This document shows positions 1 through 64,000 of a stretch of 64,000 bases of DNA, piece after piece (positions within the stretch are counted from its first letter, which is position 1; every line of letters begins with the position of its first letter). The position numbers and the translations under genes are program-made. Below the pieces are notes generated by a model that saw nothing but the letters and a program-made list of their open reading frames with translations, did not search any database and had not been told where the DNA came from. This DNA is from Candidatus Caenarcanales bacterium (GTDB taxonomy: Bacteria; Cyanobacteriota; Vampirovibrionia; LMEP-6097), in the NCBI GenBank assembly GCA_022447685.1, contig JAKVAO010000004.1:1978-65977 (forward strand). The letters run 5' to 3'.

Positions 1-2
1 GT

Positions 3-491
3 TTCTTTCCTGTTGAGTTACCCGATGGTGACATACAATACACCAGAAATGGACACTTTACCATAGATAGAGAAGGCTTTGTTACTACTCTTCATGGTGA
101 TAAACTCCTAGACGAAGGGCTTGCACCAATAGTCATAGATATCAGCAGTAGTAAAGATATCACTGTTACCAAAGACGGTACTTTTCTAATAGATGGACAA
201 GCAATGACGCGGCTCTCTACATTTAACTTCCCACAGGGGGCAGGTATAGTAAGAATGACCGGGGATAAATATGACCTAGGAGATGATAATATGACCATGA
301 ATAATGGTGTTGTCATGATTCAAAGTAACGCTGATTTGTTTCACCAAGGGTTTCTTGAAGATTCCAATGTAAGCGCTGTAAAAATGTCTACAGAAATGAT
401 AAAAACCATGAGAAGCTATGAGGCGAATCAAAAAGTTATGAAATCTCAGGTTGATACTTTGAGATTGATTATGGATATTGGTAGAATTTAA
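3..491 (+). CDS. 5'-truncated flagellar basal-body rod protein (FlgF/FlgG family), C-terminal part
   Basis: Frame 3 is open from the window edge. The translation ...YTRNGHFTIDREGFVTTLHGDKLL...GFLEDSNVSAVKMSTEMIKTMRSYEANQKVMKSQVDTLRL matches the conserved C-terminal domain of FlgE/F/G rod proteins (SNV..EM..MI...RAYE.N.K...T.D..L). The ORF track shows only the 204..491 part. Confidence 0.7.
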   Translation, partial: FFPVELPDGDIQYTRNGHFTIDREGFVTTLHGDKLLDEGLAPIVIDISSSKDITVTKDGTFLIDGQAMTRLSTFNFPQGAGIVRMTGDKYDLGDDNMTMNNGVVMIQSNADLFHQGFLEDSNVSAVKMSTEMIKTMRSYEANQKVMKSQVDTLRLIMDIGRI

Positions 492-500
492 AAGCCTACC

Positions 501-2030
501 ATGCAGAAATTAATAAATTTATTTAGCAAGTCTAAAGAACTTGACATCAAAACCGAAGTTTTATCGGGCTTAACTGTTGCTATCGCCTTGATTCCTGAAG
601 CTGTGGCTTTTGCCTTCATTGCTGGCTTATCACCTCTAACTGGACTTTATGCAGCCTTCGTTATGGGTTTTGTTACTTCTATCTTCGGTGGACGCCCAGG
701 TATGATTTCTGGCGCAACAGGAGCTGTAGCAGTAGTATTAGTTGCACTCGCTAAAAGCCATGGAGTTGAATATATCTTCGCAACTGTAGTACTAGCTGGA
801 ATTTTACAGATGCTTGCAGGAATATTTAAACTTGGTAAATTCATGCGCTTAGTGCCACACCCAGTAATTTTCGGATTCGTAAATGGGCTTGCCATCATTA
901 TTTTCATGTCGCAGTTAGATCAATTCAAAAACGAAACTGGTGACTGGCTTTCAGGTATATCTATGTACACTATGCTGATTTTAGTCGGAATAACTATGCT
1001 AATAATTTGGCTATTACCAAAATTAACTAAAATCATCCCTTCCTCTCTTGCAGCTATACTAGCGATATTTGGATTAGTGTCAGTCTTCGGTATTGAAACC
1101 AAAACGGTTGGTGACATAGCTTCTATTCAGGGAGGTTTCCCACCTTTTCATCTTCCATTAGTACCATTTAACTTAGAAACAGTATCATTGATTTTCCCTT
1201 ACGCCCTGATCATGGCTGGAGTTGGGCTCATAGAAAGTTTACTTACCTTAAATATCATTGATGAAATCACAGAAACTAGAGGACACGGTAATAGAGAAGC
1301 TTTCGCTCAAGGTCTTGCCAACTGTATCTCTGGTATTTTTTCAGGCATGGGTGGCTGTGCCATGATTGGACAAAGTTTAATCAATATCTCTTCAGGTGCA
1401 AGAGCAAGGCTATCTGGAATAATAGCTTCTGTGATGTTACTTGTCTTTATTATGTTTGGTGCAGGACTAGTGGAACAATTACCAATAGCAGCACTTACAG
1501 GTTTAATGATCATGGTTTCCATAGGAACTTTCGAGTGGGCAAGTCTTAAGACCATCAATAAAATGCCTAAATCAGATATAACGATTATGGTGCTAGTAAC
1601 TCTGGTAACAGCAGTATTACACAACTTAGCCTTAGCTGTGCTCACTGGAGTTATCATTGCCGCCTTAGTTTTCGCTTGGGATAACGCAAAAAGAATCAGA
1701 GCAAGAAAATATCTAGATGATAATGGAGTTAAACACTACGAAATCTACGGTCCATTATTCTTCGCATCTACAACGCTATTTGGTGAGAAGTTTGATGTAC
1801 TCAATGATCCTACAGAAGTAATTATAGATTTTGCAGAAAGTAGAATCGTTGATATGTCAGCTATCGAAGCCCTCAACAAAATCACTGAACGTTATAGAAA
1901 AGTAGGTAAGAACGTTCATCTAAAACACCTCAGTTCTGACTGCCTAATGCTACTTAAAAACGCTGAAAAAATCATTGATGTCAATGTTCTTGAGGATCCA
2001 ACCTATAAAGTTGTAGTCGATGAACTCTAA
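501..2030 (+). CDS. SulP-family anion (sulfate) permease with C-terminal STAS domain
   Basis: 509-aa polytopic membrane protein with a typical SulP N-terminus (LSGLTVAIALIPEAVAFAFIAG) and a C-terminal STAS-like domain (GPLFFAST...VIIDFAESRIVDMSAIEAL). Confidence 0.85.
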   Translation: MQKLINLFSKSKELDIKTEVLSGLTVAIALIPEAVAFAFIAGLSPLTGLYAAFVMGFVTSIFGGRPGMISGATGAVAVVLVALAKSHGVEYIFATVVLAGILQMLAGIFKLGKFMRLVPHPVIFGFVNGLAIIIFMSQLDQFKNETGDWLSGISMYTMLILVGITMLIIWLLPKLTKIIPSSLAAILAIFGLVSVFGIETKTVGDIASIQGGFPPFHLPLVPFNLETVSLIFPYALIMAGVGLIESLLTLNIIDEITETRGHGNREAFAQGLANCISGIFSGMGGCAMIGQSLINISSGARARLSGIIASVMLLVFIMFGAGLVEQLPIAALTGLMIMVSIGTFEWASLKTINKMPKSDITIMVLVTLVTAVLHNLALAVLTGVIIAALVFAWDNAKRIRARKYLDDNGVKHYEIYGPLFFASTTLFGEKFDVLNDPTEVIIDFAESRIVDMSAIEALNKITERYRKVGKNVHLKHLSSDCLMLLKNAEKIIDVNVLEDPTYKVVVDEL

Positions 2031-2059
2031 GCTTACTGCTTAAGCTATCCTTATAATAT

Positions 2060-2593
2060 ATGTCAAAAAAAGCAATATTTGCAGGTGGTTGTTTCTGGTG
2101 TACTGAAAGTACCTTCGCCAAAATCCAAGGAGTCCTAGAAGTCTATCCCGGATACATAGGTGACGAAGCTTACAATGCAAACTACGAAGCTGTTTCATCT
2201 GGAATAACTAAGCACTATGAAGCTATAGAAGTAATTTATGATGAAAATCAAATCAGCTACGAGAACTTATTAGATGCCTTCTGGCGTGAGATCGATCCAA
2301 CTGATCCATATGGACAATTCGCAGATAAAGGACCTCAATACAAAAGCGCAATATTTTATTTAGATGAAGAGCAAAAAGAATTAGCTGAAAAATCTAAGCA
2401 GGATTTGGAGGATTCTAAAAAGTTCGATAAAGCTATAGCGACTGAAATTATCCAAGCCAAAGACTTCTATATTGCTGAAGAATACCACTGTGAGTACTAT
2501 AAAAAGAATGCAATGCACTATGAAATGTACCGTAAAGGATCGGGGCGTTCAGATTTTCTTGCAAAAACATGGGGAAATAACTGTAAAATATAA
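2060..2593 (+). CDS. msrA: peptide methionine-S-sulfoxide reductase MsrA
   Basis: The N-terminus AIFAGGCFWCTE carries the MsrA active-site motif GCFWC. Length is 177 aa. Confidence 0.9.
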   Translation: MSKKAIFAGGCFWCTESTFAKIQGVLEVYPGYIGDEAYNANYEAVSSGITKHYEAIEVIYDENQISYENLLDAFWREIDPTDPYGQFADKGPQYKSAIFYLDEEQKELAEKSKQDLEDSKKFDKAIATEIIQAKDFYIAEEYHCEYYKKNAMHYEMYRKGSGRSDFLAKTWGNNCKI

Positions 2594-2596
2594 TTC

Positions 2597-4720
2597 ATGC
2601 AAAGAAGCATTTTTCTTTTCCTAGTTTTGGCTTTTATAAGTTTTGCTTGCACGCAAAAAAAGTCAGCAGATAATGGGACTATAAGTTTAAATTCTCCTAA
2701 TGGTGAAATCGTTTTGGATTTTAAACTTTGTGATATTAAATCTCCAATATATAGTGTTAAATTCCAGGATAAAGAAATTATCAGTTCCTCTAACCTTGGC
2801 TTTGAATTCAAGAATCAGCCAGACTTACTTGAAGGTTTCAAAGTTATAGATACTGTAGAGAACTCATTTAAAGAAACTTGGGAACCTCTATGGGGGCAAG
2901 AATCTAGCATCAAAAACGAATTCAATGAACTTATAGTTAAGCTTGAAGAAGAGAAAGCACCGAATAGAAAAATCAATATACACTTCAAAGCCTTCAATGA
3001 TGGTATTGCATTCAGATATGAAGTACCAGAACAAGAAAATCTAAAAGATTTCATTATCATCGACGAGAAAACTACTTTTAACTTTACTGAAGACCATACT
3101 GCTTGGTGGATACCTAGTGATTATGATACTTATGAATTCATTCACAATGAATCTCCAATTTCACAAATCCCAGAAGCTACAAAAAACAGTCAGCATGGAC
3201 ACTCAAGACAAGATCACTGGAAAGGTGCAAATACACCAATCACCATGCAAAGCCCTGATAAAGATTACTGTATAGCAATCCACGAAGCGAACCTTCAGAA
3301 CTATGCTGGTATGACCTTGATACCAGTAAAAGATTCTCCTTACTCTGACTTCTCTTTTGAAGCTGATTTAGTACCGTGGGATAATGGCGACAAAGTTAGA
3401 GCTTCTGCTCCACTAAAAAGTCCTTGGAGAACTATTCTCATAACTAAAACTCCTGAAGAATTATTAAAATCAAGAATGATTCTAAACTTAAATGAACCTA
3501 ACAAAATAACAGATACAAGCTTCATTAAACCACTTAAATATATTGGAATTTGGTGGTCTATGCATTTAGGTATTGCAACTTGGGGACAAAATGGCCGCCA
3601 CGACGCCAATACTGAAAATACTAAAAAACATATTGAATTTGCCAAAAAACATAACTTCAATGGAGTACTAGTAGAAGGCTGGAACCAAGGTTGGGAACAG
3701 TGGTATCAAGATGATAACTTCGATTATGTAACCCCATACGATGATTTTGATTTAGCAGCAGTTAGCAAGTTTGCTGAAGCAAAAGATGTTGAGTTAATCG
3801 GACACTGTGAAACTGGTGGTCAATTCGAAGGTTTCGAGAAGCGCTTAGAAGAAGCATTCAGTCTCTATGAAAACAATGGAATAAATGCTGTTAAAACAGG
3901 GTATGCAGGGACACCATTTGGTGAAGGCAAAAAACCTTATTTCCATCACGGTCAGAGAATGGTAGAGCACTACAACAAAGTTCTTAAAGCTGCAGCTGAA
4001 CATAAAATTACATTAGATGTTCATGAACCAATTAAACCAACTGGACTTGCAAGAACTTACCCTAACCTTATGAGCCATGAAGGGGTAAGAGGTATGGAAT
4101 GGAATTCATGGAGTGATGGTAATCCTCCTTTCCATACTTGCTCATTACCGTTCACTAGAGGTCTTGCTGGACCAATAGATTACACACCAGGAATCTTTGA
4201 TTTAGATTTTAGTGAAAACCCTCTACCTACTAGAAAGCTCTGGAATAAAATCGGTGGTTTGGATAACCCAGGTGGCATGCATAGCACCCTTGCAAGGCAA
4301 CTTGCACTCTATGTAGTACTCTATAGCCCACTTCAAATGGCTTCTGATTTATTAGAACACTATGAAAATCATCCAGCTTTCGAGTTTATCGAGAAAGTTC
4401 CAGTGGATTGGTCAGAGACAGAAATAGTTGATGCTGAAATCGGTGATTACCTAGTAACAGCTAGAAAGGCTAAAGATTCTGAGAACTGGTATCTAGGAGC
4501 TATTACTAATGAAGAAGCACGCACTATAACTATAAAATTAGATTTCTTAGATACTGATAAAACTTACCAAGCTAAAATCTTCCAAGATACAGCTGATGCA
4601 CACTATGAAAATAATCAAGAAGCATATGAAATTATCAGCAAGGAGCTAAGCGCTAATGATGAATTAGAACTTAAGCTAGCAGCTGGTGGTGGAACTGCAA
4701 TTATTTTTGAGAGTCCATAA
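2597..4720 (+). CDS. glycoside hydrolase family 97 alpha-glucosidase (SusB-like), lipoprotein
   Basis: 707 aa with GH97-typical length and conserved blocks (IGIWWSMH, GVLVEGWN, HE..KPTG, MEWN). The signal peptide plus Cys (LAFISFAC) suggests a lipoprotein. Confidence 0.8.
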   Translation: MQRSIFLFLVLAFISFACTQKKSADNGTISLNSPNGEIVLDFKLCDIKSPIYSVKFQDKEIISSSNLGFEFKNQPDLLEGFKVIDTVENSFKETWEPLWGQESSIKNEFNELIVKLEEEKAPNRKINIHFKAFNDGIAFRYEVPEQENLKDFIIIDEKTTFNFTEDHTAWWIPSDYDTYEFIHNESPISQIPEATKNSQHGHSRQDHWKGANTPITMQSPDKDYCIAIHEANLQNYAGMTLIPVKDSPYSDFSFEADLVPWDNGDKVRASAPLKSPWRTILITKTPEELLKSRMILNLNEPNKITDTSFIKPLKYIGIWWSMHLGIATWGQNGRHDANTENTKKHIEFAKKHNFNGVLVEGWNQGWEQWYQDDNFDYVTPYDDFDLAAVSKFAEAKDVELIGHCETGGQFEGFEKRLEEAFSLYENNGINAVKTGYAGTPFGEGKKPYFHHGQRMVEHYNKVLKAAAEHKITLDVHEPIKPTGLARTYPNLMSHEGVRGMEWNSWSDGNPPFHTCSLPFTRGLAGPIDYTPGIFDLDFSENPLPTRKLWNKIGGLDNPGGMHSTLARQLALYVVLYSPLQMASDLLEHYENHPAFEFIEKVPVDWSETEIVDAEIGDYLVTARKAKDSENWYLGAITNEEARTITIKLDFLDTDKTYQAKIFQDTADAHYENNQEAYEIISKELSANDELELKLAAGGGTAIIFESP

Positions 4721-5297
4721 GTGCTGACTGAAAACTAGGCAAAGCTCTTAAACTAGAAATCACTACAGTAAGTAGAACTAAGTACTCAGTTAGATTGAGA
4801 GGACTTGCTAGATTAAACAAAGCTGGCTGCCAGGCTAGGAAAATAAAAATAACTACTTTCAAAACTCCGTAGAAAGCCCGCATAAAACGACTTGAACGAA
4901 GAAAACTGTTCCCAAGTGGTTTAGAAGACTTTAGCCTTAGTAAGTCTACAGCAAAACCTCTAGTGATAAAGAAAACAAAAACCCACAGGGCTAAAGTTTT
5001 CAAAAAGAAAACATAAAAAATCAAATATATATTCTCAACTACACGATCACAAAATATATCAAATTTAGCTCCAAACTCTGTCTCCTGCTTTAAAGCCCTA
5101 GCTACGACACCATCAAGTCCATCCAAAGCAATTACCAGAATCACTGATATAGAGAAAAAGAACCTGACTGTGACTGAACTAATATGAGCTGATTCACTAG
5201 AAACATTTAGAGCTTGAAAGCAAACAATACAAAAAACTAAAGCAAGTAAAACTCGAAAAACACAAATAATATTCGGAACATTGAAATATTTAAGCAC
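4701..5297 (-). CDS. CDP-alcohol phosphatidyltransferase (PgsA-like)
   Basis: Polytopic membrane protein carrying the D-G-x2-A-R-x8-G-x3-D-x3-D signature (ALDGLDGVVARALKQETEFGAKFDIFCDRVVE). Its 3' end overlaps the GH97 gene convergently by 20 nt. Confidence 0.7.
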   Translation of the reverse strand: MLKYFNVPNIICVFRVLLALVFCIVCFQALNVSSESAHISSVTVRFFFSISVILVIALDGLDGVVARALKQETEFGAKFDIFCDRVVENIYLIFYVFFLKTLALWVFVFFITRGFAVDLLRLKSSKPLGNSFLRSSRFMRAFYGVLKVVIFIFLAWQPALFNLASPLNLTEYLVLLTVVISSLRALPSFQSALMDSQK

Positions 5298-5361
5298 TAG
5301 GAAATTTTAGCAAGAGAAATCGAAACAAGAAAAAGTGATACCATTTAATTTCGGAGCATCA

Positions 5362-5375
5362 ATACTATCTTAAAT
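5362..5375 (+). promoter_or_regulatory. copy of conserved leader motif (TACTATCTTAAAT) of the effector-like family
   Basis: Near-identical to the TGCTATTATCTTAA motif at 9938 and 18870. It is followed by ...tcaatcaatcctcaagta, homologous to ...tctaattacactccaccctcaagta of the 9956 gene. Confidence 0.35.
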
Positions 5376-5648
5376 TTCAATCAATCCTCAAGTAATCCAA
5401 GCAATAATCATCAAGTTCAAGCAAAACTTGGAGATTTAGCAGATAAAAATATCCTCTTAAACCAAAGATTAAATCAGGGAATTCAAGAAAAACAAGTTCA
5501 AGCAACCAATCAAAGTGCAAATATACAAAGTATAAGTAGTAACAGAAATATTAATGCAGATCTAGCTCCTAGTCCTAAAGAAATAGAGATTATAGAAAAT
5601 CTAATAATCCCCAACGTAAATAAATTTAAAGAACACAATCTTCCTGAA

Positions 5649-6977
5649 ATGCAAATGCACTGGGAAGGTACTAAAAAGAAACAAGGTCCTCTAGCACTAG
5701 AACCTCGAAAACAAGAAGAAATCAAAGCAGCAATATCCAAAGAATCACAGCAAAGCTCAGGTATATTTAATTTATTCAACAAAAAAGAAAATTCACTTAA
5801 CTATGAAGAAGCTGGAGAGAAGAAGGCTCTAGAAGTACTTGAGCTCGGTAGTACCGCTGTAATTTTAGGTGTCAAAGACTCAGAAACAGGTAACTATGAA
5901 AAAGTAATAAGAGTAGATAGTAATTTTCCACCTAATGTCCCTATCACCCAACATCTAGAACACTCTTATCAAAGCCTAGAGTCTCTTCAAGGAAGCCCAT
6001 ACGTAATTCGTGCTTCTGAAACCACACAAGTACAAGACAAAAATGGCAATATCAGCTTTATCTCAGGCGTTGAATACTTAGACAGTGACAAATGGGCGAA
6101 CTTCGATAAGAATCTTGAGGTCTCTGAAGCTAGGGAAAATACTAATATGAGTAAAGCAGAATTAGTTCAGTCTCTAAAAACAGTTCAGGGACTACTTACA
6201 GCTAGTCAAGGAATTTATCAACAGGGAGCAAGCCTTACTAACACTAAAGAATTTAAGGTTAATACTGAAACAGATCAAGCTATTTATGCACATCCAGGTG
6301 GGCTTAAAAAGCCAGTAGACAGTGTCACAGGCGCAATTCTAGGATCTGTACCATTACTAAATCTGAATAATGAATACCAATATGCTAACTATCTTGCAAG
6401 AGCAGATGAGCAGAATCTAAGCCCAGAGGATAGAAATTCTAAAACAGCAGCTATAGCAAATGCTGTCCGTAATCAACAACAAATACCGATTTTCGCAACT
6501 ATGATTGGCTTGGAGCAATCTATTACTGGAAAGTGGCATTATGGAAACGCTCTAAAAAAACCAATACCTAAAGCAATCACTAAAAAAGATACTTTAATTC
6601 AAAAATCACTCTCAGTAAATAACACTTACAATATGAGTTTGGAAAAATACCGCAAACAATTCCAACAAAAATACGCAAGAGACATTGACCAAAACGCTCA
6701 CCATGAAAACTTCAAAGCAATTCTAAAAAAATTACCTGAAAAGCTTGTACAAAATTCCCAACAAAATAAAGAATTACGCAACGAAATAGCAAATCTCGTA
6801 AATGATCTTACTAGTCTTAAGAAAACCAATCCAGGAATGACTGAAAAAGAAGCTTTAAAAAACCCTGAAGGCTATCAATATCGCCTAAGATCTGAAGATG
6901 ATTCAAAAACAGATAAAGAATATAATCCAAGGAAAGAGCAAACTGAAGAAGTTAAGGATCCACTGAAAAACGTCTAA
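5649..6977 (+). CDS. hypothetical Q/N/S-rich protein (effector-like paralog family); start uncertain
   Basis: 442-aa ORF from the first ATG. The same frame is open and coding-like (…NFNQSSSNPSNNHQVQ…) back to 5349 with no ATG. The 5' region is homologous at nucleotide level to the leaders of the 9956/11173, 8412 and 18921 genes. Confidence 0.5.
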   Translation: MQMHWEGTKKKQGPLALEPRKQEEIKAAISKESQQSSGIFNLFNKKENSLNYEEAGEKKALEVLELGSTAVILGVKDSETGNYEKVIRVDSNFPPNVPITQHLEHSYQSLESLQGSPYVIRASETTQVQDKNGNISFISGVEYLDSDKWANFDKNLEVSEARENTNMSKAELVQSLKTVQGLLTASQGIYQQGASLTNTKEFKVNTETDQAIYAHPGGLKKPVDSVTGAILGSVPLLNLNNEYQYANYLARADEQNLSPEDRNSKTAAIANAVRNQQQIPIFATMIGLEQSITGKWHYGNALKKPIPKAITKKDTLIQKSLSVNNTYNMSLEKYRKQFQQKYARDIDQNAHHENFKAILKKLPEKLVQNSQQNKELRNEIANLVNDLTSLKKTNPGMTEKEALKNPEGYQYRLRSEDDSKTDKEYNPRKEQTEEVKDPLKNV

Positions 6978-7146
6978 AGTAACATTTTTCAACCCTTACC
7001 GAGGAATAAATCCTAGCTCAGGGAGCGGATCCTTAATATTCTTTATCAGGCAGTCGCCACTCAAAACTTCGTTTTGCAGTGCCTCCTTAACTTTACAAAT
7101 GTTCAGCGAAGAATAGCTAATATTATTGAGAAGCTAAATCAACCAT

Positions 7147-7204
7147 AAATATGCAGTAAAACTTCAGATTTAAATCGTAAATGTGCAGTAGAACTTCAGA
7201 TTTA
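7147..7204 (+). promoter_or_regulatory. two 26-bp direct repeats (AAATATGCAGTAAAACTTCAGATTTA / AAATGTGCAGTAGAACTTCAGATTTA) upstream of ATPase gene
   Basis: 24 of 26 positions identical with a 32-bp period. The repeats end 4 bp before a TATAAT box at 7209..7214 and the ATG at 7221. Confidence 0.4.
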
Positions 7205-7208
7205 TGGG

Positions 7209-7214
7209 TATAAT
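7209..7214 (+). promoter_or_regulatory. -10 box GGGTATAAT, 6 nt upstream of the ATPase start (leaderless-type)
   Basis: TATAAT hexamer at 7209..7214 and ATG at 7221. The same layout recurs at all four ATPase paralogs. Confidence 0.4.
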
Positions 7215-7220
7215 AAGAAT

Positions 7221-8393
7221 ATGGACTATATTAAACGAGTAATTAAATTACCGAAGAAATATAGTTTTTTCCTTTTTGGACCGAGACAAGTAGGTAAAAG
7301 TACTCTTCTAAAGAAATATTTTTCTGAGACTGAGAGTATGAAATATGATCTATTAGACTTTTCACTACTAAGGAAATTAGAAAAGGATCCCAGTATATTT
7401 TTTAATGAAGTAGAGTCAAGAGCTAAAAAAATAAAATATGTTTTAGTTGATGAAGTACAAAAACTCCCTTGGATACTAGATGAAGTTCATAGAGTGATTG
7501 AGAATAGTGAAAATCCACCTTATTTTATACTCACAGGTTCAAGTTCACGCAAACTAAAACAATCTCAAGCCAATCTTCTAGCTGGCAGGGCAATATCAAA
7601 ATTTCTATTTCCATTTATCTATGAAGAACTGCACAATTTTAATTTAAATGAAATCTTGCAATTCGGTTCTCTACCTAATGTTTATCTTCAGGAGGACAAA
7701 AATATTAAATACGAAATCCTGAAATCATATACCAACACATATATAAAAGAAGAGATTAAAGAAGAAGCTCTGGTTAGAAATCTCAATGCTTTCAATGAAT
7801 TTTTATACTTTGCTGCTGAAGAGAATGGCAATCTAATAAATTACAGCAATATAGCTCAAGATACTGGAGTTAGTTTAAATACGATTAAGGAATATTATCA
7901 AATACTCATGGATACATTAATGGGTTTTATGCTCATGCCAATCAGAAAGTCAGTCAGGCAACAAATAGCAAGAAGCCCAAAGTTCTATTTTTTTGATACT
8001 GGAGTTCAAAGAGCTTTAAGCAACAAACTACAAGTAGCACTAGTCCAAAAAACCAAAGAATACGGTAAAGCTTTTGAGCACTGGCTTATAAAAGAAATCA
8101 TCTATAAATCTAAGTACAACAATAAAGACTATAAGTTTTCTTTCTATAGAGTAAATGAAAATATTGAAGTTGATTTAGTAATTGAAAAGCCAGATGGAGA
8201 AATACTTGCTATAGAAATCAAAGCAAATAATAACCCTAAAGCAGAAAAATTGAAAGGTTTAAAATCATTTAATAAAATTTTCCCTGAAGCAAAGCTAATA
8301 TGCTCCTGTCTTACAGACAAAATCCAAGAGATAAATAAAGATAATTATAAAATTACTATAATTCCATGGCGAGATCTTCTTGAACTTATATGA
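7221..8393 (+). CDS. AAA+ ATPase, DUF4143 family (COG1373), paralog 1
   Basis: Walker A motif LFGPRQVGKST near the N-terminus, an hhhhDE Walker B (YVLVDEVQ) and a C-terminal DUF4143-like region. It is paralogous to the genes at 15624, 17649 and 62291. Confidence 0.8.
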   Translation: MDYIKRVIKLPKKYSFFLFGPRQVGKSTLLKKYFSETESMKYDLLDFSLLRKLEKDPSIFFNEVESRAKKIKYVLVDEVQKLPWILDEVHRVIENSENPPYFILTGSSSRKLKQSQANLLAGRAISKFLFPFIYEELHNFNLNEILQFGSLPNVYLQEDKNIKYEILKSYTNTYIKEEIKEEALVRNLNAFNEFLYFAAEENGNLINYSNIAQDTGVSLNTIKEYYQILMDTLMGFMLMPIRKSVRQQIARSPKFYFFDTGVQRALSNKLQVALVQKTKEYGKAFEHWLIKEIIYKSKYNNKDYKFSFYRVNENIEVDLVIEKPDGEILAIEIKANNNPKAEKLKGLKSFNKIFPEAKLICSCLTDKIQEINKDNYKITIIPWRDLLELI

Positions 8394-8395
8394 TC

Positions 8396-8409
8396 TGTTA
8401 TTATCTTGG
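8396..8409 (+). promoter_or_regulatory. conserved leader motif copy (TGTTATTATCTTGG) before ATG 8412
   Basis: The TATTAT hexamer lies 8 nt upstream of the ATG. Shares ATTATCTT with the 9938 and 18870 copies. Confidence 0.35.
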
Positions 8410-8411
8410 AT

Positions 8412-9344
8412 ATGGTAACGAATCCTCCTCCTAGTCTTCCTCCTCAAAATGCAGCTTTAGTTAAATTTACCGATACTAATATTGAGAATAGAGTTCCACC
8501 CAATGCTAATCAGGCAATGAATCAAACTAAAGATAAAGATGGAAGGAATCCAATTGATTTAATTTTGGCACAAAAACAAATAAATAATAATTCAGATTCA
8601 ATGAGACCAGAAGATGTAGTTAAAAGACAAATCAACACAAGTATCAAAAATTATGAAGATCTAGAAAGAGTTATCAATGAGACACCAAATGTTATTGACA
8701 CTGAGACTCAAAAAGCATTAGGACAACTTATCACTAATCTAACAGTCTTAAGAGACAATATAGATATTCCTTCTATAACAGAAAATCAAGAATCTCAAAG
8801 TCTGTTATCAAATATTGAACTAATGTCAGGAGCTTTAAATATCTTTAACAGTCAAAGAGCATACATTACTAATAACGATAATACTAATAGACCTGATAAC
8901 TTAGAAGAGAGAACTCAAGTTTTGAACACTTTAAAACAAAATCTCCCAATAGTCATCAACACACAATTAACTAATAGCCAAAAACTTATAAGTACAGCTG
9001 TACTAAAACCACAATATGAGAGTATCATGAATAATTTTGATTCAGCAATTAAGCAACTTCAAAACAACCCTGAAGCTAGTTCAATACTAAAAAATGCCCA
9101 AACTGATCTAAATTTATTTAAAGAAATACTAGGCACAGGTGGAGCAAGTTCTGAATCCGTCATAAATAAGACTTTAACTCTTAATCAAGAACTCACTGAT
9201 TTAAATAATCAACTCAAAGACGGAACTGTTGAAGATTTCGGTCTCAATAATGTTGTGGGTTTTATCGCAAAACTAAGTGATGATCTAGTAGTTGAAGGTA
9301 AAGCACTCGATATACAAGAGGATTTACAAAATATACAAAATTAA
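8412..9344 (+). CDS. hypothetical Q/N-rich effector-like protein (N-terminus MVTNPPPSLPP)
   Basis: The ORF track starts at TTG 8406, but the first ATG is at 8412. The protein has the N-terminal P-P-S motif shared with three other genes and no recognisable domain. The frame continues coding-like for 51 codons after the TAA stop (9345..9500). Confidence 0.6.
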   Translation: MVTNPPPSLPPQNAALVKFTDTNIENRVPPNANQAMNQTKDKDGRNPIDLILAQKQINNNSDSMRPEDVVKRQINTSIKNYEDLERVINETPNVIDTETQKALGQLITNLTVLRDNIDIPSITENQESQSLLSNIELMSGALNIFNSQRAYITNNDNTNRPDNLEERTQVLNTLKQNLPIVINTQLTNSQKLISTAVLKPQYESIMNNFDSAIKQLQNNPEASSILKNAQTDLNLFKEILGTGGASSESVINKTLTLNQELTDLNNQLKDGTVEDFGLNNVVGFIAKLSDDLVVEGKALDIQEDLQNIQN

Positions 9345-9504
9345 AGAGCACAAGAATTAAAAAAAGCAGCCTGGCAAGACCTAATTAAAGCAAGAACATT
9401 TGAAACAATACCACCACAACAAGCCCTACAAGGGGGAAATAATACTGGTATTAACCCTGCACTACTCCTTCAAATCAGAAATCAATTTCTAAATAATTAA
9501 AACC

Positions 9505-9873
9505 CTAAGCCTTCAAATCAGGTCTCAAATTAGCAGCCTCACCAAGGTAAACATGCTTAACCTCAGCTTGCTCCACTGGCAAATTACACTGAACTAATAA
9601 ACGCACACATCTAGCGAGCATGCCATCTATCTGCGGCTCCTGAGATGTGAAAAAAGGTATATGCTGCCAGCCCATACCCTGACGTATAGCTGATGACGCA
9701 TTCAAAGAAGTTAAATCAGAAGTCATAGTCAGAAACAGCATAACAATATCAGCTTCAGGCTTGATATTGTTCTTCTCTATAATCTGCTTGATCATTTCAA
9801 GTGACGCAGCTTTAATTTCTTCAGCACTATCAACATTGACAGTGGTAGCTCCACGAATTGCAACTAATCCCAT
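9505..9873 (-). CDS. aroH: AroH-class monofunctional chorismate mutase
   Basis: 122 aa. MGLVAIRGATTVNVDSAEEI...RPDLKA aligns along its length with Bacillus AroH (MMIRGIRGATTVE...LRPDL). Confidence 0.75.
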   Translation of the reverse strand: MGLVAIRGATTVNVDSAEEIKAASLEMIKQIIEKNNIKPEADIVMLFLTMTSDLTSLNASSAIRQGMGWQHIPFFTSQEPQIDGMLARCVRLLVQCNLPVEQAEVKHVYLGEAANLRPDLKA

Positions 9874-9937
9874 GAATACTAAGTTTAGCAGGTAGTATCT
9901 GAATAATTGTAGAAGAGTTCAAATTCAAGATAAAATT

Positions 9938-9951
9938 TGCTATTATCTTAA
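9938..9951 (+). promoter_or_regulatory. conserved leader motif TGCTATTATCTTAA immediately upstream of the pre-insertion start codon (ATG 9956)
   Basis: Identical 14-mer at 18870..18883. The TATTAT hexamer lies 9 nt before the ATG at 9956. Confidence 0.4.
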
Positions 9952-9959
9952 AATTATGA

Positions 9960-9967
9960 TTTCTAAT
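9960..9967. repeat. left copy of 8-bp target-site duplication TTTCTAAT
   Basis: Identical octamer at 11219..11226, directly abutting the IS inverted repeats. Confidence 0.6.
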
Positions 9968-11218
9968 TCAGGGCAACCGCAAAGTCGTCTTAGCTATTTT
10001 GGAAAAGAATATCTTGTAAGTACTGATTACTAGAAGCCGCTTTAACTCTTCGTGTTTTAAGACTTTTCTTCGACTCAGAATCTTTTTTAAGTAAATTTAA
10101 AGCAATTTTTCTAGCCATAGCAAGGTTTTGTGGAGCATTATCCTTTCTTACTCTTGATTCATCTTCTCTAAAAACAACATCTAAAATACAATGTAAGTTG
10201 TTTTCTATGTTCCAATGAGATCTAACAATATTCAGCAACTCTTCTGCAGAAAGGTTTAAGCTCGTTATGTAATATCTTCTTTGGCTGGTTTCTTTTTTTG
10301 TTTTTACATCATATTTTTGAGATTCAACAACAAATACCGTTTTTAAATCTTTCCAAGCTGTAATATTATCAAAAAGTTTTTCTTTAATATCCCACTCCGT
10401 GAGAGGGACTGTGTAACATAGAAGTTTTTCAATTCTTCCATGATCTTTCTCAAATTTAGTTTCAAAAAAATCATACTCTCTTTTAAAACCTTCTTCTATT
10501 CCTTTATCTAAAAAGCTTTTTACATTTTTATGGAACAAGCCTTGATTACCTTTTAAAGCTAAAACATAATCAGCTTTTGCTTTTCTAATATCTTTTGCTA
10601 TTTCTTTTTGACAGCCCATTGCATCGATAGTTACTATCTTCTTATTCAAGTCTAAAAGCCTTATCAGTTCAGGAATTGCTGTAATTTCATTACTCTTTTT
10701 GTCTACTGCCACTTGTCCAAGACTCAAGCCATTACTACAACACCAAACATTTACTAAGTGCAAGGCTGACTTTTTTGAGCTATTTTCATATGAAGATCTC
10801 AATGTTTTACCATCAATAGCTACTATTGCTCCTTCTGTGATAGTTGCAAGCGCTTGTGACCAAGCAGTAAAACAGTTAGCAAATTCCTTTGGATTTATTT
10901 CTGCAAAAACTCTTTCAAAAGTATCATGGGACGGGATGCCGTGTTTTAAATCTAAAAAAGTTCTTAACCAATCTTCTTTCGCTTCACATATTGCTACTAT
11001 TTCCTCCCAGTCATCAGTTTTACAGATACTTCCGACTATCGCTAAGAGAATTATTTCTAGCAAATCGTGACGTTTTCCACGAGAATCACGAGGATCTTCT
11101 AGCTCATTAAAATATTCTTCTACTAAACTTTTACTTACTTTCACAACTCTATTAAGTCATGAATACTGGCTATTGGCCAGACTTACATTCGTATTAGACG
11201 ACTTTGCGGTTGCCCTGA
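9968..11218 (-). mobile_element. ISAs1-family insertion sequence (1251 bp), intact
   Basis: ~23-bp terminal inverted repeats: TCAGGGCAACCGCAAAGTCGTCT at 9968.. and its reverse complement ending at 11218. It contains a single transposase ORF and is flanked by the 8-bp direct repeat TTTCTAAT. Confidence 0.8.
9990..11144 (-). CDS. ISAs1-family (H-repeat-associated) DDE transposase
   Basis: 384 aa carrying the ISAs1 hallmark blocks KSNEITAIPELIRLLD, DAMGCQKEIA, LKGNQG, YYITSL and SHWNIENNLHCILDVVFREDE. Confidence 0.85.
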   Translation of the reverse strand: MKVSKSLVEEYFNELEDPRDSRGKRHDLLEIILLAIVGSICKTDDWEEIVAICEAKEDWLRTFLDLKHGIPSHDTFERVFAEINPKEFANCFTAWSQALATITEGAIVAIDGKTLRSSYENSSKKSALHLVNVWCCSNGLSLGQVAVDKKSNEITAIPELIRLLDLNKKIVTIDAMGCQKEIAKDIRKAKADYVLALKGNQGLFHKNVKSFLDKGIEEGFKREYDFFETKFEKDHGRIEKLLCYTVPLTEWDIKEKLFDNITAWKDLKTVFVVESQKYDVKTKKETSQRRYYITSLNLSAEELLNIVRSHWNIENNLHCILDVVFREDESRVRKDNAPQNLAMARKIALNLLKKDSESKKSLKTRRVKAASSNQYLQDILFQNS

Positions 11219-11991
11219 TTTCTAATTACACTCCACCCTCAAGTACTATAAGTTTCAATTACAACAACACAAATCAGACTTTAGTTAAGACTATTGATTA
11301 TAAAGAGCCGGAACTTAATATACCTGGATCTGATGCTAGTCAGAAAATGAAAGCAACAGAAAATGATAATAGAAACAATCATACCCTGACAACAAAACTT
11401 AATGCTATTCCAACAAATATAGAAAACACTGAAAACCTAGTAGCAATAAAAGTACCAGACAACTTTAATATGCAGCAATTTGAAAATATAGGTAGAGAAT
11501 TGTCAGAAGAACTTAATATTCAAATTGAAAAACCTGAAGAGCAAGCTCCAGATCTAAGTGATTTCATTGACATGAAAGAAATTAATCAATTTAACAACAA
11601 TGATACACAAGGAAAAACAGATACACTTCTTAAAACCTTTACAGAAGTAAGAAACTTTTTAAACAAGCCAGAAACTAATATATTTGGAAAAGTAGTTATA
11701 GATACAATGCTAGACAGCCTCTCAAAACTAGTAAAGGAAAATTATGATCAAGTAATTAAGAACGAGACTAACAATAACTCCAAGGATAATTTTAATAAAC
11801 TATTTTTACAATTAAGAGTACTTAAAGTGATTTTAGAAAAGCAAAACACAATTAATAATCTAAATCCCCCAGGACATGACCGACACGACCAAATCGCAGC
11901 AGAAGGCAGAGATATTATTCATACATACGTTGGAAAAATAATTAACCAGACCAATACAATACTTCCAGAAGACCAACAAATGGACTTATAA
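11173..11991 (+). CDS. hypothetical effector-like protein, 5' end replaced by the IS insertion (the present ORF starts at a TTG inside the IS inverted repeat)
   Basis: Removing 9968..11226 restores ...TATCTTAAAATT ATG ATT TCT AAT TAC ACT CCA CCC TCA AGT, encoding MISNYTPPSS, which joins in frame to the downstream body. The Q/N-rich body has no known domain. Confidence 0.6.
   Translation: MARLTFVLDDFAVALISNYTPPSSTISFNYNNTNQTLVKTIDYKEPELNIPGSDASQKMKATENDNRNNHTLTTKLNAIPTNIENTENLVAIKVPDNFNMQQFENIGRELSEELNIQIEKPEEQAPDLSDFIDMKEINQFNNNDTQGKTDTLLKTFTEVRNFLNKPETNIFGKVVIDTMLDSLSKLVKENYDQVIKNETNNNSKDNFNKLFLQLRVLKVILEKQNTINNLNPPGHDRHDQIAAEGRDIIHTYVGKIINQTNTILPEDQQMDL
11219..11226. repeat. right copy of 8-bp target-site duplication TTTCTAAT
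   Basis: Matches 9960..9967. Confidence 0.6.
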
Positions 11992-11992
11992 A

Positions 11993-12400
11993 TTATCTAA
12001 CAACCAAAAACTCAGCTATTAATGCATTAAAATCATCAGCAAAGTCATTGTATGCACTAACGAAGCCTATGGTATGCTTACTTCCAAAAAATTCTTCCAT
12101 AGCTTCACAGAAGTAAGCATCATCGAAATCACTGTATTCAGTGTTAATAATAATATCTAAAGTATCCTCATAGGCGCCTGGATCGAAATCCAATAATTTT
12201 TTTCTAAATTTGAAAAACTCCGCTACTGAATTCTGAATATATTCTTTACTCAATCTCGAATAATCTTCACGAGTAAGATCATTAAATCTTGATTTCATAT
12301 CAATAGTCGCAGCGATTAACTGATTAATTCTACCTCTGATGTATAAATCTTTGAGAGATAAAATTTCTAAGCAATATACTTTTAATTTCTTGCCCTTCAT
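11993..12400 (-). CDS. hypothetical protein (135 aa)
   Basis: Clean ORF with coding-like composition and no recognisable motif. Confidence 0.45.
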   Translation of the reverse strand: MKGKKLKVYCLEILSLKDLYIRGRINQLIAATIDMKSRFNDLTREDYSRLSKEYIQNSVAEFFKFRKKLLDFDPGAYEDTLDIIINTEYSDFDDAYFCEAMEEFFGSKHTIGFVSAYNDFADDFNALIAEFLVVR

Positions 12401-12572
12401 ATCATCTTATATCGACAGATCTATGCTTTCGCAAACTAGAGGGAAGGTACTATATTTAATTTTTATATTCATAAAAAATCAGTCTTTCATACCACTAAAT
12501 AAAGATATGCTATTCATTTGAACCGATTTTGCGTCACTGAAAGAATACAGCAAATTTGCTACTATAACTAAG

Positions 12573-12926
12573 ATGGAAACGAAAATGCAGCATCAAACAC
12601 CGTGGGGAGCTTGGGAAGTTTTGGATGATGCTGAATCGCATAAAGTTAAGAAAGTCACGATTAAACCTGGTCACAGACTAAGTTACCAGAAGCATTTTAA
12701 AAGAGAAGAGAATTGGTTTATAGTTCAAGGTAAAGCCAAAGTCACTCTAAATGATGAAGAGCATACTCTCAGCACAGGCGAATTTATCCATATTCCATTT
12801 GAAGCTTTACACCGAATCGAAAACATTGATGACACCATTGAACTCATATTTATTGAAATTCAGAGAGGTTCTTACTTCGGAGAGGACGACATAGTACGTG
12901 TGTCTGATGATTACGGTAGAGATTAG
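12573..12926 (+). CDS. cupin-domain protein (mannose-6-phosphate isomerase type II C-terminal cupin-like)
   Basis: WGAWEVLDDAESHKVKKVTIKPGHRLSYQKHFKREENWFIVQGKAKV...GEFIHIPFEALHRIENIDDT...IEIQRG is the classic stand-alone cupin_2 pattern. Confidence 0.7.
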   Translation: METKMQHQTPWGAWEVLDDAESHKVKKVTIKPGHRLSYQKHFKREENWFIVQGKAKVTLNDEEHTLSTGEFIHIPFEALHRIENIDDTIELIFIEIQRGSYFGEDDIVRVSDDYGRD

Positions 12927-12942
12927 GGTATAATCTCTAGGT

Positions 12943-14199
12943 ATGGCAGAAAAAAAAGGAAATTTCTTCTTCACTTCAGAATCAGTAAGTGAAGGTCACC
13001 CAGATAAGATTTGTGATCAAATCTCAGACGCAGTCTTGGACGCGATTTTATCGAAAGACCAGACGGCGAGGGTTGCCTGTGAAACATTTTGTACTACTGG
13101 ACTTGTAGTTGTAGGTGGTGAAATCACAACTAATTGCTACGCTCCAGTAAATGAGATCGCAAGAGACAAAATTAGAGAAATTGGTTACTCAGGAAAAATG
13201 GGCGGCGGTTTCGACGCTGATAACTGTTCTGTAATGGTAACTTTAGACCAACAATCAGCTGATATCTGTGCAGGTGTTGATAAATCACTAGAAACTAGAG
13301 ACAGCGATGAAGAAGATACTGGTGCTGGTGACCAAGGAATTATGTTTGGCTTTGCTTGTAATGAAACTTCAGAGTACATGCCGCTTGCAATTAATCTTTC
13401 ACACGCGATAGTGAAACAATTAGCTGATGTCAGAAAAAATCACCCTGATATCAACTATCTAAGACCTGACTCTAAGTCTCAAGTAACTATAGAGTATAGA
13501 GACGGTGTAGCTGCAAGAATAGAAGCTATAGTAGTTTCCACACAGCACGATCCAGAAGTTAAGGGTGAAACAGAAAACTCTAAAATCCAAGAAATTATTG
13601 CACAGGATATTAGAAAACTAGTTATAGACAAAGTCCTAAAAGACGCACCAGTTAAAATTGATGATAAAACCAAACTCTACTTCAATCCATCAGGAAGATT
13701 CGTAATCGGTGGACCACAAGGTGACGCTGGTCTTACTGGTAGAAAAATTATAGTAGATACCTACGGTGGCTATGCCCGTCATGGTGGTGGTGCTTTCTCA
13801 GGAAAAGACCCAACCAAAGTAGATAGATCCGCTGCTTATGCAGCACGCCATGCAGCGAAAAATATAGTAGCTGCTGGTTTAGCTGAACAATGTGAAATTC
13901 AACTTTCTTATGCTATTGGTGTAGCCAAGCCTACAAGCATTTACGTAAACACGTTCACAACTAGTGAACATTCTGACGAGAAACTTGTTCAAATTATCGA
14001 ACAAGTTTTCGATTTCAGACCTAAAAAGATCATTGAGAACTTCGATTTACTGTGGATGCCAGCTAAAAGAAATGGTAGGTTCTATCAAGAAACAGCTAAA
14101 TATGGTCACTTCGGTAGAGATGATTTAGATTTGCCTTGGGAAAGACTTGATAAAGTTGATGAAATTAAGAAAGTTCTTGAAAGTGCTTGTGTGGCTTAA
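12943..14199 (+). CDS. metK: S-adenosylmethionine synthetase
   Basis: [39 protein letters not shown] and [23 protein letters not shown] are MetK signature blocks. Confidence 0.95.
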
Positions 14200-14266
14200 G
14201 TAGCTCTTTATAATAAAATTATTAACAATAGGAAAATCTTTAAAATAAGAAGATAAGATTTTCTGA

Positions 14267-15505
14267 ATGATACCTAGCAGCTCTGGTGATAAATTTGATA
14301 AAGTTCAGCCTTCAAGTACTTCTAACGCAATAACGAGAAAGCAACAAGGAAACGAAGTCAGTGAAATAAAGAACCAAGATTCTAATGTATTTTCTGCTAA
14401 AGGGAATCAAGAACCACTTACTATAGATTTTAATGAAAGACCCCTAAGTGAAGAAGAACAAAAAATTCTTGCTTTAGTCCCAGAGAACCTAAGAGCCCCA
14501 GTCTTATACTTCATGCTTCATTTAGATGAAAAAGAAGGCAAAGCTGCGATATTAAATAATTTAAGTCAGAATCTAAATCCTGCTTTCTTACTAGCTCAAA
14601 TGAATGGTCAAGACGAAAGTGTATCTTATGCTATGCCTGAGTATCAAAGCAGAGCAAATTATCTGGAAACAAATGATAATAATACAGCTGCCTACTCACA
14701 AGCTAAAACAAGACAGAAAAGAACCTTAGTAGAAAATCTATCAAACTTATCAACTGATAATTTAGCTGAACTTGAAGAAATTACCGCTGCTTTAGTGCAA
14801 AGTGCTAAAGAAAATCAAAATATTCAAATCAGCCCAGAAGCTGTGCAATTATTAGAAAATATTAAACCGGAAATCAGTCTTTTAAGTCCACAGGAAAGAC
14901 AAGAGTTTTTCTCTGCCATGTACTTCATTAAAGATGCTGTTGCCAGTAATATAATTAGAGAAGAGGATGAGGGAAAATTTATACCAAACCAAGAGAACAA
15001 TATGTTTGATCCACAAGATAGTATTCTTGAGATAAATCGTCTGAAAACAATGCAAGCAGACTTAAATACAATGCAACAGCTCGGAATAATAAATGATCAA
15101 AATCTCTACAAAACCATAAAAAATAATCTTAGCCGCCAAGCCAAAAATCTAGGTCAACACAATATGGTTCACAAAGCTTTAATTACAATTGCTGCTATCA
15201 ATGCCTTACAGGGTAAAGATTTTCAAATAAACTCTGATTTCATCAGCAAAGAAGAGCAGGGAAGATTTATACACGCAAATACTTTAGACGCAACAGTAAT
15301 TTCACAAGAAGCTAAACAATATATGTCAAGCAATATTAATTTCTATGACATTGCCAAACTAGGCTCAAGAATTCTAGAGGAACTGAAATCTTCCAAACAA
15401 AATAGCTCAGAATCAAGTATCAAGCAACTCAAAACAGCTGCAGAATCTGTGAGAAAAGAAAAACCTGAATTGTTTGACAATCTTCATTTAACAGTTAGTT
15501 TATAG
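14267..15505 (+). CDS. hypothetical Q/N/S-rich effector-like protein (N-terminus MIPSSSGD)
   Basis: 412 aa with no domain hit by eye. Has the N-terminal P-S-S motif of the family and ends with TAG. Confidence 0.6.
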   Translation: MIPSSSGDKFDKVQPSSTSNAITRKQQGNEVSEIKNQDSNVFSAKGNQEPLTIDFNERPLSEEEQKILALVPENLRAPVLYFMLHLDEKEGKAAILNNLSQNLNPAFLLAQMNGQDESVSYAMPEYQSRANYLETNDNNTAAYSQAKTRQKRTLVENLSNLSTDNLAELEEITAALVQSAKENQNIQISPEAVQLLENIKPEISLLSPQERQEFFSAMYFIKDAVASNIIREEDEGKFIPNQENNMFDPQDSILEINRLKTMQADLNTMQQLGIINDQNLYKTIKNNLSRQAKNLGQHNMVHKALITIAAINALQGKDFQINSDFISKEEQGRFIHANTLDATVISQEAKQYMSSNINFYDIAKLGSRILEELKSSKQNSSESSIKQLKTAAESVRKEKPELFDNLHLTVSL

Positions 15506-15611
15506 CTATGTTGCACCAAACCTAAATCGACGAATACTTTATTTTCCATAAGATTGCTAAGCGTTTCTAAGCAATTATTAACAAATCGCAAAAAATTTGC
15601 AATTTCATAGG

Positions 15612-15617
15612 TATAAT
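15612..15617 (+). promoter_or_regulatory. -10 box AGGTATAAT, 6 nt upstream of ATG 15624
   Basis: Same GGTATAAT-N6-ATG arrangement as at 7209 and 62278. Confidence 0.4.
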
Positions 15618-15623
15618 ACAAAT

Positions 15624-16829
15624 ATGCAAAAAATTTCCCGAACAATATTAAGTAAATTAATATCTGAGCTGGAGAACGACAAAGTATTGATTCTTTTAGG
15701 AGCAAGGCAAGTTGGTAAAAGCTTTCTAATGAATGAACTAGAGTTAAAACTTAAAAAAGCATCCAAGAAATTTAATAGCTATAACTTAGAAATCCCAAAA
15801 GATAACCGAATCTTCGCTAGAGATGAATTAGAGCTATATGAAGAAATCAGTGAAGGAGTAAATTATTTATTTATAGATGAATTTCAATATTATAATAATG
15901 CTTCTCATTTATTCAAAGCCTTTTATGATGATAGAAGAAAAAAAATCAAAGTTATAGCATCTGGTTCATCTGCTTTAGAAATGCATAAACACCTAAAAGA
16001 AAGTTTAGCTGGCAGAAAAAAAACCTATATTATTTACCCACTTAGCTTCAAAGAAGCTCAAGAAACCAAGGTCAGTTTTAATAATTATTTACTATACGGT
16101 GCTTTAGCAGAAATCCTTAATATAGAACAAAAAACAGATAAAATCACTGCACTTGAAGAAATACACAGTACTTATATATTAAAAGATATCAAAGCACTGA
16201 TTAAAGAAGAAAGTATTTCTAGTTTCAATGCTTTAATATACAGCTTAGCTCAAAACCAAGGACAAATTATTTCAAGTAATTCTTTAGCGAATGATTTGCG
16301 TTTAAATACACAAAGCTTAGAGCGTTACCTAGAGATTCTAGAACAAACCTATGTTCTTTATAAATTATCTAGTTTTTCTAAAAACTTAAGTAATGAGCTA
16401 AAAAAATCTAAAAAATACTATTTTTATGACAGTGGAATTCGAAACTCAATACTAAATAACTTCTCATCGATAGAAAAAAGAAAAGATAAAGGCAGTATCT
16501 ACGAAGCTTACGTAGCACAATTCTTAACTATTAACTCAATACCAAACTCAGAGCTTCGCTTCTGGAGAACCAGGAATGGAGATGAAATTGATTTCGTATT
16601 CTTAAAAAACCAAGTTCCGTATTTATTTGAGGTAAAATCGAAACTAAAAAGAAAAGAAATTCCAAATGCTATGAAAATCTTTTTGCGTAATTACCGTGAG
16701 ATTGGTGGAGCTTATATCATTAACGAAAACCTTGATGAGGAACTAGAATATTCTGGAGTAACTGTAAGATTTATTCCAATTAATAAGCTAGAAGAAGATT
16801 TGGAGATAGCTGAAATATTTTCAACTTAA
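15624..16829 (+). CDS. AAA+ ATPase, DUF4143 family, paralog 2
   Basis: The ORF track starts at TTG 15597, which would run through the TATAAT box. From ATG 15624 the protein MQKISRTILSKLISELENDKVLILLGARQVGKSF aligns with the N-terminus of paralog 3 and shows high identity to it overall. Confidence 0.8.
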   Translation: MQKISRTILSKLISELENDKVLILLGARQVGKSFLMNELELKLKKASKKFNSYNLEIPKDNRIFARDELELYEEISEGVNYLFIDEFQYYNNASHLFKAFYDDRRKKIKVIASGSSALEMHKHLKESLAGRKKTYIIYPLSFKEAQETKVSFNNYLLYGALAEILNIEQKTDKITALEEIHSTYILKDIKALIKEESISSFNALIYSLAQNQGQIISSNSLANDLRLNTQSLERYLEILEQTYVLYKLSSFSKNLSNELKKSKKYYFYDSGIRNSILNNFSSIEKRKDKGSIYEAYVAQFLTINSIPNSELRFWRTRNGDEIDFVFLKNQVPYLFEVKSKLKRKEIPNAMKIFLRNYREIGGAYIINENLDEELEYSGVTVRFIPINKLEEDLEIAEIFST

Positions 16830-16834
16830 TCTAA

Positions 16835-17530
16835 CTAAGCTTCCGCTTTCTTAGACTTTATATCCTTCAGCTCCGCTTCCAAAGACTCAATCTTCTCCTG
16901 CATAGCCTGCAAAGTAGCACCAACAAAGTCCGGTGTCTTATTATGCTCTAAATTATCAATATTATCTATGCATTCTTTGAGTTCACCATTCATTTTCACA
17001 ATTCGTCCTGGGATTCCTACCACTGTTGAATAAGATGGAATATCCTTTAGAACTACTGAATTAGCACCAACTTGAACATAATCCCCAATATCTATATTTC
17101 CCAAAACCTTGGCTCCAGCACCAACGACAATATTCGAAGCTAAAGTCGGATGACGTTTTTCTTTTTTCGTAGAAACTCCACCTAAGGTCACTCCCTGATA
17201 GAGTGTTACATTATCACCAATGATAGTAGTTTCACCAATGACCACCCCTGTGCCATGATCTATAAAAAAATCTTTCCCTATCTGTGCCGCTGGGTGAATC
17301 TCAATACCAGTAATAATCTTAATTACATGAGCTGAGACTCTTACTATAAATTTGGTAAGTGGTTTGAGAAAAGCTAAAAAACCATAATCTTTAGTCCACA
17401 AAACATGAAAAATTCTATGCGCCAAAATCGCATGAAAACCTGGGTAACAAAATAAAATTTCAAAAATTGAGTTACAGGCAGGATCTTTCCTGTAGATATT
17501 TTTTATCTCCTCCTGAAAAGTCCTGAACAT
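16835..17530 (-). CDS. cysE: serine O-acetyltransferase
   Basis: C-terminal left-handed beta-helix hexapeptide repeats (GIEIHPAAQIGKDFFIDHGTGVVIGETTIIGDNVTLYQGVTLGG) and an N-terminal SAT helical domain. Confidence 0.85.
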   Translation of the reverse strand: MFRTFQEEIKNIYRKDPACNSIFEILFCYPGFHAILAHRIFHVLWTKDYGFLAFLKPLTKFIVRVSAHVIKIITGIEIHPAAQIGKDFFIDHGTGVVIGETTIIGDNVTLYQGVTLGGVSTKKEKRHPTLASNIVVGAGAKVLGNIDIGDYVQVGANSVVLKDIPSYSTVVGIPGRIVKMNGELKECIDNIDNLEHNKTPDFVGATLQAMQEKIESLEAELKDIKSKKAEA

Positions 17531-17572
17531 ATTTGTGATTATACTATGACTGGAAATTGGATAATTTTGACC

Positions 17573-17611
17573 TTACTTAAGAATCCTGCCACTAGCAAGA
17601 TTCTTAAGTAA
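17573..17611. promoter_or_regulatory. perfect 13-bp inverted repeat TTACTTAAGAATC-N13-GATTCTTAAGTAA in the cysE/ATPase divergent region
   Basis: Arms 17573..17585 and 17599..17611 are exact reverse complements. The element sits about 25 bp upstream of the -10-like box of the ATPase gene. Confidence 0.35.
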
Positions 17612-17636
17612 TGGTTAGGAATTCCACCCAAAGTGG

Positions 17637-17642
17637 TAAAAT
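17637..17642 (+). promoter_or_regulatory. -10-like box GGTAAAAT, 6 nt upstream of ATG 17649
   Basis: Conserved position relative to the start in all four ATPase paralogs. Confidence 0.35.
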
Positions 17643-17648
17643 TAAGTA

Positions 17649-18863
17649 ATGCAGGAATTTCAAAGACAATTAATAGAAACCCTGCTTAAAGAACTTACGA
17701 ACTCTAAAGTTACCTTAATCTTTGGACCTAGACAGAGTGGTAAAAGCTTTTTGATGAATCACATAGCAAGTCAAGTAAAAGGCAAATTTACTTACTACGA
17801 TTTTGAACAACCTGCTGATCTTAGAAAATTTACAGGCAATGATGAGGATATACATGAACTACTTCTAAATTCAGGCAAAACAGTATTCATAGACGAATTT
17901 CATTATCTAAAAAATGCCGGGAAAATTTTTAAAGGAATCTATGACTTAGGTAAACGTAACCCTAAAAAACAAATCAAAATCTTTGCCTCCGGCTCTTCTG
18001 CCATTGAAATGCACAAACATATAAAAGAAAGTATGGCTGGAAGAGTTCACAAATACCAACTTATGCCTCTAAGCTTAGAAGAATACTCATCTATTGATTT
18101 AGATAAAGAAAATTACTTTATTTATGGTGGCTTACCAGAGACTTATCAATATGACGGAGAAGAAAGAGAGAGCTACCTAAATGGTATTCTTGAAACCTAC
18201 ATCCAGAAAGACATTAAATCTCTAGTAAAAGAAGAGAACATTTCAAGTTTTAATAAATTAATCTATATGCTTGCAGCAAGTCAAGGACAAGTAGTCTCAG
18301 TGAGTAATCTTGCAAATGACTTAAGCGTATCAGCACAAACAGTTCAATCTTACCTAGATACTTTGGAGCAGACTTATACTCTTTATCCTTTGAAATCCTT
18401 TTCAAATAACCTTAGCAATGAATTAAAAAAATCGCGTAAGTACTACCTCTATGACCTAGGAATTAGAAATGCACTAATTAAAGACTTTAGTAAATTAAAT
18501 GAGCGCAAAGATCTTGGCTGCATTATGGAAAGCTATGTTTATCACTATCTTCTCTTCATAGCCAATAAAGCAAATACCGATATTTTCTTCTGGAGAACTA
18601 GTAAAGGCAATGAGGTAGACTTCGTCTGGAAAAAAAATCAAAAACTTATTCCTATAGAGGTAAAAAACAAATATGAAGTGAGTAATCTTAGTAAAGGTAT
18701 GGAAACCTTCATGAGATATTACCCTCTAACAGAAAAAGCTATTATTTTGTTTAATAAGTCAAATAATTTTGATGATTATCAGGAAATTAATCTTCGAGGT
18801 AGGACTCTTTATTTAATAAATATTGGAAATGCTCATTTATACTTGAGGGATGTTTTGCAGTAG
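17649..18863 (+). CDS. AAA+ ATPase, DUF4143 family, paralog 3
   Basis: Walker A motif IFGPRQSGKSF, with long blocks identical to paralog 2 (SSFN.LIY.LA..QGQ..S.SNLANDL.....Q....YL..LEQTY.LY.L.SFS.NLSNELKKS.KYY.YD.GIRN). Confidence 0.8.
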   Translation: MQEFQRQLIETLLKELTNSKVTLIFGPRQSGKSFLMNHIASQVKGKFTYYDFEQPADLRKFTGNDEDIHELLLNSGKTVFIDEFHYLKNAGKIFKGIYDLGKRNPKKQIKIFASGSSAIEMHKHIKESMAGRVHKYQLMPLSLEEYSSIDLDKENYFIYGGLPETYQYDGEERESYLNGILETYIQKDIKSLVKEENISSFNKLIYMLAASQGQVVSVSNLANDLSVSAQTVQSYLDTLEQTYTLYPLKSFSNNLSNELKKSRKYYLYDLGIRNALIKDFSKLNERKDLGCIMESYVYHYLLFIANKANTDIFFWRTSKGNEVDFVWKKNQKLIPIEVKNKYEVSNLSKGMETFMRYYPLTEKAIILFNKSNNFDDYQEINLRGRTLYLINIGNAHLYLRDVLQ

Positions 18864-18869
18864 AACCCA

Positions 18870-18883
18870 TGCTATTATCTTAA
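18870..18883 (+). promoter_or_regulatory. conserved leader motif TGCTATTATCTTAA upstream of the 18921 gene
   Basis: 14 of 14 identical to 9938..9951. It is followed by a vestigial ATGATCTAT (compare ATGATTTCT at 9956), and then TTAAAATATGATT resembles TTAAAATTATGATT at 9956. Confidence 0.4.
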
Positions 18884-18920
18884 TCCTATGATCTATTATA
18901 TTTAGGTTTCAAATTAAAAT

Positions 18921-20453
18921 ATGATTAACCCAAGCTCAAATCAAAGAGACCCCAACATTAGATTCTTACTGAAAACAAATGGTGAAAAAATAACAGTAAC
19001 ACCTTATAAACAAGCTCCTATTGCCAACAAAATTCTCCACAAAAAAGATCAAACAATTCCAAGAGAAGAAACACCTAAAATAAATCCAGAAATGACAGCA
19101 GGAGATTTAACAGAAATATTATTTACATTCAAGCCAAGTGACTTCTACAACAAACAAAATAACGAAAATTTAAGAGTAGTTATAAAGGAGAAAGCAGATT
19201 TTGGCTTTGAAAGGGAAGTTAGAAAGTGGAGAGAGAAATTCCCCAAATTAAACTTTAAACAAAGATTGGGATTCTTATCTATGTTTGCAGAAAAACATGA
19301 AGAGCTAAATATAAAAACAAATCAATTTAAAAGAAATAATGACCACCTAAGAAAATTTATAGACAACCGAGCTTTAGAATTTTTAAGAAATGAAATAGCC
19401 AAGGAAGAACTTTTCTCAAATAAAAATAAAGATTCTAAAGAATTTAATGATTTCAATAATCTATTTATTTCACTAAAAAAACTCAGACACGGTTGGGCAT
19501 ATAGGCAAGACAGTATTCATCAGTTATTAGTACAAAAAATTGACTGGGAAAAACCGCTGACAGACAATACCTTGAAGCTAATAGAAAGTAGTTTCATACA
19601 TCCCATAGAACATTATGCACAAGGTAAAAGAGTTGAATACTATGAAGAAAGAGAATTACTTGCAGAAGTAAGTGCAAACTTAAAAAAATATAATCATCCA
19701 AAACAAGAAATATACAAAAATGCCTTCGAATATAATCCTAATCAAGAATTTGCATTAGCAAAATTAACAGATGTATTGGAAGAGTATTTAAAAGAACAAA
19801 AATTGTCTAACATGGGTGAAAATATGTCACCAGAAATCAATTATGCAATCGAAGGTTCGCTATATTCAATTTTCCATGACTACGCACATTATCTTTTAAA
19901 TGATGAAAATTTTATACCAAATCTTGAAAATGAAAATAAAAGTGAAGAAGATGAATTAAAAGTTAGACAAAATGAATTAAGAGTAGCTGCTGCTGAAGGT
20001 CTGATGTACTTCATATTAGATATACGCTCCTCCGGAAGATTTTCACCATCAAATGAATGGGCGGATTCATCCTACGCAAATCAACTAGAGTATTATAATA
20101 AATACAGAGATACCACACCAGGCTTAAGTAAAGAAGAAGTAGAAGTATCCAAACTTTATGGTATTTTTATGGCTCTCCAAACTATAAACCATAATATGAA
20201 TGTACTTAAAAATTATTCAAACAACAAACTTTTAAACTATCACACTAAGACAAGCGACCTAGCAAAATTTGAGCCTGCACCTACAAAAATAATAGTTAAT
20301 GGCGAGGAAACTACTTGGTACGAACTAATCAAAAAAGATCCTGCTAAATTTGAAAAAATCATTTCTGACTCAATAGATAAAATACTAGAAAATCGAAAAA
20401 AATCTGAAGAAATTATCCCAGACTCAACAGATGAAAATAAAGCTAAAATATAA
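18921..20453 (+). CDS. hypothetical K/N/E-rich effector-like protein (N-terminus MINPSSNQRDP)
   Basis: 510 aa with the N-terminal P-S-S motif of the family and no recognisable domain. Confidence 0.6.
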   Translation: MINPSSNQRDPNIRFLLKTNGEKITVTPYKQAPIANKILHKKDQTIPREETPKINPEMTAGDLTEILFTFKPSDFYNKQNNENLRVVIKEKADFGFEREVRKWREKFPKLNFKQRLGFLSMFAEKHEELNIKTNQFKRNNDHLRKFIDNRALEFLRNEIAKEELFSNKNKDSKEFNDFNNLFISLKKLRHGWAYRQDSIHQLLVQKIDWEKPLTDNTLKLIESSFIHPIEHYAQGKRVEYYEERELLAEVSANLKKYNHPKQEIYKNAFEYNPNQEFALAKLTDVLEEYLKEQKLSNMGENMSPEINYAIEGSLYSIFHDYAHYLLNDENFIPNLENENKSEEDELKVRQNELRVAAAEGLMYFILDIRSSGRFSPSNEWADSSYANQLEYYNKYRDTTPGLSKEEVEVSKLYGIFMALQTINHNMNVLKNYSNNKLLNYHTKTSDLAKFEPAPTKIIVNGEETTWYELIKKDPAKFEKIISDSIDKILENRKKSEEIIPDSTDENKAKI

Positions 20454-20455
20454 AC

Positions 20456-21175
20456 ATGCCACAAGAAATAATCATATGCAGCAGTAACCAAGGAAAATTA
20501 AGAGAGTTCGCTGAAATCCTAGATATACTCTATGAAAGATCTTCACTAGAACTAGACCCTGAACAATACTACTTCAAAAACCTAAGAGACCTAGGAATCA
20601 ATGATTTCGATCCTGAAGAAACAGGTTCAACATACCTAGAAAACGCGAGAATCAAAGCTATAGCTGGAGCTAAAAGAACTAATCAAATTTCTTTAGCAGA
20701 CGATAGTGGCATCGAAGTACAAGCTTTAAATGGTGAACCAGGTATCTACTCAGGAAGATACTTACGTGATCCAGATAAAGGAGTAAATGGTTTACTTACA
20801 AGTATGGCAGACAAAGAAAATAGAGAAGTTCGTTATGTCTGTGCGCTAGTACTTGCAAATCCAGAAGGTGAGATTATCTTCGAAACTATGTCCTACTGGT
20901 ATGGTGAACTTGCTACAGAGAAACATGGAGAGCAAGGCTTCGGTTTCGATCCGATAGTGTACCCAGTGCTAGAAACTAATTACGACGATCAGATTCATAT
21001 AGAGCAAGAATTTAAATTCCCTGAATCAGGACATACTAATAAAACTAAAACCGTAGCAGAAATGGAATCTAGAGAGAAAAACTCATACAGTCATAGATTT
21101 AAAGCTATGAAGAAATTACTTAGATTTCTTTTAAAGAAAGTTGATTTGGCACAGGATAGTGCTGATGTCATCTAG
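20456..21175 (+). CDS. rdgB: non-canonical purine NTP pyrophosphatase (Ham1/RdgB family)
   Basis: The N-terminus IIICSSNQGKLREF and the C-terminal SHRFKAMKKLLRFL fit RdgB/Ham1. Confidence 0.8.
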   Translation: MPQEIIICSSNQGKLREFAEILDILYERSSLELDPEQYYFKNLRDLGINDFDPEETGSTYLENARIKAIAGAKRTNQISLADDSGIEVQALNGEPGIYSGRYLRDPDKGVNGLLTSMADKENREVRYVCALVLANPEGEIIFETMSYWYGELATEKHGEQGFGFDPIVYPVLETNYDDQIHIEQEFKFPESGHTNKTKTVAEMESREKNSYSHRFKAMKKLLRFLLKKVDLAQDSADVI

Positions 21176-22076
21176 CTATAGCCACATAGCTGTTATGCCT
21201 AGTGAAACTCTTACTGGACTTGATGTTCAAGAAGGGTTAATATATTTTGATTGCACTCTAGGTGGAGCTGGACACTCGAAAATGATTCTAGAACAACTAA
21301 ATGGTACTGGACATCTATACTCCTTCGATCAAGATATAAATGTAATTCAAAGTCACAAAGAGGAAGCTACTAAATATGAAAACTGGACTTTAGTTCATAG
21401 TAACTTTGAAAATATCCCTGAATACTGTAAAGAGAATAATATCGAGATCACTGGTGGCTTACTAATGGACTTAGGGCTAAGCTCTATACAGTTAGATAAT
21501 CCTGAAAGAGGTTTTAGCTACCAACACGAAAGCCAGCTAGATATGCGCATGGATACAGACTTAGAAATATCTGCCTATGAAGTAATCAACCATTTCAAAG
21601 AAAAAGAAATCGCTGATATATTCTATAACTATTCAGAGGAAAGACTTTCAAGACAAATAGCATCTAAGATTATTGAAAAACGTCCAATTGAAACGAATAA
21701 AGAATTAGCTGATCTTATCAAAGAAATCTATTGGAAGCGTTACCACAAACACTCGAAGACACATCCAGCAACTAAATGTTTTCAAGCATTAAGAATCTAT
21801 GTAAACCGTGAATTAGAAGTTTTGGAAAACTTATTAGAAGCAATTCCTGGATTACTTTCTGAAAACGCCAAAGTAGTAATTATCTCATTTCATTCTCTTG
21901 AAGATAGGGTAGCCAAACTATTTTTCAAAAAGAAAAGTGATGATTATAAATTTGAATTAGATTTCAAAAAACCACTAGAAGCAAGTAGAGAAGAAATGAA
22001 AGTCAATTCTAGATCCCGCTGTGCAAAACTAAGAGCAGGAAAATTTACTGTTAAGGAAAATAATCTATGCCAGTAA
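21165..22076 (+). CDS. rsmH: 16S rRNA (cytosine1402-N4)-methyltransferase RsmH
   Basis: YSHIAVMPSETL...YFDCTLGGAGHS...GGLLMDLGLSS.QLD...RGFS...LDMRMD...SFHSLEDR are RsmH blocks. The ORF track starts earlier (21141), but the canonical RsmH N-terminus begins at the Met at 21165. Confidence 0.9.
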   Translation: MSSSYSHIAVMPSETLTGLDVQEGLIYFDCTLGGAGHSKMILEQLNGTGHLYSFDQDINVIQSHKEEATKYENWTLVHSNFENIPEYCKENNIEITGGLLMDLGLSSIQLDNPERGFSYQHESQLDMRMDTDLEISAYEVINHFKEKEIADIFYNYSEERLSRQIASKIIEKRPIETNKELADLIKEIYWKRYHKHSKTHPATKCFQALRIYVNRELEVLENLLEAIPGLLSENAKVVIISFHSLEDRVAKLFFKKKSDDYKFELDFKKPLEASREEMKVNSRSRCAKLRAGKFTVKENNLCQ

Positions 22077-23065
22077 TTTATTCAGATTACCAAGCTCCGT
22101 TACTATTTCGTAACCCACACCTGCACACAATTTTCCCATATCTATTACGTAAACGCCCCAAACTCAAATACTCCAGAACTAGAATTGAAACAAGAGATAA
22201 TGACTTTTTAGATTTAGATTTTTTGATTCATAAAAACTCTCACTTAAATTCAAATAGCAGTTTAGTAATCATTTGTCATGGTCTAGAGAGCAATTCTGAA
22301 ACAGGAACTGAAGCTAGTATAGGGAAAATACTCTATGATCACGACTACGATATTTTAGCTATGAACTATAGAGCCTGTAGCGGTGAGGACAATAGACTGA
22401 GTAAAACTTACCACAGTGGCAAAAGTGAAGACCTAAGAGAAGTCTTAGCTTATGTTCTAGAGAATTATAACTATGAAAATATTTACCTAGTAGGAATCAG
22501 CATTGGTGGCAATATAGTTCTAAAATATCTAGGAGAAGAAGCCGGACAAATCAATCCTAAAATCAAAAAAGCTATAGCTTTATCCACACCGATAGATCTT
22601 GCTTGTAGCGCAAATCAAATGGCAAAGCCTACAAATTACATATATATGAAACGCTTTCTATTAAACCTTTATAGGAAAATGAAAATCAAATCTAAGCATT
22701 TCCCAGATACAGTTTCAGTAAAGGACTTTCACAAAATGAAAAACTTTCATGATTTTGATGGCAAATACACAGCACCATTAAACGGTTTCAAATCTGCTGA
22801 AGATTACTGGCAAAAAGCAAGTTCCAAGCAACTCCTAAATTCAATACAAATTCCTACATTGATGCTGAGTTCAGAAGACGATAGTTTTCTTGGAGGAAAT
22901 TGTTATCCAATCCTTGAAGCAATGGATAGTAAAAATTTACACTTAGAAATCACTAAACACGGTGGACATGTAAGTTTTATAGATTTCAACAAAGAAAATA
23001 TTTATTACCACGAAAGAAGAATACTTGAATTTTTTCAATCTTCACAAGATAGAATAGCGAGTTAA
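22067..23065 (+). CDS. alpha/beta-fold hydrolase (YheT-like)
   Basis: GISIGGN nucleophile elbow (G-x-S-x-G) and overall resemblance to the YheT/abhydrolase family. The start overlaps the rsmH stop, suggesting translational coupling. Confidence 0.7.
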   Translation: MPVIYSDYQAPLLFRNPHLHTIFPYLLRKRPKLKYSRTRIETRDNDFLDLDFLIHKNSHLNSNSSLVIICHGLESNSETGTEASIGKILYDHDYDILAMNYRACSGEDNRLSKTYHSGKSEDLREVLAYVLENYNYENIYLVGISIGGNIVLKYLGEEAGQINPKIKKAIALSTPIDLACSANQMAKPTNYIYMKRFLLNLYRKMKIKSKHFPDTVSVKDFHKMKNFHDFDGKYTAPLNGFKSAEDYWQKASSKQLLNSIQIPTLMLSSEDDSFLGGNCYPILEAMDSKNLHLEITKHGGHVSFIDFNKENIYYHERRILEFFQSSQDRIAS

Positions 23066-23075
23066 AATATAAATA

Positions 23076-23432
23076 GTGAACTACATCTCATCCAATAAAC
23101 TTTTAATAGTAGCTATTTTTATATTTGCATTAAGCAGCGTATTAATGTTTATCAATATTGGATTTGAGTCTGTAAATAAAGCTTTAAAAACAGAAATCAA
23201 TAATATTTATAACGAAAAAAATAAACTCAAAGTTTCTTATTTACAAAGAAGCTCTATAAACAACTTAAGTGGAACAGCAAGTAGATTCCAAATGGTTCAC
23301 ATCAACGATAAAAATAGTTTTACTATCAATGAAAACAATTATAAATTCAGTAATAAACTTAATGAAAAAACATTAAATGAGAAACTCCAAGCTTATCAAC
23401 TTGAAAGAAAAAAACTTATTTATGGGTTTTAG
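23076..23432 (+). CDS. small bitopic membrane protein, possibly FtsL/DivIC-like
   Basis: 118 aa with one N-terminal TM helix (LLIVAIFIFALSSVLMFINIGF) followed by a coiled-coil segment. This architecture, and a position downstream of rsmH, are typical of FtsL, but the identification is weak. Confidence 0.3.
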   Translation: MNYISSNKLLIVAIFIFALSSVLMFINIGFESVNKALKTEINNIYNEKNKLKVSYLQRSSINNLSGTASRFQMVHINDKNSFTINENNYKFSNKLNEKTLNEKLQAYQLERKKLIYGF

Positions 23433-23441
23433 ATAGTTTTT

Positions 23442-23867
23442 TTAAAACGGGATTTCCATATCTTCTTCACTAAAATCTGAACTGTCAGACTGTGAAGGTG
23501 AAGAGTTATATACTTCAGTATCAACAAGATTACTAGAACTAGACCCAGATGAAGCACTTAGAAGATTAAGCTTACTTGCTTCAACAACAAAAGCTCTAAC
23601 ATTGTTACCTTCTCTATCAGTATATTGTTCTATTTGAGGTCTTCCAATAACCAAAACCTCAGCTCCAGAATTCAAAGAATCAAGATACTGAGCGTGATTA
23701 TCACCCCAAAGATTAACTTTTACAGAGTGCTGTTTAACTTCTTTACTTCTACCATCATATCTATCGATATTCATGTAGAAAGAAATAACCGAAACATTAT
23801 TAGGCGTATATCTTTGTTCAGCCTTATTATTCAAAGTACCAGATAAAGTTATAGAAGCAAATGTCAT
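23442..23867 (-). CDS. ssb: single-stranded DNA-binding protein
   Basis: OB-fold N-terminal domain, an S/Q-rich linker, and the acidic C-terminal tip EEDMEIPF that is canonical for SSB. Confidence 0.85.
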   Translation of the reverse strand: MTFASITLSGTLNNKAEQRYTPNNVSVISFYMNIDRYDGRSKEVKQHSVKVNLWGDNHAQYLDSLNSGAEVLVIGRPQIEQYTDREGNNVRAFVVEASKLNLLSASSGSSSSNLVDTEVYNSSPSQSDSSDFSEEDMEIPF

Positions 23868-23868
23868 A

Positions 23869-24168
23869 TTATGATGCTAGCACTTCTTGTACGTTATAAA
23901 TCTCAAATCTTAAAAGATCTTCAACTAATTTCATTCTATCTTTGATAGCACTGACATCACTTGGCTCAGCACTTAACTTAAGAATAATCTGGAAAGAACT
24001 TTTCTTGTCTTTAATCGGATAAGCTAAAGTTTGCTTACCTTTTAAATTAACATCGTCAAATTTAACATTGAATTTAGATAGAGTAGACTCTAAATCTTTC
24101 AAAAACCTAGTTGCAGATGAATCATCGAAGTTAGGAGCTAATATTAGAAGAAGTTCGTAAGTTTTCAT
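23869..24168 (-). CDS. rpsF: 30S ribosomal protein S6
   Basis: MKTYELLLILAPN... has S6-like size and N-terminus. Its position immediately upstream of ssb is the conserved rpsF-ssb arrangement. Confidence 0.75.
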   Translation of the reverse strand: MKTYELLLILAPNFDDSSATRFLKDLESTLSKFNVKFDDVNLKGKQTLAYPIKDKKSSFQIILKLSAEPSDVSAIKDRMKLVEDLLRFEIYNVQEVLAS

Positions 24169-24186
24169 AGCTAAATTAATATTATA

Positions 24187-24603
24187 TTATCTTTTCGATG
24201 TCATTGCAAGTTTTTTATCATTGTCCTGATTTAAGCCCTCCAAATAAAGCTTTCCCTCAAGTACAGTAACAGCAGATCCAGCAAGCTTAGACTTGTATCC
24301 ACCACTTGCATCGAGAGAAATTTGAATTTCAAGTCGCCCTTTACGCTTTAGAATATCTCCCTACTCTGCTTTGAGAATAAGTTTAGCTGCATCATCAAGT
24401 TCATAAACATTATTCTTTACTAGATAAACAGCCATAGGGCCATTAGCAGAGTCGGTAACTGGATCCTCAAAAATATCGAAGTAAGGAGAGAAAAACCTCG
24501 AACAAAAATGTGAATCTTCATCATGAGTCTCAGTAGTAAAAACCGCAAAACCTTTAGTTTCAAGCTCAGTACCAAAGGCTTCTAATTCAGCATATATAAA
24601 CAA
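24187..24603 (-). pseudogene. remnant of a PhzF-family (phenazine-biosynthesis-like epimerase) gene: N-terminally truncated and with an in-frame TAG
   Basis: The 80-aa ORF (...SRFFSPYFDIFEDPVTDSANGPMAVYLV...) matches the second half of PhzF. After the TAG at 24361..24363 the same frame continues GDILKRKGRLEIQISLDASGGYKSKLAGSAVTVLEGKLYL, the PhzF C-terminus. The total of about 135 aa compares with about 280 aa for an intact protein. Confidence 0.6.
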
Positions 24604-24853
24604 CTTTATTTAAAACCTCTAAGCTCTTTATAGGATTCATATTAAAGATTATAAAGTAGTTGGTCTTTTTTTCATTCCAAAGAACTATCTTTAATCGGTA
24701 AAAACTCAACTTAATCATGATTACAAAAGAACTGAAACGTGGTAAGTTAGCCTTTGTGGGTAAAGCTGGTTAAAAAACCCACTTGTGTGTAAAATAAATT
24801 ACTAATTTTTTAGTGGTTTACCTGTGCATAATCAAAAGTAAAAGGAAGAGAAA

Positions 24854-27800
24854 ATGGAAACTGATACACAGAAAGAAGAACTTTTTAGGATGCTACAAAT
24901 TCGTCCTGTACAAGAAAAAACTGAAAATCTAAAATATATTTTCACAAAAAAACTAGATAACTCAACACTAAGGCTTGATCTTCAAAAAACCAGAAATAAC
25001 TATAAACAAGTTAAAAAAATTACTGAAGAATTTGTTAAATCAGCGAGGTTTAAATCTAAATTTAATTCAGAAAAGCTAAATGCAATTGCACAGCTACTAG
25101 AAACTCAGAGAAAAACTCCTGATTTAGCGAAACTAAGAGTAGAATTGAAAACTATAATTGGACCTGATTCTAATAAGTTCACCAAAATCAATACCAATGA
25201 AGAAGAAATTAACCAAATGTGGGATTCTCTTACAGCAACTACTATTTCACAAGAAGAACCTGAGAAAAGAGAAGAATTAATCCAAAGCTTGAGAACTCAA
25301 AACTTTCTTCAAGCATTAAACAATGATTCTAATGTCCTAGAGGATGATACTGAGGTTTTAAGATTACTTAAAGCAAGACCAACTCTAGCAAGCGTTGATG
25401 AAATCAATAATCTTCAAGCAAGAGCTTTTGAGAAGAGAGGAAGAGCACAAAGAACTAAAAACGAAACACAAGACTTTAGTAGAAGAGTAGCTCTATACAA
25501 TAGAATTAAAGAGCTGGAAAACACCAGTAAAGATCTCAATAAAATCTACAAAGTTAATATCAAAGAATCAAGCAAAAGTGCTTCTAAAAATGATATTCAA
25601 CAATCAAAAGCGATACTAGAAAGCCTCAAAAAAGAAAAACCTACAACGGTAAGAAACAACGCTAGTAGTATAAATGTAAATAGAACTATAGTTAATAGGT
25701 TAAACGTTAAAACATTCAATTCACTTGCAAGTTCAAGCAAAGCTAACACTGCTGTTCTAAATAGAGGGGCAGCAAATACTGCTCTAGCAGAGGATTTAGA
25801 AAATGAAGAATTATTTTTACTTTCATCTAATAAAACTAAAGCCACTATTCTTTCAAATAATATCCAAAGAAAACTTACATCTAAATCACAAGCTGTACTT
25901 AAGGACTTTGAAAAAGGTGCTGATGATGAATTAGAAATTAGAAAAACTGAAAATGAAATCGATAAAAGATTAAATCTAGCAAATAAATTAATGATGCAAG
26001 ACTTGCCTACTAAATCAATAATCAAATTAACTAGATTGAGAGAGGCTTCTAAAGCACAATCTTCTAGATTTAATTTTGATCCAGATATCTATAAACTTTT
26101 CAGACCTAGAGTTGATTTATCTAGCTTAAACCCTAATAAAATTACCGGTTCATTTAAGGTTATCGGGATTGGTGACTTACTAAAAGTTGAACAAGAACTA
26201 GTTGACTACCAGGCTTCAGAAGTTTCACATGTTGAAAATGTTATGCAATCTGAAAATAAAAATAGATCATTTAGAAGAAAAACTAATCAAGAAGAAACTT
26301 TATTCACTTCTGAAACGATTGAAGAAGAAAATTCTTATGATCTTCAAAGTACCAAGAGAAGCCAAATGTACAATGAAGTTCAGTCTCAGATTAGAAATGA
26401 AAGCGAAATGAGCTTAGGTATTAATCTTTCAGCCAAATATGGTCCTGTGAAACTTAGTACGGATGCAAACTTCAGCTCAAGACAATCAAAAGAACAAAGC
26501 GCTAAAACAGCTTCTGACTTTGCTAAAGAAGTTACTGAGAAATCAGCAAATACCATCAGCAGTAAAGTTCAAGAAGAAAGAACTACCAAAACTCAAACTG
26601 AGGTTGAAGAGCTTAGTTCACATGGTTTCGATAACTCAAATGGTTCAGGGCATGTAGTTGGAATTTACCAGTGGTTAAACAAGAGATATAAAAACAGAGT
26701 TGTTAACTATGGTAAAAGATTAATGCTTGAGTTCATGGTTCCAGAACCAGCTGCTTTCTATAAGTACGCTCAAGAAAACCCTGTTAATGATATCGATACT
26801 ACTTATATCCCAGCCAAACCAGATCCAATCGGTGATTTAAACTACAGTGATATCAACAGGTCTAACTATAGTGTCTTTGCAGCTAAATATAATGCTGTCG
26901 GCATTCAAGCCCCTCCATCAAGTAAGATCTGCCTTGGTACTAGTATCACCAAGGATTACTCTAAAAAGCAAGAGTATTCTGTAATGATGAACAAGGAATT
27001 AAAAATCCCTGATGGTTATCAAGCCGATAATGCTGAAATTGACTATAGTGCTGTCTGGAGTTCAAATGATTCACCAGCTATCTACTTACTAGTAGGTGAT
27101 GAGAAATTCAAATACTCTGATGGTAACCATATTTTAAATCTTAAAAATGAAGTTGGTACACTTCCCATTTCACTTATGTGCGATTTAAAAGCTATAGCAA
27201 TCAACATCGACGTAGAATGCAAACTTAGAGAAGAAACTTATCAGAACTGGCAAATAGCTACTTATGAAGCAATCAAAGCTGCATACGATAAGATGCAAAA
27301 TGAGTACGAAGATGCTATGCGTCAAGCTGAAATCGATACAGGAGTTCAAATCCGTGGTAACAACCCAGATAAGAATAGAATCACAGAGCAGACTGAACTT
27401 AAAAAATCATGTATCAGAATTCTTTCAAGAGATAGTTTCGAAAACTTCGATGCTATGAAAGATGCTGTTTCGTTTGGTTATCCTGAATTTGATTTAGATG
27501 ATGCTGAACAAGAAGGAAAGTATGTTCAATTCATGGAACAAGCTTTTGAATGGGAGCAAATGACTTACATTAACTATCCTTACTTCTGGGGAAGAAAAAC
27601 TAATTGGTTAGAAACTCAATCATTGTCTGATACAGATCCTAAATTTGAAGCTTTCCTAAAAGCTGGTTACGCTAAAGTAAATATGCCAGTAAGACCAGGC
27701 TATGAAGATGCAGTAATGTACTTCATCAACTCCGGCGGAGAGATTTGGAAAGGTGGTGAAGCACCTGTAATCAACGATCCTATGTATGTATCAATCGCTG

Positions 27801-27910
27801 AAGAGCTTTCAGAGCCTGAAGGTGAGCAAGTAGGTGAAGAATGGGAAACTAAAGTAGCTACTAACTTAGTAATGATTAACCAAGAATCTAAGCTGCCTAG
27901 CTTCAGCTAA
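24854..27910 (+). CDS. large hypothetical protein (1018 aa): K/E/N-rich coiled-coil N-half and globular C-half
   Basis: Strong SD (AAAGGAAGAG) 6 nt upstream of the ATG. No recognisable catalytic motif. Followed by patatin 52 bp downstream. Confidence 0.6.
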   Translation: METDTQKEELFRMLQIRPVQEKTENLKYIFTKKLDNSTLRLDLQKTRNNYKQVKKITEEFVKSARFKSKFNSEKLNAIAQLLETQRKTPDLAKLRVELKTIIGPDSNKFTKINTNEEEINQMWDSLTATTISQEEPEKREELIQSLRTQNFLQALNNDSNVLEDDTEVLRLLKARPTLASVDEINNLQARAFEKRGRAQRTKNETQDFSRRVALYNRIKELENTSKDLNKIYKVNIKESSKSASKNDIQQSKAILESLKKEKPTTVRNNASSINVNRTIVNRLNVKTFNSLASSSKANTAVLNRGAANTALAEDLENEELFLLSSNKTKATILSNNIQRKLTSKSQAVLKDFEKGADDELEIRKTENEIDKRLNLANKLMMQDLPTKSIIKLTRLREASKAQSSRFNFDPDIYKLFRPRVDLSSLNPNKITGSFKVIGIGDLLKVEQELVDYQASEVSHVENVMQSENKNRSFRRKTNQEETLFTSETIEEENSYDLQSTKRSQMYNEVQSQIRNESEMSLGINLSAKYGPVKLSTDANFSSRQSKEQSAKTASDFAKEVTEKSANTISSKVQEERTTKTQTEVEELSSHGFDNSNGSGHVVGIYQWLNKRYKNRVVNYGKRLMLEFMVPEPAAFYKYAQENPVNDIDTTYIPAKPDPIGDLNYSDINRSNYSVFAAKYNAVGIQAPPSSKICLGTSITKDYSKKQEYSVMMNKELKIPDGYQADNAEIDYSAVWSSNDSPAIYLLVGDEKFKYSDGNHILNLKNEVGTLPISLMCDLKAIAINIDVECKLREETYQNWQIATYEAIKAAYDKMQNEYEDAMRQAEIDTGVQIRGNNPDKNRITEQTELKKSCIRILSRDSFENFDAMKDAVSFGYPEFDLDDAEQEGKYVQFMEQAFEWEQMTYINYPYFWGRKTNWLETQSLSDTDPKFEAFLKAGYAKVNMPVRPGYEDAVMYFINSGGEIWKGGEAPVINDPMYVSIAEELSEPEGEQVGEEWETKVATNLVMINQESKLPSFS

Positions 27911-27962
27911 TTGACTATTACAAAATTTAGTCACAAACTCGAAAATAAAAGGTGCATAAGCT

Positions 27963-29342
27963 GTGGACTATATCAAGAAAGAAGATGTAGAGTATTTAGT
28001 CTTTGAAGGTGGCGGAGGGGCAGGTAATGCCTTTCCCGGTGCCCTAAATGCTTTAGAAGAATTAAAGATACTTCAATTCAAAAAAAATAAAGTAGTAGGA
28101 AAAATAAGAGGCTTTGGTGGAGCTTCTGCTGGGGCAATTAATGCTCTATTCCTCTCTTTAGGATATAGTCCCAGTGAAATGCAAACTATACTTGATCAAA
28201 ACAACTTCGAGGATTTCTTTGACACACCAAACATCACCCATAGACCATATACTTTTACTGCTAAGAAAAGTACTAAAGTAAAAGATGACTTAGCAAAGCT
28301 TGCAAAAGAACTTGAGCAAGGAGTTTTTGGGAATATCTTTAAATATTGTTTTGGATGGATTTTATCAAATAAAGCAATAAGTAGCTTAGCCTGGGGAACC
28401 ATAGCTGCAGGTTATACGATGCTTAGTTACTTTTTTGGTGCAGCTCTTTCAGCCATAAGCATAGTCATGATGGGTAAAATGCCACAACAAATGCTTAAAA
28501 AAATAAAAGATAACCTGAAAAATAATAAAGTACAATTCTCCTTACTTTTCCACTATGGAATTTTCCCAGGTTTTACTTTTAGACACTTTCTAAATAAATA
28601 CATTAAACTTGCTGTAAATAGAGTCGGAGCCTCTGATATAAGTGGTGATGAAATTACTATCAGTGGAGTTAAGAAAAAAATTCAAGACATTAACTTTGCT
28701 GACCATGAAAAGATTTTCGGCATAAAGTTAATAGTTACTGGAACCAATCTAGAAACTATGAAAAGTGTCCAGTTCAGTTCTCTTACTACTCCTAATTTTC
28801 CTATTGCTGATGCCGTAAGAATCTCAATGAGTATTCCTATGGCATTTCAGCCTTTAATCCTAAAAGATGACAATGATCTTAGACAAGTAATCAAAAGTGG
28901 AGAAAACCCAAGAAACCATTTCCTCAAAGGAGTCTGGGTTGATGGAGGTTTACTCAACAACGCCCCTGTAGCAGCTTTTGATCAAATAGCTGGAACTCAT
29001 ACTAAAACACTTGCTCTTAGATTAAGACAGGATGAAAGAAGTGAAATAGAAACAGTTTTTGATTTCTTCAAAATCTATCCACTTAGTTTAGGACTTATGG
29101 GTACTGGTGAAGCTTATATCGATAATGCTGCAAGTACCTTTGATAGAACTATCAATATCAAGGTGAAAAATAGTGAAATGGGTTTATTTGATTTTAAAGT
29201 GGATAAAGCAACCTTTACAAAAGTAAATGATAGATCTAAGAAGACGGTCAAAGACTTTTTTGCAAGTGCAGCAGCTATCCAAAGAATTAAAGATGAAGCA
29301 CAGAAAACTGGTTCAGGTGAGTATCCTGTTAATGATTTATAA
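27963..29342 (+). CDS. patatin-like phospholipase
   Basis: Glycine-rich oxyanion loop FEGGGGAGNAFPG, serine hydrolase motif GASAGA (G-x-S-x-G) and the Asp dyad motif VDGGLLNNAPV. GTG start with an AAGGTG SD. Carries a hydrophobic insert (AWGTIAAGYTMLSYFFGAALSAISIVMMG). Confidence 0.8.
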   Translation: MDYIKKEDVEYLVFEGGGGAGNAFPGALNALEELKILQFKKNKVVGKIRGFGGASAGAINALFLSLGYSPSEMQTILDQNNFEDFFDTPNITHRPYTFTAKKSTKVKDDLAKLAKELEQGVFGNIFKYCFGWILSNKAISSLAWGTIAAGYTMLSYFFGAALSAISIVMMGKMPQQMLKKIKDNLKNNKVQFSLLFHYGIFPGFTFRHFLNKYIKLAVNRVGASDISGDEITISGVKKKIQDINFADHEKIFGIKLIVTGTNLETMKSVQFSSLTTPNFPIADAVRISMSIPMAFQPLILKDDNDLRQVIKSGENPRNHFLKGVWVDGGLLNNAPVAAFDQIAGTHTKTLALRLRQDERSEIETVFDFFKIYPLSLGLMGTGEAYIDNAASTFDRTINIKVKNSEMGLFDFKVDKATFTKVNDRSKKTVKDFFASAAAIQRIKDEAQKTGSGEYPVNDL

Positions 29343-29350
29343 TAAATCTG

Positions 29351-30145
29351 ATGGATAAAAAAGCAGATATTGGAATTTTTGGTGGTAGTGGACTCTACTC
29401 TTTCTTAGAAAACGTAGAAGAAGTTCAAGTAGAGAGTGAATATGGACCCTGCTCAGATTCAGTATTCATAGGAGAATACGCCGGTAAAAAAATAGCTTTC
29501 TTACCACGTCACGGACGCAAACATACTATCCCACCTCATAAGATCAACTACCGAGCAAACGTAAACGCCATGAAAAAACTAGGAGTAAGCTCAGTAATCT
29601 GCCCATGTGCTGTAGGAAGTTTAAAAAAAGAAATAGAACCGGGTCACTTTGTAATAGCAGACCAGTGGGTTGATAGAACGAATGGCAGAGCCGATACTTT
29701 CTTTGATGGACCTATTGCAACACATGTCAGTGCTGCTTATCCTTATATAGAAGAATTAAGAAAACTCGCTATAAATTCTGCAAAAGAAAACTCTATTACC
29801 GTACATGAAAAAGGTACTATAGCTGTTATTAATGGTCCTAGATTCAGTTCAAGAGCAGAATCTGAATGGTTTACAAAAATGGGATGGGATATTATAAATA
29901 TGACCCAATACCCTGAAGCACATCTAGTAAGAGAAGCCGGTATGGCATGTGTAAATATTTCTTTAGTTACTGACTATGACTGTGGTTTAGTAGCTGATTG
30001 TGAACCAGTTAGTCACGCTGCTGTTTTCGAAGTATTTAATAACAATATTGATAAATTAAGAAAAATGTTATTCACCTTAATTGAAAAAATTCCAGTAGGA
30101 GAATATTGGGGTGCAGACAAGGTTTTAGAAAACTCTAGATTTTAA
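29351..30145 (+). CDS. mtnP: S-methyl-5'-thioadenosine phosphorylase (PNP/MTAP family)
   Basis: IGIFGGSGLY, RHGRKHTIPPHKINYRANV and IINMTQYPEAHLVREAGMACVNISLVTDYD are MTAP blocks. It starts 8 nt after the patatin stop. Confidence 0.85.
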   Translation: MDKKADIGIFGGSGLYSFLENVEEVQVESEYGPCSDSVFIGEYAGKKIAFLPRHGRKHTIPPHKINYRANVNAMKKLGVSSVICPCAVGSLKKEIEPGHFVIADQWVDRTNGRADTFFDGPIATHVSAAYPYIEELRKLAINSAKENSITVHEKGTIAVINGPRFSSRAESEWFTKMGWDIINMTQYPEAHLVREAGMACVNISLVTDYDCGLVADCEPVSHAAVFEVFNNNIDKLRKMLFTLIEKIPVGEYWGADKVLENSRF

Positions 30146-30171
30146 TTACATTAATACTCTAATTTATACAA

Positions 30172-30204
30172 TAAAAAAAGCCGCTCATAATGAGCGGCTT
30201 TTTC
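30172..30204. terminator. bidirectional rho-independent terminator AAAAAAAGCCGCTCATAATGAGCGGCTTTTTC
   Basis: 8-bp GC-rich stem GCCGCTCA/TGAGCGGC with a 3-nt loop, flanked by an A-run and a T-run. It lies between the convergent mtnP and giant-protein genes. Confidence 0.8.
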
Positions 30205-30225
30205 ATGACGAATGAGAGAATTATT

Positions 30226-33200
30226 TTAGTTAACCTCTTTGTATCTAAGTTTCACAACTGGGTTTGAAATACTGTCATCCAAAACTTCTATTTCCAAAAG
30301 ATTATCTGATCCAGCAATATAAGTACTGTTATCAACTTTAATGAAATAACTTGGGAAACTTGGGGTAAAAAAGCCAGTTAACCTTAAGAAATATCTATGA
30401 CCTTGATGTAAATTAGTTGCTGTAAAAGTAGTATTGGAAGTCATAGTCTTAGTGAAATAACTATGTTCAGCACTTAAATCAATTACATTGCCAACTAAAA
30501 CACCCTTATCAGTAGTAAGAGAAGAAATAGTACCTGGTGCTAAGTCAGCAGCAGTAATACTACCATCTTGAATATCATCACCAGTTAAAGATTCATCTAG
30601 AACTTTATCTGTGGTAACAGCATCAGGAGCTAACTTAGTATTAATTACACTGCCATCTGCCAAATCTACTGTATCAATAGTTCCATCTAAAATATCAACT
30701 GAAGTAATTGAGTTATCAGCAATCTCAGTTGTAGTAACAGAAGCAGGTCCAACAGTAATTGCACCTAAAGTACTTGGGTGAAGATCCTGAGGTAGAATAG
30801 TTCCATCAAGTATCTTAGTTGTAGTTACTGCATTTGGTCCTATTTTCTGATTAGTTACCGCCGAGATACCAAGATCAGCACTTTGAATCGAAGCATCTAA
30901 AATATGGAAAGAGTTTACAGCAGAGCCTAAAATTTTGTCAGATGTCACCGATGAATTAGCGATTTTTATTGATGTAACCGATGCTGAAGCTAGTTTGGTA
31001 TCAGTTATAGAAAAATCTGCTATCTTTGATGTAGTAACCGAGTCATTAATTAACTTAGGCGTTGATATAGAATTATTAGCAATCTTAGCTGCTGTTACAG
31101 CATTATTTGCTAATTTTGCTGTTGTTATTGAACCATCAGCAACAGTAAGAGAAGTTAATACAACTGGATCTAGATCTGCTACTTGGATAGTGCCGTCTAA
31201 TATCTTACTACTTGTTACTGCATCTACAGCAAGCTTAGGGGTCGTTACACTACCATCAGCTAAATCAACTGTCACAATAGTACCGTTTTGGATATTGGAA
31301 GATAAAATTGTATTGTTTGCTATTTGAACATTAGTAATAGAGTTATTGGTAATATTTGATGCTGTTATCGTACCTGAAGCTAAATCAGCACCTGTTATTG
31401 TTCCATCCAAGATCTTGTCAGTTGTGACAACATCTGCAGCAAGCTTAGGATTAGTTACGCTACCATCAGCAAGCATAGCTGTAGTTACTGAACCTGCTCC
31501 AGGTACCACAGAACTTAGGACACTTGGATCTAAGTCTGCTACTTGGATAGTTCCATCTAGAATCTTGTTACTTGTTACTGCGTCTGTAGCGAGTTTAGAG
31601 TTGGTTATACTACCATCAGCTAAGTCTACAGTCTGGATTGTGCCATCCTGAATATTTGTAGATAGGATAGTATCGTTGTCTATCTGAATATTGGTAATAG
31701 AATTATTTGTAATGTTTGATGCAGTTATCGTTCCTGGGGCTAAGTCTGCACCAATAATTGTTCCATCTAGAATCTTTCCAGTGGTTACTGCATCTGAAGC
31801 AAGCTTAGGATTAGTTACACTACCATCTGCTAAGTCTACTGTTTGAACACCACCATCTTGGATCTTAATACTAGTTACTGAATTATCAGCTAGAGAACCA
31901 GTACTAATAGTTCCTGGAGCTAGGTCATCGATTGTGATCGAACCGTCTAAAATATCATCACCAGTTAAACTTTCATCTACTACTTTTGTAGTGTCTACCG
32001 CATCACCTGCTAGTTTCACTAATGTTACTGCTGCATCTGCTAGATCAGCTTCCATTACTTCACCATCTAGAATCTTTCCAGTGGTTACTGCATCTGAAGC
32101 TAATTTAAGATTAGTTACACTACCATCAGCCAAGTCTACAGTTGCAATAGTACCGTCTACTATCTTGATACTTGTTACTGAATTGTCTGCAAGTATTGTA
32201 TTAGTTACTGAACCTGCTCCAGGTACCACAGAACTTAGGACACTTGGATCTAAGTCTGCTACTTGGATAGTTCCATCTAGAATCTTGTTACTTGTTACTG
32301 CGTCTGTAGCGAGTTTAGAGTTGGTCATACTACCATCAGCTAAGTCTACAGTCTGGATTGTGCCATCCTGGATATTAGTAGACAAGATTGTATCGTTGTC
32401 TATCTGAATATTAGTAATAGAATTATTTGTAATGTTTGATGCAGTTATCGTCCCTGGGGCTAAATCTGCGCCTGTGATAGTACCATCTAAGATTTTATCT
32501 GTGGTAACTGCATCTGGAGCTAGTTTCACATTAGTCACACTACCATCTGCAAGAGAACCTGTACTAATAGTTCCTGGAGCTAAATCATCAACAGTAATTG
32601 AGCCATCTTGAATATCATCACCAGTTAAGCTTTCATCAACTACCTTTGTAGTATCTACAGAATCTACTGCTAACTTAACTAATGTCACAGCATCGTCTGC
32701 TAAATCATCTGTGATAATTGTTTCATCTAAAATCTTGTCTGTTGTTACTGCATCTGAAGCTAATTTAGGATTAGTTACGCTACCATCTGCTAAGTCTACC
32801 GTTTCAATAGTACCGTCTATTATCTTGATACTTGTTACTGAATTATCTGCAAGTATTGTATTAGTTACTGAACCTGCTCCAGGTACTACTGAAGTGAGTA
32901 CACTTGGATCTAAATCAGCAACTTGAATAGTTCCATCTAAAATCTTATTACCTGTTACAGCGTCATCAGCTAATTTAGGATTAGTTACAGCTAGGTTTCT
33001 AATTTTATTAGTTCTAACTGCATTGTTTCTAATCTTACTAGTTCTAACACTTGCATTGGCAAGATCAGCAGTAGCTATAGTTCCATCTAAAATTTTATCT
33101 GTTGTTACTGCATCTGCTGCAAGTTTAGGATTAGTTACACTACCGTCTGCAAGAGAACCTGTACTAATAGTTCCTGGAGCTAAATCATCAACAGTAATTG

Positions 33201-35679
33201 AACCATCTTGAATATCATCACCAGTTAAACTTTCATCAACTATCTTTGTCGTATCTACAGAGTCTGCCGCTAACTTAACTAATGTCACAGCATCGTCTGC
33301 TAAATCATCTGTAATAATTGTTTCATCTAAAATCTTGTCTGTTGTTACTGCATCTGCTCCAAGTTTAGGATTAGTTACACTACCATCTGCAAGCTCTGTT
33401 GTACCTACAGAACCTGGAGTAATACCAGTGATATCAGATAATCTTGCAAGAGTACCATCTCCCTCTGGAAGAGTTAAGTTTACATCTGCTGTGCTTGCAC
33501 CATTTAAAATGAATTTTGCATTATAAGTTAAGCCATCAAATGTTATCGCTTCTGTTGTAGCACTACCATTACTACTCTTTAATCTTAAAGCTTCATCCAA
33601 AGAATTCAATACTGTTGTATCTAAGTCTGCTACAGTGATCGTGCCATCTAGAATCTCATCAGAAGTTACTGAACCTGTATCTAAATCATCTGCTGTTAAT
33701 GAATTGTCTATAACCTTATCTGAATTAACTGAATCTGTTGCTAACTTGAGAACTGTTACATGACCATCTGTAATCTTGTCTGTAGTAACACTATCATTTG
33801 CTAAATCTACTGACGTAATAGTGCCATCAAAAATATTTCCACCAGTCAAAGTATTAGGAGCTACATCAGCACCGAAAATAGAGCCGTCCTGAATATCAAC
33901 ACCAGTTAAAGTACCGTCAATAACTTTATCTGAATTAACTGAATCTATTGCTAGTTTTAAAACTGTTACATGACCGTCTGTGATCTTACTTGTAGTAACT
34001 GCATCATCGGCTAGATCAGCTGTTCCTACTTCACCATCTAAAATTTTATCTGTTGTTACTGCATCTGCTGCAAGTTTAGGATTAGTTACACTACCATCTG
34101 CAAGCTCTGTTGTACCTACAGAACCTGGAGTAATACCAGTAATATCAGATAATCTTGCTAAAGTACCATCTCCCTCTGGAAGAGTTAAGTTCACATCTGC
34201 TGTGCTTGCACCATTTAAAATGAATTTTGCATTGTAAGTTAAACCATCAAATGTTATCGCTTCTGTTGTAGCACTAGCATTACTACTTTTAAGTCTTAAA
34301 GCTTCATCCAAAGAATTTAATACTGCTGTATCTAAGTCTGCTGCCGTGATTGTGCCATCATCTATCTTGTCAGTTGTTACCGCATCTGCTGCTAATTTAG
34401 GATTAGTTACACTACCATCTGCTAACTGAGCAGTATTCACAGTTCCATTACCAGGAGTTAAACCTACTAAATCCTCTAATCTTGCTACAGTACCGTTTGC
34501 TGCAGGCAAAGTTAAATTAGTTAATTCAGCCTGAGAATTCAATACAGTATTAAAATTACCAATATAGGTTGTGAACTTAGTAGTGTCAGTAGAGCTTTGC
34601 AGCTTCTTAACTGAATCATCACCATCAGGATTAAAAACAAAGTTTCTTCTAGTACTATTAGAAGTGAAATATAAATCACCTGAATTATCAAATTCAAAAG
34701 CACCTTCTGTAAGTGAGCTTGGTAGAGGACTTGGTCTAAATCTCATAATTGGTAACTCTTGAGAATTATCACCTGGAGCTATATCCAAAGTCGCCTCAGG
34801 ACTATCTTCATTAATACCAATTCTTCTATTAGAGTCTATAACTAGAATAGGAACCGATGGATCTGTGCTTGATGTTACAGCCATGATTTTACCGTTTTGA
34901 ACAATAATTGGAAGATCACCAGAAATACCAGAAGTTTCAGTTCCAGGATTAGCCTCTGAAGTTTCAGAATCAAAGTCTACTACTTCATTAGAACCATATC
35001 TTAGTCTTTTACGTCTAACTACCTCTCTTTTGCGAGAAGGAACAACTGGAATATTTACCTCAACAGTATTATTTTGGTTATCAGAAACAACAGAAATAGC
35101 CTTAGAATTACCTCTTGTGCTAGCATTCCATCTAACGTTGTTTACAAGGAAATCCATCACAGTTTCTTTAACTGAATCATAATCAGGGTTTACACTTTGA
35201 GCTAAATTATTTGCATAAACACCTTCAGCGTTTAAATCTACACTATTAGTTAATAATAATTTATCGTTAGAAGCATACCACTCGATGTAAACAGTTTTAG
35301 ATCCAGTAAATGGCATTAAAGGTAAATCTAATTGATAATCTTTTAAATTTTTCTTACCCTTTGGGAATTTTACGTAGGTTTTTGAAATTACATCTTTTTG
35401 TCCTAAAGCATTAACCTCATATGCTCTATACGAAAAAGAATCTTCCGTACTATCAGGAGCCAAAAATAAATTTGGGCTTACCCTTAATCTTAGACGCGCC
35501 TCACTTTCTGGAAAAACTTTATTAAAGTCTTCATCCTGGCCAAATACGTTAATATCGCATTCACCTGATACACATTCCAAAGGAACGAACTGAGCCTTCG
35601 CTATATTTGGCATGAAATAGCCCTGCAGTAAAACTGCACATAGCAAGGTCAAGGTTAAGGTTTGTCTAAGTAATTTCAT
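30226..35679 (-). CDS. giant secreted repeat protein (1817 aa), decapeptide-repeat beta-solenoid-like; putative surface adhesin
   Basis: N-terminal signal peptide MKLLRQTLTLTLLCAVLLQGYF. A non-repeat head of about 430 aa is followed by roughly 130 copies of a ~10-aa unit ([IL]-x-[DN]-[GA]-[ST]-[IV]-T-x-x-[KND], for example LADGSVTNPKLAADAVTTDKILDGTI), and then a C-terminal domain of about 100 aa. Confidence 0.8.
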   Translation of the reverse strand: MKLLRQTLTLTLLCAVLLQGYFMPNIAKAQFVPLECVSGECDINVFGQDEDFNKVFPESEARLRLRVSPNLFLAPDSTEDSFSYRAYEVNALGQKDVISKTYVKFPKGKKNLKDYQLDLPLMPFTGSKTVYIEWYASNDKLLLTNSVDLNAEGVYANNLAQSVNPDYDSVKETVMDFLVNNVRWNASTRGNSKAISVVSDNQNNTVEVNIPVVPSRKREVVRRKRLRYGSNEVVDFDSETSEANPGTETSGISGDLPIIVQNGKIMAVTSSTDPSVPILVIDSNRRIGINEDSPEATLDIAPGDNSQELPIMRFRPSPLPSSLTEGAFEFDNSGDLYFTSNSTRRNFVFNPDGDDSVKKLQSSTDTTKFTTYIGNFNTVLNSQAELTNLTLPAANGTVARLEDLVGLTPGNGTVNTAQLADGSVTNPKLAADAVTTDKIDDGTITAADLDTAVLNSLDEALRLKSSNASATTEAITFDGLTYNAKFILNGASTADVNLTLPEGDGTLARLSDITGITPGSVGTTELADGSVTNPKLAADAVTTDKILDGEVGTADLADDAVTTSKITDGHVTVLKLAIDSVNSDKVIDGTLTGVDIQDGSIFGADVAPNTLTGGNIFDGTITSVDLANDSVTTDKITDGHVTVLKLATDSVNSDKVIDNSLTADDLDTGSVTSDEILDGTITVADLDTTVLNSLDEALRLKSSNGSATTEAITFDGLTYNAKFILNGASTADVNLTLPEGDGTLARLSDITGITPGSVGTTELADGSVTNPKLGADAVTTDKILDETIITDDLADDAVTLVKLAADSVDTTKIVDESLTGDDIQDGSITVDDLAPGTISTGSLADGSVTNPKLAADAVTTDKILDGTIATADLANASVRTSKIRNNAVRTNKIRNLAVTNPKLADDAVTGNKILDGTIQVADLDPSVLTSVVPGAGSVTNTILADNSVTSIKIIDGTIETVDLADGSVTNPKLASDAVTTDKILDETIITDDLADDAVTLVKLAVDSVDTTKVVDESLTGDDIQDGSITVDDLAPGTISTGSLADGSVTNVKLAPDAVTTDKILDGTITGADLAPGTITASNITNNSITNIQIDNDTILSTNIQDGTIQTVDLADGSMTNSKLATDAVTSNKILDGTIQVADLDPSVLSSVVPGAGSVTNTILADNSVTSIKIVDGTIATVDLADGSVTNLKLASDAVTTGKILDGEVMEADLADAAVTLVKLAGDAVDTTKVVDESLTGDDILDGSITIDDLAPGTISTGSLADNSVTSIKIQDGGVQTVDLADGSVTNPKLASDAVTTGKILDGTIIGADLAPGTITASNITNNSITNIQIDNDTILSTNIQDGTIQTVDLADGSITNSKLATDAVTSNKILDGTIQVADLDPSVLSSVVPGAGSVTTAMLADGSVTNPKLAADVVTTDKILDGTITGADLASGTITASNITNNSITNVQIANNTILSSNIQNGTIVTVDLADGSVTTPKLAVDAVTSSKILDGTIQVADLDPVVLTSLTVADGSITTAKLANNAVTAAKIANNSISTPKLINDSVTTSKIADFSITDTKLASASVTSIKIANSSVTSDKILGSAVNSFHILDASIQSADLGISAVTNQKIGPNAVTTTKILDGTILPQDLHPSTLGAITVGPASVTTTEIADNSITSVDILDGTIDTVDLADGSVINTKLAPDAVTTDKVLDESLTGDDIQDGSITAADLAPGTISSLTTDKGVLVGNVIDLSAEHSYFTKTMTSNTTFTATNLHQGHRYFLRLTGFFTPSFPSYFIKVDNSTYIAGSDNLLEIEVLDDSISNPVVKLRYKEVN
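31490..34340. repeat. higher-order tandem duplications (units of 600 to 720 bp, more than 90% identical) inside the giant gene
   Basis: Near-identical segments occur starting at 31491 and 32211 (720-bp period), at 32551 and 33151 (600 bp), and at 33361 and 34072 (711 bp). Confidence 0.7.
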
Positions 35680-35837
35680 ATTTATCCTCGTAATTATTTA
35701 AATACTGAAAATCAAATTAAAAATCCTAACTCAATGGAACAGTATTTACATCTAAAAATTATATTATTTTGAAAGTCGTTATGTCAAAATAAGATATCCA
35801 AAATATATAAATAGTGAAAATTAATAAATTTACTATA

Positions 35838-35880
35838 AAATAAAAAACCCCCTTCAAAAAGCTGAAGAGGGTCTGTTAAA
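35838..35880 (-). terminator. probable rho-independent terminator downstream of the SOD gene
   Basis: On the minus strand: CCCTCTTCAGCTTTTTGAAGGGGG followed by TTTTTT. The stem is imperfect. Confidence 0.4.
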
Positions 35881-35911
35881 TAAGGATTTTCCTATGAAAT
35901 TATTTTTGAAA

Positions 35912-36568
35912 TTAAGCAGCTACAGCTTCTAAATCAATGATTTTTTTGCCAGATTTAGCAGCAGCATAATATTCAGCTATTTTGTTCCAATTGATCATTT
36001 TCCAGAAAGTAGCGATAAAATCAGGTCTTCTATTCTGTACTTCTAAATAGTAAGCATGCTCCCAAACATCAAGAACCATAACTGGTTTCTTGTCAGAATC
36101 CATTAAACAGTTATCTTGGTTTACAGTATTCTCGATATTTAAAGAACCATCAGTATTTACAGTTAACCAAGTCCAACCACTACCAAATAAAGTAGCAGCA
36201 CTGTTAGAGAATTTTTCTTTGAAAGCTTCAAAACTACCAAAATCTTTGTTGATTTGTTCAGCTAATTCACCACTAGGAGCTTCAGGAGCATTAGGTCCTA
36301 AAATATTCCAGAAAAGTGTGTGGTTATAGTGACCACCACCATTATTGATAACAGCTTGTCTTTTGTCAGCTGGGAAGTCTTTAGTTTTAAGACCAGTTAA
36401 TAATTCTTCGATAGCAGTGTTTTCAAAACCTGTTCCTTCAAGAGCAGCGTTTAATTTAGTTACATAAGCATTGTGGTGTTTTCCATAATGGAATTCTAAA
36501 GTGCTAGCTTGATAGTTAGGCTCAAGAGCATTCATTTCCCATGGAAGTGCAGGTAAAGTATGTGGCAT
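35912..36568 (-). CDS. Fe/Mn-family superoxide dismutase
   Basis: ALEPNYQASTLEFHYGKHHNAYV, GGGHYNHTLFW and DVWEHAYY are SodA/SodB family signatures. The metal cofactor cannot be called from sequence alone. Confidence 0.9.
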   Translation of the reverse strand: MPHTLPALPWEMNALEPNYQASTLEFHYGKHHNAYVTKLNAALEGTGFENTAIEELLTGLKTKDFPADKRQAVINNGGGHYNHTLFWNILGPNAPEAPSGELAEQINKDFGSFEAFKEKFSNSAATLFGSGWTWLTVNTDGSLNIENTVNQDNCLMDSDKKPVMVLDVWEHAYYLEVQNRRPDFIATFWKMINWNKIAEYYAAAKSGKKIIDLEAVAA

Positions 36569-36863
36569 ATTTCAGTGTCTCCTTGTTAATCTTTAGTATT
36601 TACTAAAATTTTATTCCACCTATTATTATTGCAAATCATAAGACTTAGTGAAGAAAACGAAAATCGTTCTCAATAAAAGAAAGCTAAGCTCTAATAAAGC
36701 TTGCATAAAATGCAGATTATTTACAACTGAGATAAGAAGAACTTAACTTTAATAAGTTATATAATCTATGGTGTGTGTAGTCTAAAGCTACTAAAAACTA
36801 AATAGAATACTTAAAACATTGAGTGTTATCAATAGTGTGTTTGATCATCCGGGAGGGCAGTGA

Positions 36864-37049
36864 ATGAATACAGACTGTAAAACACTAGAAGATGTTTGTG
36901 AATCAAAGTCTATGAGAAGACTCGACTCGCTTCGTGGTGAACTGGTATGCGAACAGTTAAAGGATCACGAGGATGAAGTTCTAGAGTCCTTTAGAGACAT
37001 TGAGCAAATAAATACACTTCTAGAAAATCGACAAAGAAAGCTTTTTTAA
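36864..37049 (+). CDS. small hypothetical protein (61 aa)
   Basis: Strong SD GGGAGGG 6 nt upstream of the ATG. Acidic, helical composition. Two perfect hairpins (9-bp and 11-bp stems) follow at 37050..37125. Confidence 0.35.
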   Translation: MNTDCKTLEDVCESKSMRRLDSLRGELVCEQLKDHEDEVLESFRDIEQINTLLENRQRKLF

Positions 37050-37134
37050 GTAAGAAACCTCTCTTACTTAAGTCGCCATCAAGAAAAGTCCACGCCTGTT
37101 TCTTTGGACTTTTCTTGACTTTGCTTTCAAACAT

Positions 37135-37689
37135 TTATATAAGTTCAGGTAGAGTAACAACTACGTTTGCTCTAACCGGAACAGCTTTAGAAACGTCTTT
37201 ATTACCATTAGATGTAGATTTAGCCCAAGGACTAGCTTTAGCCTTCAGTTTAAATTTAAGCTCCCTAGTATCTGAATCATAGTTAACAACAGTTAAAGTT
37301 CCAGTAGCACTAGTATCATCTGTAGATGTAATACCAGTAGTCTTAGTATTTAAACCATTGATTTTAGTTTTTTGACCTTGGAAAACGATTACAGCTTGAT
37401 TAACATCTTCATTCGCTGTAGATGTAATATCAAGTTTGGTACCTTTCTCTAATAACTCAACAGCATTTGTGGGAAGAATAACAGTTAAAGTACCAGAAAC
37501 AGTTCCTTTAGCTCCACCTAAAGTGATATTAATTCTATCCGCTTGCTGAACTGCTGCAACAGAATTACCACCTTCAGAGTTGCTTACACTTCTATAAGCA
37601 ACAAAACCGAATTTAACTTTAGCTTTATCCTTAGCAAAAACTGCTGAACACATTAATAAAACACTTAATACACAGAATATTTTTTTCAT
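37135..37689 (-). CDS. secreted hypothetical protein (184 aa), T/S/G-rich, beta-rich
   Basis: Signal peptide MKKIFCVLSVLLMCSAVFA followed by a mature domain with no assignable family. Confidence 0.55.
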   Translation of the reverse strand: MKKIFCVLSVLLMCSAVFAKDKAKVKFGFVAYRSVSNSEGGNSVAAVQQADRINITLGGAKGTVSGTLTVILPTNAVELLEKGTKLDITSTANEDVNQAVIVFQGQKTKINGLNTKTTGITSTDDTSATGTLTVVNYDSDTRELKFKLKAKASPWAKSTSNGNKDVSKAVPVRANVVVTLPELI

Positions 37690-37727
37690 TATTTTGATCT
37701 CCTAATATTTGCTGATTATATATTAAA

Positions 37728-38621
37728 TTAAACAAGTTTTTCTTCAATAAGATCATGAAGTTTATCTTTACTTTTTTGAGTAACACTATCGATAAATGAA
37801 TAAGCTCTATAAATGTGCAAATCCTCGAAAGTTTTTTGGAGTTTTTCTTGAAGTTTAGATTGTTGTTTATTCATATTAACAGTCACTTCAGGGAAATAAA
37901 CTTTTGGAAAAAAAGAATCTTTAATATAATTAGTCATCTTCTCTACAGAGTCAAAATTAACAGTATTATCAACAAGAGATTTAATGAATTTATCAATGTT
38001 TTCATTCTTTCTTATTTCATTATTTGCACTTGGATTAATATCTATAAAACGGTGATACAAAGCTTTTGCACTATCTTCTAAACTAGCATAAGATTTTTCC
38101 GTAGGAGTTTCAACTATATATCCCATACTTGGATTCCTATAAGAACCTTCAAGATACAAAGAATCAATTAAGGGTAAAGCATTTTGCTCGATAAACTCTT
38201 CTACTATTTTAGGGTTACTTTTTTTAAGTAAATGAGACAACCAGAAAATTTGATGATTAAATGAAAACAAATCACGTTGAAACTCTTCTTTAAACTGCAA
38301 GTCATCATCAAAAAATTGAGACAAAGTTTGCTGCTTATTAGACAGTGGGTCATATCTGTAATATTCATGTGTGAAATTATCTAACTTTTCTTTAAATCTA
38401 CCTAACTCCTCTTTCTGCATTTGCAAAAAATCTGATTCAGGAATAACAGAAATACTCTTCAAAGGCTCATTTGGCTTTTTGAAAAGTACTCCATATTTTT
38501 TGGTATAAAGTTCATTAGCATTTCTAACTTGAAGATCAGCTTCGGCAACAGTAACTTTATTCTCAGTATTTAAATGAGAAGTAACAGGTTCTTTTAAAGT
38601 AGTAGTAACTGCCTTAACCAT
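37728..38621 (-). CDS. hypothetical protein (297 aa)
   Basis: Clean ORF with coding-like composition and no motif recognised. Confidence 0.55.
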   Translation of the reverse strand: MVKAVTTTLKEPVTSHLNTENKVTVAEADLQVRNANELYTKKYGVLFKKPNEPLKSISVIPESDFLQMQKEELGRFKEKLDNFTHEYYRYDPLSNKQQTLSQFFDDDLQFKEEFQRDLFSFNHQIFWLSHLLKKSNPKIVEEFIEQNALPLIDSLYLEGSYRNPSMGYIVETPTEKSYASLEDSAKALYHRFIDINPSANNEIRKNENIDKFIKSLVDNTVNFDSVEKMTNYIKDSFFPKVYFPEVTVNMNKQQSKLQEKLQKTFEDLHIYRAYSFIDSVTQKSKDKLHDLIEEKLV

Positions 38622-38776
38622 AAACTAATAAAAGCCCTGAAACAAAGAATAAAATCTTAAATTTCAGAATTTATAAATTAACTAATTGATTAGATAAAAT
38701 CATACCAAAGAAGTAAATCAAATACAAGTGTTTTTCAAAACCAATTACTAAAGATAATAATATTTTAACAATAAAA

Positions 38777-39045
38777 GGTGGCATCGAGATTAGCTATTTT
38801 CGACTGAAGCCGAGTCAAGCGAAAGCTTGCTTTCATTTGCGAGTGAAAGTCGTAAACACGGAGTTTCCCCGCAGCGAAGCTGACGGGGTATTACGCAAAT
38901 CTGGAGAAACACTTTGTGTTTCTGAGCCTTCACAATCAGCGAGTGAAAGCTCTATGAGCTCTCCCTCACAAATAGCTCAGGCTACGATGCCACTTTTGTT
39001 ACTCGTTCGTCCTATTCATCTCCTTAGCAAAGCTAAGGAGTATTT
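38777..39045. ncRNA. candidate structured non-coding RNA (class undetermined)
   Basis: Intergenic segment with much higher G+C than its surroundings. The 5' GGTGGCATCG (38777..38786) pairs with CGATGCCAC (38985..38993), followed by TTTT. Nested perfect hairpins: GAAAGC-TT-GCTTTC, CCCCG-N11-CGGGG, AGAAACAC-TTT-GTGTTTCT, AGCTC-TAT-GAGCT, and CTCCTTAGC-AAA-GCTAAGGAG at 39019..39039. The overlapping ORF 38837..39115 has implausible composition. Confidence 0.3.
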
Positions 39046-39132
39046 CGAACTCATAATAAATATTTCGCGCCCAAATAAAAATCCCCACTTTTTTCAAAGC
39101 AGGGATTCTATTTAATTATTCAATAAATTCAA

Positions 39133-39732
39133 CTAAGCAGCTACAGCTTCGTTGAAGTAATCTTTAAGACCATCTTCAGTAGGCTTCATAGCTTTATCGC
39201 CTTCGTTCCAGTTAGCTGGACAAACTTCACCATTCTTCTCGAAGAACTGAAGAGCTTTAACCATTCTGATAGCTTCATCAATATTTCTTCCTAAAGGTAA
39301 GTTGTTTACAACTTGGTGTTGAACAGTTTGTTCTTTGTCGATAAGGAATAAACCTCTGAAAGCTACTCCCATGTTTTCTTCAACAACATCATAAGCTTCA
39401 GCGATTTCTTTCTTAAGGTCAGAAACTAAAGCGTACTTAACGCCTTTGATACCGCCTTGGTTCTTATCAGTGTTTAACCAAGCGAAGTGAGAGAACTTAG
39501 AATCAACAGAAACTCCAATAACTTCTGTATCTAAACTATTAAATTCTTCCAATTTAGCTTGGAAAGCGTGTAATTCAGTTGGGCAAACAAATGTGAAATC
39601 TAATGGATAGAAAAATAAAACTACATATTTCTTACCTTTGAAATCACTCAATTTGATTTGCTTAAACTCTGTACCGTTAACAACTGCGTCAGCTGTAAAA
39701 TCTGGTGCTTCTTTTCCTACTAATACTCCCAT
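39133..39732 (-). CDS. 2-Cys peroxiredoxin (AhpC/TSA family)
   Basis: FFYPLDFTFVCPTE contains the peroxidatic Cys motif. The resolving Cys lies in GEVCPANW. Length is 199 aa. Confidence 0.9.
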   Translation of the reverse strand: MGVLVGKEAPDFTADAVVNGTEFKQIKLSDFKGKKYVVLFFYPLDFTFVCPTELHAFQAKLEEFNSLDTEVIGVSVDSKFSHFAWLNTDKNQGGIKGVKYALVSDLKKEIAEAYDVVEENMGVAFRGLFLIDKEQTVQHQVVNNLPLGRNIDEAIRMVKALQFFEKNGEVCPANWNEGDKAMKPTEDGLKDYFNEAVAA

Positions 39733-39868
39733 GTTTTTCTCCTTTTTTGGTTATTATCGGTAGACTTTAAATTTGAAATATAAAGTCTTTTTAAAGCTCG
39801 AAAACCTTGGATCAAGCCCTAATAACAAGATTGATTATACAACAACATGGTATGATTATCAGTCCAAG

Positions 39869-40930
39869 AAGATGAAAAATTTAGAAAAAACTAAAGTATT
39901 CAACGTCAATATCGAAAAGATTGACGCTTTGGCTACTCCAAAAAAAATAGCCGAAGAAATTCAAATCTCTGAGGATATATCTGAGTTTGTTTATCAAAGT
40001 AGAGAAACTATCTCAAATATCATCCAAGGTAAAGATAATAGGTTACTTGCAATAGTTGGACCTTGTTCTATTCATGACCAAGAATTAGCTTTTCATTACG
40101 CAGAGAAAATAGCAGCACTTAGAAAAGAAGTTGAAGACAAAATCTTTCTTGTTATGAGAGTTTATTTCGAGAAGCCAAGAACATCAACTGGCTGGAAAGG
40201 AATGATTAACGATCCACATCTCAATGGTTCTTTTCATATGGAAGAAGGTTTGAGAACAGCTAGAAGAATTCTTAAAACTATCAATATGCTAGGAGTCCCA
40301 TGTGCAACAGAGATGTTAGACCCTCTAGTTCCGCAATACATTGCAGATCTAGTTTCATGGGTAGCTATCGGAGCTAGAACTACTGAATCACAGACACACA
40401 GAGAGATGTCTAGTGGATTATCTATGCCTGTAGGTTTCAAAAATGCAACCAATGGTGATGTCGGTGTTGCAATCAACGCGATCAAATCATCGCGCGCACC
40501 TCATTCTTTTCTAGGAATACACCAAGATGAAGGTAAAGTAGCTATTTATCACACTAAAGGAAACCCAAACTGTCACATAGTTTTACGTGGTGGAAAAGCT
40601 GGACCTAACTACAGTGTTGAACATATTGAGAAATATGAAGCTGAGCTTAAAGCCTCTAATATCGACAGCAAAATCATAATAGACTGCAACCACGAGAACT
40701 CTGGTAAAGATCCATATAAACAACCTAAAGTTCTAGAATCTATTGCAGAACAGAAGAAACTAGGCAACCAGTCCATCTGTGGTTTCATGGTTGAAAGTAA
40801 TATCTTCGGTGATAATCAATCTATTCCAGAAGATCTTACTCAACTTAAATATGGTGTTTCGATCACAGATAAATGTTTAGATTGGGAAAATACTGAGAAA
40901 TCTATAAGAAATTTAGCTAGTAGCTTATAA
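39869..40930 (+). CDS. 3-deoxy-7-phosphoheptulonate (DAHP) synthase, class I (AroG/F/H type)
   Basis: RLLAIVGPCSIHD, VMRVYFEKPRTSTGWKGMINDPH, WVAIGARTTESQTHREMSSGLSMPVGFKN and HIVLRGG align along their length with E. coli AroG. The ORF track begins at 39773, but the homologous region and a sensible length start at the Met at 39869. Confidence 0.85.
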   Translation, partial: KMKNLEKTKVFNVNIEKIDALATPKKIAEEIQISEDISEFVYQSRETISNIIQGKDNRLLAIVGPCSIHDQELAFHYAEKIAALRKEVEDKIFLVMRVYFEKPRTSTGWKGMINDPHLNGSFHMEEGLRTARRILKTINMLGVPCATEMLDPLVPQYIADLVSWVAIGARTTESQTHREMSSGLSMPVGFKNATNGDVGVAINAIKSSRAPHSFLGIHQDEGKVAIYHTKGNPNCHIVLRGGKAGPNYSVEHIEKYEAELKASNIDSKIIIDCNHENSGKDPYKQPKVLESIAEQKKLGNQSICGFMVESNIFGDNQSIPEDLTQLKYGVSITDKCLDWENTEKSIRNLASSL

Positions 40931-40940
40931 TATTAACGTT

Positions 40941-42659
40941 ATGTTAATTCGCTATAGCCTGGTTTTAATTCTTTGCTTAATATTTGGTAATTATATGAAA
41001 GCATCAGCTTTACCTTGTGAGACAAGCAAATCTGCATTTATAGATGCGGTTTCCAACGATACAATAAATTTGATTACTGTAGATGATTATTCAATAGGAG
41101 AAAGTAGAACTATTAACACTCCTGTAGGTCCTGGTCTATTACAAAGATCTGGAGGACAGCTACTTTTCACAGTTCCTGGTTCTGGTAACAATACCAAGAC
41201 AGTAACTATTACTATGACAACATCAGCATTTAAGGCAGATGATCTTATACTGCAATTTGCTGTTGGTCCTTTAACAAATGGCTTAGCTAGTTGTGGTGAC
41301 AGAGATTTTCTAGACAACGTTGTATCTAACACAGCAGATAACCCTAGAGTATTTAAAGCAAATAACCTCAATGACAATAACGGAGATACTTCATATATAA
41401 TCTCAACAAACAGTGGTGTCAATAACACATCTACTCAATCTTTTGGTATTGAAGTTGAATTACAAACAATTCCAGGACAAGTTTATGAAGCAACTTGTGG
41501 CGCTATTCAAGAAAGAGGATCAACAACAGAATCTTTTGAATGCAATATCAGCATCAATGAAGGATCCAGTAGTTCTGAAGGTGGCAATGATGAAACTAGT
41601 GAGCCTGAAGAACCAGTTACTGTAGTCGAAGAAGAAGTAAAAATACAACCAGAGGTTAGAGATGGCAATTGCCCATTAACGGCTCTTGAGCATTTAAATA
41701 TTGCTGTGAGAACTGAACAAGCAATCAAAGAAAGACTAAATGGCTTTGCAGAACAATTAGAAGAAGCTAGACTAGCTGTTTCTGATGCAGGAGTAAACCC
41801 AGGTCCAGCATTAAGAAGATTAGATATATTAGTAGAATTTATTCGTGATGATATTAGTGAAGCTAGAAACGCAGCTAAAGGTGCTTTAGATTTCTCTATA
41901 AGACATTTAGAATGCGCTAAAGCTCAATCTGAAAACACTGTAGCTGATGAAGCTATAGATAGAGCTATAGCTCATGACACTGAAGCCAAAACAGCTGTTA
42001 TGACAGAAGATCCTTCACTGAATGAAGAATCTATTCGCTTAAAAGCTACATTAGAAAACACAGTAAGTGATATTGACCAAGCTTTAGAAGATAAAGAAGA
42101 CGCTGGTACAGAATTAGACTCTTCATACACTTTGCCAGAATTTAACAACGAAACCGTTCAAGATGTTGTAGATAGTGCTGTTGGTGAAATAGAATCACTT
42201 ACAGAAGATTTAAAAACTTTACTTGAAAATCAATTCGGTACTATAGAAGCTAATAATAAAATCGCTGCAATAGATGCAATCTGTGAAGTTCAAGTCAGTG
42301 ATTGTATAACACAGTACTACGAAGAAGTTGTTGAAGCTTACACTAAAGCTCACACTAAAGTTAGACAGGCTCTTCTCGATAAGAAAAAAGAAGAAGAAAG
42401 TGCTAAACGCAAGAAAGCAATTGATAGAACTGTTAAAAAAATAGATAAAGGCTACACTTCAGTTATAAAGTCAGTAGAAAAAATCAAGAAAACTAACAAC
42501 AATGCTTGTCCTCCAGACTCGTTTAGATTAACGCCTCTAGCTAGACAGAGAAGAATTGATAAACTTCTTAAACTTAGAAGAAAGGCTACTCTCTATAGAG
42601 ACAAGCAATGGTTAAGAATCATTGATAGAGCACTTCTAAAAGAAGGTTTCTCTAACTAA
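40941..42659 (+). CDS. secreted hypothetical protein (572 aa) with acidic linker and helical, K-rich C-terminus
   Basis: Signal peptide MLIRYSLVLILCLIFGNYMKASA. No recognisable domain. Confidence 0.55.
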   Translation: MLIRYSLVLILCLIFGNYMKASALPCETSKSAFIDAVSNDTINLITVDDYSIGESRTINTPVGPGLLQRSGGQLLFTVPGSGNNTKTVTITMTTSAFKADDLILQFAVGPLTNGLASCGDRDFLDNVVSNTADNPRVFKANNLNDNNGDTSYIISTNSGVNNTSTQSFGIEVELQTIPGQVYEATCGAIQERGSTTESFECNISINEGSSSSEGGNDETSEPEEPVTVVEEEVKIQPEVRDGNCPLTALEHLNIAVRTEQAIKERLNGFAEQLEEARLAVSDAGVNPGPALRRLDILVEFIRDDISEARNAAKGALDFSIRHLECAKAQSENTVADEAIDRAIAHDTEAKTAVMTEDPSLNEESIRLKATLENTVSDIDQALEDKEDAGTELDSSYTLPEFNNETVQDVVDSAVGEIESLTEDLKTLLENQFGTIEANNKIAAIDAICEVQVSDCITQYYEEVVEAYTKAHTKVRQALLDKKKEEESAKRKKAIDRTVKKIDKGYTSVIKSVEKIKKTNNNACPPDSFRLTPLARQRRIDKLLKLRRKATLYRDKQWLRIIDRALLKEGFSN

Positions 42660-42667
42660 GAGTCGAT

Positions 42668-43675
42668 TTGCTTAAGTGCTTAATTAAATGCTATATTATG
42701 TATATGGCTAATTTATTAATAGATAAAGCTACAGAATCAGAGCAATATTTAGAAAATATTGATGAAAATGGTGTTCTGCTCATGGGTTGGAGGCTCAAGA
42801 AAGTAACTGATAATCTATTTAAACAAGTACAGGATCTTTATGACAAGCGTAAAAGGAATTTTAAAGCTGTATGGTTTACACCACTCATCACTATATATAA
42901 AAATCCAGATATAGAATTAAAAACACTAGCCGAGAAAAGAAAAGTTACAGCGTCAGCAATTACACAAATAGTAAAAGAACTAGAGAAAAATAATTTAGTT
43001 AAAACAAAAAAATCTAAAGAAGATCAAAGATCAAAAACAATTAAGATTACAAAAAAAGGAATAGAGTTACTCACATCAATAATCCCAGACCTTAATCTAA
43101 TTGAAGAGACAATTAATGAACTTTTATCACATGACTTTCATAGTACACTCGCTAAACTCGAAAATTTCAGTCAAAAACTATCCGAAAGCTCTTTTGAAGA
43201 AAGATATATAGAAAAAATTAAAATAATTAAGTACCAAGATAAATATAAAAAAGACTTCAAAGAACTTAACGAATCATGGTTTAATCCAATGTTTTCACAA
43301 ACAGATTATGATAGAAAACAATTTAGAAATCCACAGAAATCAATTATAGAGAAAGGTGGAGAAATATTTTTATTAGTTTCAGACGATGAGTTAATAGGAA
43401 ATATTTGTCTAATACATCATGATAATGACAATATTGAAATTTCTAAAATGTGTGTCAGAAAAGATTTCCAAGGTTTAGGTTTATCTAAATTATTAATGAA
43501 CCAAGCTATAGAATATGCACGTGAGAAAAAATATAATAGGATAACTCTTTATACAAACTCTCAGTTATCAAGTGCTATAGAGCTTTATAGAAAATATAAT
43601 TTTATTCAAGAAACAGTCGATTCCAAACACTCATATGGTGACAGAGCTGATATGCAGTTTAAGTTATATCTGTAA
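42668..43675 (+). CDS. bifunctional MarR-type HTH regulator / GNAT N-acetyltransferase
   Basis: wHTH block LAEKRKVTASAITQIVKELEKNNLVKTKKSKEDQRSKTIKITKKG in the N-half. GNAT acetyl-CoA pocket (...ISKMCVRKDFQGLGLSKLLMNQAIEYAR...) in the C-half. Confidence 0.7.
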   Translation: MLKCLIKCYIMYMANLLIDKATESEQYLENIDENGVLLMGWRLKKVTDNLFKQVQDLYDKRKRNFKAVWFTPLITIYKNPDIELKTLAEKRKVTASAITQIVKELEKNNLVKTKKSKEDQRSKTIKITKKGIELLTSIIPDLNLIEETINELLSHDFHSTLAKLENFSQKLSESSFEERYIEKIKIIKYQDKYKKDFKELNESWFNPMFSQTDYDRKQFRNPQKSIIEKGGEIFLLVSDDELIGNICLIHHDNDNIEISKMCVRKDFQGLGLSKLLMNQAIEYAREKKYNRITLYTNSQLSSAIELYRKYNFIQETVDSKHSYGDRADMQFKLYL

Positions 43676-43676
43676 A

Positions 43677-45116
43677 TTAATCATAAATACTAACAAAGTT
43701 ATATTTATAAAGCTGAGACTGAACACTGCCACTTCTCATATAGTCTATAAATTTTGCGACATTAGTTGTGAGCTTACCTAAACTAACTAAATATAAATAA
43801 CGAGACAATGGATACTGTCCTTTTCTAACTTTCTCAGTATCTATAGTAATTTTCTTAACACCATTTTCTTCAGAAATTATCACAGGAGCTATCCCTTTCT
43901 CTTCGAAGATTGTAGAAATTTTGAGTATTTTAAGATCTCTACCTTTCACATCTCCTAAACTTGCAAAGGAAATCGCATTAGGTTCAGATTCAACAAAATC
44001 CATAACTTGATTAACATCATAAATTTGAGTTACATCACTTGCAAACTTATCACCATAAAGAACTCTTTCTCTAAAGAAGCTCACAGTTCCATGGTGGAAT
44101 GTTTTAGAGTATTTCTTAACTTCTGATTGATTACCACCAAATTCACTCCAAGAAACAGCTTCTTTAGAATATATTTTCTGAAGATCTTCTACCGATAAAA
44201 CACTAACAGGGTTTAGTTTGTTTACAACTATAACAACTACATCTAAAGCCATTTTGTGATCAACTAATTCTTTACCTGAAATCTTTATAGCTCTCTTTCT
44301 TTCAGCTATAGTAGGAATTCTAGAACAAGAAGCAAGCTCTATCTTACCTTCTATAAGATTACTGATAGCCATACTAGAGTCAGATTTCTCTAAACTAAGT
44401 TCAAGACCTGGATTATCGATATTGAAACCAGATTTATAATCATCAAAAATTCTAACCAAAGATGAAGAACCATTAATCCTAATTTCCTTAGATTTACTAG
44501 CTACTGAAAGAGAACTTAAATTTCTATCTGACCTATATTCATTCATCAAAGATGTCAAATTAGTAGCATGATTATTAAAGAAACGGTCATAAATTAAATA
44601 ACCAATCGCTGAAAGCATTATCAAAAACAATATAGGAGCCATGCAACCTATAGACTTAGATTCTGGAGCTGCTTGCTGAGCCGCCGCTTGAGCTTGGGGA
44701 TTAGCTCTTGGAGTTTTCTTAGCTATAACCTTTTTATAGTCTTTAAGTGGAATATTTTCAGAAATATATTCAATAGCTATATCAACAAGATTACTTGCAT
44801 CAGCTAAGCTGACACCAAGATCCATAGAAATAGTATTGAGATCAGACCTATAATAAAGAACTAATTCTGCTGCTCTCTTAACTCTAAGGTAATTATTATG
44901 CCTCGGGGCGATATATTTTCCATTATTATAAGAACTTATCTCAGCCATTGGCGACGACAAGTGTTTAATCAAATTATTAATAGCTAAAGCTAGAGACATT
45001 AACTCTGACTTTTGAGTATCTGAAATCTCAGTATCACTATATCTATCTATATGAGTAGAAAAATCAAGTATGGTTAATATGATATTTTTTCTAACTTCTA
45101 ATTCTGTAAGTGACAT
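43677..45116 (-). CDS. membrane protein with a cytoplasmic HTH-like N-domain, one TM helix and a periplasmic PstS-like phosphate-binding domain
   Basis: The C-terminal 280 aa resemble PstS/PBP2 (SCSRIPT..ER.RAIK, LDVVVIVVNKLNPVSVLSVEDLQKIYS...WSEFGG). A TM segment lies around IGCMAPILFLIMLSAIGYLIY. The N-terminal region around LRVKRAAELVLYY...ISMDLGVSLADASNLV is HTH-like. Confidence 0.55.
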   Translation of the reverse strand: MSLTELEVRKNIILTILDFSTHIDRYSDTEISDTQKSELMSLALAINNLIKHLSSPMAEISSYNNGKYIAPRHNNYLRVKRAAELVLYYRSDLNTISMDLGVSLADASNLVDIAIEYISENIPLKDYKKVIAKKTPRANPQAQAAAQQAAPESKSIGCMAPILFLIMLSAIGYLIYDRFFNNHATNLTSLMNEYRSDRNLSSLSVASKSKEIRINGSSSLVRIFDDYKSGFNIDNPGLELSLEKSDSSMAISNLIEGKIELASCSRIPTIAERKRAIKISGKELVDHKMALDVVVIVVNKLNPVSVLSVEDLQKIYSKEAVSWSEFGGNQSEVKKYSKTFHHGTVSFFRERVLYGDKFASDVTQIYDVNQVMDFVESEPNAISFASLGDVKGRDLKILKISTIFEEKGIAPVIISEENGVKKITIDTEKVRKGQYPLSRYLYLVSLGKLTTNVAKFIDYMRSGSVQSQLYKYNFVSIYD

Positions 45117-45339
45117 ATTAACTGTTTTCTATATTCTTAACTACTAAACCGTAAAGTATTTCGAGAGTATCTTCACTAACTGAGTTAGCAAGCATCCTAA
45201 TCATGACTTCAGATATTAGCTCTCTATTTTCACCGTCCATTTAAACTTTCATTTTACATTAACTGGTAAAAAGCTGCCATTTTATAAAGTTTAATGAGAA
45301 TATTTTCATTTATTTTGAGTTTCATTATATATTTTGAAT

Positions 45340-46467
45340 GTGAAACTAATAGTTGGCTTAGGAAATATAGGAAGTAAGTATGATAATACCAGGCATAATA
45401 TAGGCTTTGATTTTTTAGATTATTTAGCGAAAAAAGAAAATTTAAATTTCAGAGAAGAGAAAAAATTTAAAGCTTTCATCGCAAAAAAAGACGATATAAT
45501 TTATATCAAACCAACTACATATATGAATCTTTCAGGAGATTCTGTATTAAAATTAATGAGCTTCTTCAAAATCAAAAGAGAAGATATCTTAGTAGCTCAC
45601 GATGATGTCAGCATCAACTACCCTGAAACTAGGTTCTCATTCAATAGAGGAGCTGGTGGTCAACACGGTATAGAAGACATAATCAAAAAATCAGGTGGGA
45701 AAAGTTTTGGACGTATAAGAATAGGTGTGGGTCCTGACCCTGGCGGCGATAAAAGAGCTAACTATGTTCTTAGTAAGTTTAATAATGATGAACAGAATAA
45801 AAAAGAACTGATCTACAAAGACTCTGAATTTATATTGGATCAATGGCTTAAACTACCAATTGAAAAAATTCAAAACCCAAAAAACAAAAAACAAGCTAAT
45901 GCTAAGCTAAAAAAGATGAATTATAAATTGAAAAAAGGTTTAACTCTCTGGTTTACTGGCTTATCCGGCGCTGGAAAATCGACAGTAGCAAATGCTTTAA
46001 TTGGAAAACTATCTAAGAACAATAAAAAGTTTCCTTTAGAGCTTTTAGACGGTGATGAAATAAGAGAAAACCTCAATCAAGGACTAGGTTTCAGTAAAGA
46101 AGATAGATTTACTAATATAAAAAGAATATCTTTTCTTGCTGGTAAAATTTCTAAACATAATGTTCTAGTAGTAGTGCCAGTTATCGCTCCATACCAGGAA
46201 GCAAGAGATATGGCAAGATCTATGAGTGAAGATTTCATAGAAGTATTTGTGAATGCAAGTATAGAAAAAGTAGAGGAAAGAGATGTTAAAGGACTCTATG
46301 CTAAAGCAAGATCTGGTGAAATTCAAAATTTCACAGGCATATCCGATCCGTATGAGGCCCCCTCAAATCCTGATATAGAGCTTAACACAGACAAAGAGTC
46401 AATTTCAAAATCTGTTGATAAAGTTTTAAACAAATTATTGGAAAAGGGATATGTAGAAAAAATTTAA
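45340..46467 (+). CDS. peptidyl-tRNA hydrolase fused to adenylyl-sulfate (APS) kinase domain
   Basis: Residues ~1 to 175 are a complete Pth (MKLIVGLGNIGSKYDNTRHNIGF, YMNLSGDSV, HDD, RIRIGVG). After a K-rich linker, residues ~200 to 375 are a complete CysC-type kinase (LWFTGLSGAGKSTVANAL, LDGDEIRENLNQGLGFSKEDR, FIEVFVNASIEKVEERDVKGLYAKARSGEIQNFTGISDPYE). GTG 45340 restores the canonical Pth N-terminus. The ORF track starts at TTG 45334. Confidence 0.75.
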   Translation: MKLIVGLGNIGSKYDNTRHNIGFDFLDYLAKKENLNFREEKKFKAFIAKKDDIIYIKPTTYMNLSGDSVLKLMSFFKIKREDILVAHDDVSINYPETRFSFNRGAGGQHGIEDIIKKSGGKSFGRIRIGVGPDPGGDKRANYVLSKFNNDEQNKKELIYKDSEFILDQWLKLPIEKIQNPKNKKQANAKLKKMNYKLKKGLTLWFTGLSGAGKSTVANALIGKLSKNNKKFPLELLDGDEIRENLNQGLGFSKEDRFTNIKRISFLAGKISKHNVLVVVPVIAPYQEARDMARSMSEDFIEVFVNASIEKVEERDVKGLYAKARSGEIQNFTGISDPYEAPSNPDIELNTDKESISKSVDKVLNKLLEKGYVEKI

Positions 46468-46704
46468 AAATAATTTTCTACATGAAATTTGAGATCATTT
46501 CCTCAAATTTACTTTGTCAAGTTTTTAATCAACAAGTTTATGAAAAGTTTTGAACATAAAATATTTAAAGACAGAGTCAAATAAATCCAAGTTTTGAACA
46601 AAAACTACAGTGTTTATTACTACTTAGGAATAAATTAATTAAAAAAACAAATATATATAAATTTAAGAAGAAATCTGTTTAAAAACTTGGTATATTTTTA
46701 AATC

Positions 46705-47850
46705 ATGAAACTAAAAGTTTCTCAAAAATTATTAGACAAAGCTATCAAGTCAGTTAATAAAGCTGTACCAGCGAAAGGCATACAGCCAATACTTAACAAT
46801 ATTTATTTAAAAACACTTGGTGAAAAGTTATTATTAAATGCAACTGATTTAGATTTTTGGATTGAAGCTACGATTCCAGCTAATAATTTGAATGAAGGTT
46901 CAGTAGCAATTTCTGCAAAGAAAATAGAAGAAATTTCAAGTAAATTTTCTGATGAAGAATTAGATTTATTTATGGAAGATGAAAAGAAAATTCTTGAAAT
47001 TGGTTCTGAGAAAATAAAATTTGATCTAATTGGTTTACCTGGAGATGATTTCCCAGCTTTTGAAAAACCAGATTTTATAGATCAAGATTTTATAAGTATC
47101 AATAGACAAGAGTTTTTAGATCTCTTAAACGTAGTTCAAATATCTGCTTCTAGATTTGATTTGAATAATATACTTGGTGGAATTTATATTGGAATTAAAC
47201 AAGAAGAAGATAATTCATATTTTCTAGAATTTGCTAGCTCTGATGGTGGCAGGCTTTCAGCTTATAAGATGAAGCTTGATAATATTAATGAAACTCATAA
47301 GTTTGCTAACAAAGCTGTCATAGTTCCTATAAAAATTATTCTAGATGTTCAGAAGATCTTAGATACTAGTGTTGATGATAATGTAGAAATTGGTTTTCTT
47401 TCATCTAGAGTGGTATTCAAAACTGAAGATAGATATGTTGTTTCTAGAATACTTGAAGGTGAGTATCCTAACTACATGGAATTAGTTCCAAAGACTCATG
47501 ACAAAGAAGCTATTATCAATAGAAAAGATCTTCAGCAAGCATTAGACAGAGTTTCAGTTATGGCTAATGAAGTTACCAATATGGTTAAGTTTTCATTCAA
47601 TGATAATCAAATGACCCTTGAGTGTTCTAATTTGGATTTTGGTAATGCTGTTGAATCTTTAGAGGTTGTTTCTTACAATGGTTCAGAGTTTGAAATTAAT
47701 TTTAATGTTAGATTTATAATGGATTACTTAAAGGTTATTGATTCGGATAATATAGTAATTCACATGAATGCTAACGAAAGTCCTGCTCTAGTAAAACCAG
47801 AGCAAGGTCAAGAACACATCTATGTGATAATGCCTTTAAAATCTAATTAA
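46705..47850 (+). CDS. dnaN: DNA polymerase III beta sliding clamp
   Basis: Three-domain clamp of 381 aa with N-terminus MKLKVSQKLLDKAIKSVNKAVPAKGIQPILNNIYLKT and C-terminal MPLKSN. No dnaA lies upstream in this window. Confidence 0.9.
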   Translation: MKLKVSQKLLDKAIKSVNKAVPAKGIQPILNNIYLKTLGEKLLLNATDLDFWIEATIPANNLNEGSVAISAKKIEEISSKFSDEELDLFMEDEKKILEIGSEKIKFDLIGLPGDDFPAFEKPDFIDQDFISINRQEFLDLLNVVQISASRFDLNNILGGIYIGIKQEEDNSYFLEFASSDGGRLSAYKMKLDNINETHKFANKAVIVPIKIILDVQKILDTSVDDNVEIGFLSSRVVFKTEDRYVVSRILEGEYPNYMELVPKTHDKEAIINRKDLQQALDRVSVMANEVTNMVKFSFNDNQMTLECSNLDFGNAVESLEVVSYNGSEFEINFNVRFIMDYLKVIDSDNIVIHMNANESPALVKPEQGQEHIYVIMPLKSN

Positions 47851-47896
47851 TTTCTTTAATTATTAGTTTACTAAATTATTCTTAAGGGGTAACCGT

Positions 47897-50455
47897 TTAT
47901 AAAAAAGCTAGCTGAGATTTTTTTGCATCTATATCAGATCTAAGTGAATTAGCTTTATCCTCATCATAGTTAGGTGTTGACTCAAGAGTTAATAGTTCAC
48001 TTTCTAGACTTGCTATTTCATCTTCTATAAATATTCTTTGTTCTTCATCATTTGTAATATCTCTATTAACAAAGAATGCATCAACTGTATCTCTTGTAAC
48101 TGATTCACCATCAACATCCATAGTAAAGCTACTGGTTAAACTTATATCGTTACCATTTTTATCAAACTTCTCACCAACGTTTCCAGAGTAGTTAGTTGAA
48201 ATAGATGTGATGCCTACTTCTTCAAGACCTTTCATCTCACCTTTGCCAACTTTACCGTCTCCATCCATATCAGCCCAAACTTTAAGCTCACTGAATGCTT
48301 CATCTTCAGATGTAATTTGACCATCTTGGTTGGTATCTAATTTAGCTAATTCTTCATAACCATTATCAGCATCGTTTTGATCACCAAATAATTCTGAACC
48401 GTCATCAATTTGACCGTTACCATTTCTATCTAATGCTAAGAATGCATCATCAAACCCTTGACTACTTTGTGTCCATGCTGTTCTATCTAATTGTTGATCT
48501 GCATTTAAGTCGAAGTTAACTCCATTTTCAACAGATGTTAATTCGATTCCATCACCATCTATATCTAAGATCACTGGAGATGACCATCTGAAAGAAGAAT
48601 CAACTACTTCATAATCCTGACCTTCTACTTCAATTGTTTGACCAGCTACAGTATCATCTGCTACATCACCCCATGCATTAGTATTACCAGACAATTCATT
48701 TCTATCTATTGTTCCAAGAACCTCTCCAGAGTGAATATCTACTATTACTGGTGTCGTAGCAGACATTTCTTTATCTTCGTCTGACATCATAGCCAAGACA
48801 TTTTGATAAAGCTCGTCATTTGTTGAATCATAGTTTATTTGATTATAGTTATAACCATTATGATTATCACCGAATTGTCCACCAGATACACCCATTATAT
48901 CTCCAAGTGAATGTGCATCCCAACCACCAACTACTATTACTTCTCTAGGTGCAATCATATCCTGTAATTCACTACTAGTAACTGTTTGATCGCCGAAAGC
49001 AAATGTTTCTACATTAGTTACTGTATTAACATCACCATTATCATTATCAGTAAATGTAAAAGTATTATTACCTTCATCAGTTATTGAATAACTACTAAAA
49101 CCTTTATTTAGAGCTAAAGTATCATTTCCCTCGCCACCATCTATAGTATTGTCTCCATAACCGTCAGTTATTATGTCATCTCCAGCTCCACCTTCGATAT
49201 TATCGTTTCCTTCACTACCGTCAATGACATCGTCACCGAATCCACCATCTATGGTGTCGTTTCCAGCTCCACCGTCTATAGTATCGTCTCCAGCTCCACC
49301 ATCTATAATATCGTCACCAGCACCACCATCAATTGTGTCATCACCATCTCCACCATCTATAATATCGTCACCGGCTCCGCCGTCTATAATGTCATCACCA
49401 TCTCCTCCATTAATAGTGTCGTTACCTTCTCCACCATTAAGATTGTCATTGCCAGCTCCGCCATTAAGAATGTCATTACCTTCGCCACCAATCAATGTAT
49501 CGTTACCACCATTACCATTGATAGTGTCATCACCATCTAAACCATTTATTTCATCATCGCCATCGGTTCCCTCTAACACATCATCACTATCTGTAGCAAA
49601 ACCTAATGCGATAGCTTCATGTAATTCAGCTATTGTGAATAATTCTTCGCCATCATCAGTAAGGAATAAAAAGTTTTCTACACTCATTACAGTGGTAGTA
49701 TTTTCTGGATTATCAGCATCTGTAATTCTGATATTATTTCCGCTATCATAGTCAATTATAAAATCATCAGTACTTCCCTCAAAAACAACAGTATCTTCTC
49801 CTAAACCACCCATAACAGTGTTTTGTCCAGTACCAGCTACTATAAAGTCGTTTCCGTTTCCAGCATCTATTAGATCATTACCCGGACCACCATGTATATA
49901 GTCATCACCATTTCCAGCTATAATATGGTCATCACCGGCTTCCCCATAAATAACATCATTTCCATTTCCACCATAGACTCTGTCATCACCTGATCCAGCT
50001 AGTATTGAATCATTTCCACTACCGCCACTTATTAGGTCATCTCCTGCACCTGCGTCAATAACATCGTTACCACTAGTTGAACTTACATTATCATCACCAT
50101 CGCCACTATCTATGATTGCGTCACTAACTACTGCAGAAATTATCCTATCATTACCATCAAATGAAGCAATATTACTATTATCATAGTCATAGATTGTATC
50201 GCCGTCATTACTTCCTGATCTTATATCGTTGCCATTTCTATTAAAAGTATTATTGCCTGACAATTCGTTTCTCATTGAGTCCAAACGTGAACTTATATTA
50301 TCGACATCAATAGGAGCTAGGTCAGGATTATCCGCCATTGCTCTATCCAGTGTAGGGTCATATGATTGCCCATTAACCTTAACGCCTTTTCGGGTTAAAT
50401 TGTTCTCTTCAATGTTTATCAAACTATCATTTAAAAAATTATTATTTATAACCAT
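47897..50455 (-). CDS. RTX-family calcium-binding repeat protein (852 aa) with additional EF-hand/dockerin-like Ca loops
   Basis: More than 25 nonapeptide GGxGxDxUx repeats (for example GGAGDDIIDGGDGDDTIDGGAGDD). Later D-x-D/N-x-D-G-x-I loops (DRNGNGQIDDGSE, DTNQDGQITSEDE, DMDGDGKVGKGE). No signal peptide, consistent with a T1SS-type substrate. Confidence 0.8.
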   Translation of the reverse strand: MVINNNFLNDSLINIEENNLTRKGVKVNGQSYDPTLDRAMADNPDLAPIDVDNISSRLDSMRNELSGNNTFNRNGNDIRSGSNDGDTIYDYDNSNIASFDGNDRIISAVVSDAIIDSGDGDDNVSSTSGNDVIDAGAGDDLISGGSGNDSILAGSGDDRVYGGNGNDVIYGEAGDDHIIAGNGDDYIHGGPGNDLIDAGNGNDFIVAGTGQNTVMGGLGEDTVVFEGSTDDFIIDYDSGNNIRITDADNPENTTTVMSVENFLFLTDDGEELFTIAELHEAIALGFATDSDDVLEGTDGDDEINGLDGDDTINGNGGNDTLIGGEGNDILNGGAGNDNLNGGEGNDTINGGDGDDIIDGGAGDDIIDGGDGDDTIDGGAGDDIIDGGAGDDTIDGGAGNDTIDGGFGDDVIDGSEGNDNIEGGAGDDIITDGYGDNTIDGGEGNDTLALNKGFSSYSITDEGNNTFTFTDNDNGDVNTVTNVETFAFGDQTVTSSELQDMIAPREVIVVGGWDAHSLGDIMGVSGGQFGDNHNGYNYNQINYDSTNDELYQNVLAMMSDEDKEMSATTPVIVDIHSGEVLGTIDRNELSGNTNAWGDVADDTVAGQTIEVEGQDYEVVDSSFRWSSPVILDIDGDGIELTSVENGVNFDLNADQQLDRTAWTQSSQGFDDAFLALDRNGNGQIDDGSELFGDQNDADNGYEELAKLDTNQDGQITSEDEAFSELKVWADMDGDGKVGKGEMKGLEEVGITSISTNYSGNVGEKFDKNGNDISLTSSFTMDVDGESVTRDTVDAFFVNRDITNDEEQRIFIEDEIASLESELLTLESTPNYDEDKANSLRSDIDAKKSQLAFL

Positions 50456-50524
50456 ACCAATCTCCGAATCTTATTCGTATAGATAACATAGTATGGTTAA
50501 GCTTCTATTATGTTGCTGTTTTTT

Positions 50525-51798
50525 TTATATACTTATAGTGGAATTTTCTAGAAATTCAGAGATTGCTTTACTTATTTCTAAGTATCTATTATATATGTGC
50601 CAAGTTTTTTCTATGTTTATACCTGTTCTAAGAATTTTCATATTTTTTAAGAGATTAGCTTTGTTTTTTAATGTGTATATATTATCAATGTTTATTGAAT
50701 TTAAATATGATTCGATTAATGTTTGATTATCTTTACTATATTTAGCAGATTCCAAACTAATTCCCATATTTTGCATTTCTTCTATATCTTTCGTTAGATT
50801 TGTCGGGTCTTCATCATATTTACCTAATTCAAGATCTTCTTTTATCTGATTAAATTTACTTTCTCTTTCTTTATACTTTTCAATAGCTTCTTCTTGTGTC
50901 ATATAATTTGGAAGATCAGGAAGTAGTAATTTAGCTAATTTTTCTTTTCCGTATTTTAGAGCTAGTTCATAAGGCAATGCGGTTAAACTATTAGGGTTTT
51001 CTTTAAGGGATGCCATGAATTTTATTGAGCTTTTTGATTCTAGTAAATTAAAAAGTTTTTTTAATTTATCAAGTGATGTTTTAGACTAAGGTTCTAGTAT
51101 TTCCTCTGCTATGGTGTGGTAGACATTATTATTGGTATTTTTGATAACAGGTAATCCCATAAGCGACATTTCAGGAACTTTATTTAGAAATTTTTCTACT
51201 AATTTGCTGTTGAAAATTTCTTTCGTAAAGAGTGCATTTAAGAGTGGGTATTTTTCTTCTTCCTTATCTAGAATAATGATTACTGAATCTGCGTCTTTGA
51301 TTAATTGTTTATCTATTATGAACTCTAAAAAATTATCATCTGGATTTAGCTTTTTGTTTTTTTCTATATGATCATCAATATATATAATAAGTTTACTAGA
51401 ACAGATTTATAATCATTTTTATTAATTTTGTTTTCAATATCTTTAAGTGTAGTTATAACAATTGAGTTTTTTTTAGGCTCATTAAGAAATTCGAGAAGAG
51501 CAGTTTGAACATTATCTAATTTCTCCAAACTAAAATTATCTGATGAACTATTTATAAGTTCTATTAATTTATTTATTTCTTCAGTAAATTCGTCTTTGAT
51601 AGTGTAAGGTTTATTTTCTATTACTTTAATGTTGCTTAAAGTTTCTATTTCTTCTCTATTGATAACTTGTTTTTGCAAATTTTTGGAGGCTTTTTCCCAG
51701 AATAATTTTCTTTGTTTTTTGTTGTAATTATCATTTTTACTGGAATAAAAGAAGTTTTTTCCTTTTATTATTGTATAGGGATAACTTGTGTAAACCAT
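50525..51798 (-). pseudogene. disrupted gene in three in-frame or near-frame pieces (144 aa + ~105 aa + 163 aa)
   Basis: ORF 51364..51798 is followed after a frameshift (around 51365..51395) by an open coding-like frame, ...SKLIIYIDDHIEKNKK...AEEILEP, with no start codon. This ends at a TAG at about 51064. The same frame then continues SKTSLDKLKKLFNLLESKSSIKF-MASLK... into ORF 50525..51016. Confidence 0.5.
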
Positions 51799-51800
51799 GA

Positions 51801-53072
51801 CTAAGTATTATAAATACCTTTATCTGAGAGACTCTCGTTAGAAATATTATTTTTCTTTAATGTAGTAATTATGTTTTTAGATTTCAGTTCTATTTCTTCG
51901 AACTCTTTTTCAGGATTGGAATCTGCTGTTATTCCAGCACCACTATGTAAGCTTAATTCTTGATTATTTTTATCATAAACAAGTGTTCTTATAAGAATAT
52001 TGAATTCGCCACCTTCGTGGAATTTATAGTAACCTGCAGAGCCTGTGTAAAGACCACGAGTTTGATTTTCTATTTCTTCTATAAGTTCTATTGCTTTTTG
52101 TTTTGGAGTACCTGTTATAGAGCCTCCTGGGAAGCAATAAGAAAATATTTTTTCAAAATCAGGTATTCTTATTTCGTTTTGTTTTCGGGCGTGATTTATT
52201 TCAAGTATATGTTCTTGATTTAAAGCACCTTGAACCGTAGATATAAGATGAAAAAGATCTTTAAATTTATATTTTTGCATTAGCTCAATAACTTTTACTG
52301 ATGCTGTTTTAGAAATTTTACCAATATCATTTCTAATTAGATCAACAATCATCATGTGTTCAGCTTTTTCTTTCTCCGAACAATCTAATATATTTTCTTC
52401 ATTTAATTTTGCTGTTCCTTTTATAGGACTACTTTTTACTGTTAGTTCATTATTTTCAAAAGTGAATTTCAAGAAAGATTCAGGGGAACTACTGATTATT
52501 GAGTAATTTTCAAAATCTATGAAACTCATATATGGAGATGGATTTGAGTTTTTTAGATCTTTATATAAATTTTTAAGATCTTGGTAACTTAGTTTTTCTT
52601 TACTAATAATGACTTTTTCAGAAATATTTACTTGGTATATATCTCCTTCTTCGATGAATTTTTGGCATTTGCAGACATTATTTATAAATCTAGTTTTATT
52701 GAATAATTCTGTGTTAAGTAAATCAATAGTATTCAATTTTGAATGAGATGTTTCTTTTTGATTTTTAATAAGCAAATTTTCGTATTGTTTTTTATGAATT
52801 TCTTCATATAACACAATTTCTATTTTTCTTTCATAGCTTATGTAAGCAGCAAAACCTGAGTTTTTCAGATTTAAAATATCTGGATTTGCTGTTATGAAAT
52901 TTTGCATGTCTTTAAAGCTATAGAATTTTGCTATAGCTTTATCTGCAAATATTTGGTTTTTTTGTTGATAAGAATTAACTGTATGCGTGTCTAAATCACA
53001 GGTTTCAAGAAGAAACTTATGGTCTATCAATTTTAAGTCTGACTGACGCATTACCATGAAATCCTTCTGCAT
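51801..53072 (-). CDS. pabB: chorismate-binding enzyme, aminodeoxychorismate synthase component I-like (PabB)
   Basis: C-terminal chorismate-utilising motifs (PGGSITGTPK, RGLYTGSAGYY, GAGITADSNPEKEFEE). It is adjacent to folB. The annotated start overlaps folB by 56 nt, so the true start may be internal. Confidence 0.75.
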   Translation of the reverse strand: MQKDFMVMRQSDLKLIDHKFLLETCDLDTHTVNSYQQKNQIFADKAIAKFYSFKDMQNFITANPDILNLKNSGFAAYISYERKIEIVLYEEIHKKQYENLLIKNQKETSHSKLNTIDLLNTELFNKTRFINNVCKCQKFIEEGDIYQVNISEKVIISKEKLSYQDLKNLYKDLKNSNPSPYMSFIDFENYSIISSSPESFLKFTFENNELTVKSSPIKGTAKLNEENILDCSEKEKAEHMMIVDLIRNDIGKISKTASVKVIELMQKYKFKDLFHLISTVQGALNQEHILEINHARKQNEIRIPDFEKIFSYCFPGGSITGTPKQKAIELIEEIENQTRGLYTGSAGYYKFHEGGEFNILIRTLVYDKNNQELSLHSGAGITADSNPEKEFEEIELKSKNIITTLKKNNISNESLSDKGIYNT

Positions 53073-53382
53073 TGATTACAGGCTTATGAATTTTGATATC
53101 TATGTAGTTGATAACGTTAAAATCATTGAAAAGCTTGTCAGTAATTGATTTACATAAGTGTTCAATTAAATTAAATTCTTTAGATTTAGCAACATCCTGG
53201 ATAGCATGACTCAGAGAGACATAGCTGATACTATCTTCCATTTTGTCACCGTTACAAGCATCACGAAGATCAATTCCAACTATAAGATCAACAATTACTG
53301 CTTGACCTCTAATTCTTTCATTTTCATAGATTCCTAATCTACAAAAGGCTTGTACTTTTTCTAAATGTATTTCTGTGATCAT
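53017..53382 (-). CDS. folB: dihydroneopterin aldolase
   Basis: 121 aa. MITEIHLEKVQAFCRLGIYENERIRGQAVIVDLIV...SISYVSLSHAIQDVA...IKIHKP follows the FolB pattern. Confidence 0.8.
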   Translation of the reverse strand: MITEIHLEKVQAFCRLGIYENERIRGQAVIVDLIVGIDLRDACNGDKMEDSISYVSLSHAIQDVAKSKEFNLIEHLCKSITDKLFNDFNVINYIDIKIHKPVINAEGFHGNASVRLKIDRP

Positions 53383-53384
53383 AA

Positions 53385-54002
53385 TTAACTTGCTGTTATT
53401 TCTGTTTTTAATCTCTTAACTCTTTCAGAGAACTCATAAGCAAGTTCACTTGTTGTATTTAGTACTTCTTCAAGATTTTTAGCTTTTTCTTTGAAGAAAC
53501 TTAAGTCTTTCTCTAATTGGCTAATTTGAGATTCTTGTTTTTCAACTTGATTAGTTAGTTCTTCTTCCTTAGCTTTAGCTTCACTCATAAGCTTAGCTGA
53601 ATCTTCATTAGTTTCAATAGGACTAGTTTCATTACTTTGGTTAGATTCTTTAGAATTATCTTCTGTATTGGATTTCAGTATTTTAGCTTCTAAATCCTCT
53701 AATTTATTATTGTACTCATCAATTTCTTTTTGAAGTTTGGTGATTTCTTCGTTCTTCTCATTTAGAGTGCTTTGAAGTTTAGCAATGCTTTTTCTTTCTT
53801 CATCACTTAATCTTGTAACCTCGTTAAGTGCTTTGTCTAGAAGAGATTGGCTTTTTTCTAGATTAGCTGCTTTTCCCAAACCACGAAAAATTATTTCGAA
53901 GATATTCTTAGAATTTCTCTTATTAATTTCTGTTAGTACTTTATCTTTTGCAGATTTTATAAAATCTGATATTTCTTTTAGCCTTGATTCATTATTTTGC
54001 AT
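53385..54002 (-). CDS. coiled-coil hypothetical protein
   Basis: The ORF track begins at 54062, overlapping the upstream gene by 70 nt. The Met at 54002 is preceded by AAGGAG at an appropriate spacing and avoids the overlap. The protein is charged with heptad-like periodicity. Confidence 0.5.
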   Translation of the reverse strand: MQNNESRLKEISDFIKSAKDKVLTEINKRNSKNIFEIIFRGLGKAANLEKSQSLLDKALNEVTRLSDEERKSIAKLQSTLNEKNEEITKLQKEIDEYNNKLEDLEAKILKSNTEDNSKESNQSNETSPIETNEDSAKLMSEAKAKEEELTNQVEKQESQISQLEKDLSFFKEKAKNLEEVLNTTSELAYEFSERVKRLKTEITAS

Positions 54003-55122
54003 GTTCAAGCTCCTTAGGGTCTTCAGAAGTTCTTCCTGACTCTTCTTGCTCATTATTATCATTTTCTATCTTTATTTCTGTTTCAACTATTTTAGTTCCC
54101 ATTCTTCTCTTGTCTTTTTCTAGATTTATAATCTCAAGATTTAATTTAGTGTTGACTGCAGGGAACTCTTTTTCAGAATAAGTAGATTTGTGAACTAGAG
54201 CTTCTATTCCAGGTTCTACTTCAGCGAAGAAACCAAATTCAGCGTGGCTGACAACTTTAGCTTCGTGTTTGCTACCAACAGCGTATTTCTTTTCATCGAT
54301 AACAGTCCATGGATCTGGAACTATCTGTTTGCGGCTGATTGCAACTTGAAGATTATCCTGGTCTATTTTGAAAACTTTACCTGAAATATCATCACCAACA
54401 TTAACTAGATCAGAAGGTTCTTTTAATCTAGCCCATGAAAGTTCAGATGACGGAATTAAGATATCTATTCCTTGATACTCAATGAAAACTCCAAATTTAG
54501 TAGTTCTCACAACTTTACCAGTAATTTCTTGACCAATAGCAAGTTTGCTCATTACTTCTTGGCTTTTGGCTTTCATTTGTTCTTCACTGATAGTCTTGTG
54601 ATCTAATATGATTTTATTTTTTTCTTGATCAATTTCGTGGATTCTTGCTGGAATTTTTTTACCAACCCACTCATTTTGAGCGATATTTTTTAAAGTTTCA
54701 TATTTATAATCCATTAATTTAAATGGAATGAAAGCAGTCTGATTAGTAGAAGAAATAATAACTTCAGCTCCGCTTTTTACTATTTTGCTGATGCTAACTT
54801 CAAGGTTTTGTCCTTGTAATTCTTCTAGTTGCTTCCATTTATTCTTATCTTCAATTTTCTTGACAGAAGCTCTGAAAACACCTTTGGTTTTCTTTTCTCT
54901 GTCAACTAATAAAACTTCAACTCTCTCACCAAGTTTAAAATCTTTTTTCTCTCCGAGTTCGTTTATATTCACAAAAGCTTCATAACATTTATTTATATCT
55001 AAATAAACACCTTGTGAATTCGAAGCAAGAACTGAACCAGTGATAACTTCTCCAAGCTTAGGTTCTTTATCTTGTCTGTCAAGCTGAATTTGCTCTACTA
55101 ACTTAATGAACTTGTTTGACAT
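53992..55122 (-). CDS. S1 RNA-binding-domain protein (four S1 repeats; short ribosomal protein S1-like)
   Basis: Four tandem ~70-aa S1 folds (GEVITGSV..., GQNLEVSISKIVKSGAEV..., GQEITGKVVRTTKFGVFIE..., GSKHEAKVVSHAEFGFFAEV). Confidence 0.75.
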   Translation of the reverse strand: MSNKFIKLVEQIQLDRQDKEPKLGEVITGSVLASNSQGVYLDINKCYEAFVNINELGEKKDFKLGERVEVLLVDREKKTKGVFRASVKKIEDKNKWKQLEELQGQNLEVSISKIVKSGAEVIISSTNQTAFIPFKLMDYKYETLKNIAQNEWVGKKIPARIHEIDQEKNKIILDHKTISEEQMKAKSQEVMSKLAIGQEITGKVVRTTKFGVFIEYQGIDILIPSSELSWARLKEPSDLVNVGDDISGKVFKIDQDNLQVAISRKQIVPDPWTVIDEKKYAVGSKHEAKVVSHAEFGFFAEVEPGIEALVHKSTYSEKEFPAVNTKLNLEIINLEKDKRRMGTKIVETEIKIENDNNEQEESGRTSEDPKELEHAK

Positions 55123-55150
55123 AAATTAATACGTAATATTATATCTTAAC

Positions 55151-55591
55151 TCATTTTTGCTTTGTAAACTCAGAAAAATAAAATCTAGATGCAAAAGCTA
55201 GCGCTAAAGCTATTCCCATATAAAAAAAACCAAATAAATTATATGGATCGCAACCTATATCTTTCAAAAATCTGAGTAAAAATCCTAAAGCTATCATAAG
55301 TAAGATAGTTACTACTCCTTTTGTACCGAAAAGAACTAAAAATCCTTTTAAGTAATTAATCGGGTTCGAATCAATTTTGTCTAGATTTTGTAAATTGCGC
55401 ATGCAAGCTTTTTTAAGAACAGTAGATGATTTAACAATTCCTATAATTAATGAAAGAATTAATAGTGATAACATCCAGTTAGGTTCAACGAAGTAAGGCT
55501 CAAGCCATCCAAGTGCTCTCGATCCTATTCTAAAACCTACGCTTAACCAAATTATTCCGGCTAGTAGTAAGCTAAACTTTGCTGGTGTCAT
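55151..55591 (-). CDS. small polytopic membrane protein (146 aa)
   Basis: Four predicted TM helices. Sits in the operon downstream of batB. Confidence 0.45.
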   Translation of the reverse strand: MTPAKFSLLLAGIIWLSVGFRIGSRALGWLEPYFVEPNWMLSLLILSLIIGIVKSSTVLKKACMRNLQNLDKIDSNPINYLKGFLVLFGTKGVVTILLMIALGFLLRFLKDIGCDPYNLFGFFYMGIALALAFASRFYFSEFTKQK

Positions 55592-55622
55592 GTGTCATAT
55601 TCTAACAAAGTTAAGTTTAAAT

Positions 55623-57254
55623 TTACCAAGGATTTAACTTTGTGTCATTTTTCTGTTTTGAATCTGTAGTATTAAGTCTTTGAGGGTTTTTGGCTTCTTG
55701 GATTTGCATTAGTAAATTTTCAATTTCTTCTTTACTAAGCTCATTTTGATTTTCCTGTTTGTTTTTTTCTTCTTTTTCTTTTTGTTCGTCTTTTTTATCT
55801 TTGTTTTTTTTATCTTGTGTGTCTTTTTCTTTATCTTCTTTTTGTTCTTCTTCAAGAAGTTTCTCTGCTAGTTTGAGATTGAATTGAGCGTTTAAATCTT
55901 TAGGGTCTATTGCTAGAGATGATTTGTAAGCATTAATAGCTGATTTATAATCTTTTTGTTTAAAAAAACTATTGCCTAGATTATAGAAAGATTTTTCTTT
56001 GAGAAAATTATCCTGTGAATTATTTTTGATGCTTTGCTCAAAGGAGTTTTGTGCTGCCTTAAAATCATTTTCTTTATAGAGACAGATTCCTAGATGATAA
56101 TTTAGTCTAGGGTTGTTGGGGTTTTTCACTAAATCTTTTATATAGTTATCTTTTGCTTTTTCAAAATTACTTTTTTTAAGTTCAGAGTTACCTTGAATCG
56201 TATTAATAAAAGCGTGTGCAGGATGGCTGTTGAATATAAGGCTGAACAGTAAGAATATCGAGAAGAAATTTTTAAAATTGAAATTACTTAAAAGTTCTAT
56301 TAGTAGAAAAATGAAGGCTAGACCAAGAAATATTTGAAAACTTTCATGCCATCTTTGAACCTTGCCTGATTTAAGTTTGACTGACTCGTTTTCATTTCTA
56401 ATAAAACTTCTATATAGTTGTTCTAGGTGAAAGTTGCCTGTTCTTGATCTAATGTACTTACCATCTGTGATTTCAGCTATTTCCTTAAGTAGTTTATCGT
56501 TTAATTTACTTACAACTATGTTTCCTTCTTTGTCTTTTATTAATTCACCTTGGTATTTTATTGGTGCGCCTTGATTAGAACCGATACCAATGGAGACAAT
56601 TCTAATTCCTAGTTCTTTAGCTTCTTCTGCTTTTTTCTTGGTTGCTTCATCCTGTTCTTCACCGTCACTGATTACTATTAAGATTTTGGCTCCAGTTTTT
56701 ACAGGTGAAAAACCTTTGATAGCCATATCTATAGCTGATTTGATGGACGTACCGGCTATAGGTACTGAATCTACATTAATTTCCTTGATCCAGTTTTTTA
56801 TCATTTGATAGTCGTGGGTTAGCGGTGATTGCAGAAAACTTTTACCAGCAAAAATTATTAAACCTAATCTGTCACCATCAAGTTGATTCACCAGTTTCTC
56901 TAACTCTAATTTTGCTCTAAATAATCTAGATGGATTTATATCATCTGCAAGCATACTTTTTGAAACATCAATGGCTATGAAAATATTAGTTCCTTTACTC
57001 TCTATCTCTTTCCAGTCATAGCCCCATCTTGGTGAGACTATAGTAGTAATAAACATAGTCAAAGCCAGGCTTAAAAAGAAGAATTTAAACAATTGTAATT
57101 TTTTGCTAAATGAAGGAAGTATGGTTTTTAGATGTTTGGGATGGCAAAACTGTAATATGGCTTTTTTACTTTTTTGATATGACCAAGTTAGAAATATAAT
57201 TAATGCAGGGATAAGAAGATATAGATATAAAAATTCAGGATGTTTGAGATTCAT
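55623..57254 (-). CDS. BatB/BatC-like protein: N-terminal TM, vWFA domain and TPR repeats
   Basis: vWA MIDAS region (FIAIDVSKSM...LIIFAGKSF...ILIVISDGEEQD) followed by TPR-like repeats (YHLGICLYKENDFKAAQNSFEQSI, FYNLGNSFFKQKDYKSAINAYKSSL) and a K/E-rich tail. Confidence 0.75.
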   Translation of the reverse strand: MNLKHPEFLYLYLLIPALIIFLTWSYQKSKKAILQFCHPKHLKTILPSFSKKLQLFKFFFLSLALTMFITTIVSPRWGYDWKEIESKGTNIFIAIDVSKSMLADDINPSRLFRAKLELEKLVNQLDGDRLGLIIFAGKSFLQSPLTHDYQMIKNWIKEINVDSVPIAGTSIKSAIDMAIKGFSPVKTGAKILIVISDGEEQDEATKKKAEEAKELGIRIVSIGIGSNQGAPIKYQGELIKDKEGNIVVSKLNDKLLKEIAEITDGKYIRSRTGNFHLEQLYRSFIRNENESVKLKSGKVQRWHESFQIFLGLAFIFLLIELLSNFNFKNFFSIFLLFSLIFNSHPAHAFINTIQGNSELKKSNFEKAKDNYIKDLVKNPNNPRLNYHLGICLYKENDFKAAQNSFEQSIKNNSQDNFLKEKSFYNLGNSFFKQKDYKSAINAYKSSLAIDPKDLNAQFNLKLAEKLLEEEQKEDKEKDTQDKKNKDKKDEQKEKEEKNKQENQNELSKEEIENLLMQIQEAKNPQRLNTTDSKQKNDTKLNPW

Positions 57255-57255
57255 A

Positions 57256-58245
57256 TTAAACCCTTTTCAGTATTGTGTTTGATAAAGTTATTTCGAATAA
57301 GAATATGCTAAAGGCAATCCAGAGAAAGTATTCATAAATATCTTTGTAGTTAGTGTATTCCCTGACTTCGACTTCAGTTTTTTCTAGCTTGTCTATTTCG
57401 CTATAGATTGCTTTTAACTCTTCTGTACTTTCAGCTCTATAATATTTTCCAGAAGTGCTTTCAGCAATTTCTATTAGTGTTTCTTCATCTATAGTTACAC
57501 TTTGATTTATTGCTTTTTTCCCGAAAGGTGTGTCAACTATAAATGGTACTTCACCATCTTGTCCTATCCCTATAGTATAGATTTTGATCTGATATTCTTT
57601 TGCAAGTTTACTTGCTGTAATCGGTGAGATTGAACCTGAGGTGTTTTGACCATCTGTCATTAAAATTAGTACTTTGGATTTAGCTTTAAGATCTTTGAGT
57701 CTTTTCACTGCTAGAGCTATAGCTGATCCTATAGCAGTTGATTTCCCGGCTATGCCGATGTCTATATAGTTAACTAAATCTAAGAGTGCGCCATAGTCTC
57801 TTGTAATAGGACATTGAGTATAGGCTTCATCTCCGAAAACTATTAAACCTAATCTGTCATTGCTTCTTTTGAGTATGAATTCACTTAATATTTTTTTGAC
57901 TACAGTTAACCTGTCTACAGCTTGATCGTTGATTTTTAGGTCCAACGCAGACATACTCTGTGAAGTATCTACAGCAAGAATTATATCCAAACCAAGATTT
58001 TTATTAGTTGAGAAGCTTTGACCGAATTGTGGTCTTGCAAGTGCTGTGATAATAATACATAGGCAAAGTATTCTAAAAATAAATGGAATATGAAAACTGA
58101 TCTTATCGATTATATTAGTTAAGCCTAGATTGCTTTCAGCAAGGCTTATTTGTAAACTATTTATGCTTGATTTTTTAAGATATAGATATATCAGTATTGG
58201 AATTAAAATCAGTAACAGAAAGAATACAGGATTTGCAAAGCTCAT
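57256..58245 (-). CDS. BatA-like vWFA-domain membrane protein
   Basis: TM helices plus a vWA MIDAS region (LDIILAVDTSQSM...LGLIVFGDEAY...VLILMTDGQNTSG). Confidence 0.8.
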   Translation of the reverse strand: MSFANPVFFLLLILIPILIYLYLKKSSINSLQISLAESNLGLTNIIDKISFHIPFIFRILCLCIIITALARPQFGQSFSTNKNLGLDIILAVDTSQSMSALDLKINDQAVDRLTVVKKILSEFILKRSNDRLGLIVFGDEAYTQCPITRDYGALLDLVNYIDIGIAGKSTAIGSAIALAVKRLKDLKAKSKVLILMTDGQNTSGSISPITASKLAKEYQIKIYTIGIGQDGEVPFIVDTPFGKKAINQSVTIDEETLIEIAESTSGKYYRAESTEELKAIYSEIDKLEKTEVEVREYTNYKDIYEYFLWIAFSIFLFEITLSNTILKRV

Positions 58246-58769
58246 AAATCTTCCTCCTCTTCATCTGTCTCAATAATAAATTGGCTTTCAATGATTTGTA
58301 TGATTTCTAAACTTTTGGATAAATCTTCGAGTTTATCTTCACCTGAAAAGGATTTTTTAGCGAATTTTGCTAAGTCTGCTCTTTCTAAACATTTAATTAG
58401 ATTATGTGAGGAACTGGTTTCTAGATTTTTGATTTTAGTAAGTACAGTTTCTATTTCCTTAGTTGTTTTATCTAGGATAGAAATTGAAAAACGGAAATCC
58501 AAATAAGATTTCAATAATTCTGAATACTTTTCATAGAAGACTTTTGAATCTGAGACTTGTTCTAATTCTTTTAGCTTTTCAATTATTTTTTCATTTAATG
58601 GTCTAATATCTGATTCGTCTTTTTTCTTGTTTTTGAGATAAATGTAAACGATTACTGCAGCTATGACCAAGATAAGGGGGACTATTAGCCAAATAGGAAT
58701 TTGCATAGAAACAAATCCGTGAACGTCTTTTAAACTATTTATAAGTTTTTCTTTGGTGAGCTCGTCCAT
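58242..58769 (-). CDS. Bat-operon-associated single-TM protein (DUF4381-like)
   Basis: 175 aa with one TM helix (IPIWLIVPLILVIAAVIVYIYL). A 4-nt ATGA overlap with batA indicates translational coupling. Confidence 0.45.
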   Translation of the reverse strand: MDELTKEKLINSLKDVHGFVSMQIPIWLIVPLILVIAAVIVYIYLKNKKKDESDIRPLNEKIIEKLKELEQVSDSKVFYEKYSELLKSYLDFRFSISILDKTTKEIETVLTKIKNLETSSSHNLIKCLERADLAKFAKKSFSGEDKLEDLSKSLEIIQIIESQFIIETDEEEEDL

Positions 58770-58833
58770 TCAATATAAAATTATATCAATAGAAATTTTA
58801 GCCACAGTTTATGATGATAAAATACTGGTATTC

Positions 58834-60225
58834 ATGCTGCTGAGAACGATTTTCTTATTATTAGTATTACTTTTCCCTTTAGCTAATAATTGTTTAGTAC
58901 TTCAAGCATCTGCAAAAAAAAACATTCTTTTTATAGCGATTGATGACCTAAACGATATGGTTCCTATCCTAGATCAGGGAGCTATTGTTAAAACTCCTAA
59001 TATAGATAAACTTGCAAGTAAATCTACAGTTTTTACTAATGCTTTTGCTTCTTCGACTTTATGTAATCCATCTAGATTTTCTTTACTTACAGGTCTGAAA
59101 CCAAGTACAACAGGGGTTTATCTCAATATAAGTAATTCCTTGTTATTAGAAGATGAGTATTTAAATATCATGACTTATCTTAGGCAGCATGATTATCAAA
59201 CTATTGGTGTTGGGAAAATTTTCCATGGTACTCAAAATCAAGAATCTGCCTGGGATATATACCATGGTTATCACAAGAACCGTTTTGCTACTAGAAAATC
59301 GCATAATAAATGGCCTGTTAATTGGGGTGTCGTCAATGATAAGTTTTTAGACCAAAGAGATGAACTAGTCACAGACAAGGCTCTAGAATATATTTCTAAG
59401 AAATTTGAACAGCCGACTTTTTTAGCTGTAGGTTTTCACAATCCACATCTGCCTTGGTTTTACACTAAAGAAATTTATGATAAGCATGCTATTCCTTTGT
59501 CTAAGATTCATAAGCCAGAGGAACCAGAGTATATACTTTCTGACTTACCGAAGTCTGCAAGAACACTTGCCATTCAATACAATATTTTTGATCAATCAAA
59601 TTATCATGAGAAGGTAATCGATGCTCATGAATGGAAACGTGCTATTCAAGCATATTTGGTTGGTGTTGCTTATATGGATGAGAAATTAGGTGAGCTTCTT
59701 GAAGCTTTCTATGCAAGTCCTAACTTTGAAGATACTATAGTTGTTTTGTGGAGTGATCATGGTTATCATCTCGGTGAAAAGAAACATTGGAACAAACATG
59801 GTTTATGGGAGAAGACTACTCATATTCTTCTTATGTTCTCATTTCCACAGAGACAAAAAATAGTTAATAACTCAGTTGTAAGTCTATTAGATGTTTTTCC
59901 AACTATTATTGATTTTCTAGGATTGCCTAAACTTGATCAATTAGAAGGTAATTCTCTTATGCCTATTATGTTTGCAAGTAATGCCGATTGGGATAACCAT
60001 GCTTTAACTACTATGGATTATAAGAATCATTCTGTTCGTGGCATTCGCTGGCGTTATACTCGTTATAAAGATGGGTCTGAAGAGCTTTATGATAAGAAAT
60101 TTGATCAGAGAGAGTTTTATAATTTGGCTGAGAATAAGTCTTTGAAGCAGGTTAAGAAGAGACTTAAGAAGTTTTTACCAGAGGATAATCATAAGCCGAT
60201 TCCGGAAGAGGTGTTTGTTCATTAG
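58834..60225 (+). CDS. sulfatase (formylglycine-dependent arylsulfatase family), secreted
   Basis: The C-x-P-S-R sulfatase signature lies in STLCNPSRFSLLTG. A signal peptide (MLLRTIFLLLVLLFPLANNCLVLQASA) begins at the Met at 58834. The ORF track starts at 58753. Confidence 0.8.
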   Translation: MLLRTIFLLLVLLFPLANNCLVLQASAKKNILFIAIDDLNDMVPILDQGAIVKTPNIDKLASKSTVFTNAFASSTLCNPSRFSLLTGLKPSTTGVYLNISNSLLLEDEYLNIMTYLRQHDYQTIGVGKIFHGTQNQESAWDIYHGYHKNRFATRKSHNKWPVNWGVVNDKFLDQRDELVTDKALEYISKKFEQPTFLAVGFHNPHLPWFYTKEIYDKHAIPLSKIHKPEEPEYILSDLPKSARTLAIQYNIFDQSNYHEKVIDAHEWKRAIQAYLVGVAYMDEKLGELLEAFYASPNFEDTIVVLWSDHGYHLGEKKHWNKHGLWEKTTHILLMFSFPQRQKIVNNSVVSLLDVFPTIIDFLGLPKLDQLEGNSLMPIMFASNADWDNHALTTMDYKNHSVRGIRWRYTRYKDGSEELYDKKFDQREFYNLAENKSLKQVKKRLKKFLPEDNHKPIPEEVFVH

Positions 60226-60368
60226 TATTAGCCCAGTGCTAACTGAATGCAGTTATTTTCTTATGAAAATTACTGTGGAATTTTTCTTTGTAGTATTCGA
60301 CTTCATTTTCATTTACTTTAATCATTCCATTTAGTTTCGTATCATTTTGATTTTGCTCTTCATCAATT

Positions 60369-62090
60369 TTAGTTCGTACTATAGTTAAATCTTCTCCAAA
60401 TTTTTAAGTTTTTGGGGATATTCTTTATATGAGCTTCTCTCATATCTAATCTTCCATTTACTGTCATATTGTTTGGCAGTTTGACACTTTCAGATTCAGT
60501 TAATCCTTGCATTATGAGATCTCCATAAATATTGATTCCATCTTTTAGGACTGGGTTCCCACCCCATATTTTTAAATTACCAACTATGTTTTTAATATTA
60601 AAATTTCTAGTAGTTAAATCACTCATAAAATCTTCATCAAATGTTAAATTACCAATTACTATTTCAAGGTTTTTTATTAGGTTAAAATTTTTATAGTTGA
60701 TTTTTATTTCTTCTCCTGGATTTATAATTAGCTTAGTATTTTCAGTTATATCATTCTGTTCAAACGCTATTTCATTCTTGTTATAGGTATAATTAAATTC
60801 AGCTTTTAAAGCTTCTTGAATCTTTTCTTTGAGCTCTCTTTTATTTTTAAAAACTCTATTTTTGATTTCTGTAAATCTTTTATTTTCATCTGATGATACC
60901 CTAAAGGATTTTACTCTTGAGTCAAAACCGTCCTCTTGAGATAGGAATAATAGTTCATTTAGGTTTAGTTTCTTATCTCTGTTTAATTTATCTTCAATTG
61001 TATTTATTTTTTTTACATTTTCTACTCTTGATATATAGTTACGAAAATCTTTAAAGCTTGTAAGCTCAATCAGTTTTTCTTGAAGTTTATCTAGGTACAC
61101 AGAATCGGTTAGATCCTGATCTGTTTCTTCTCCCTGAATACTATCAATGTATTGATTTATGTATTGATTTTCTTTTATTTGAATTCCAATTTTAGGAATG
61201 TATTCATTTGTATTAGTTATATCAAAGTATATTAATAACTTATTATTGTCTTTTAAGTAAGACTCTGCATATGGAGTTAATCTAAAGCACCAATCGCTGC
61301 CTTTACTTTCGATTAGTTTTGTTAATTTTTCTTCGTCTCCTTTTGAGAATATATTCCATATGCCACTTGTGATTTCTTGTTCTTGTCTATTTATTTCCTC
61401 GTTGAAAAATTTTGCGTATATTTTACTAAAGGAAATACTCATGTTACTGAAGAATTCTTTGTCCTCTACTTTTAAACTCTTTGGATTCTTGAAATAGTTT
61501 TCGATTAGAGTTAATGTTTGATCGAGTGCTTGTGTATTTAATTCTGGGAATAGCGCTCTATCACCCGATTTTCTATCATTATCAAACTTTATTTTGTTAT
61601 TCTTATCTTTGCTTTGTTTTAGTTTGCTCAGTTGATGCCAAACTAAATATCTAGTTTTTGTTGAGTACTTATTTTTACAATCCTTTGAATCAAGGTAGTT
61701 GAGCCAGTTCTTTAATCCCTCTATTTGAGATTCTCGTGATAACTTTACTTCTATTGGCTCTTCTTCCTTTGCCTTTGGTGCTGTATAAAACCCATTAACA
61801 TATTCATTTTTTAGTGATTCATATTCTTTATTTTGCTCGTTTTCTTGGAGTGATTCAAAATATTCTTCACTGATATTGAAAAGTTTTTCAATTAGGTGAT
61901 TTGGATGTGAATTTTCTTTTTTTTGATGTAAAAGATTATTTAACTCCTCTCTTGCTTTTAAGATAATAGGGTTTTGGTTCTCTGTACCTTCTCTAATATT
62001 TTGGGGTGATAAATAATAGTTGAGTAATGACTTTCTAGCAAGAGGTAGATTATTTTTTACTATTTTTGCTATTGGAATCGAATTAGACAT
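60369..62090 (-). CDS. hypothetical protein (573 aa), N-terminus MSNSIP...
   Basis: K/N/E-rich with no recognisable domain. A 42-codon coding-like +1-frame ORF follows its stop (60240..60366). Confidence 0.55.
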   Translation of the reverse strand: MSNSIPIAKIVKNNLPLARKSLLNYYLSPQNIREGTENQNPIILKAREELNNLLHQKKENSHPNHLIEKLFNISEEYFESLQENEQNKEYESLKNEYVNGFYTAPKAKEEEPIEVKLSRESQIEGLKNWLNYLDSKDCKNKYSTKTRYLVWHQLSKLKQSKDKNNKIKFDNDRKSGDRALFPELNTQALDQTLTLIENYFKNPKSLKVEDKEFFSNMSISFSKIYAKFFNEEINRQEQEITSGIWNIFSKGDEEKLTKLIESKGSDWCFRLTPYAESYLKDNNKLLIYFDITNTNEYIPKIGIQIKENQYINQYIDSIQGEETDQDLTDSVYLDKLQEKLIELTSFKDFRNYISRVENVKKINTIEDKLNRDKKLNLNELLFLSQEDGFDSRVKSFRVSSDENKRFTEIKNRVFKNKRELKEKIQEALKAEFNYTYNKNEIAFEQNDITENTKLIINPGEEIKINYKNFNLIKNLEIVIGNLTFDEDFMSDLTTRNFNIKNIVGNLKIWGGNPVLKDGINIYGDLIMQGLTESESVKLPNNMTVNGRLDMREAHIKNIPKNLKIWRRFNYSTN

Positions 62091-62193
62091 ATTTCACGAG
62101 TAGTTATTAAGATAATTGTATTATGGTGTGGTTGTTTGTATTTATATTTTATACTTGTTTTATTTTCTGGTTGGCTTTTGTGCTTTTTAATTT

Positions 62194-62287
62194 TTCGACT
62201 ATAATCGATGAAAGTAGTTAATATTGATTTATTTCGACTATAATCGAAATAAAAGTTAAAATTGTAATTATTTCGGGTATAATCGAA
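62194..62287 (+). promoter_or_regulatory. three tandem 39-bp units, each carrying the near-palindrome TTCGA(c/g)(t/g)TATAATCGA(A)
   Basis: Copies at 62194..62208, 62233..62248 and 62272..62287 with exactly 39-bp spacing. The spacer sequences are also similar. The last copy supplies the TATAAT 7 nt before the GTG start at 62291. Confidence 0.5.
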
Positions 62288-62290
62288 ATA

Positions 62291-63523
62291 GTGACTAAAG
62301 GTTTACTACGTAAAAATTATTTAAAGTCTATTAAGCCTTTTATAGATAAATCTGTAATTAAGGTTATTATTGGTATGCGCCGTAGTGGGAAAAGTTATTT
62401 CCTAAGGCAAATAATTGAAAAGCTTATAGGGCAAGAAAAACAAGTTGTTTATATCGATAAAGAAAATTTGGATTTTAAAAATATTAGAGATTTTAATGAT
62501 TTAGATGAGTATATTAAATCCAAAATTAATAAGAGAAAAAAAACTTATTTATTTATTGACGAGATTCAAGATATTCAAGGCTGGGAGAAAGCAATAGCTT
62601 CATATCAAGGTTCAGGTAATTTTGATATTTATATTACAGGATCTAATTCTGAGCTTTTATCTTCTGAATTATCAACACTAATATCTGGTCGCTATGTTGA
62701 ATTTTATCTCTATACATTATCTTTTAATGAATTTATTGAATTTAGGAAAAGATCATTGAAAAAATTTAAACGTAAAAATTCTAATAAAGTAAATTTGCAA
62801 AAAGAATTTTTGAATTATTTGGCATTTGGTGGTCTACCAGGAATTCATGAATTTGACTTAGATAGAGAAAATATTTATAAATTAATAAATGCTATTTTCA
62901 GCACTATCGTTTTAAAAGATTTAGTAGCTAGGTATGAGATTCGAAATGTAAGAATTCTTGAAAATATTTATAGTTTTATTTTTGATAATATAGCTAATAT
63001 TTTTTCAGCAAAAAAAATTGCTGATTATTATAAATCTCAAAATATAAAAGTTAGTGTAGATACGGTTCTTAGTTATATATCTCATTTAGAAGCAGCTATG
63101 CTTTGTAAAAAAGTTCCTCGCTATGATCTAAAAGGGAAGAGACTTTTAGAAGTCCAAGAAAAGTATTTTTTAAATGATATTGGTTTTAGAAATGCTTTAT
63201 TAGGTTTTAGCTTAAAAGATATCAATGCTTTACTTGAAAATGTGGTTTATTTGCATTTGAAAATGGCTGGATATCAAGTATATATTGGAAAAATGGATAA
63301 TTATGAAATAGATTTTGTCGCCAAAAAGCGTGATGAAATAATTTATTATCAAGTTTGTTATTTACTTAATGACGAAAAGGTAGTAGAAAGAGAGTTTAGA
63401 CCTCTTCTCAGGATAGAAGATGCTTATCCTAAGTATGTTTTAAGTATGGATGAACTATGGGATGAGCATTATTGTGGGATTAAACGTTTGAATATTATTG
63501 AGTTTCTTTGTGAGGTTTTTTAG
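62291..63523 (+). CDS. AAA+ ATPase, DUF4143 family, paralog 4
   Basis: GTG start. Walker A motif IIGMRRSGKSY, Walker B (YLFIDEIQ) and the C-terminal DUF4143-like region. Confidence 0.8.
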   Translation: MTKGLLRKNYLKSIKPFIDKSVIKVIIGMRRSGKSYFLRQIIEKLIGQEKQVVYIDKENLDFKNIRDFNDLDEYIKSKINKRKKTYLFIDEIQDIQGWEKAIASYQGSGNFDIYITGSNSELLSSELSTLISGRYVEFYLYTLSFNEFIEFRKRSLKKFKRKNSNKVNLQKEFLNYLAFGGLPGIHEFDLDRENIYKLINAIFSTIVLKDLVARYEIRNVRILENIYSFIFDNIANIFSAKKIADYYKSQNIKVSVDTVLSYISHLEAAMLCKKVPRYDLKGKRLLEVQEKYFLNDIGFRNALLGFSLKDINALLENVVYLHLKMAGYQVYIGKMDNYEIDFVAKKRDEIIYYQVCYLLNDEKVVEREFRPLLRIEDAYPKYVLSMDELWDEHYCGIKRLNIIEFLCEVF

Positions 63524-63526
63524 TTT

Positions 63527-64000
63527 ATGGTTGAATTAAGTAAAGAATTTATAATTTCAGAGTTGAAGAGACTTGCTGAAGCGAATGGGGGGAAGGCTCC
63601 TGGTTTTTCTTTTTTTTATAAGGAGACTGGAATAAGCCATCATCAATTAAATTCATATTGGATAAACTATAGTGATTTAGTCAAAGAGTCAGGATATGAG
63701 CCAAATGAGTTTACTAAGGCATATACTAATGAATTTATAATTGAAAAATTTATAGGATTAATTGGTGAGTTTAAGCAATTCCCAACGCAAAGGATCTTAA
63801 GATTTAAGGCAAAAAACGATTATTCTTTTCCAAGTATGACAACAATGTGGGGAAAATTTGGTTCTAAATTCAACACAGCAAAAAAGATATTAGAATCAGG
63901 ATTAGCTGATAATAATTCTTTGGTTTTAGAAGTGTGTCAAGAAATTGTTGATAATCCTAAAAGTAAAGCTCAATTGAAGGAAAGTCTGGATTCTGAATTA
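63527..64000 (+). CDS. hypothetical protein, 3'-truncated by window edge
   Basis: The ATG lies 3 nt after the ATPase stop, suggesting translational coupling. At least 158 aa of coding-like sequence with no motif recognised. Confidence 0.5.
   Translation, partial: MVELSKEFIISELKRLAEANGGKAPGFSFFYKETGISHHQLNSYWINYSDLVKESGYEPNEFTKAYTNEFIIEKFIGLIGEFKQFPTQRILRFKAKNDYSFPSMTTMWGKFGSKFNTAKKILESGLADNNSLVLEVCQEIVDNPKSKAQLKESLDSEL

What the first reader, a model, noticed from the sequence alone, without database searches (positions are those of the whole stretch)
62194..62293. Three exactly phased 39-bp tandem units, each containing the palindrome TTCGAnTATAATCGAA, ending at the GTG start of ATPase paralog 4
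The copies at 62194, 62233 and 62272 are spaced exactly 39 bp apart. The inter-palindrome spacers are themselves similar, so this is a tandem triplication of a 39-bp unit, not just three binding sites.

Each palindrome has a TATAAT at its centre. That gives three phased potential -10 boxes or one operator array, and the last copy is the -10 for the leaderless GTG 62291.

This looks like an iteron-type or autoregulatory operator in which a dimeric HTH protein binds the palindrome and occludes RNA polymerase. The DUF4143 C-terminal region of these ATPases is thought to be a winged HTH, so the ATPase is itself a candidate. The region is shared divergently with the hypothetical gene 60369..62090.
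Basis: seen in the sequence. Interest (0 to 1): 0.6.

Follow-up and report, generated by a model that had tools for sequence, protein, structure and literature searches.

The report
Phased palindrome operator array of defence-candidate ATPase
Three evenly spaced copies of an 18-bp DNA palindrome sit on the promoter of an ATPase-nuclease gene from a very common but uncharacterised candidate phage-defence family. The same 39-40-bp-spaced array travels with this gene across many bacterial and archaeal phyla, which suggests the protein binds its own promoter and gives a defined DNA ligand to test.

Summary
TTCGnnTATAATCGA occurs three times in 64 kb (62194, 62233, 62272; 0 expected), exactly 39 bp apart, and the third copy ends 3 nt before GTG 62291.

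It is not a private triplication. Orthologues keep the palindromes, the 39-bp spacing and the 19-nt offset to the start codon while the spacers diverge. A two-copy pattern scan found at least 119 loci in about a dozen bacterial and two archaeal phyla. Spacing there was 40 bp (157 cases) or 39 bp (45), although 25-55 bp was allowed.

About 74% of assessable arrays lie directly 5' of a homologous AAA_14/DUF4143 ATPase (PADLOC PDC-S01). No other gene travels with them. The palindromes persist where the promoter type changes (leaderless -10, SD leader, Bacteroidetes -7 box, archaeal TATA box).

In an unbiased sample, 41 of 67 homologues have a roughly 40-bp-phased repeat upstream (3.6 expected), but with lineage-specific arms. 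The arms co-vary with a predicted winged-helix recognition helix (D257 with CGA arms).

Best reading: a cooperative operator array bound by the ATPase itself, repressing its own leaderless promoter. This is inferred, not shown. The element appears undescribed. The exceptions are that the divergent gene is a strain-specific insertion and that DUF4143 also contains a nuclease-like fold.

The parts
62194..62209 (.). Palindrome copy 1 (distal), TTCGACTATAATCGAT, about -96 to -81 relative to the predicted transcription start
   Evidence: Kept at the same position in L002, L003 and L096.
62233..62248 (.). Palindrome copy 2, TTCGACTATAATCGAA. With its flanks it forms a 26-bp near-perfect palindrome (62228-62253), just upstream of the -35 position.
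   Evidence: I5. Conserved in L002, L003, L096 and L004.
62272..62287 (.). Palindrome copy 3 (proximal), TTCGGGTATAATCGAA. It overlaps the -10 hexamer and reaches the predicted transcription start.
   Evidence: 100% identical in window, L002, L003 and L096, with one change in L004. Always 19 nt from palindrome start to start codon.
62256..62261 (+). -35-like hexamer TTAAAA in spacer 2-3, 16 nt before the -10
   Evidence: Best promoter-like site of the region, 10/12 matches. TTTAAA occupies the same place in L002 and L003.
62278..62283 (+). -10 hexamer TATAAT at the centre of palindrome 3, 7 nt before the start codon. This predicts a leaderless or 1-nt-leader mRNA.
   Evidence: Inference from spacing; no transcript data.
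62291..63523 (+). AAA_14 + DUF4143 ATPase (410 aa, GTG start). PADLOC PDC-S01 (PDLC04787, E 1.9e-149).
   Evidence: The start is supported by an ATG at the homologous position in L004.
62948..63169 (+). Coding region of the predicted winged-helix domain (residues about 220-293; putative recognition helix 256-268, including D257)
   Evidence: AlphaFold2 model with pLDDT 87.8 and alpha1-beta1-alpha2-alpha3-beta2-beta3 topology. Orc1/Cdc6-DNA complexes are among the best Foldseek matches. Residue 257 is the column most associated with operator class.
63527..64000 (+). Start of a T5orf172/MUG113 (GIY-YIG-related) gene, 3 nt after the ATPase stop. It runs off the window. It is an operon partner only in this clade.
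   Evidence: Present in L001 and L002; absent from all other loci.

Best explanation
The three palindromes are a cooperative operator array for the product of the adjacent gene.

The ATPase has an Orc1/Cdc6-like build: an AAA+ core, a lid, a winged helix, and then a PD-(D/E)xK-like domain. Dimers are proposed to read each 18-bp palindrome (half-site tTTCGAnTA) through the winged-helix recognition helix.

The proximal site covers the -10 hexamer and the transcription start of a leaderless promoter. Occupancy would therefore shut off the gene's own transcription. The two upstream sites, held at a fixed 39-bp phase, would make binding cooperative, possibly as three dimers forming one higher-order AAA+ assembly.

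What is shown: the array, its phase and its position are conserved and co-inherited with this ATPase across phyla and across promoter types. Arrays with a roughly 40-bp phase but different arm sequences precede most homologues.

What is inferred: that the ATPase is the binder, that binding represses, and the oligomeric state.
For: 1. Non-chance and exact phase in the window.

2. Phylogenetic footprint. Orthologues at 91%, 89%, 89% and 65% protein identity keep the palindromes, the 39-bp spacing and the 19-nt offset to the start, while the spacers diverge.

3. A two-copy pattern scan of 596 Gb (rough chance expectation of order 0.1) returned at least 119 loci from about a dozen bacterial and two archaeal phyla. 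Spacing was 40 bp in 157 cases, 39 in 45 and 32 in 5, although 25-55 was allowed. Copy number was 2-5 with a mode of 3.

4. Of 107 assessable arrays, 74 are directly 5' of an intact ATPase homologue reading away from the array. About five more adjoin a diverged or tile-truncated homologue, and about ten adjoin ATPase fragments.

5. No other gene family co-travels with the array.

6. The palindromes are retained where the promoter logic differs. These cases are leaderless TATAnTCGAA-N2-3-ATG, SD-containing short leaders, a Bacteroidetes TAnnTTTG box between units 2 and 3 with the ATG inside unit 3, and an archaeal TTTATATA box after the last unit.

7. The spacing class (39, 40 or 32 bp) follows the ATPase tree.

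8. Unbiased sample of homologues. 41 of 67 distinct upstream regions have a repeat of at least 10/12 at lag 38-42, against 3.6 in shuffles. The lag histogram peaks sharply at 39-42. The arms are lineage-specific.

9. The AF2 model (pLDDT 87.8) has a canonical winged-helix topology at residues 220-293. Its best PDB matches include Orc1/Cdc6 bound to origin DNA.

10. Residue 257, at the N-terminus of the putative recognition helix, is D in 66 of 69 proteins with TTCGA operators and variable otherwise. 15 of the 25 most class-associated columns lie in residues 220-313 (P = 6e-5). In the unbiased set D257 associates with CGA-type arms (odds ratio 6.3, P = 0.006).

11. A different paralogue family in the same window keeps its own palindrome, AAATCTGnAG-N5-CTnCAGATTT, against the -10 in orthologues of 58-77% identity.
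Against: - There is no binding, footprint or expression data of any kind.
- Sixteen assessable arrays have no ATPase within reach, and two phage contigs carry orphan arrays. The array can therefore persist, or act, without an adjacent gene.
- Successive sites 39-40 bp apart are 3.7-3.8 helical turns apart, so they are not on the same face. Simple side-by-side cooperative binding does not explain the phase.
- The co-variation tests are confounded by phylogeny and by the different sources of the two samples.
- About 11% of units have palindromic flanks extended by at least 4 bp with varied sequence (35 observed against 5.4 expected). A plain duplex-binding model does not need this.
- Several homologues (for example plasmid loci L127 and L129) show no recognisable array.
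Confidence: 0.6

Rival explanations
1. The array is mainly an assembly or loading platform, like an origin, rather than a regulatory operator. It would be the DNA on which the Orc1/Cdc6-like ATPase oligomerises, wraps or melts DNA, and from which its nuclease function is licensed. Any autoregulation would be a by-product.
For: The fold resembles Orc1/Cdc6-DNA complexes. The gene lies next to its own site array, as with orc1/cdc6-ORB or dnaA-oriC. The fixed 39-40 bp phase is off the helical repeat and suggests wrapping or a helical oligomer. Spacers are AT-rich and the palindrome centre is TATA. Arrays persist without the gene, including in phage contigs.
Against: The proximal unit is always locked to the gene's -10, transcription start or start codon, which is the signature of promoter control. 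The loci are single-copy chromosomal sites among housekeeping genes. Up to five paralogues occur in one genome, each with its own sites. No replication or mobilisation genes co-travel.
Confidence: 0.2
2. The palindromes are a selfish or recombinational repeat (REP/MITE-like, or sites for a recombinase). They accumulate at hotspots and merely happen to sit beside a frequently transferred gene.
For: Orphan arrays occur in about 15% of assessable loci. Copy number varies from 2 to 5. Solobacterium species share the same mutS-adjacent array with or without the ATPase, with swapped spacers. Arrays lie next to tRNA genes in L004, L124 and L125. Some units have extended palindromic flanks.
Against: Almost every genome in the scan contributed only one locus; two assemblies contributed two. 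Orientation and distance to the ATPase start are strict. No transposase or recombinase co-travels. Many orphans sit beside ATPase gene fragments, so they are decay products. Operator arms co-vary with the ATPase.
Confidence: 0.1
3. The units are simply stacked sigma-70 promoters (three -10 boxes) or sites for a general host factor, with no dedicated binder.
For: Each palindrome has TATAAT or TATAGT on both strands. The proximal one is well placed as a -10.
Against: The TTCGA arms and the 40-bp phase are not promoter features. The array is kept in Bacteroidota and in Archaea, whose promoters do not use TATAAT and which have inserted their own promoter boxes. A host factor cannot be shared by about a dozen bacterial and two archaeal phyla. 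The arms differ between ATPase lineages.
Confidence: 0.05
4. The palindromes act as RNA or single-stranded-DNA hairpins (attenuator, terminator, processing site, or a CRISPR-like repeat).
For: Each unit can form a hairpin. There is an excess of extended self-complementary flanks of varied sequence. Some units are flanked by A-runs and T-runs.
Against: The central positions 6/11 show no covariation (35% Watson-Crick, as expected), and overall flank complementarity is weak. In the leaderless arrangement the mRNA starts after the array. There is no Rfam match. The period is too short for CRISPR, and no cas genes are present.
Confidence: 0.05

Closest known systems
Autoregulatory operators of mobile restriction-modification and defence genes (controller C-protein with C-box; from general knowledge)
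   Same: Palindromic sites bound by dimers sit on the promoter of a horizontally mobile nuclease-encoding unit. The expected behaviour is a burst of expression on entering a naive cell followed by self-repression.
   Different: In those systems the regulator is a separate small HTH protein with two adjacent sites a few bp apart. Here the proposed reader is a winged helix built into a 410-aa AAA+ ATPase-nuclease, and there are 2-5 sites at a fixed 39-40 bp phase.
Orc1/Cdc6 with ORB repeats next to the orc1/cdc6 gene (PDB 2qby, 2v1u); DnaA with DnaA boxes at dnaA-oriC
   Same: An AAA+-lid-winged-helix architecture (Foldseek), with an array of cognate sites adjacent to the protein's own gene and autoregulation through those sites.
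   Different: There is no replication-origin context. There is an extra C-terminal PD-(D/E)xK-like domain. Several paralogues occur per genome with different sites. The sites are perfect palindromes with a TATA centre.
Plasmid iterons with Rep initiators
   Same: Phased repeats next to the gene of the protein thought to bind them, with autorepression through promoter-overlapping repeats.
   Different: Iterons are directional 17-22 bp repeats bound by monomers at about 22-bp phase within a replicon origin. These units are palindromes at 39-40 bp in chromosomal intergenic regions.
Bacterial enhancer-binding proteins (NtrC-type) with upstream site arrays
   Same: AAA+ proteins whose dimers bind two or three palindromic sites and assemble into a hexamer.
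   Different: Those proteins activate sigma-54 promoters from a distance through a C-terminal Fis-type HTH. Here the sites overlap a sigma-70-type -10, and there is no sigma-54 element.
PADLOC PDC-S01 (AAA_14/DUF4143, COG1373) candidate defence genes
   Same: The window ATPase is a full-length member. The family is described as an ATPase fused to a PD-(D/E)XK domain, is very abundant, and is experimentally unvalidated (PMC12988326).
   Different: None of the papers found mentions a conserved cis element, DNA-binding specificity or autoregulation for this family.

Membership tests
PDC-S01 (PADLOC) / AAA_14 + DUF4143 ATPase | Full-length match to a PDC-S01 profile, and the Pfam AAA_14 plus DUF4143 pair | tested here: met
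   PDLC04787 E 1.9e-149 over residues 3-408. PF13173 E 2.7e-34 and PF13635 E 2.2e-18.
PDC-S01 (PADLOC) / AAA_14 + DUF4143 ATPase | Protects against phage | not testable with these tools
   The family itself is reported as unvalidated (PMC12988326).
Autoregulatory operator | Site overlaps the core promoter or transcription start of the regulator's own gene | tested here: met
   Copy 3 contains TATAAT 7 nt before the start codon, with a -35-like TTAAAA 16 nt upstream. The same geometry is seen in orthologues and in the leaderless clade. The promoter is predicted, not mapped.
Autoregulatory operator | Dyad-symmetric site suited to a dimer | tested here: met
   18-bp palindrome logo from 309 distinct units. 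Arm centres are 11 bp apart.
Autoregulatory operator | The gene product binds the site and changes its own transcription | not testable with these tools
   Indirect support only: co-inheritance, a winged-helix model, and helix-operator co-variation.
Iterons of a replicon | Directional (non-palindromic) repeats | tested here: not met
   The units are palindromes and match on both strands.
Iterons of a replicon | Located in a plasmid or phage origin with replication genes | tested here: not met
   The window locus lies between a sulfatase/Bat operon and glycosyltransferases. No replication gene co-travels. Some homologues are on plasmids, but two of the four examined lack the array.
Orc1/Cdc6-type initiator with ORB sites | AAA+ - lid - winged-helix fold | tested here: met
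   Foldseek matches: 2qen E 1.3e-8, 2qby_A E 2.1e-7, 2v1u_A E 6.8e-6.
Orc1/Cdc6-type initiator with ORB sites | Sequence membership in the family, and an origin context (DUE, replication function) | tested here: not met
   No sequence match to any PDB chain at E <= 0.01. Pfam assigns AAA_14/DUF4143, not Cdc6. Five paralogues lie in one genome region.
REP/BIME or MITE-type dispersed palindromes | Many dispersed copies per genome, independent of one gene | tested here: not met
   No other copy in 64 kb. In the genome scan nearly every assembly gave one locus; only two gave two. Whole-genome counts were not possible.
CRISPR array | Repeats of 23-50 bp separated by unique spacers of similar length, with cas genes | tested here: not met
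   39-bp period in total and only 2-5 units. No Rfam match. No cas genes among the neighbours.

The most novel reading that the evidence does not exclude
Phased arrays of lineage-specific palindromes with a roughly 40-bp period are the universal cis partner of this PDC-S01 ATPase-nuclease subfamily.

On this reading they are the DNA scaffold on which an Orc1/Cdc6-like protein assembles. For example, three dimers on three sites would form a hexamer, with the DNA wrapped because the sites are off-phase. One structure would then both set the gene's expression and act as the resting or sensing state of the defence protein.

Copies of the array on phage DNA (L111, L124, L125) would then be targets or decoys.
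Probability: 0.2. Interest if true: 0.85.

Novelty: new variant of a known kind. Interest (0 to 1): 0.72.

Why it matters
A 2026 survey reports AAA_14/DUF4143 (PDC-S01) proteins as the fourth most common defence candidate in prokaryotes (PMC12988326). They often occur as several paralogues per genome, yet nothing is known about what they bind or how they are controlled.

This finding supplies three things:
- a precise, testable DNA ligand (tTTCGAnTATAnTCGAAa, three sites 39 bp apart);
- a candidate reader domain and a specificity residue (the winged helix, D257);
- a family-wide rule: a roughly 40-bp-phased array with arms that change with the protein.

The rule would explain how paralogues avoid cross-talk. 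It also gives a handle for footprinting, structure determination with DNA, and reporter assays. Finally, it shows a cis element kept intact through transfers between bacteria and archaea while the surrounding promoter is rebuilt for each host.

Tried and rejected
- Rfam scan of the whole window found nothing, and there are no tRNAs.
- Terminator scan of the region found none.
- Sequence search of the PDB with the ATPase found nothing at E <= 0.01.
- Literature searches for DUF4143, COG1373, PDC-S01 and 'AAA_14 + palindrom' found no description of the element. The last search returned only irrelevant gene-therapy papers, and one query was rejected for syntax.
- Hairpin or covariation reading: positions 6/11 and most flank positions show no more complementarity than expected, so a base-paired structure was rejected as the main explanation. 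The excess of long palindromic flanks remains unexplained.
- Conserved partner gene: the T5orf172 gene downstream is present only in the window clade, and no neighbour family recurs across genera.
- The idea that the canonical TTCGA palindrome marks all close homologues was rejected. Only 5 of 70 unbiased homologues have it. The closest non-Caenarcaniphilales homologues have variants (L133 TTTCGATATATCGAAA, L134 degenerate, L135 none). Plasmid homologues are mixed.
- The 39-bp-lag repeat at 62112/62151 (D2) does not resemble the palindrome unit. It lies in the strain-specific insertion and is not counted as part of the array.
- Many apparent 'orphan' arrays turned out to be artefacts of 8-kb tile ends or to sit beside ATPase fragments.
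Full report
**1. The observation**

Reading the sequence shows three copies: TTCGACTATAATCGAT at 62194, TTCGACTATAATCGAA at 62233 and TTCGGGTATAATCGAA at 62272. They are exactly 39 and 39 bp apart. The third copy ends at 62287, and the GTG of a 410-aa ORF starts at 62291.

- Tandem Repeats Finder reports a 39-bp period with 2.7 copies. The repeat finder reports three copies at 39/39 and shows that copy 2 with its flanks is a 26-bp near-perfect palindrome.
- TTCGNNTATAATCGA occurs three times in the 64 kb against 0.00 in shuffles. Even at three mismatches nothing convincing occurs elsewhere in the window.

**2. The gene and the organism**

The ORF carries AAA_14 plus DUF4143. It is a full-length match to PADLOC PDC-S01. 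NCBI names the identical protein as coming from a Candidatus Caenarcaniphilales MAG, a non-photosynthetic relative of cyanobacteria.

DUF4143 was defined as a PD-(D/E)XK nuclease-fold family (PMC3424549). PDC-S01 is reported as the fourth most common defence candidate in prokaryotes, and it is unvalidated (PMC12988326).

An AlphaFold2 model built on 52 homologues (pLDDT 87.8) shows four parts:
- an AAA+ core (residues 1-160);
- a helical lid;
- a canonical winged-helix topology (H220-232, beta, H240-249, H256-268, beta-hairpin 273-293);
- an alpha/beta domain (297-408) consistent with the nuclease fold.

The best PDB matches are the Pyrococcus Walker-type ATPase 2qen and Orc1/Cdc6 bound to origin DNA (2qby_A, 2v1u_A), followed by ORC subunits, clamp loaders and STAND NTPases. 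No solved structure is detectable by sequence alone.

**3. Orthologues**

Contigs encoding proteins 91%, 89% and 65% identical (L002, L003, L004), and an 89% orthologue found later (L096), keep the palindromes. L002, L003 and L096 have three copies at 39/39 bp. L004 has two copies 39 bp apart.

In every case the start codon lies 19 nt after the start of the proximal palindrome. It is GTG in the close relatives and ATG in L004.

The proximal copy is 100% identical among window, L002, L003 and L096, whereas the spacers share only about half their bases. A TTTAAA/TTAAAA at the -35 position in spacer 2-3 is also kept.

In L002, L003 and L096 the array begins 8 bp after the sulfatase stop codon. 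The 573-aa divergent ORF of the window (60369..62090) and its flanks (60227..62192) are absent. The 'shared divergent promoter' is therefore a strain-specific accident.

**4. The element is phylum-crossing**

A scan of one genome per species (596 Gb) used TTCGNNTATANTCGA-N{10,40}-TTCGNNTATANTCGA. This pattern has 24 specified bases, and my rough estimate of the chance expectation is of order 0.1.

The record titles cover:
- Bacteroidota
- Spirochaetota
- many Bacillota, including Negativicutes
- Mycoplasmatota
- Verrucomicrobiota
- Riflebacteria
- Pseudomonadota
- Bdellovibrionota
- Actinomycetota
- Fusobacteriota
- Melainabacteria
- Methanosarcinales
- Methanomassiliicoccales
- Thermoplasmata

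Chaining sites gave 122 arrays. Spacing was 40 bp in 157 cases, 39 in 45, 32 in 5, and 30 or 42 once each, although 25-55 bp was allowed. Copy number was 2 (52 arrays), 3 (57), 4 (9) or 5 (4).

The logo from 309 distinct units is t-TTCGA-B-TATA-V-TCGAA-a. The positions that the search pattern left free (5, 16, -1, +17) are 81-91% conserved.

**5. Link to the ATPase**

Of 107 arrays that lie far enough from an 8-kb tile end to be judged:
- 74 are directly 5' of an intact homologue (28-48% identical to the window protein) that reads away from the array;
- about five more adjoin a diverged or truncated homologue;
- about ten adjoin ATPase fragments, typically the last 50 or so codons;
- 16 have no ATPase within reach.

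Clustering the genes on either side shows only within-genus synteny, so no other family travels with the array. The T5orf172 gene that follows the window ATPase occurs only in its own clade. The spacing class (39, 40 or 32 bp) follows the ATPase tree.

**6. Relation to promoters**

The proximal palindrome is always locked to the start of the gene, but the promoter logic differs by host:
- In a Spirochaetota clade and in the window clade, the central TATAnT is 6-7 nt from the start codon (a leaderless arrangement).
- In Bacillota, Treponema and Veillonella, a 12-22 nt leader with AGGAGG follows the palindrome.
- In Bacteroidales, a TAnnTTTG box sits between units 2 and 3, and the ATG lies inside a degenerate unit 3.
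- In a Methanomassiliicoccales archaeon, TTTATATA follows the last unit, with the ATG about 24 nt later.

The palindromes, including their TATA centre, are therefore retained where TATAAT has no promoter role. This argues that they are protein-binding sites and not merely -10 boxes.

In the window genome, TAWAAT-N5-8-start is common. All five AAA_14/DUF4143 paralogues have GGTAWAAT-N6/7-start.

**7. A family-wide architecture with changing specificity**

An unbiased set of 80 metagenomic loci encoding homologues (39-54% identity) rarely has the TTCGA palindrome: only 5 of 70 assessable loci do. However, 41 of 67 distinct upstream regions contain a direct repeat of at least 10/12 at lag 38-42, against 3.6 in shuffles. 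The lag histogram has a sharp peak at 39-42 bp (12, 18, 11 and 6 loci against about 0.6) and a second harmonic near 80.

Most units are palindromes with a TATA-type centre, but the arms differ by lineage. Examples are:
- GGTTATAACC
- TTCTGTATACAGAA
- TTATCAGATATAACTGATAA
- TTTCAGTATAATGAAA
- TTGAAGTATACTTCAA
- AGTTTCTTTTATAAAAGAAACT

A more distant paralogue family behaves the same way. The window gene at 7221 has two copies, 32 bp apart, of AAATRTGCAG-N5-CTTCAGATTT against its -10, and orthologues of 77%, 65% and 58% identity keep that palindrome.

**8. Who reads the site**

I compared 69 proteins with TTCGA operators against 61 without. The most class-associated alignment column is residue 257, at the N-terminus of the predicted recognition helix. 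It is D in 66 of 69 proteins in the first class, and E, D, N, K and others in the second. Fifteen of the 25 top columns lie in residues 220-313 (hypergeometric P = 6e-5).

Within the unbiased set, helix motifs track operator arms:
- xDTV with CGA arms;
- [IL]NTVYNY..A with GGTTATAACC;
- IDNETVYSY with GCGGTTTAAAACCGC;
- MATETIINY with TTATCAG...CTGATAA.

D257 associates with CGA-type arms (odds ratio 6.3, P = 0.006). These tests are confounded by shared ancestry and are only suggestive. Together with point 5, they make the ATPase's own winged helix the best candidate reader.

**9. Mechanism proposed**

Dimers of the ATPase bind the 18-bp palindromes. The proximal site covers the -10 and the transcription start, so occupancy represses the gene. 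The distal sites make binding cooperative.

After transfer into a naive cell the promoter would fire until the protein accumulates, as with controller proteins of restriction-modification systems (general knowledge).

Conservation, co-inheritance and position are shown. Binding, repression and stoichiometry are inferred.

The 39-40 bp phase equals 3.7-3.8 helical turns, so neighbouring sites are not on one face. That points to DNA wrapping or a helical AAA+ oligomer and is not explained by simple repression. This is why an 'assembly platform' reading is kept as the main rival.

**10. Things that do not fit neatly**

- Orphan arrays exist. Five Solobacterium species carry two or three units about 100 bp upstream of mutS with no ATPase, while a sixth (L074) has the ATPase at the same place. 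The homology breaks right after the proximal palindrome, and the spacers differ between species.
- Two related IMG/VR phage contigs have two-unit arrays beside a tRNA gene.
- A Melainabacteria MAG that carries the orthologous locus (L096) has a second two-unit array inside a prophage-like ORF (L111).
- About 11% of units have at least 4 additional self-complementary flank bases of varied sequence (35 observed against 5.4 expected), although overall there is no stem-like covariation.

**11. Comparison with known systems and novelty**

The element works like an autoregulatory operator array. In architecture it resembles initiator and site-array pairs such as Orc1/Cdc6-ORB and DnaA-oriC. It is not an iteron, a REP element or a CRISPR array (see the membership table).

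I found no Rfam family and no paper describing a conserved cis element, DNA specificity or autoregulation for AAA_14/DUF4143 or PDC-S01. The kind (operator array) is known. What appears to be new is:
- the strict 39-40 bp phase conserved across both prokaryotic domains;
- the lineage-specific arms.

**12. Verdict**

The finding generalises into a family-wide rule for one of the most abundant uncharacterised defence-candidate families.

Noticed in passing
window 60227-62192 (ORF 60369..62090, minus strand): The 573-aa hypothetical gene (no Pfam hit) and its flanks are a strain-specific insertion. They are absent from L002, L003 and L096, where the array starts 8 bp after the sulfatase stop. The right-hand boundary of the insertion coincides with the left edge of palindrome 1.
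   Followed up: partly
window 7147-7223, 15612-15626, 17573-17651; L001 14380-14440 (minus strand): The other four AAA_14/DUF4143 paralogues each have GGTAWAAT-N6-ATG. Three of them also have their own upstream repeat: two 32-bp-spaced copies of AAATRTGCAG-N5-CTTCAGATTT (gene 7221), TTACTTAAGAATC-N13-GATTCTTAAGTAA (gene 17649), and TTTTGGACCA-G-TGGTCCAAAA (L001 paralogue). Upstream of 15624 no repeat was established. The true start of the 15597 ORF is probably ATG 15624.
   Followed up: partly
window-wide, e.g. 12943, 17530(-), 29351, 2597, 20456: TAWAAT lies 5-8 nt before the start codon of many unrelated genes, including SAM synthetase. This suggests that leaderless mRNAs are common in this Caenarcaniphilales genome.
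   Followed up: no
L008, L010, L065, L071, L103 versus L074 (Solobacterium): The same mutS-adjacent site carries a two- or three-unit array with or without the ATPase. Spacers and the 45 bp left of the array are swapped between species that are otherwise 93-95% identical. This locus looks like a hotspot where array and ATPase cassettes are exchanged.
   Followed up: partly
L124 825-880, L125 1614-1669 (IMG/VR); L111 3417-3472: Orphan two-unit arrays occur in two related phage contigs beside a tRNA gene, and inside a small ORF of a P2-like prophage region in a Melainabacteria MAG that also has the ATPase locus (L096). They could be decoys, targets or relics.
   Followed up: partly
309 units from L002-L123: There is a heavy tail of units whose palindrome extends at least 4 bp beyond the 18-bp core, with varied sequence (35 observed against 5.4 expected). 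Many of these are the proximal unit. No explanation considered here accounts for it.
   Followed up: partly
window 62112-62134 and 62151-62173: There is a 23-nt direct repeat (78% identity) with the same 39-bp lag just upstream of the array, inside the insertion. It has no resemblance to the palindrome unit and may be chance in AT-rich DNA.
   Followed up: no
window 63527-64000 (continues in L001 11237-11995): A T5orf172/MUG113 (GIY-YIG-related) gene lies 3 nt after the ATPase stop. It is probably in the same operon, and it is present only in the window clade (L001, L002).
   Followed up: yes
window 49173-49535 (inside ORF 47897..50455, minus strand) and 31165-31827 (inside ORF 30226..35679, minus strand): Long in-frame tandem repeats (27/54/81-bp period, and a 360-bp period) lie within two large ORFs. 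They are probably repeat-rich surface or secreted proteins.
   Followed up: no
L004 1-75: The 65% orthologue and its two-unit array lie about 130 bp downstream of the 3' end of a tRNA gene (ending ...CCA), a typical integration hotspot.
   Followed up: no
window ATPase residues 339-357: The nuclease-like domain has invariant E316, D341 and Q354, but the position of the canonical lysine (D...Q-x-K) is variable in the alignment (consensus QVxY). Catalytic competence is therefore uncertain.
   Followed up: no
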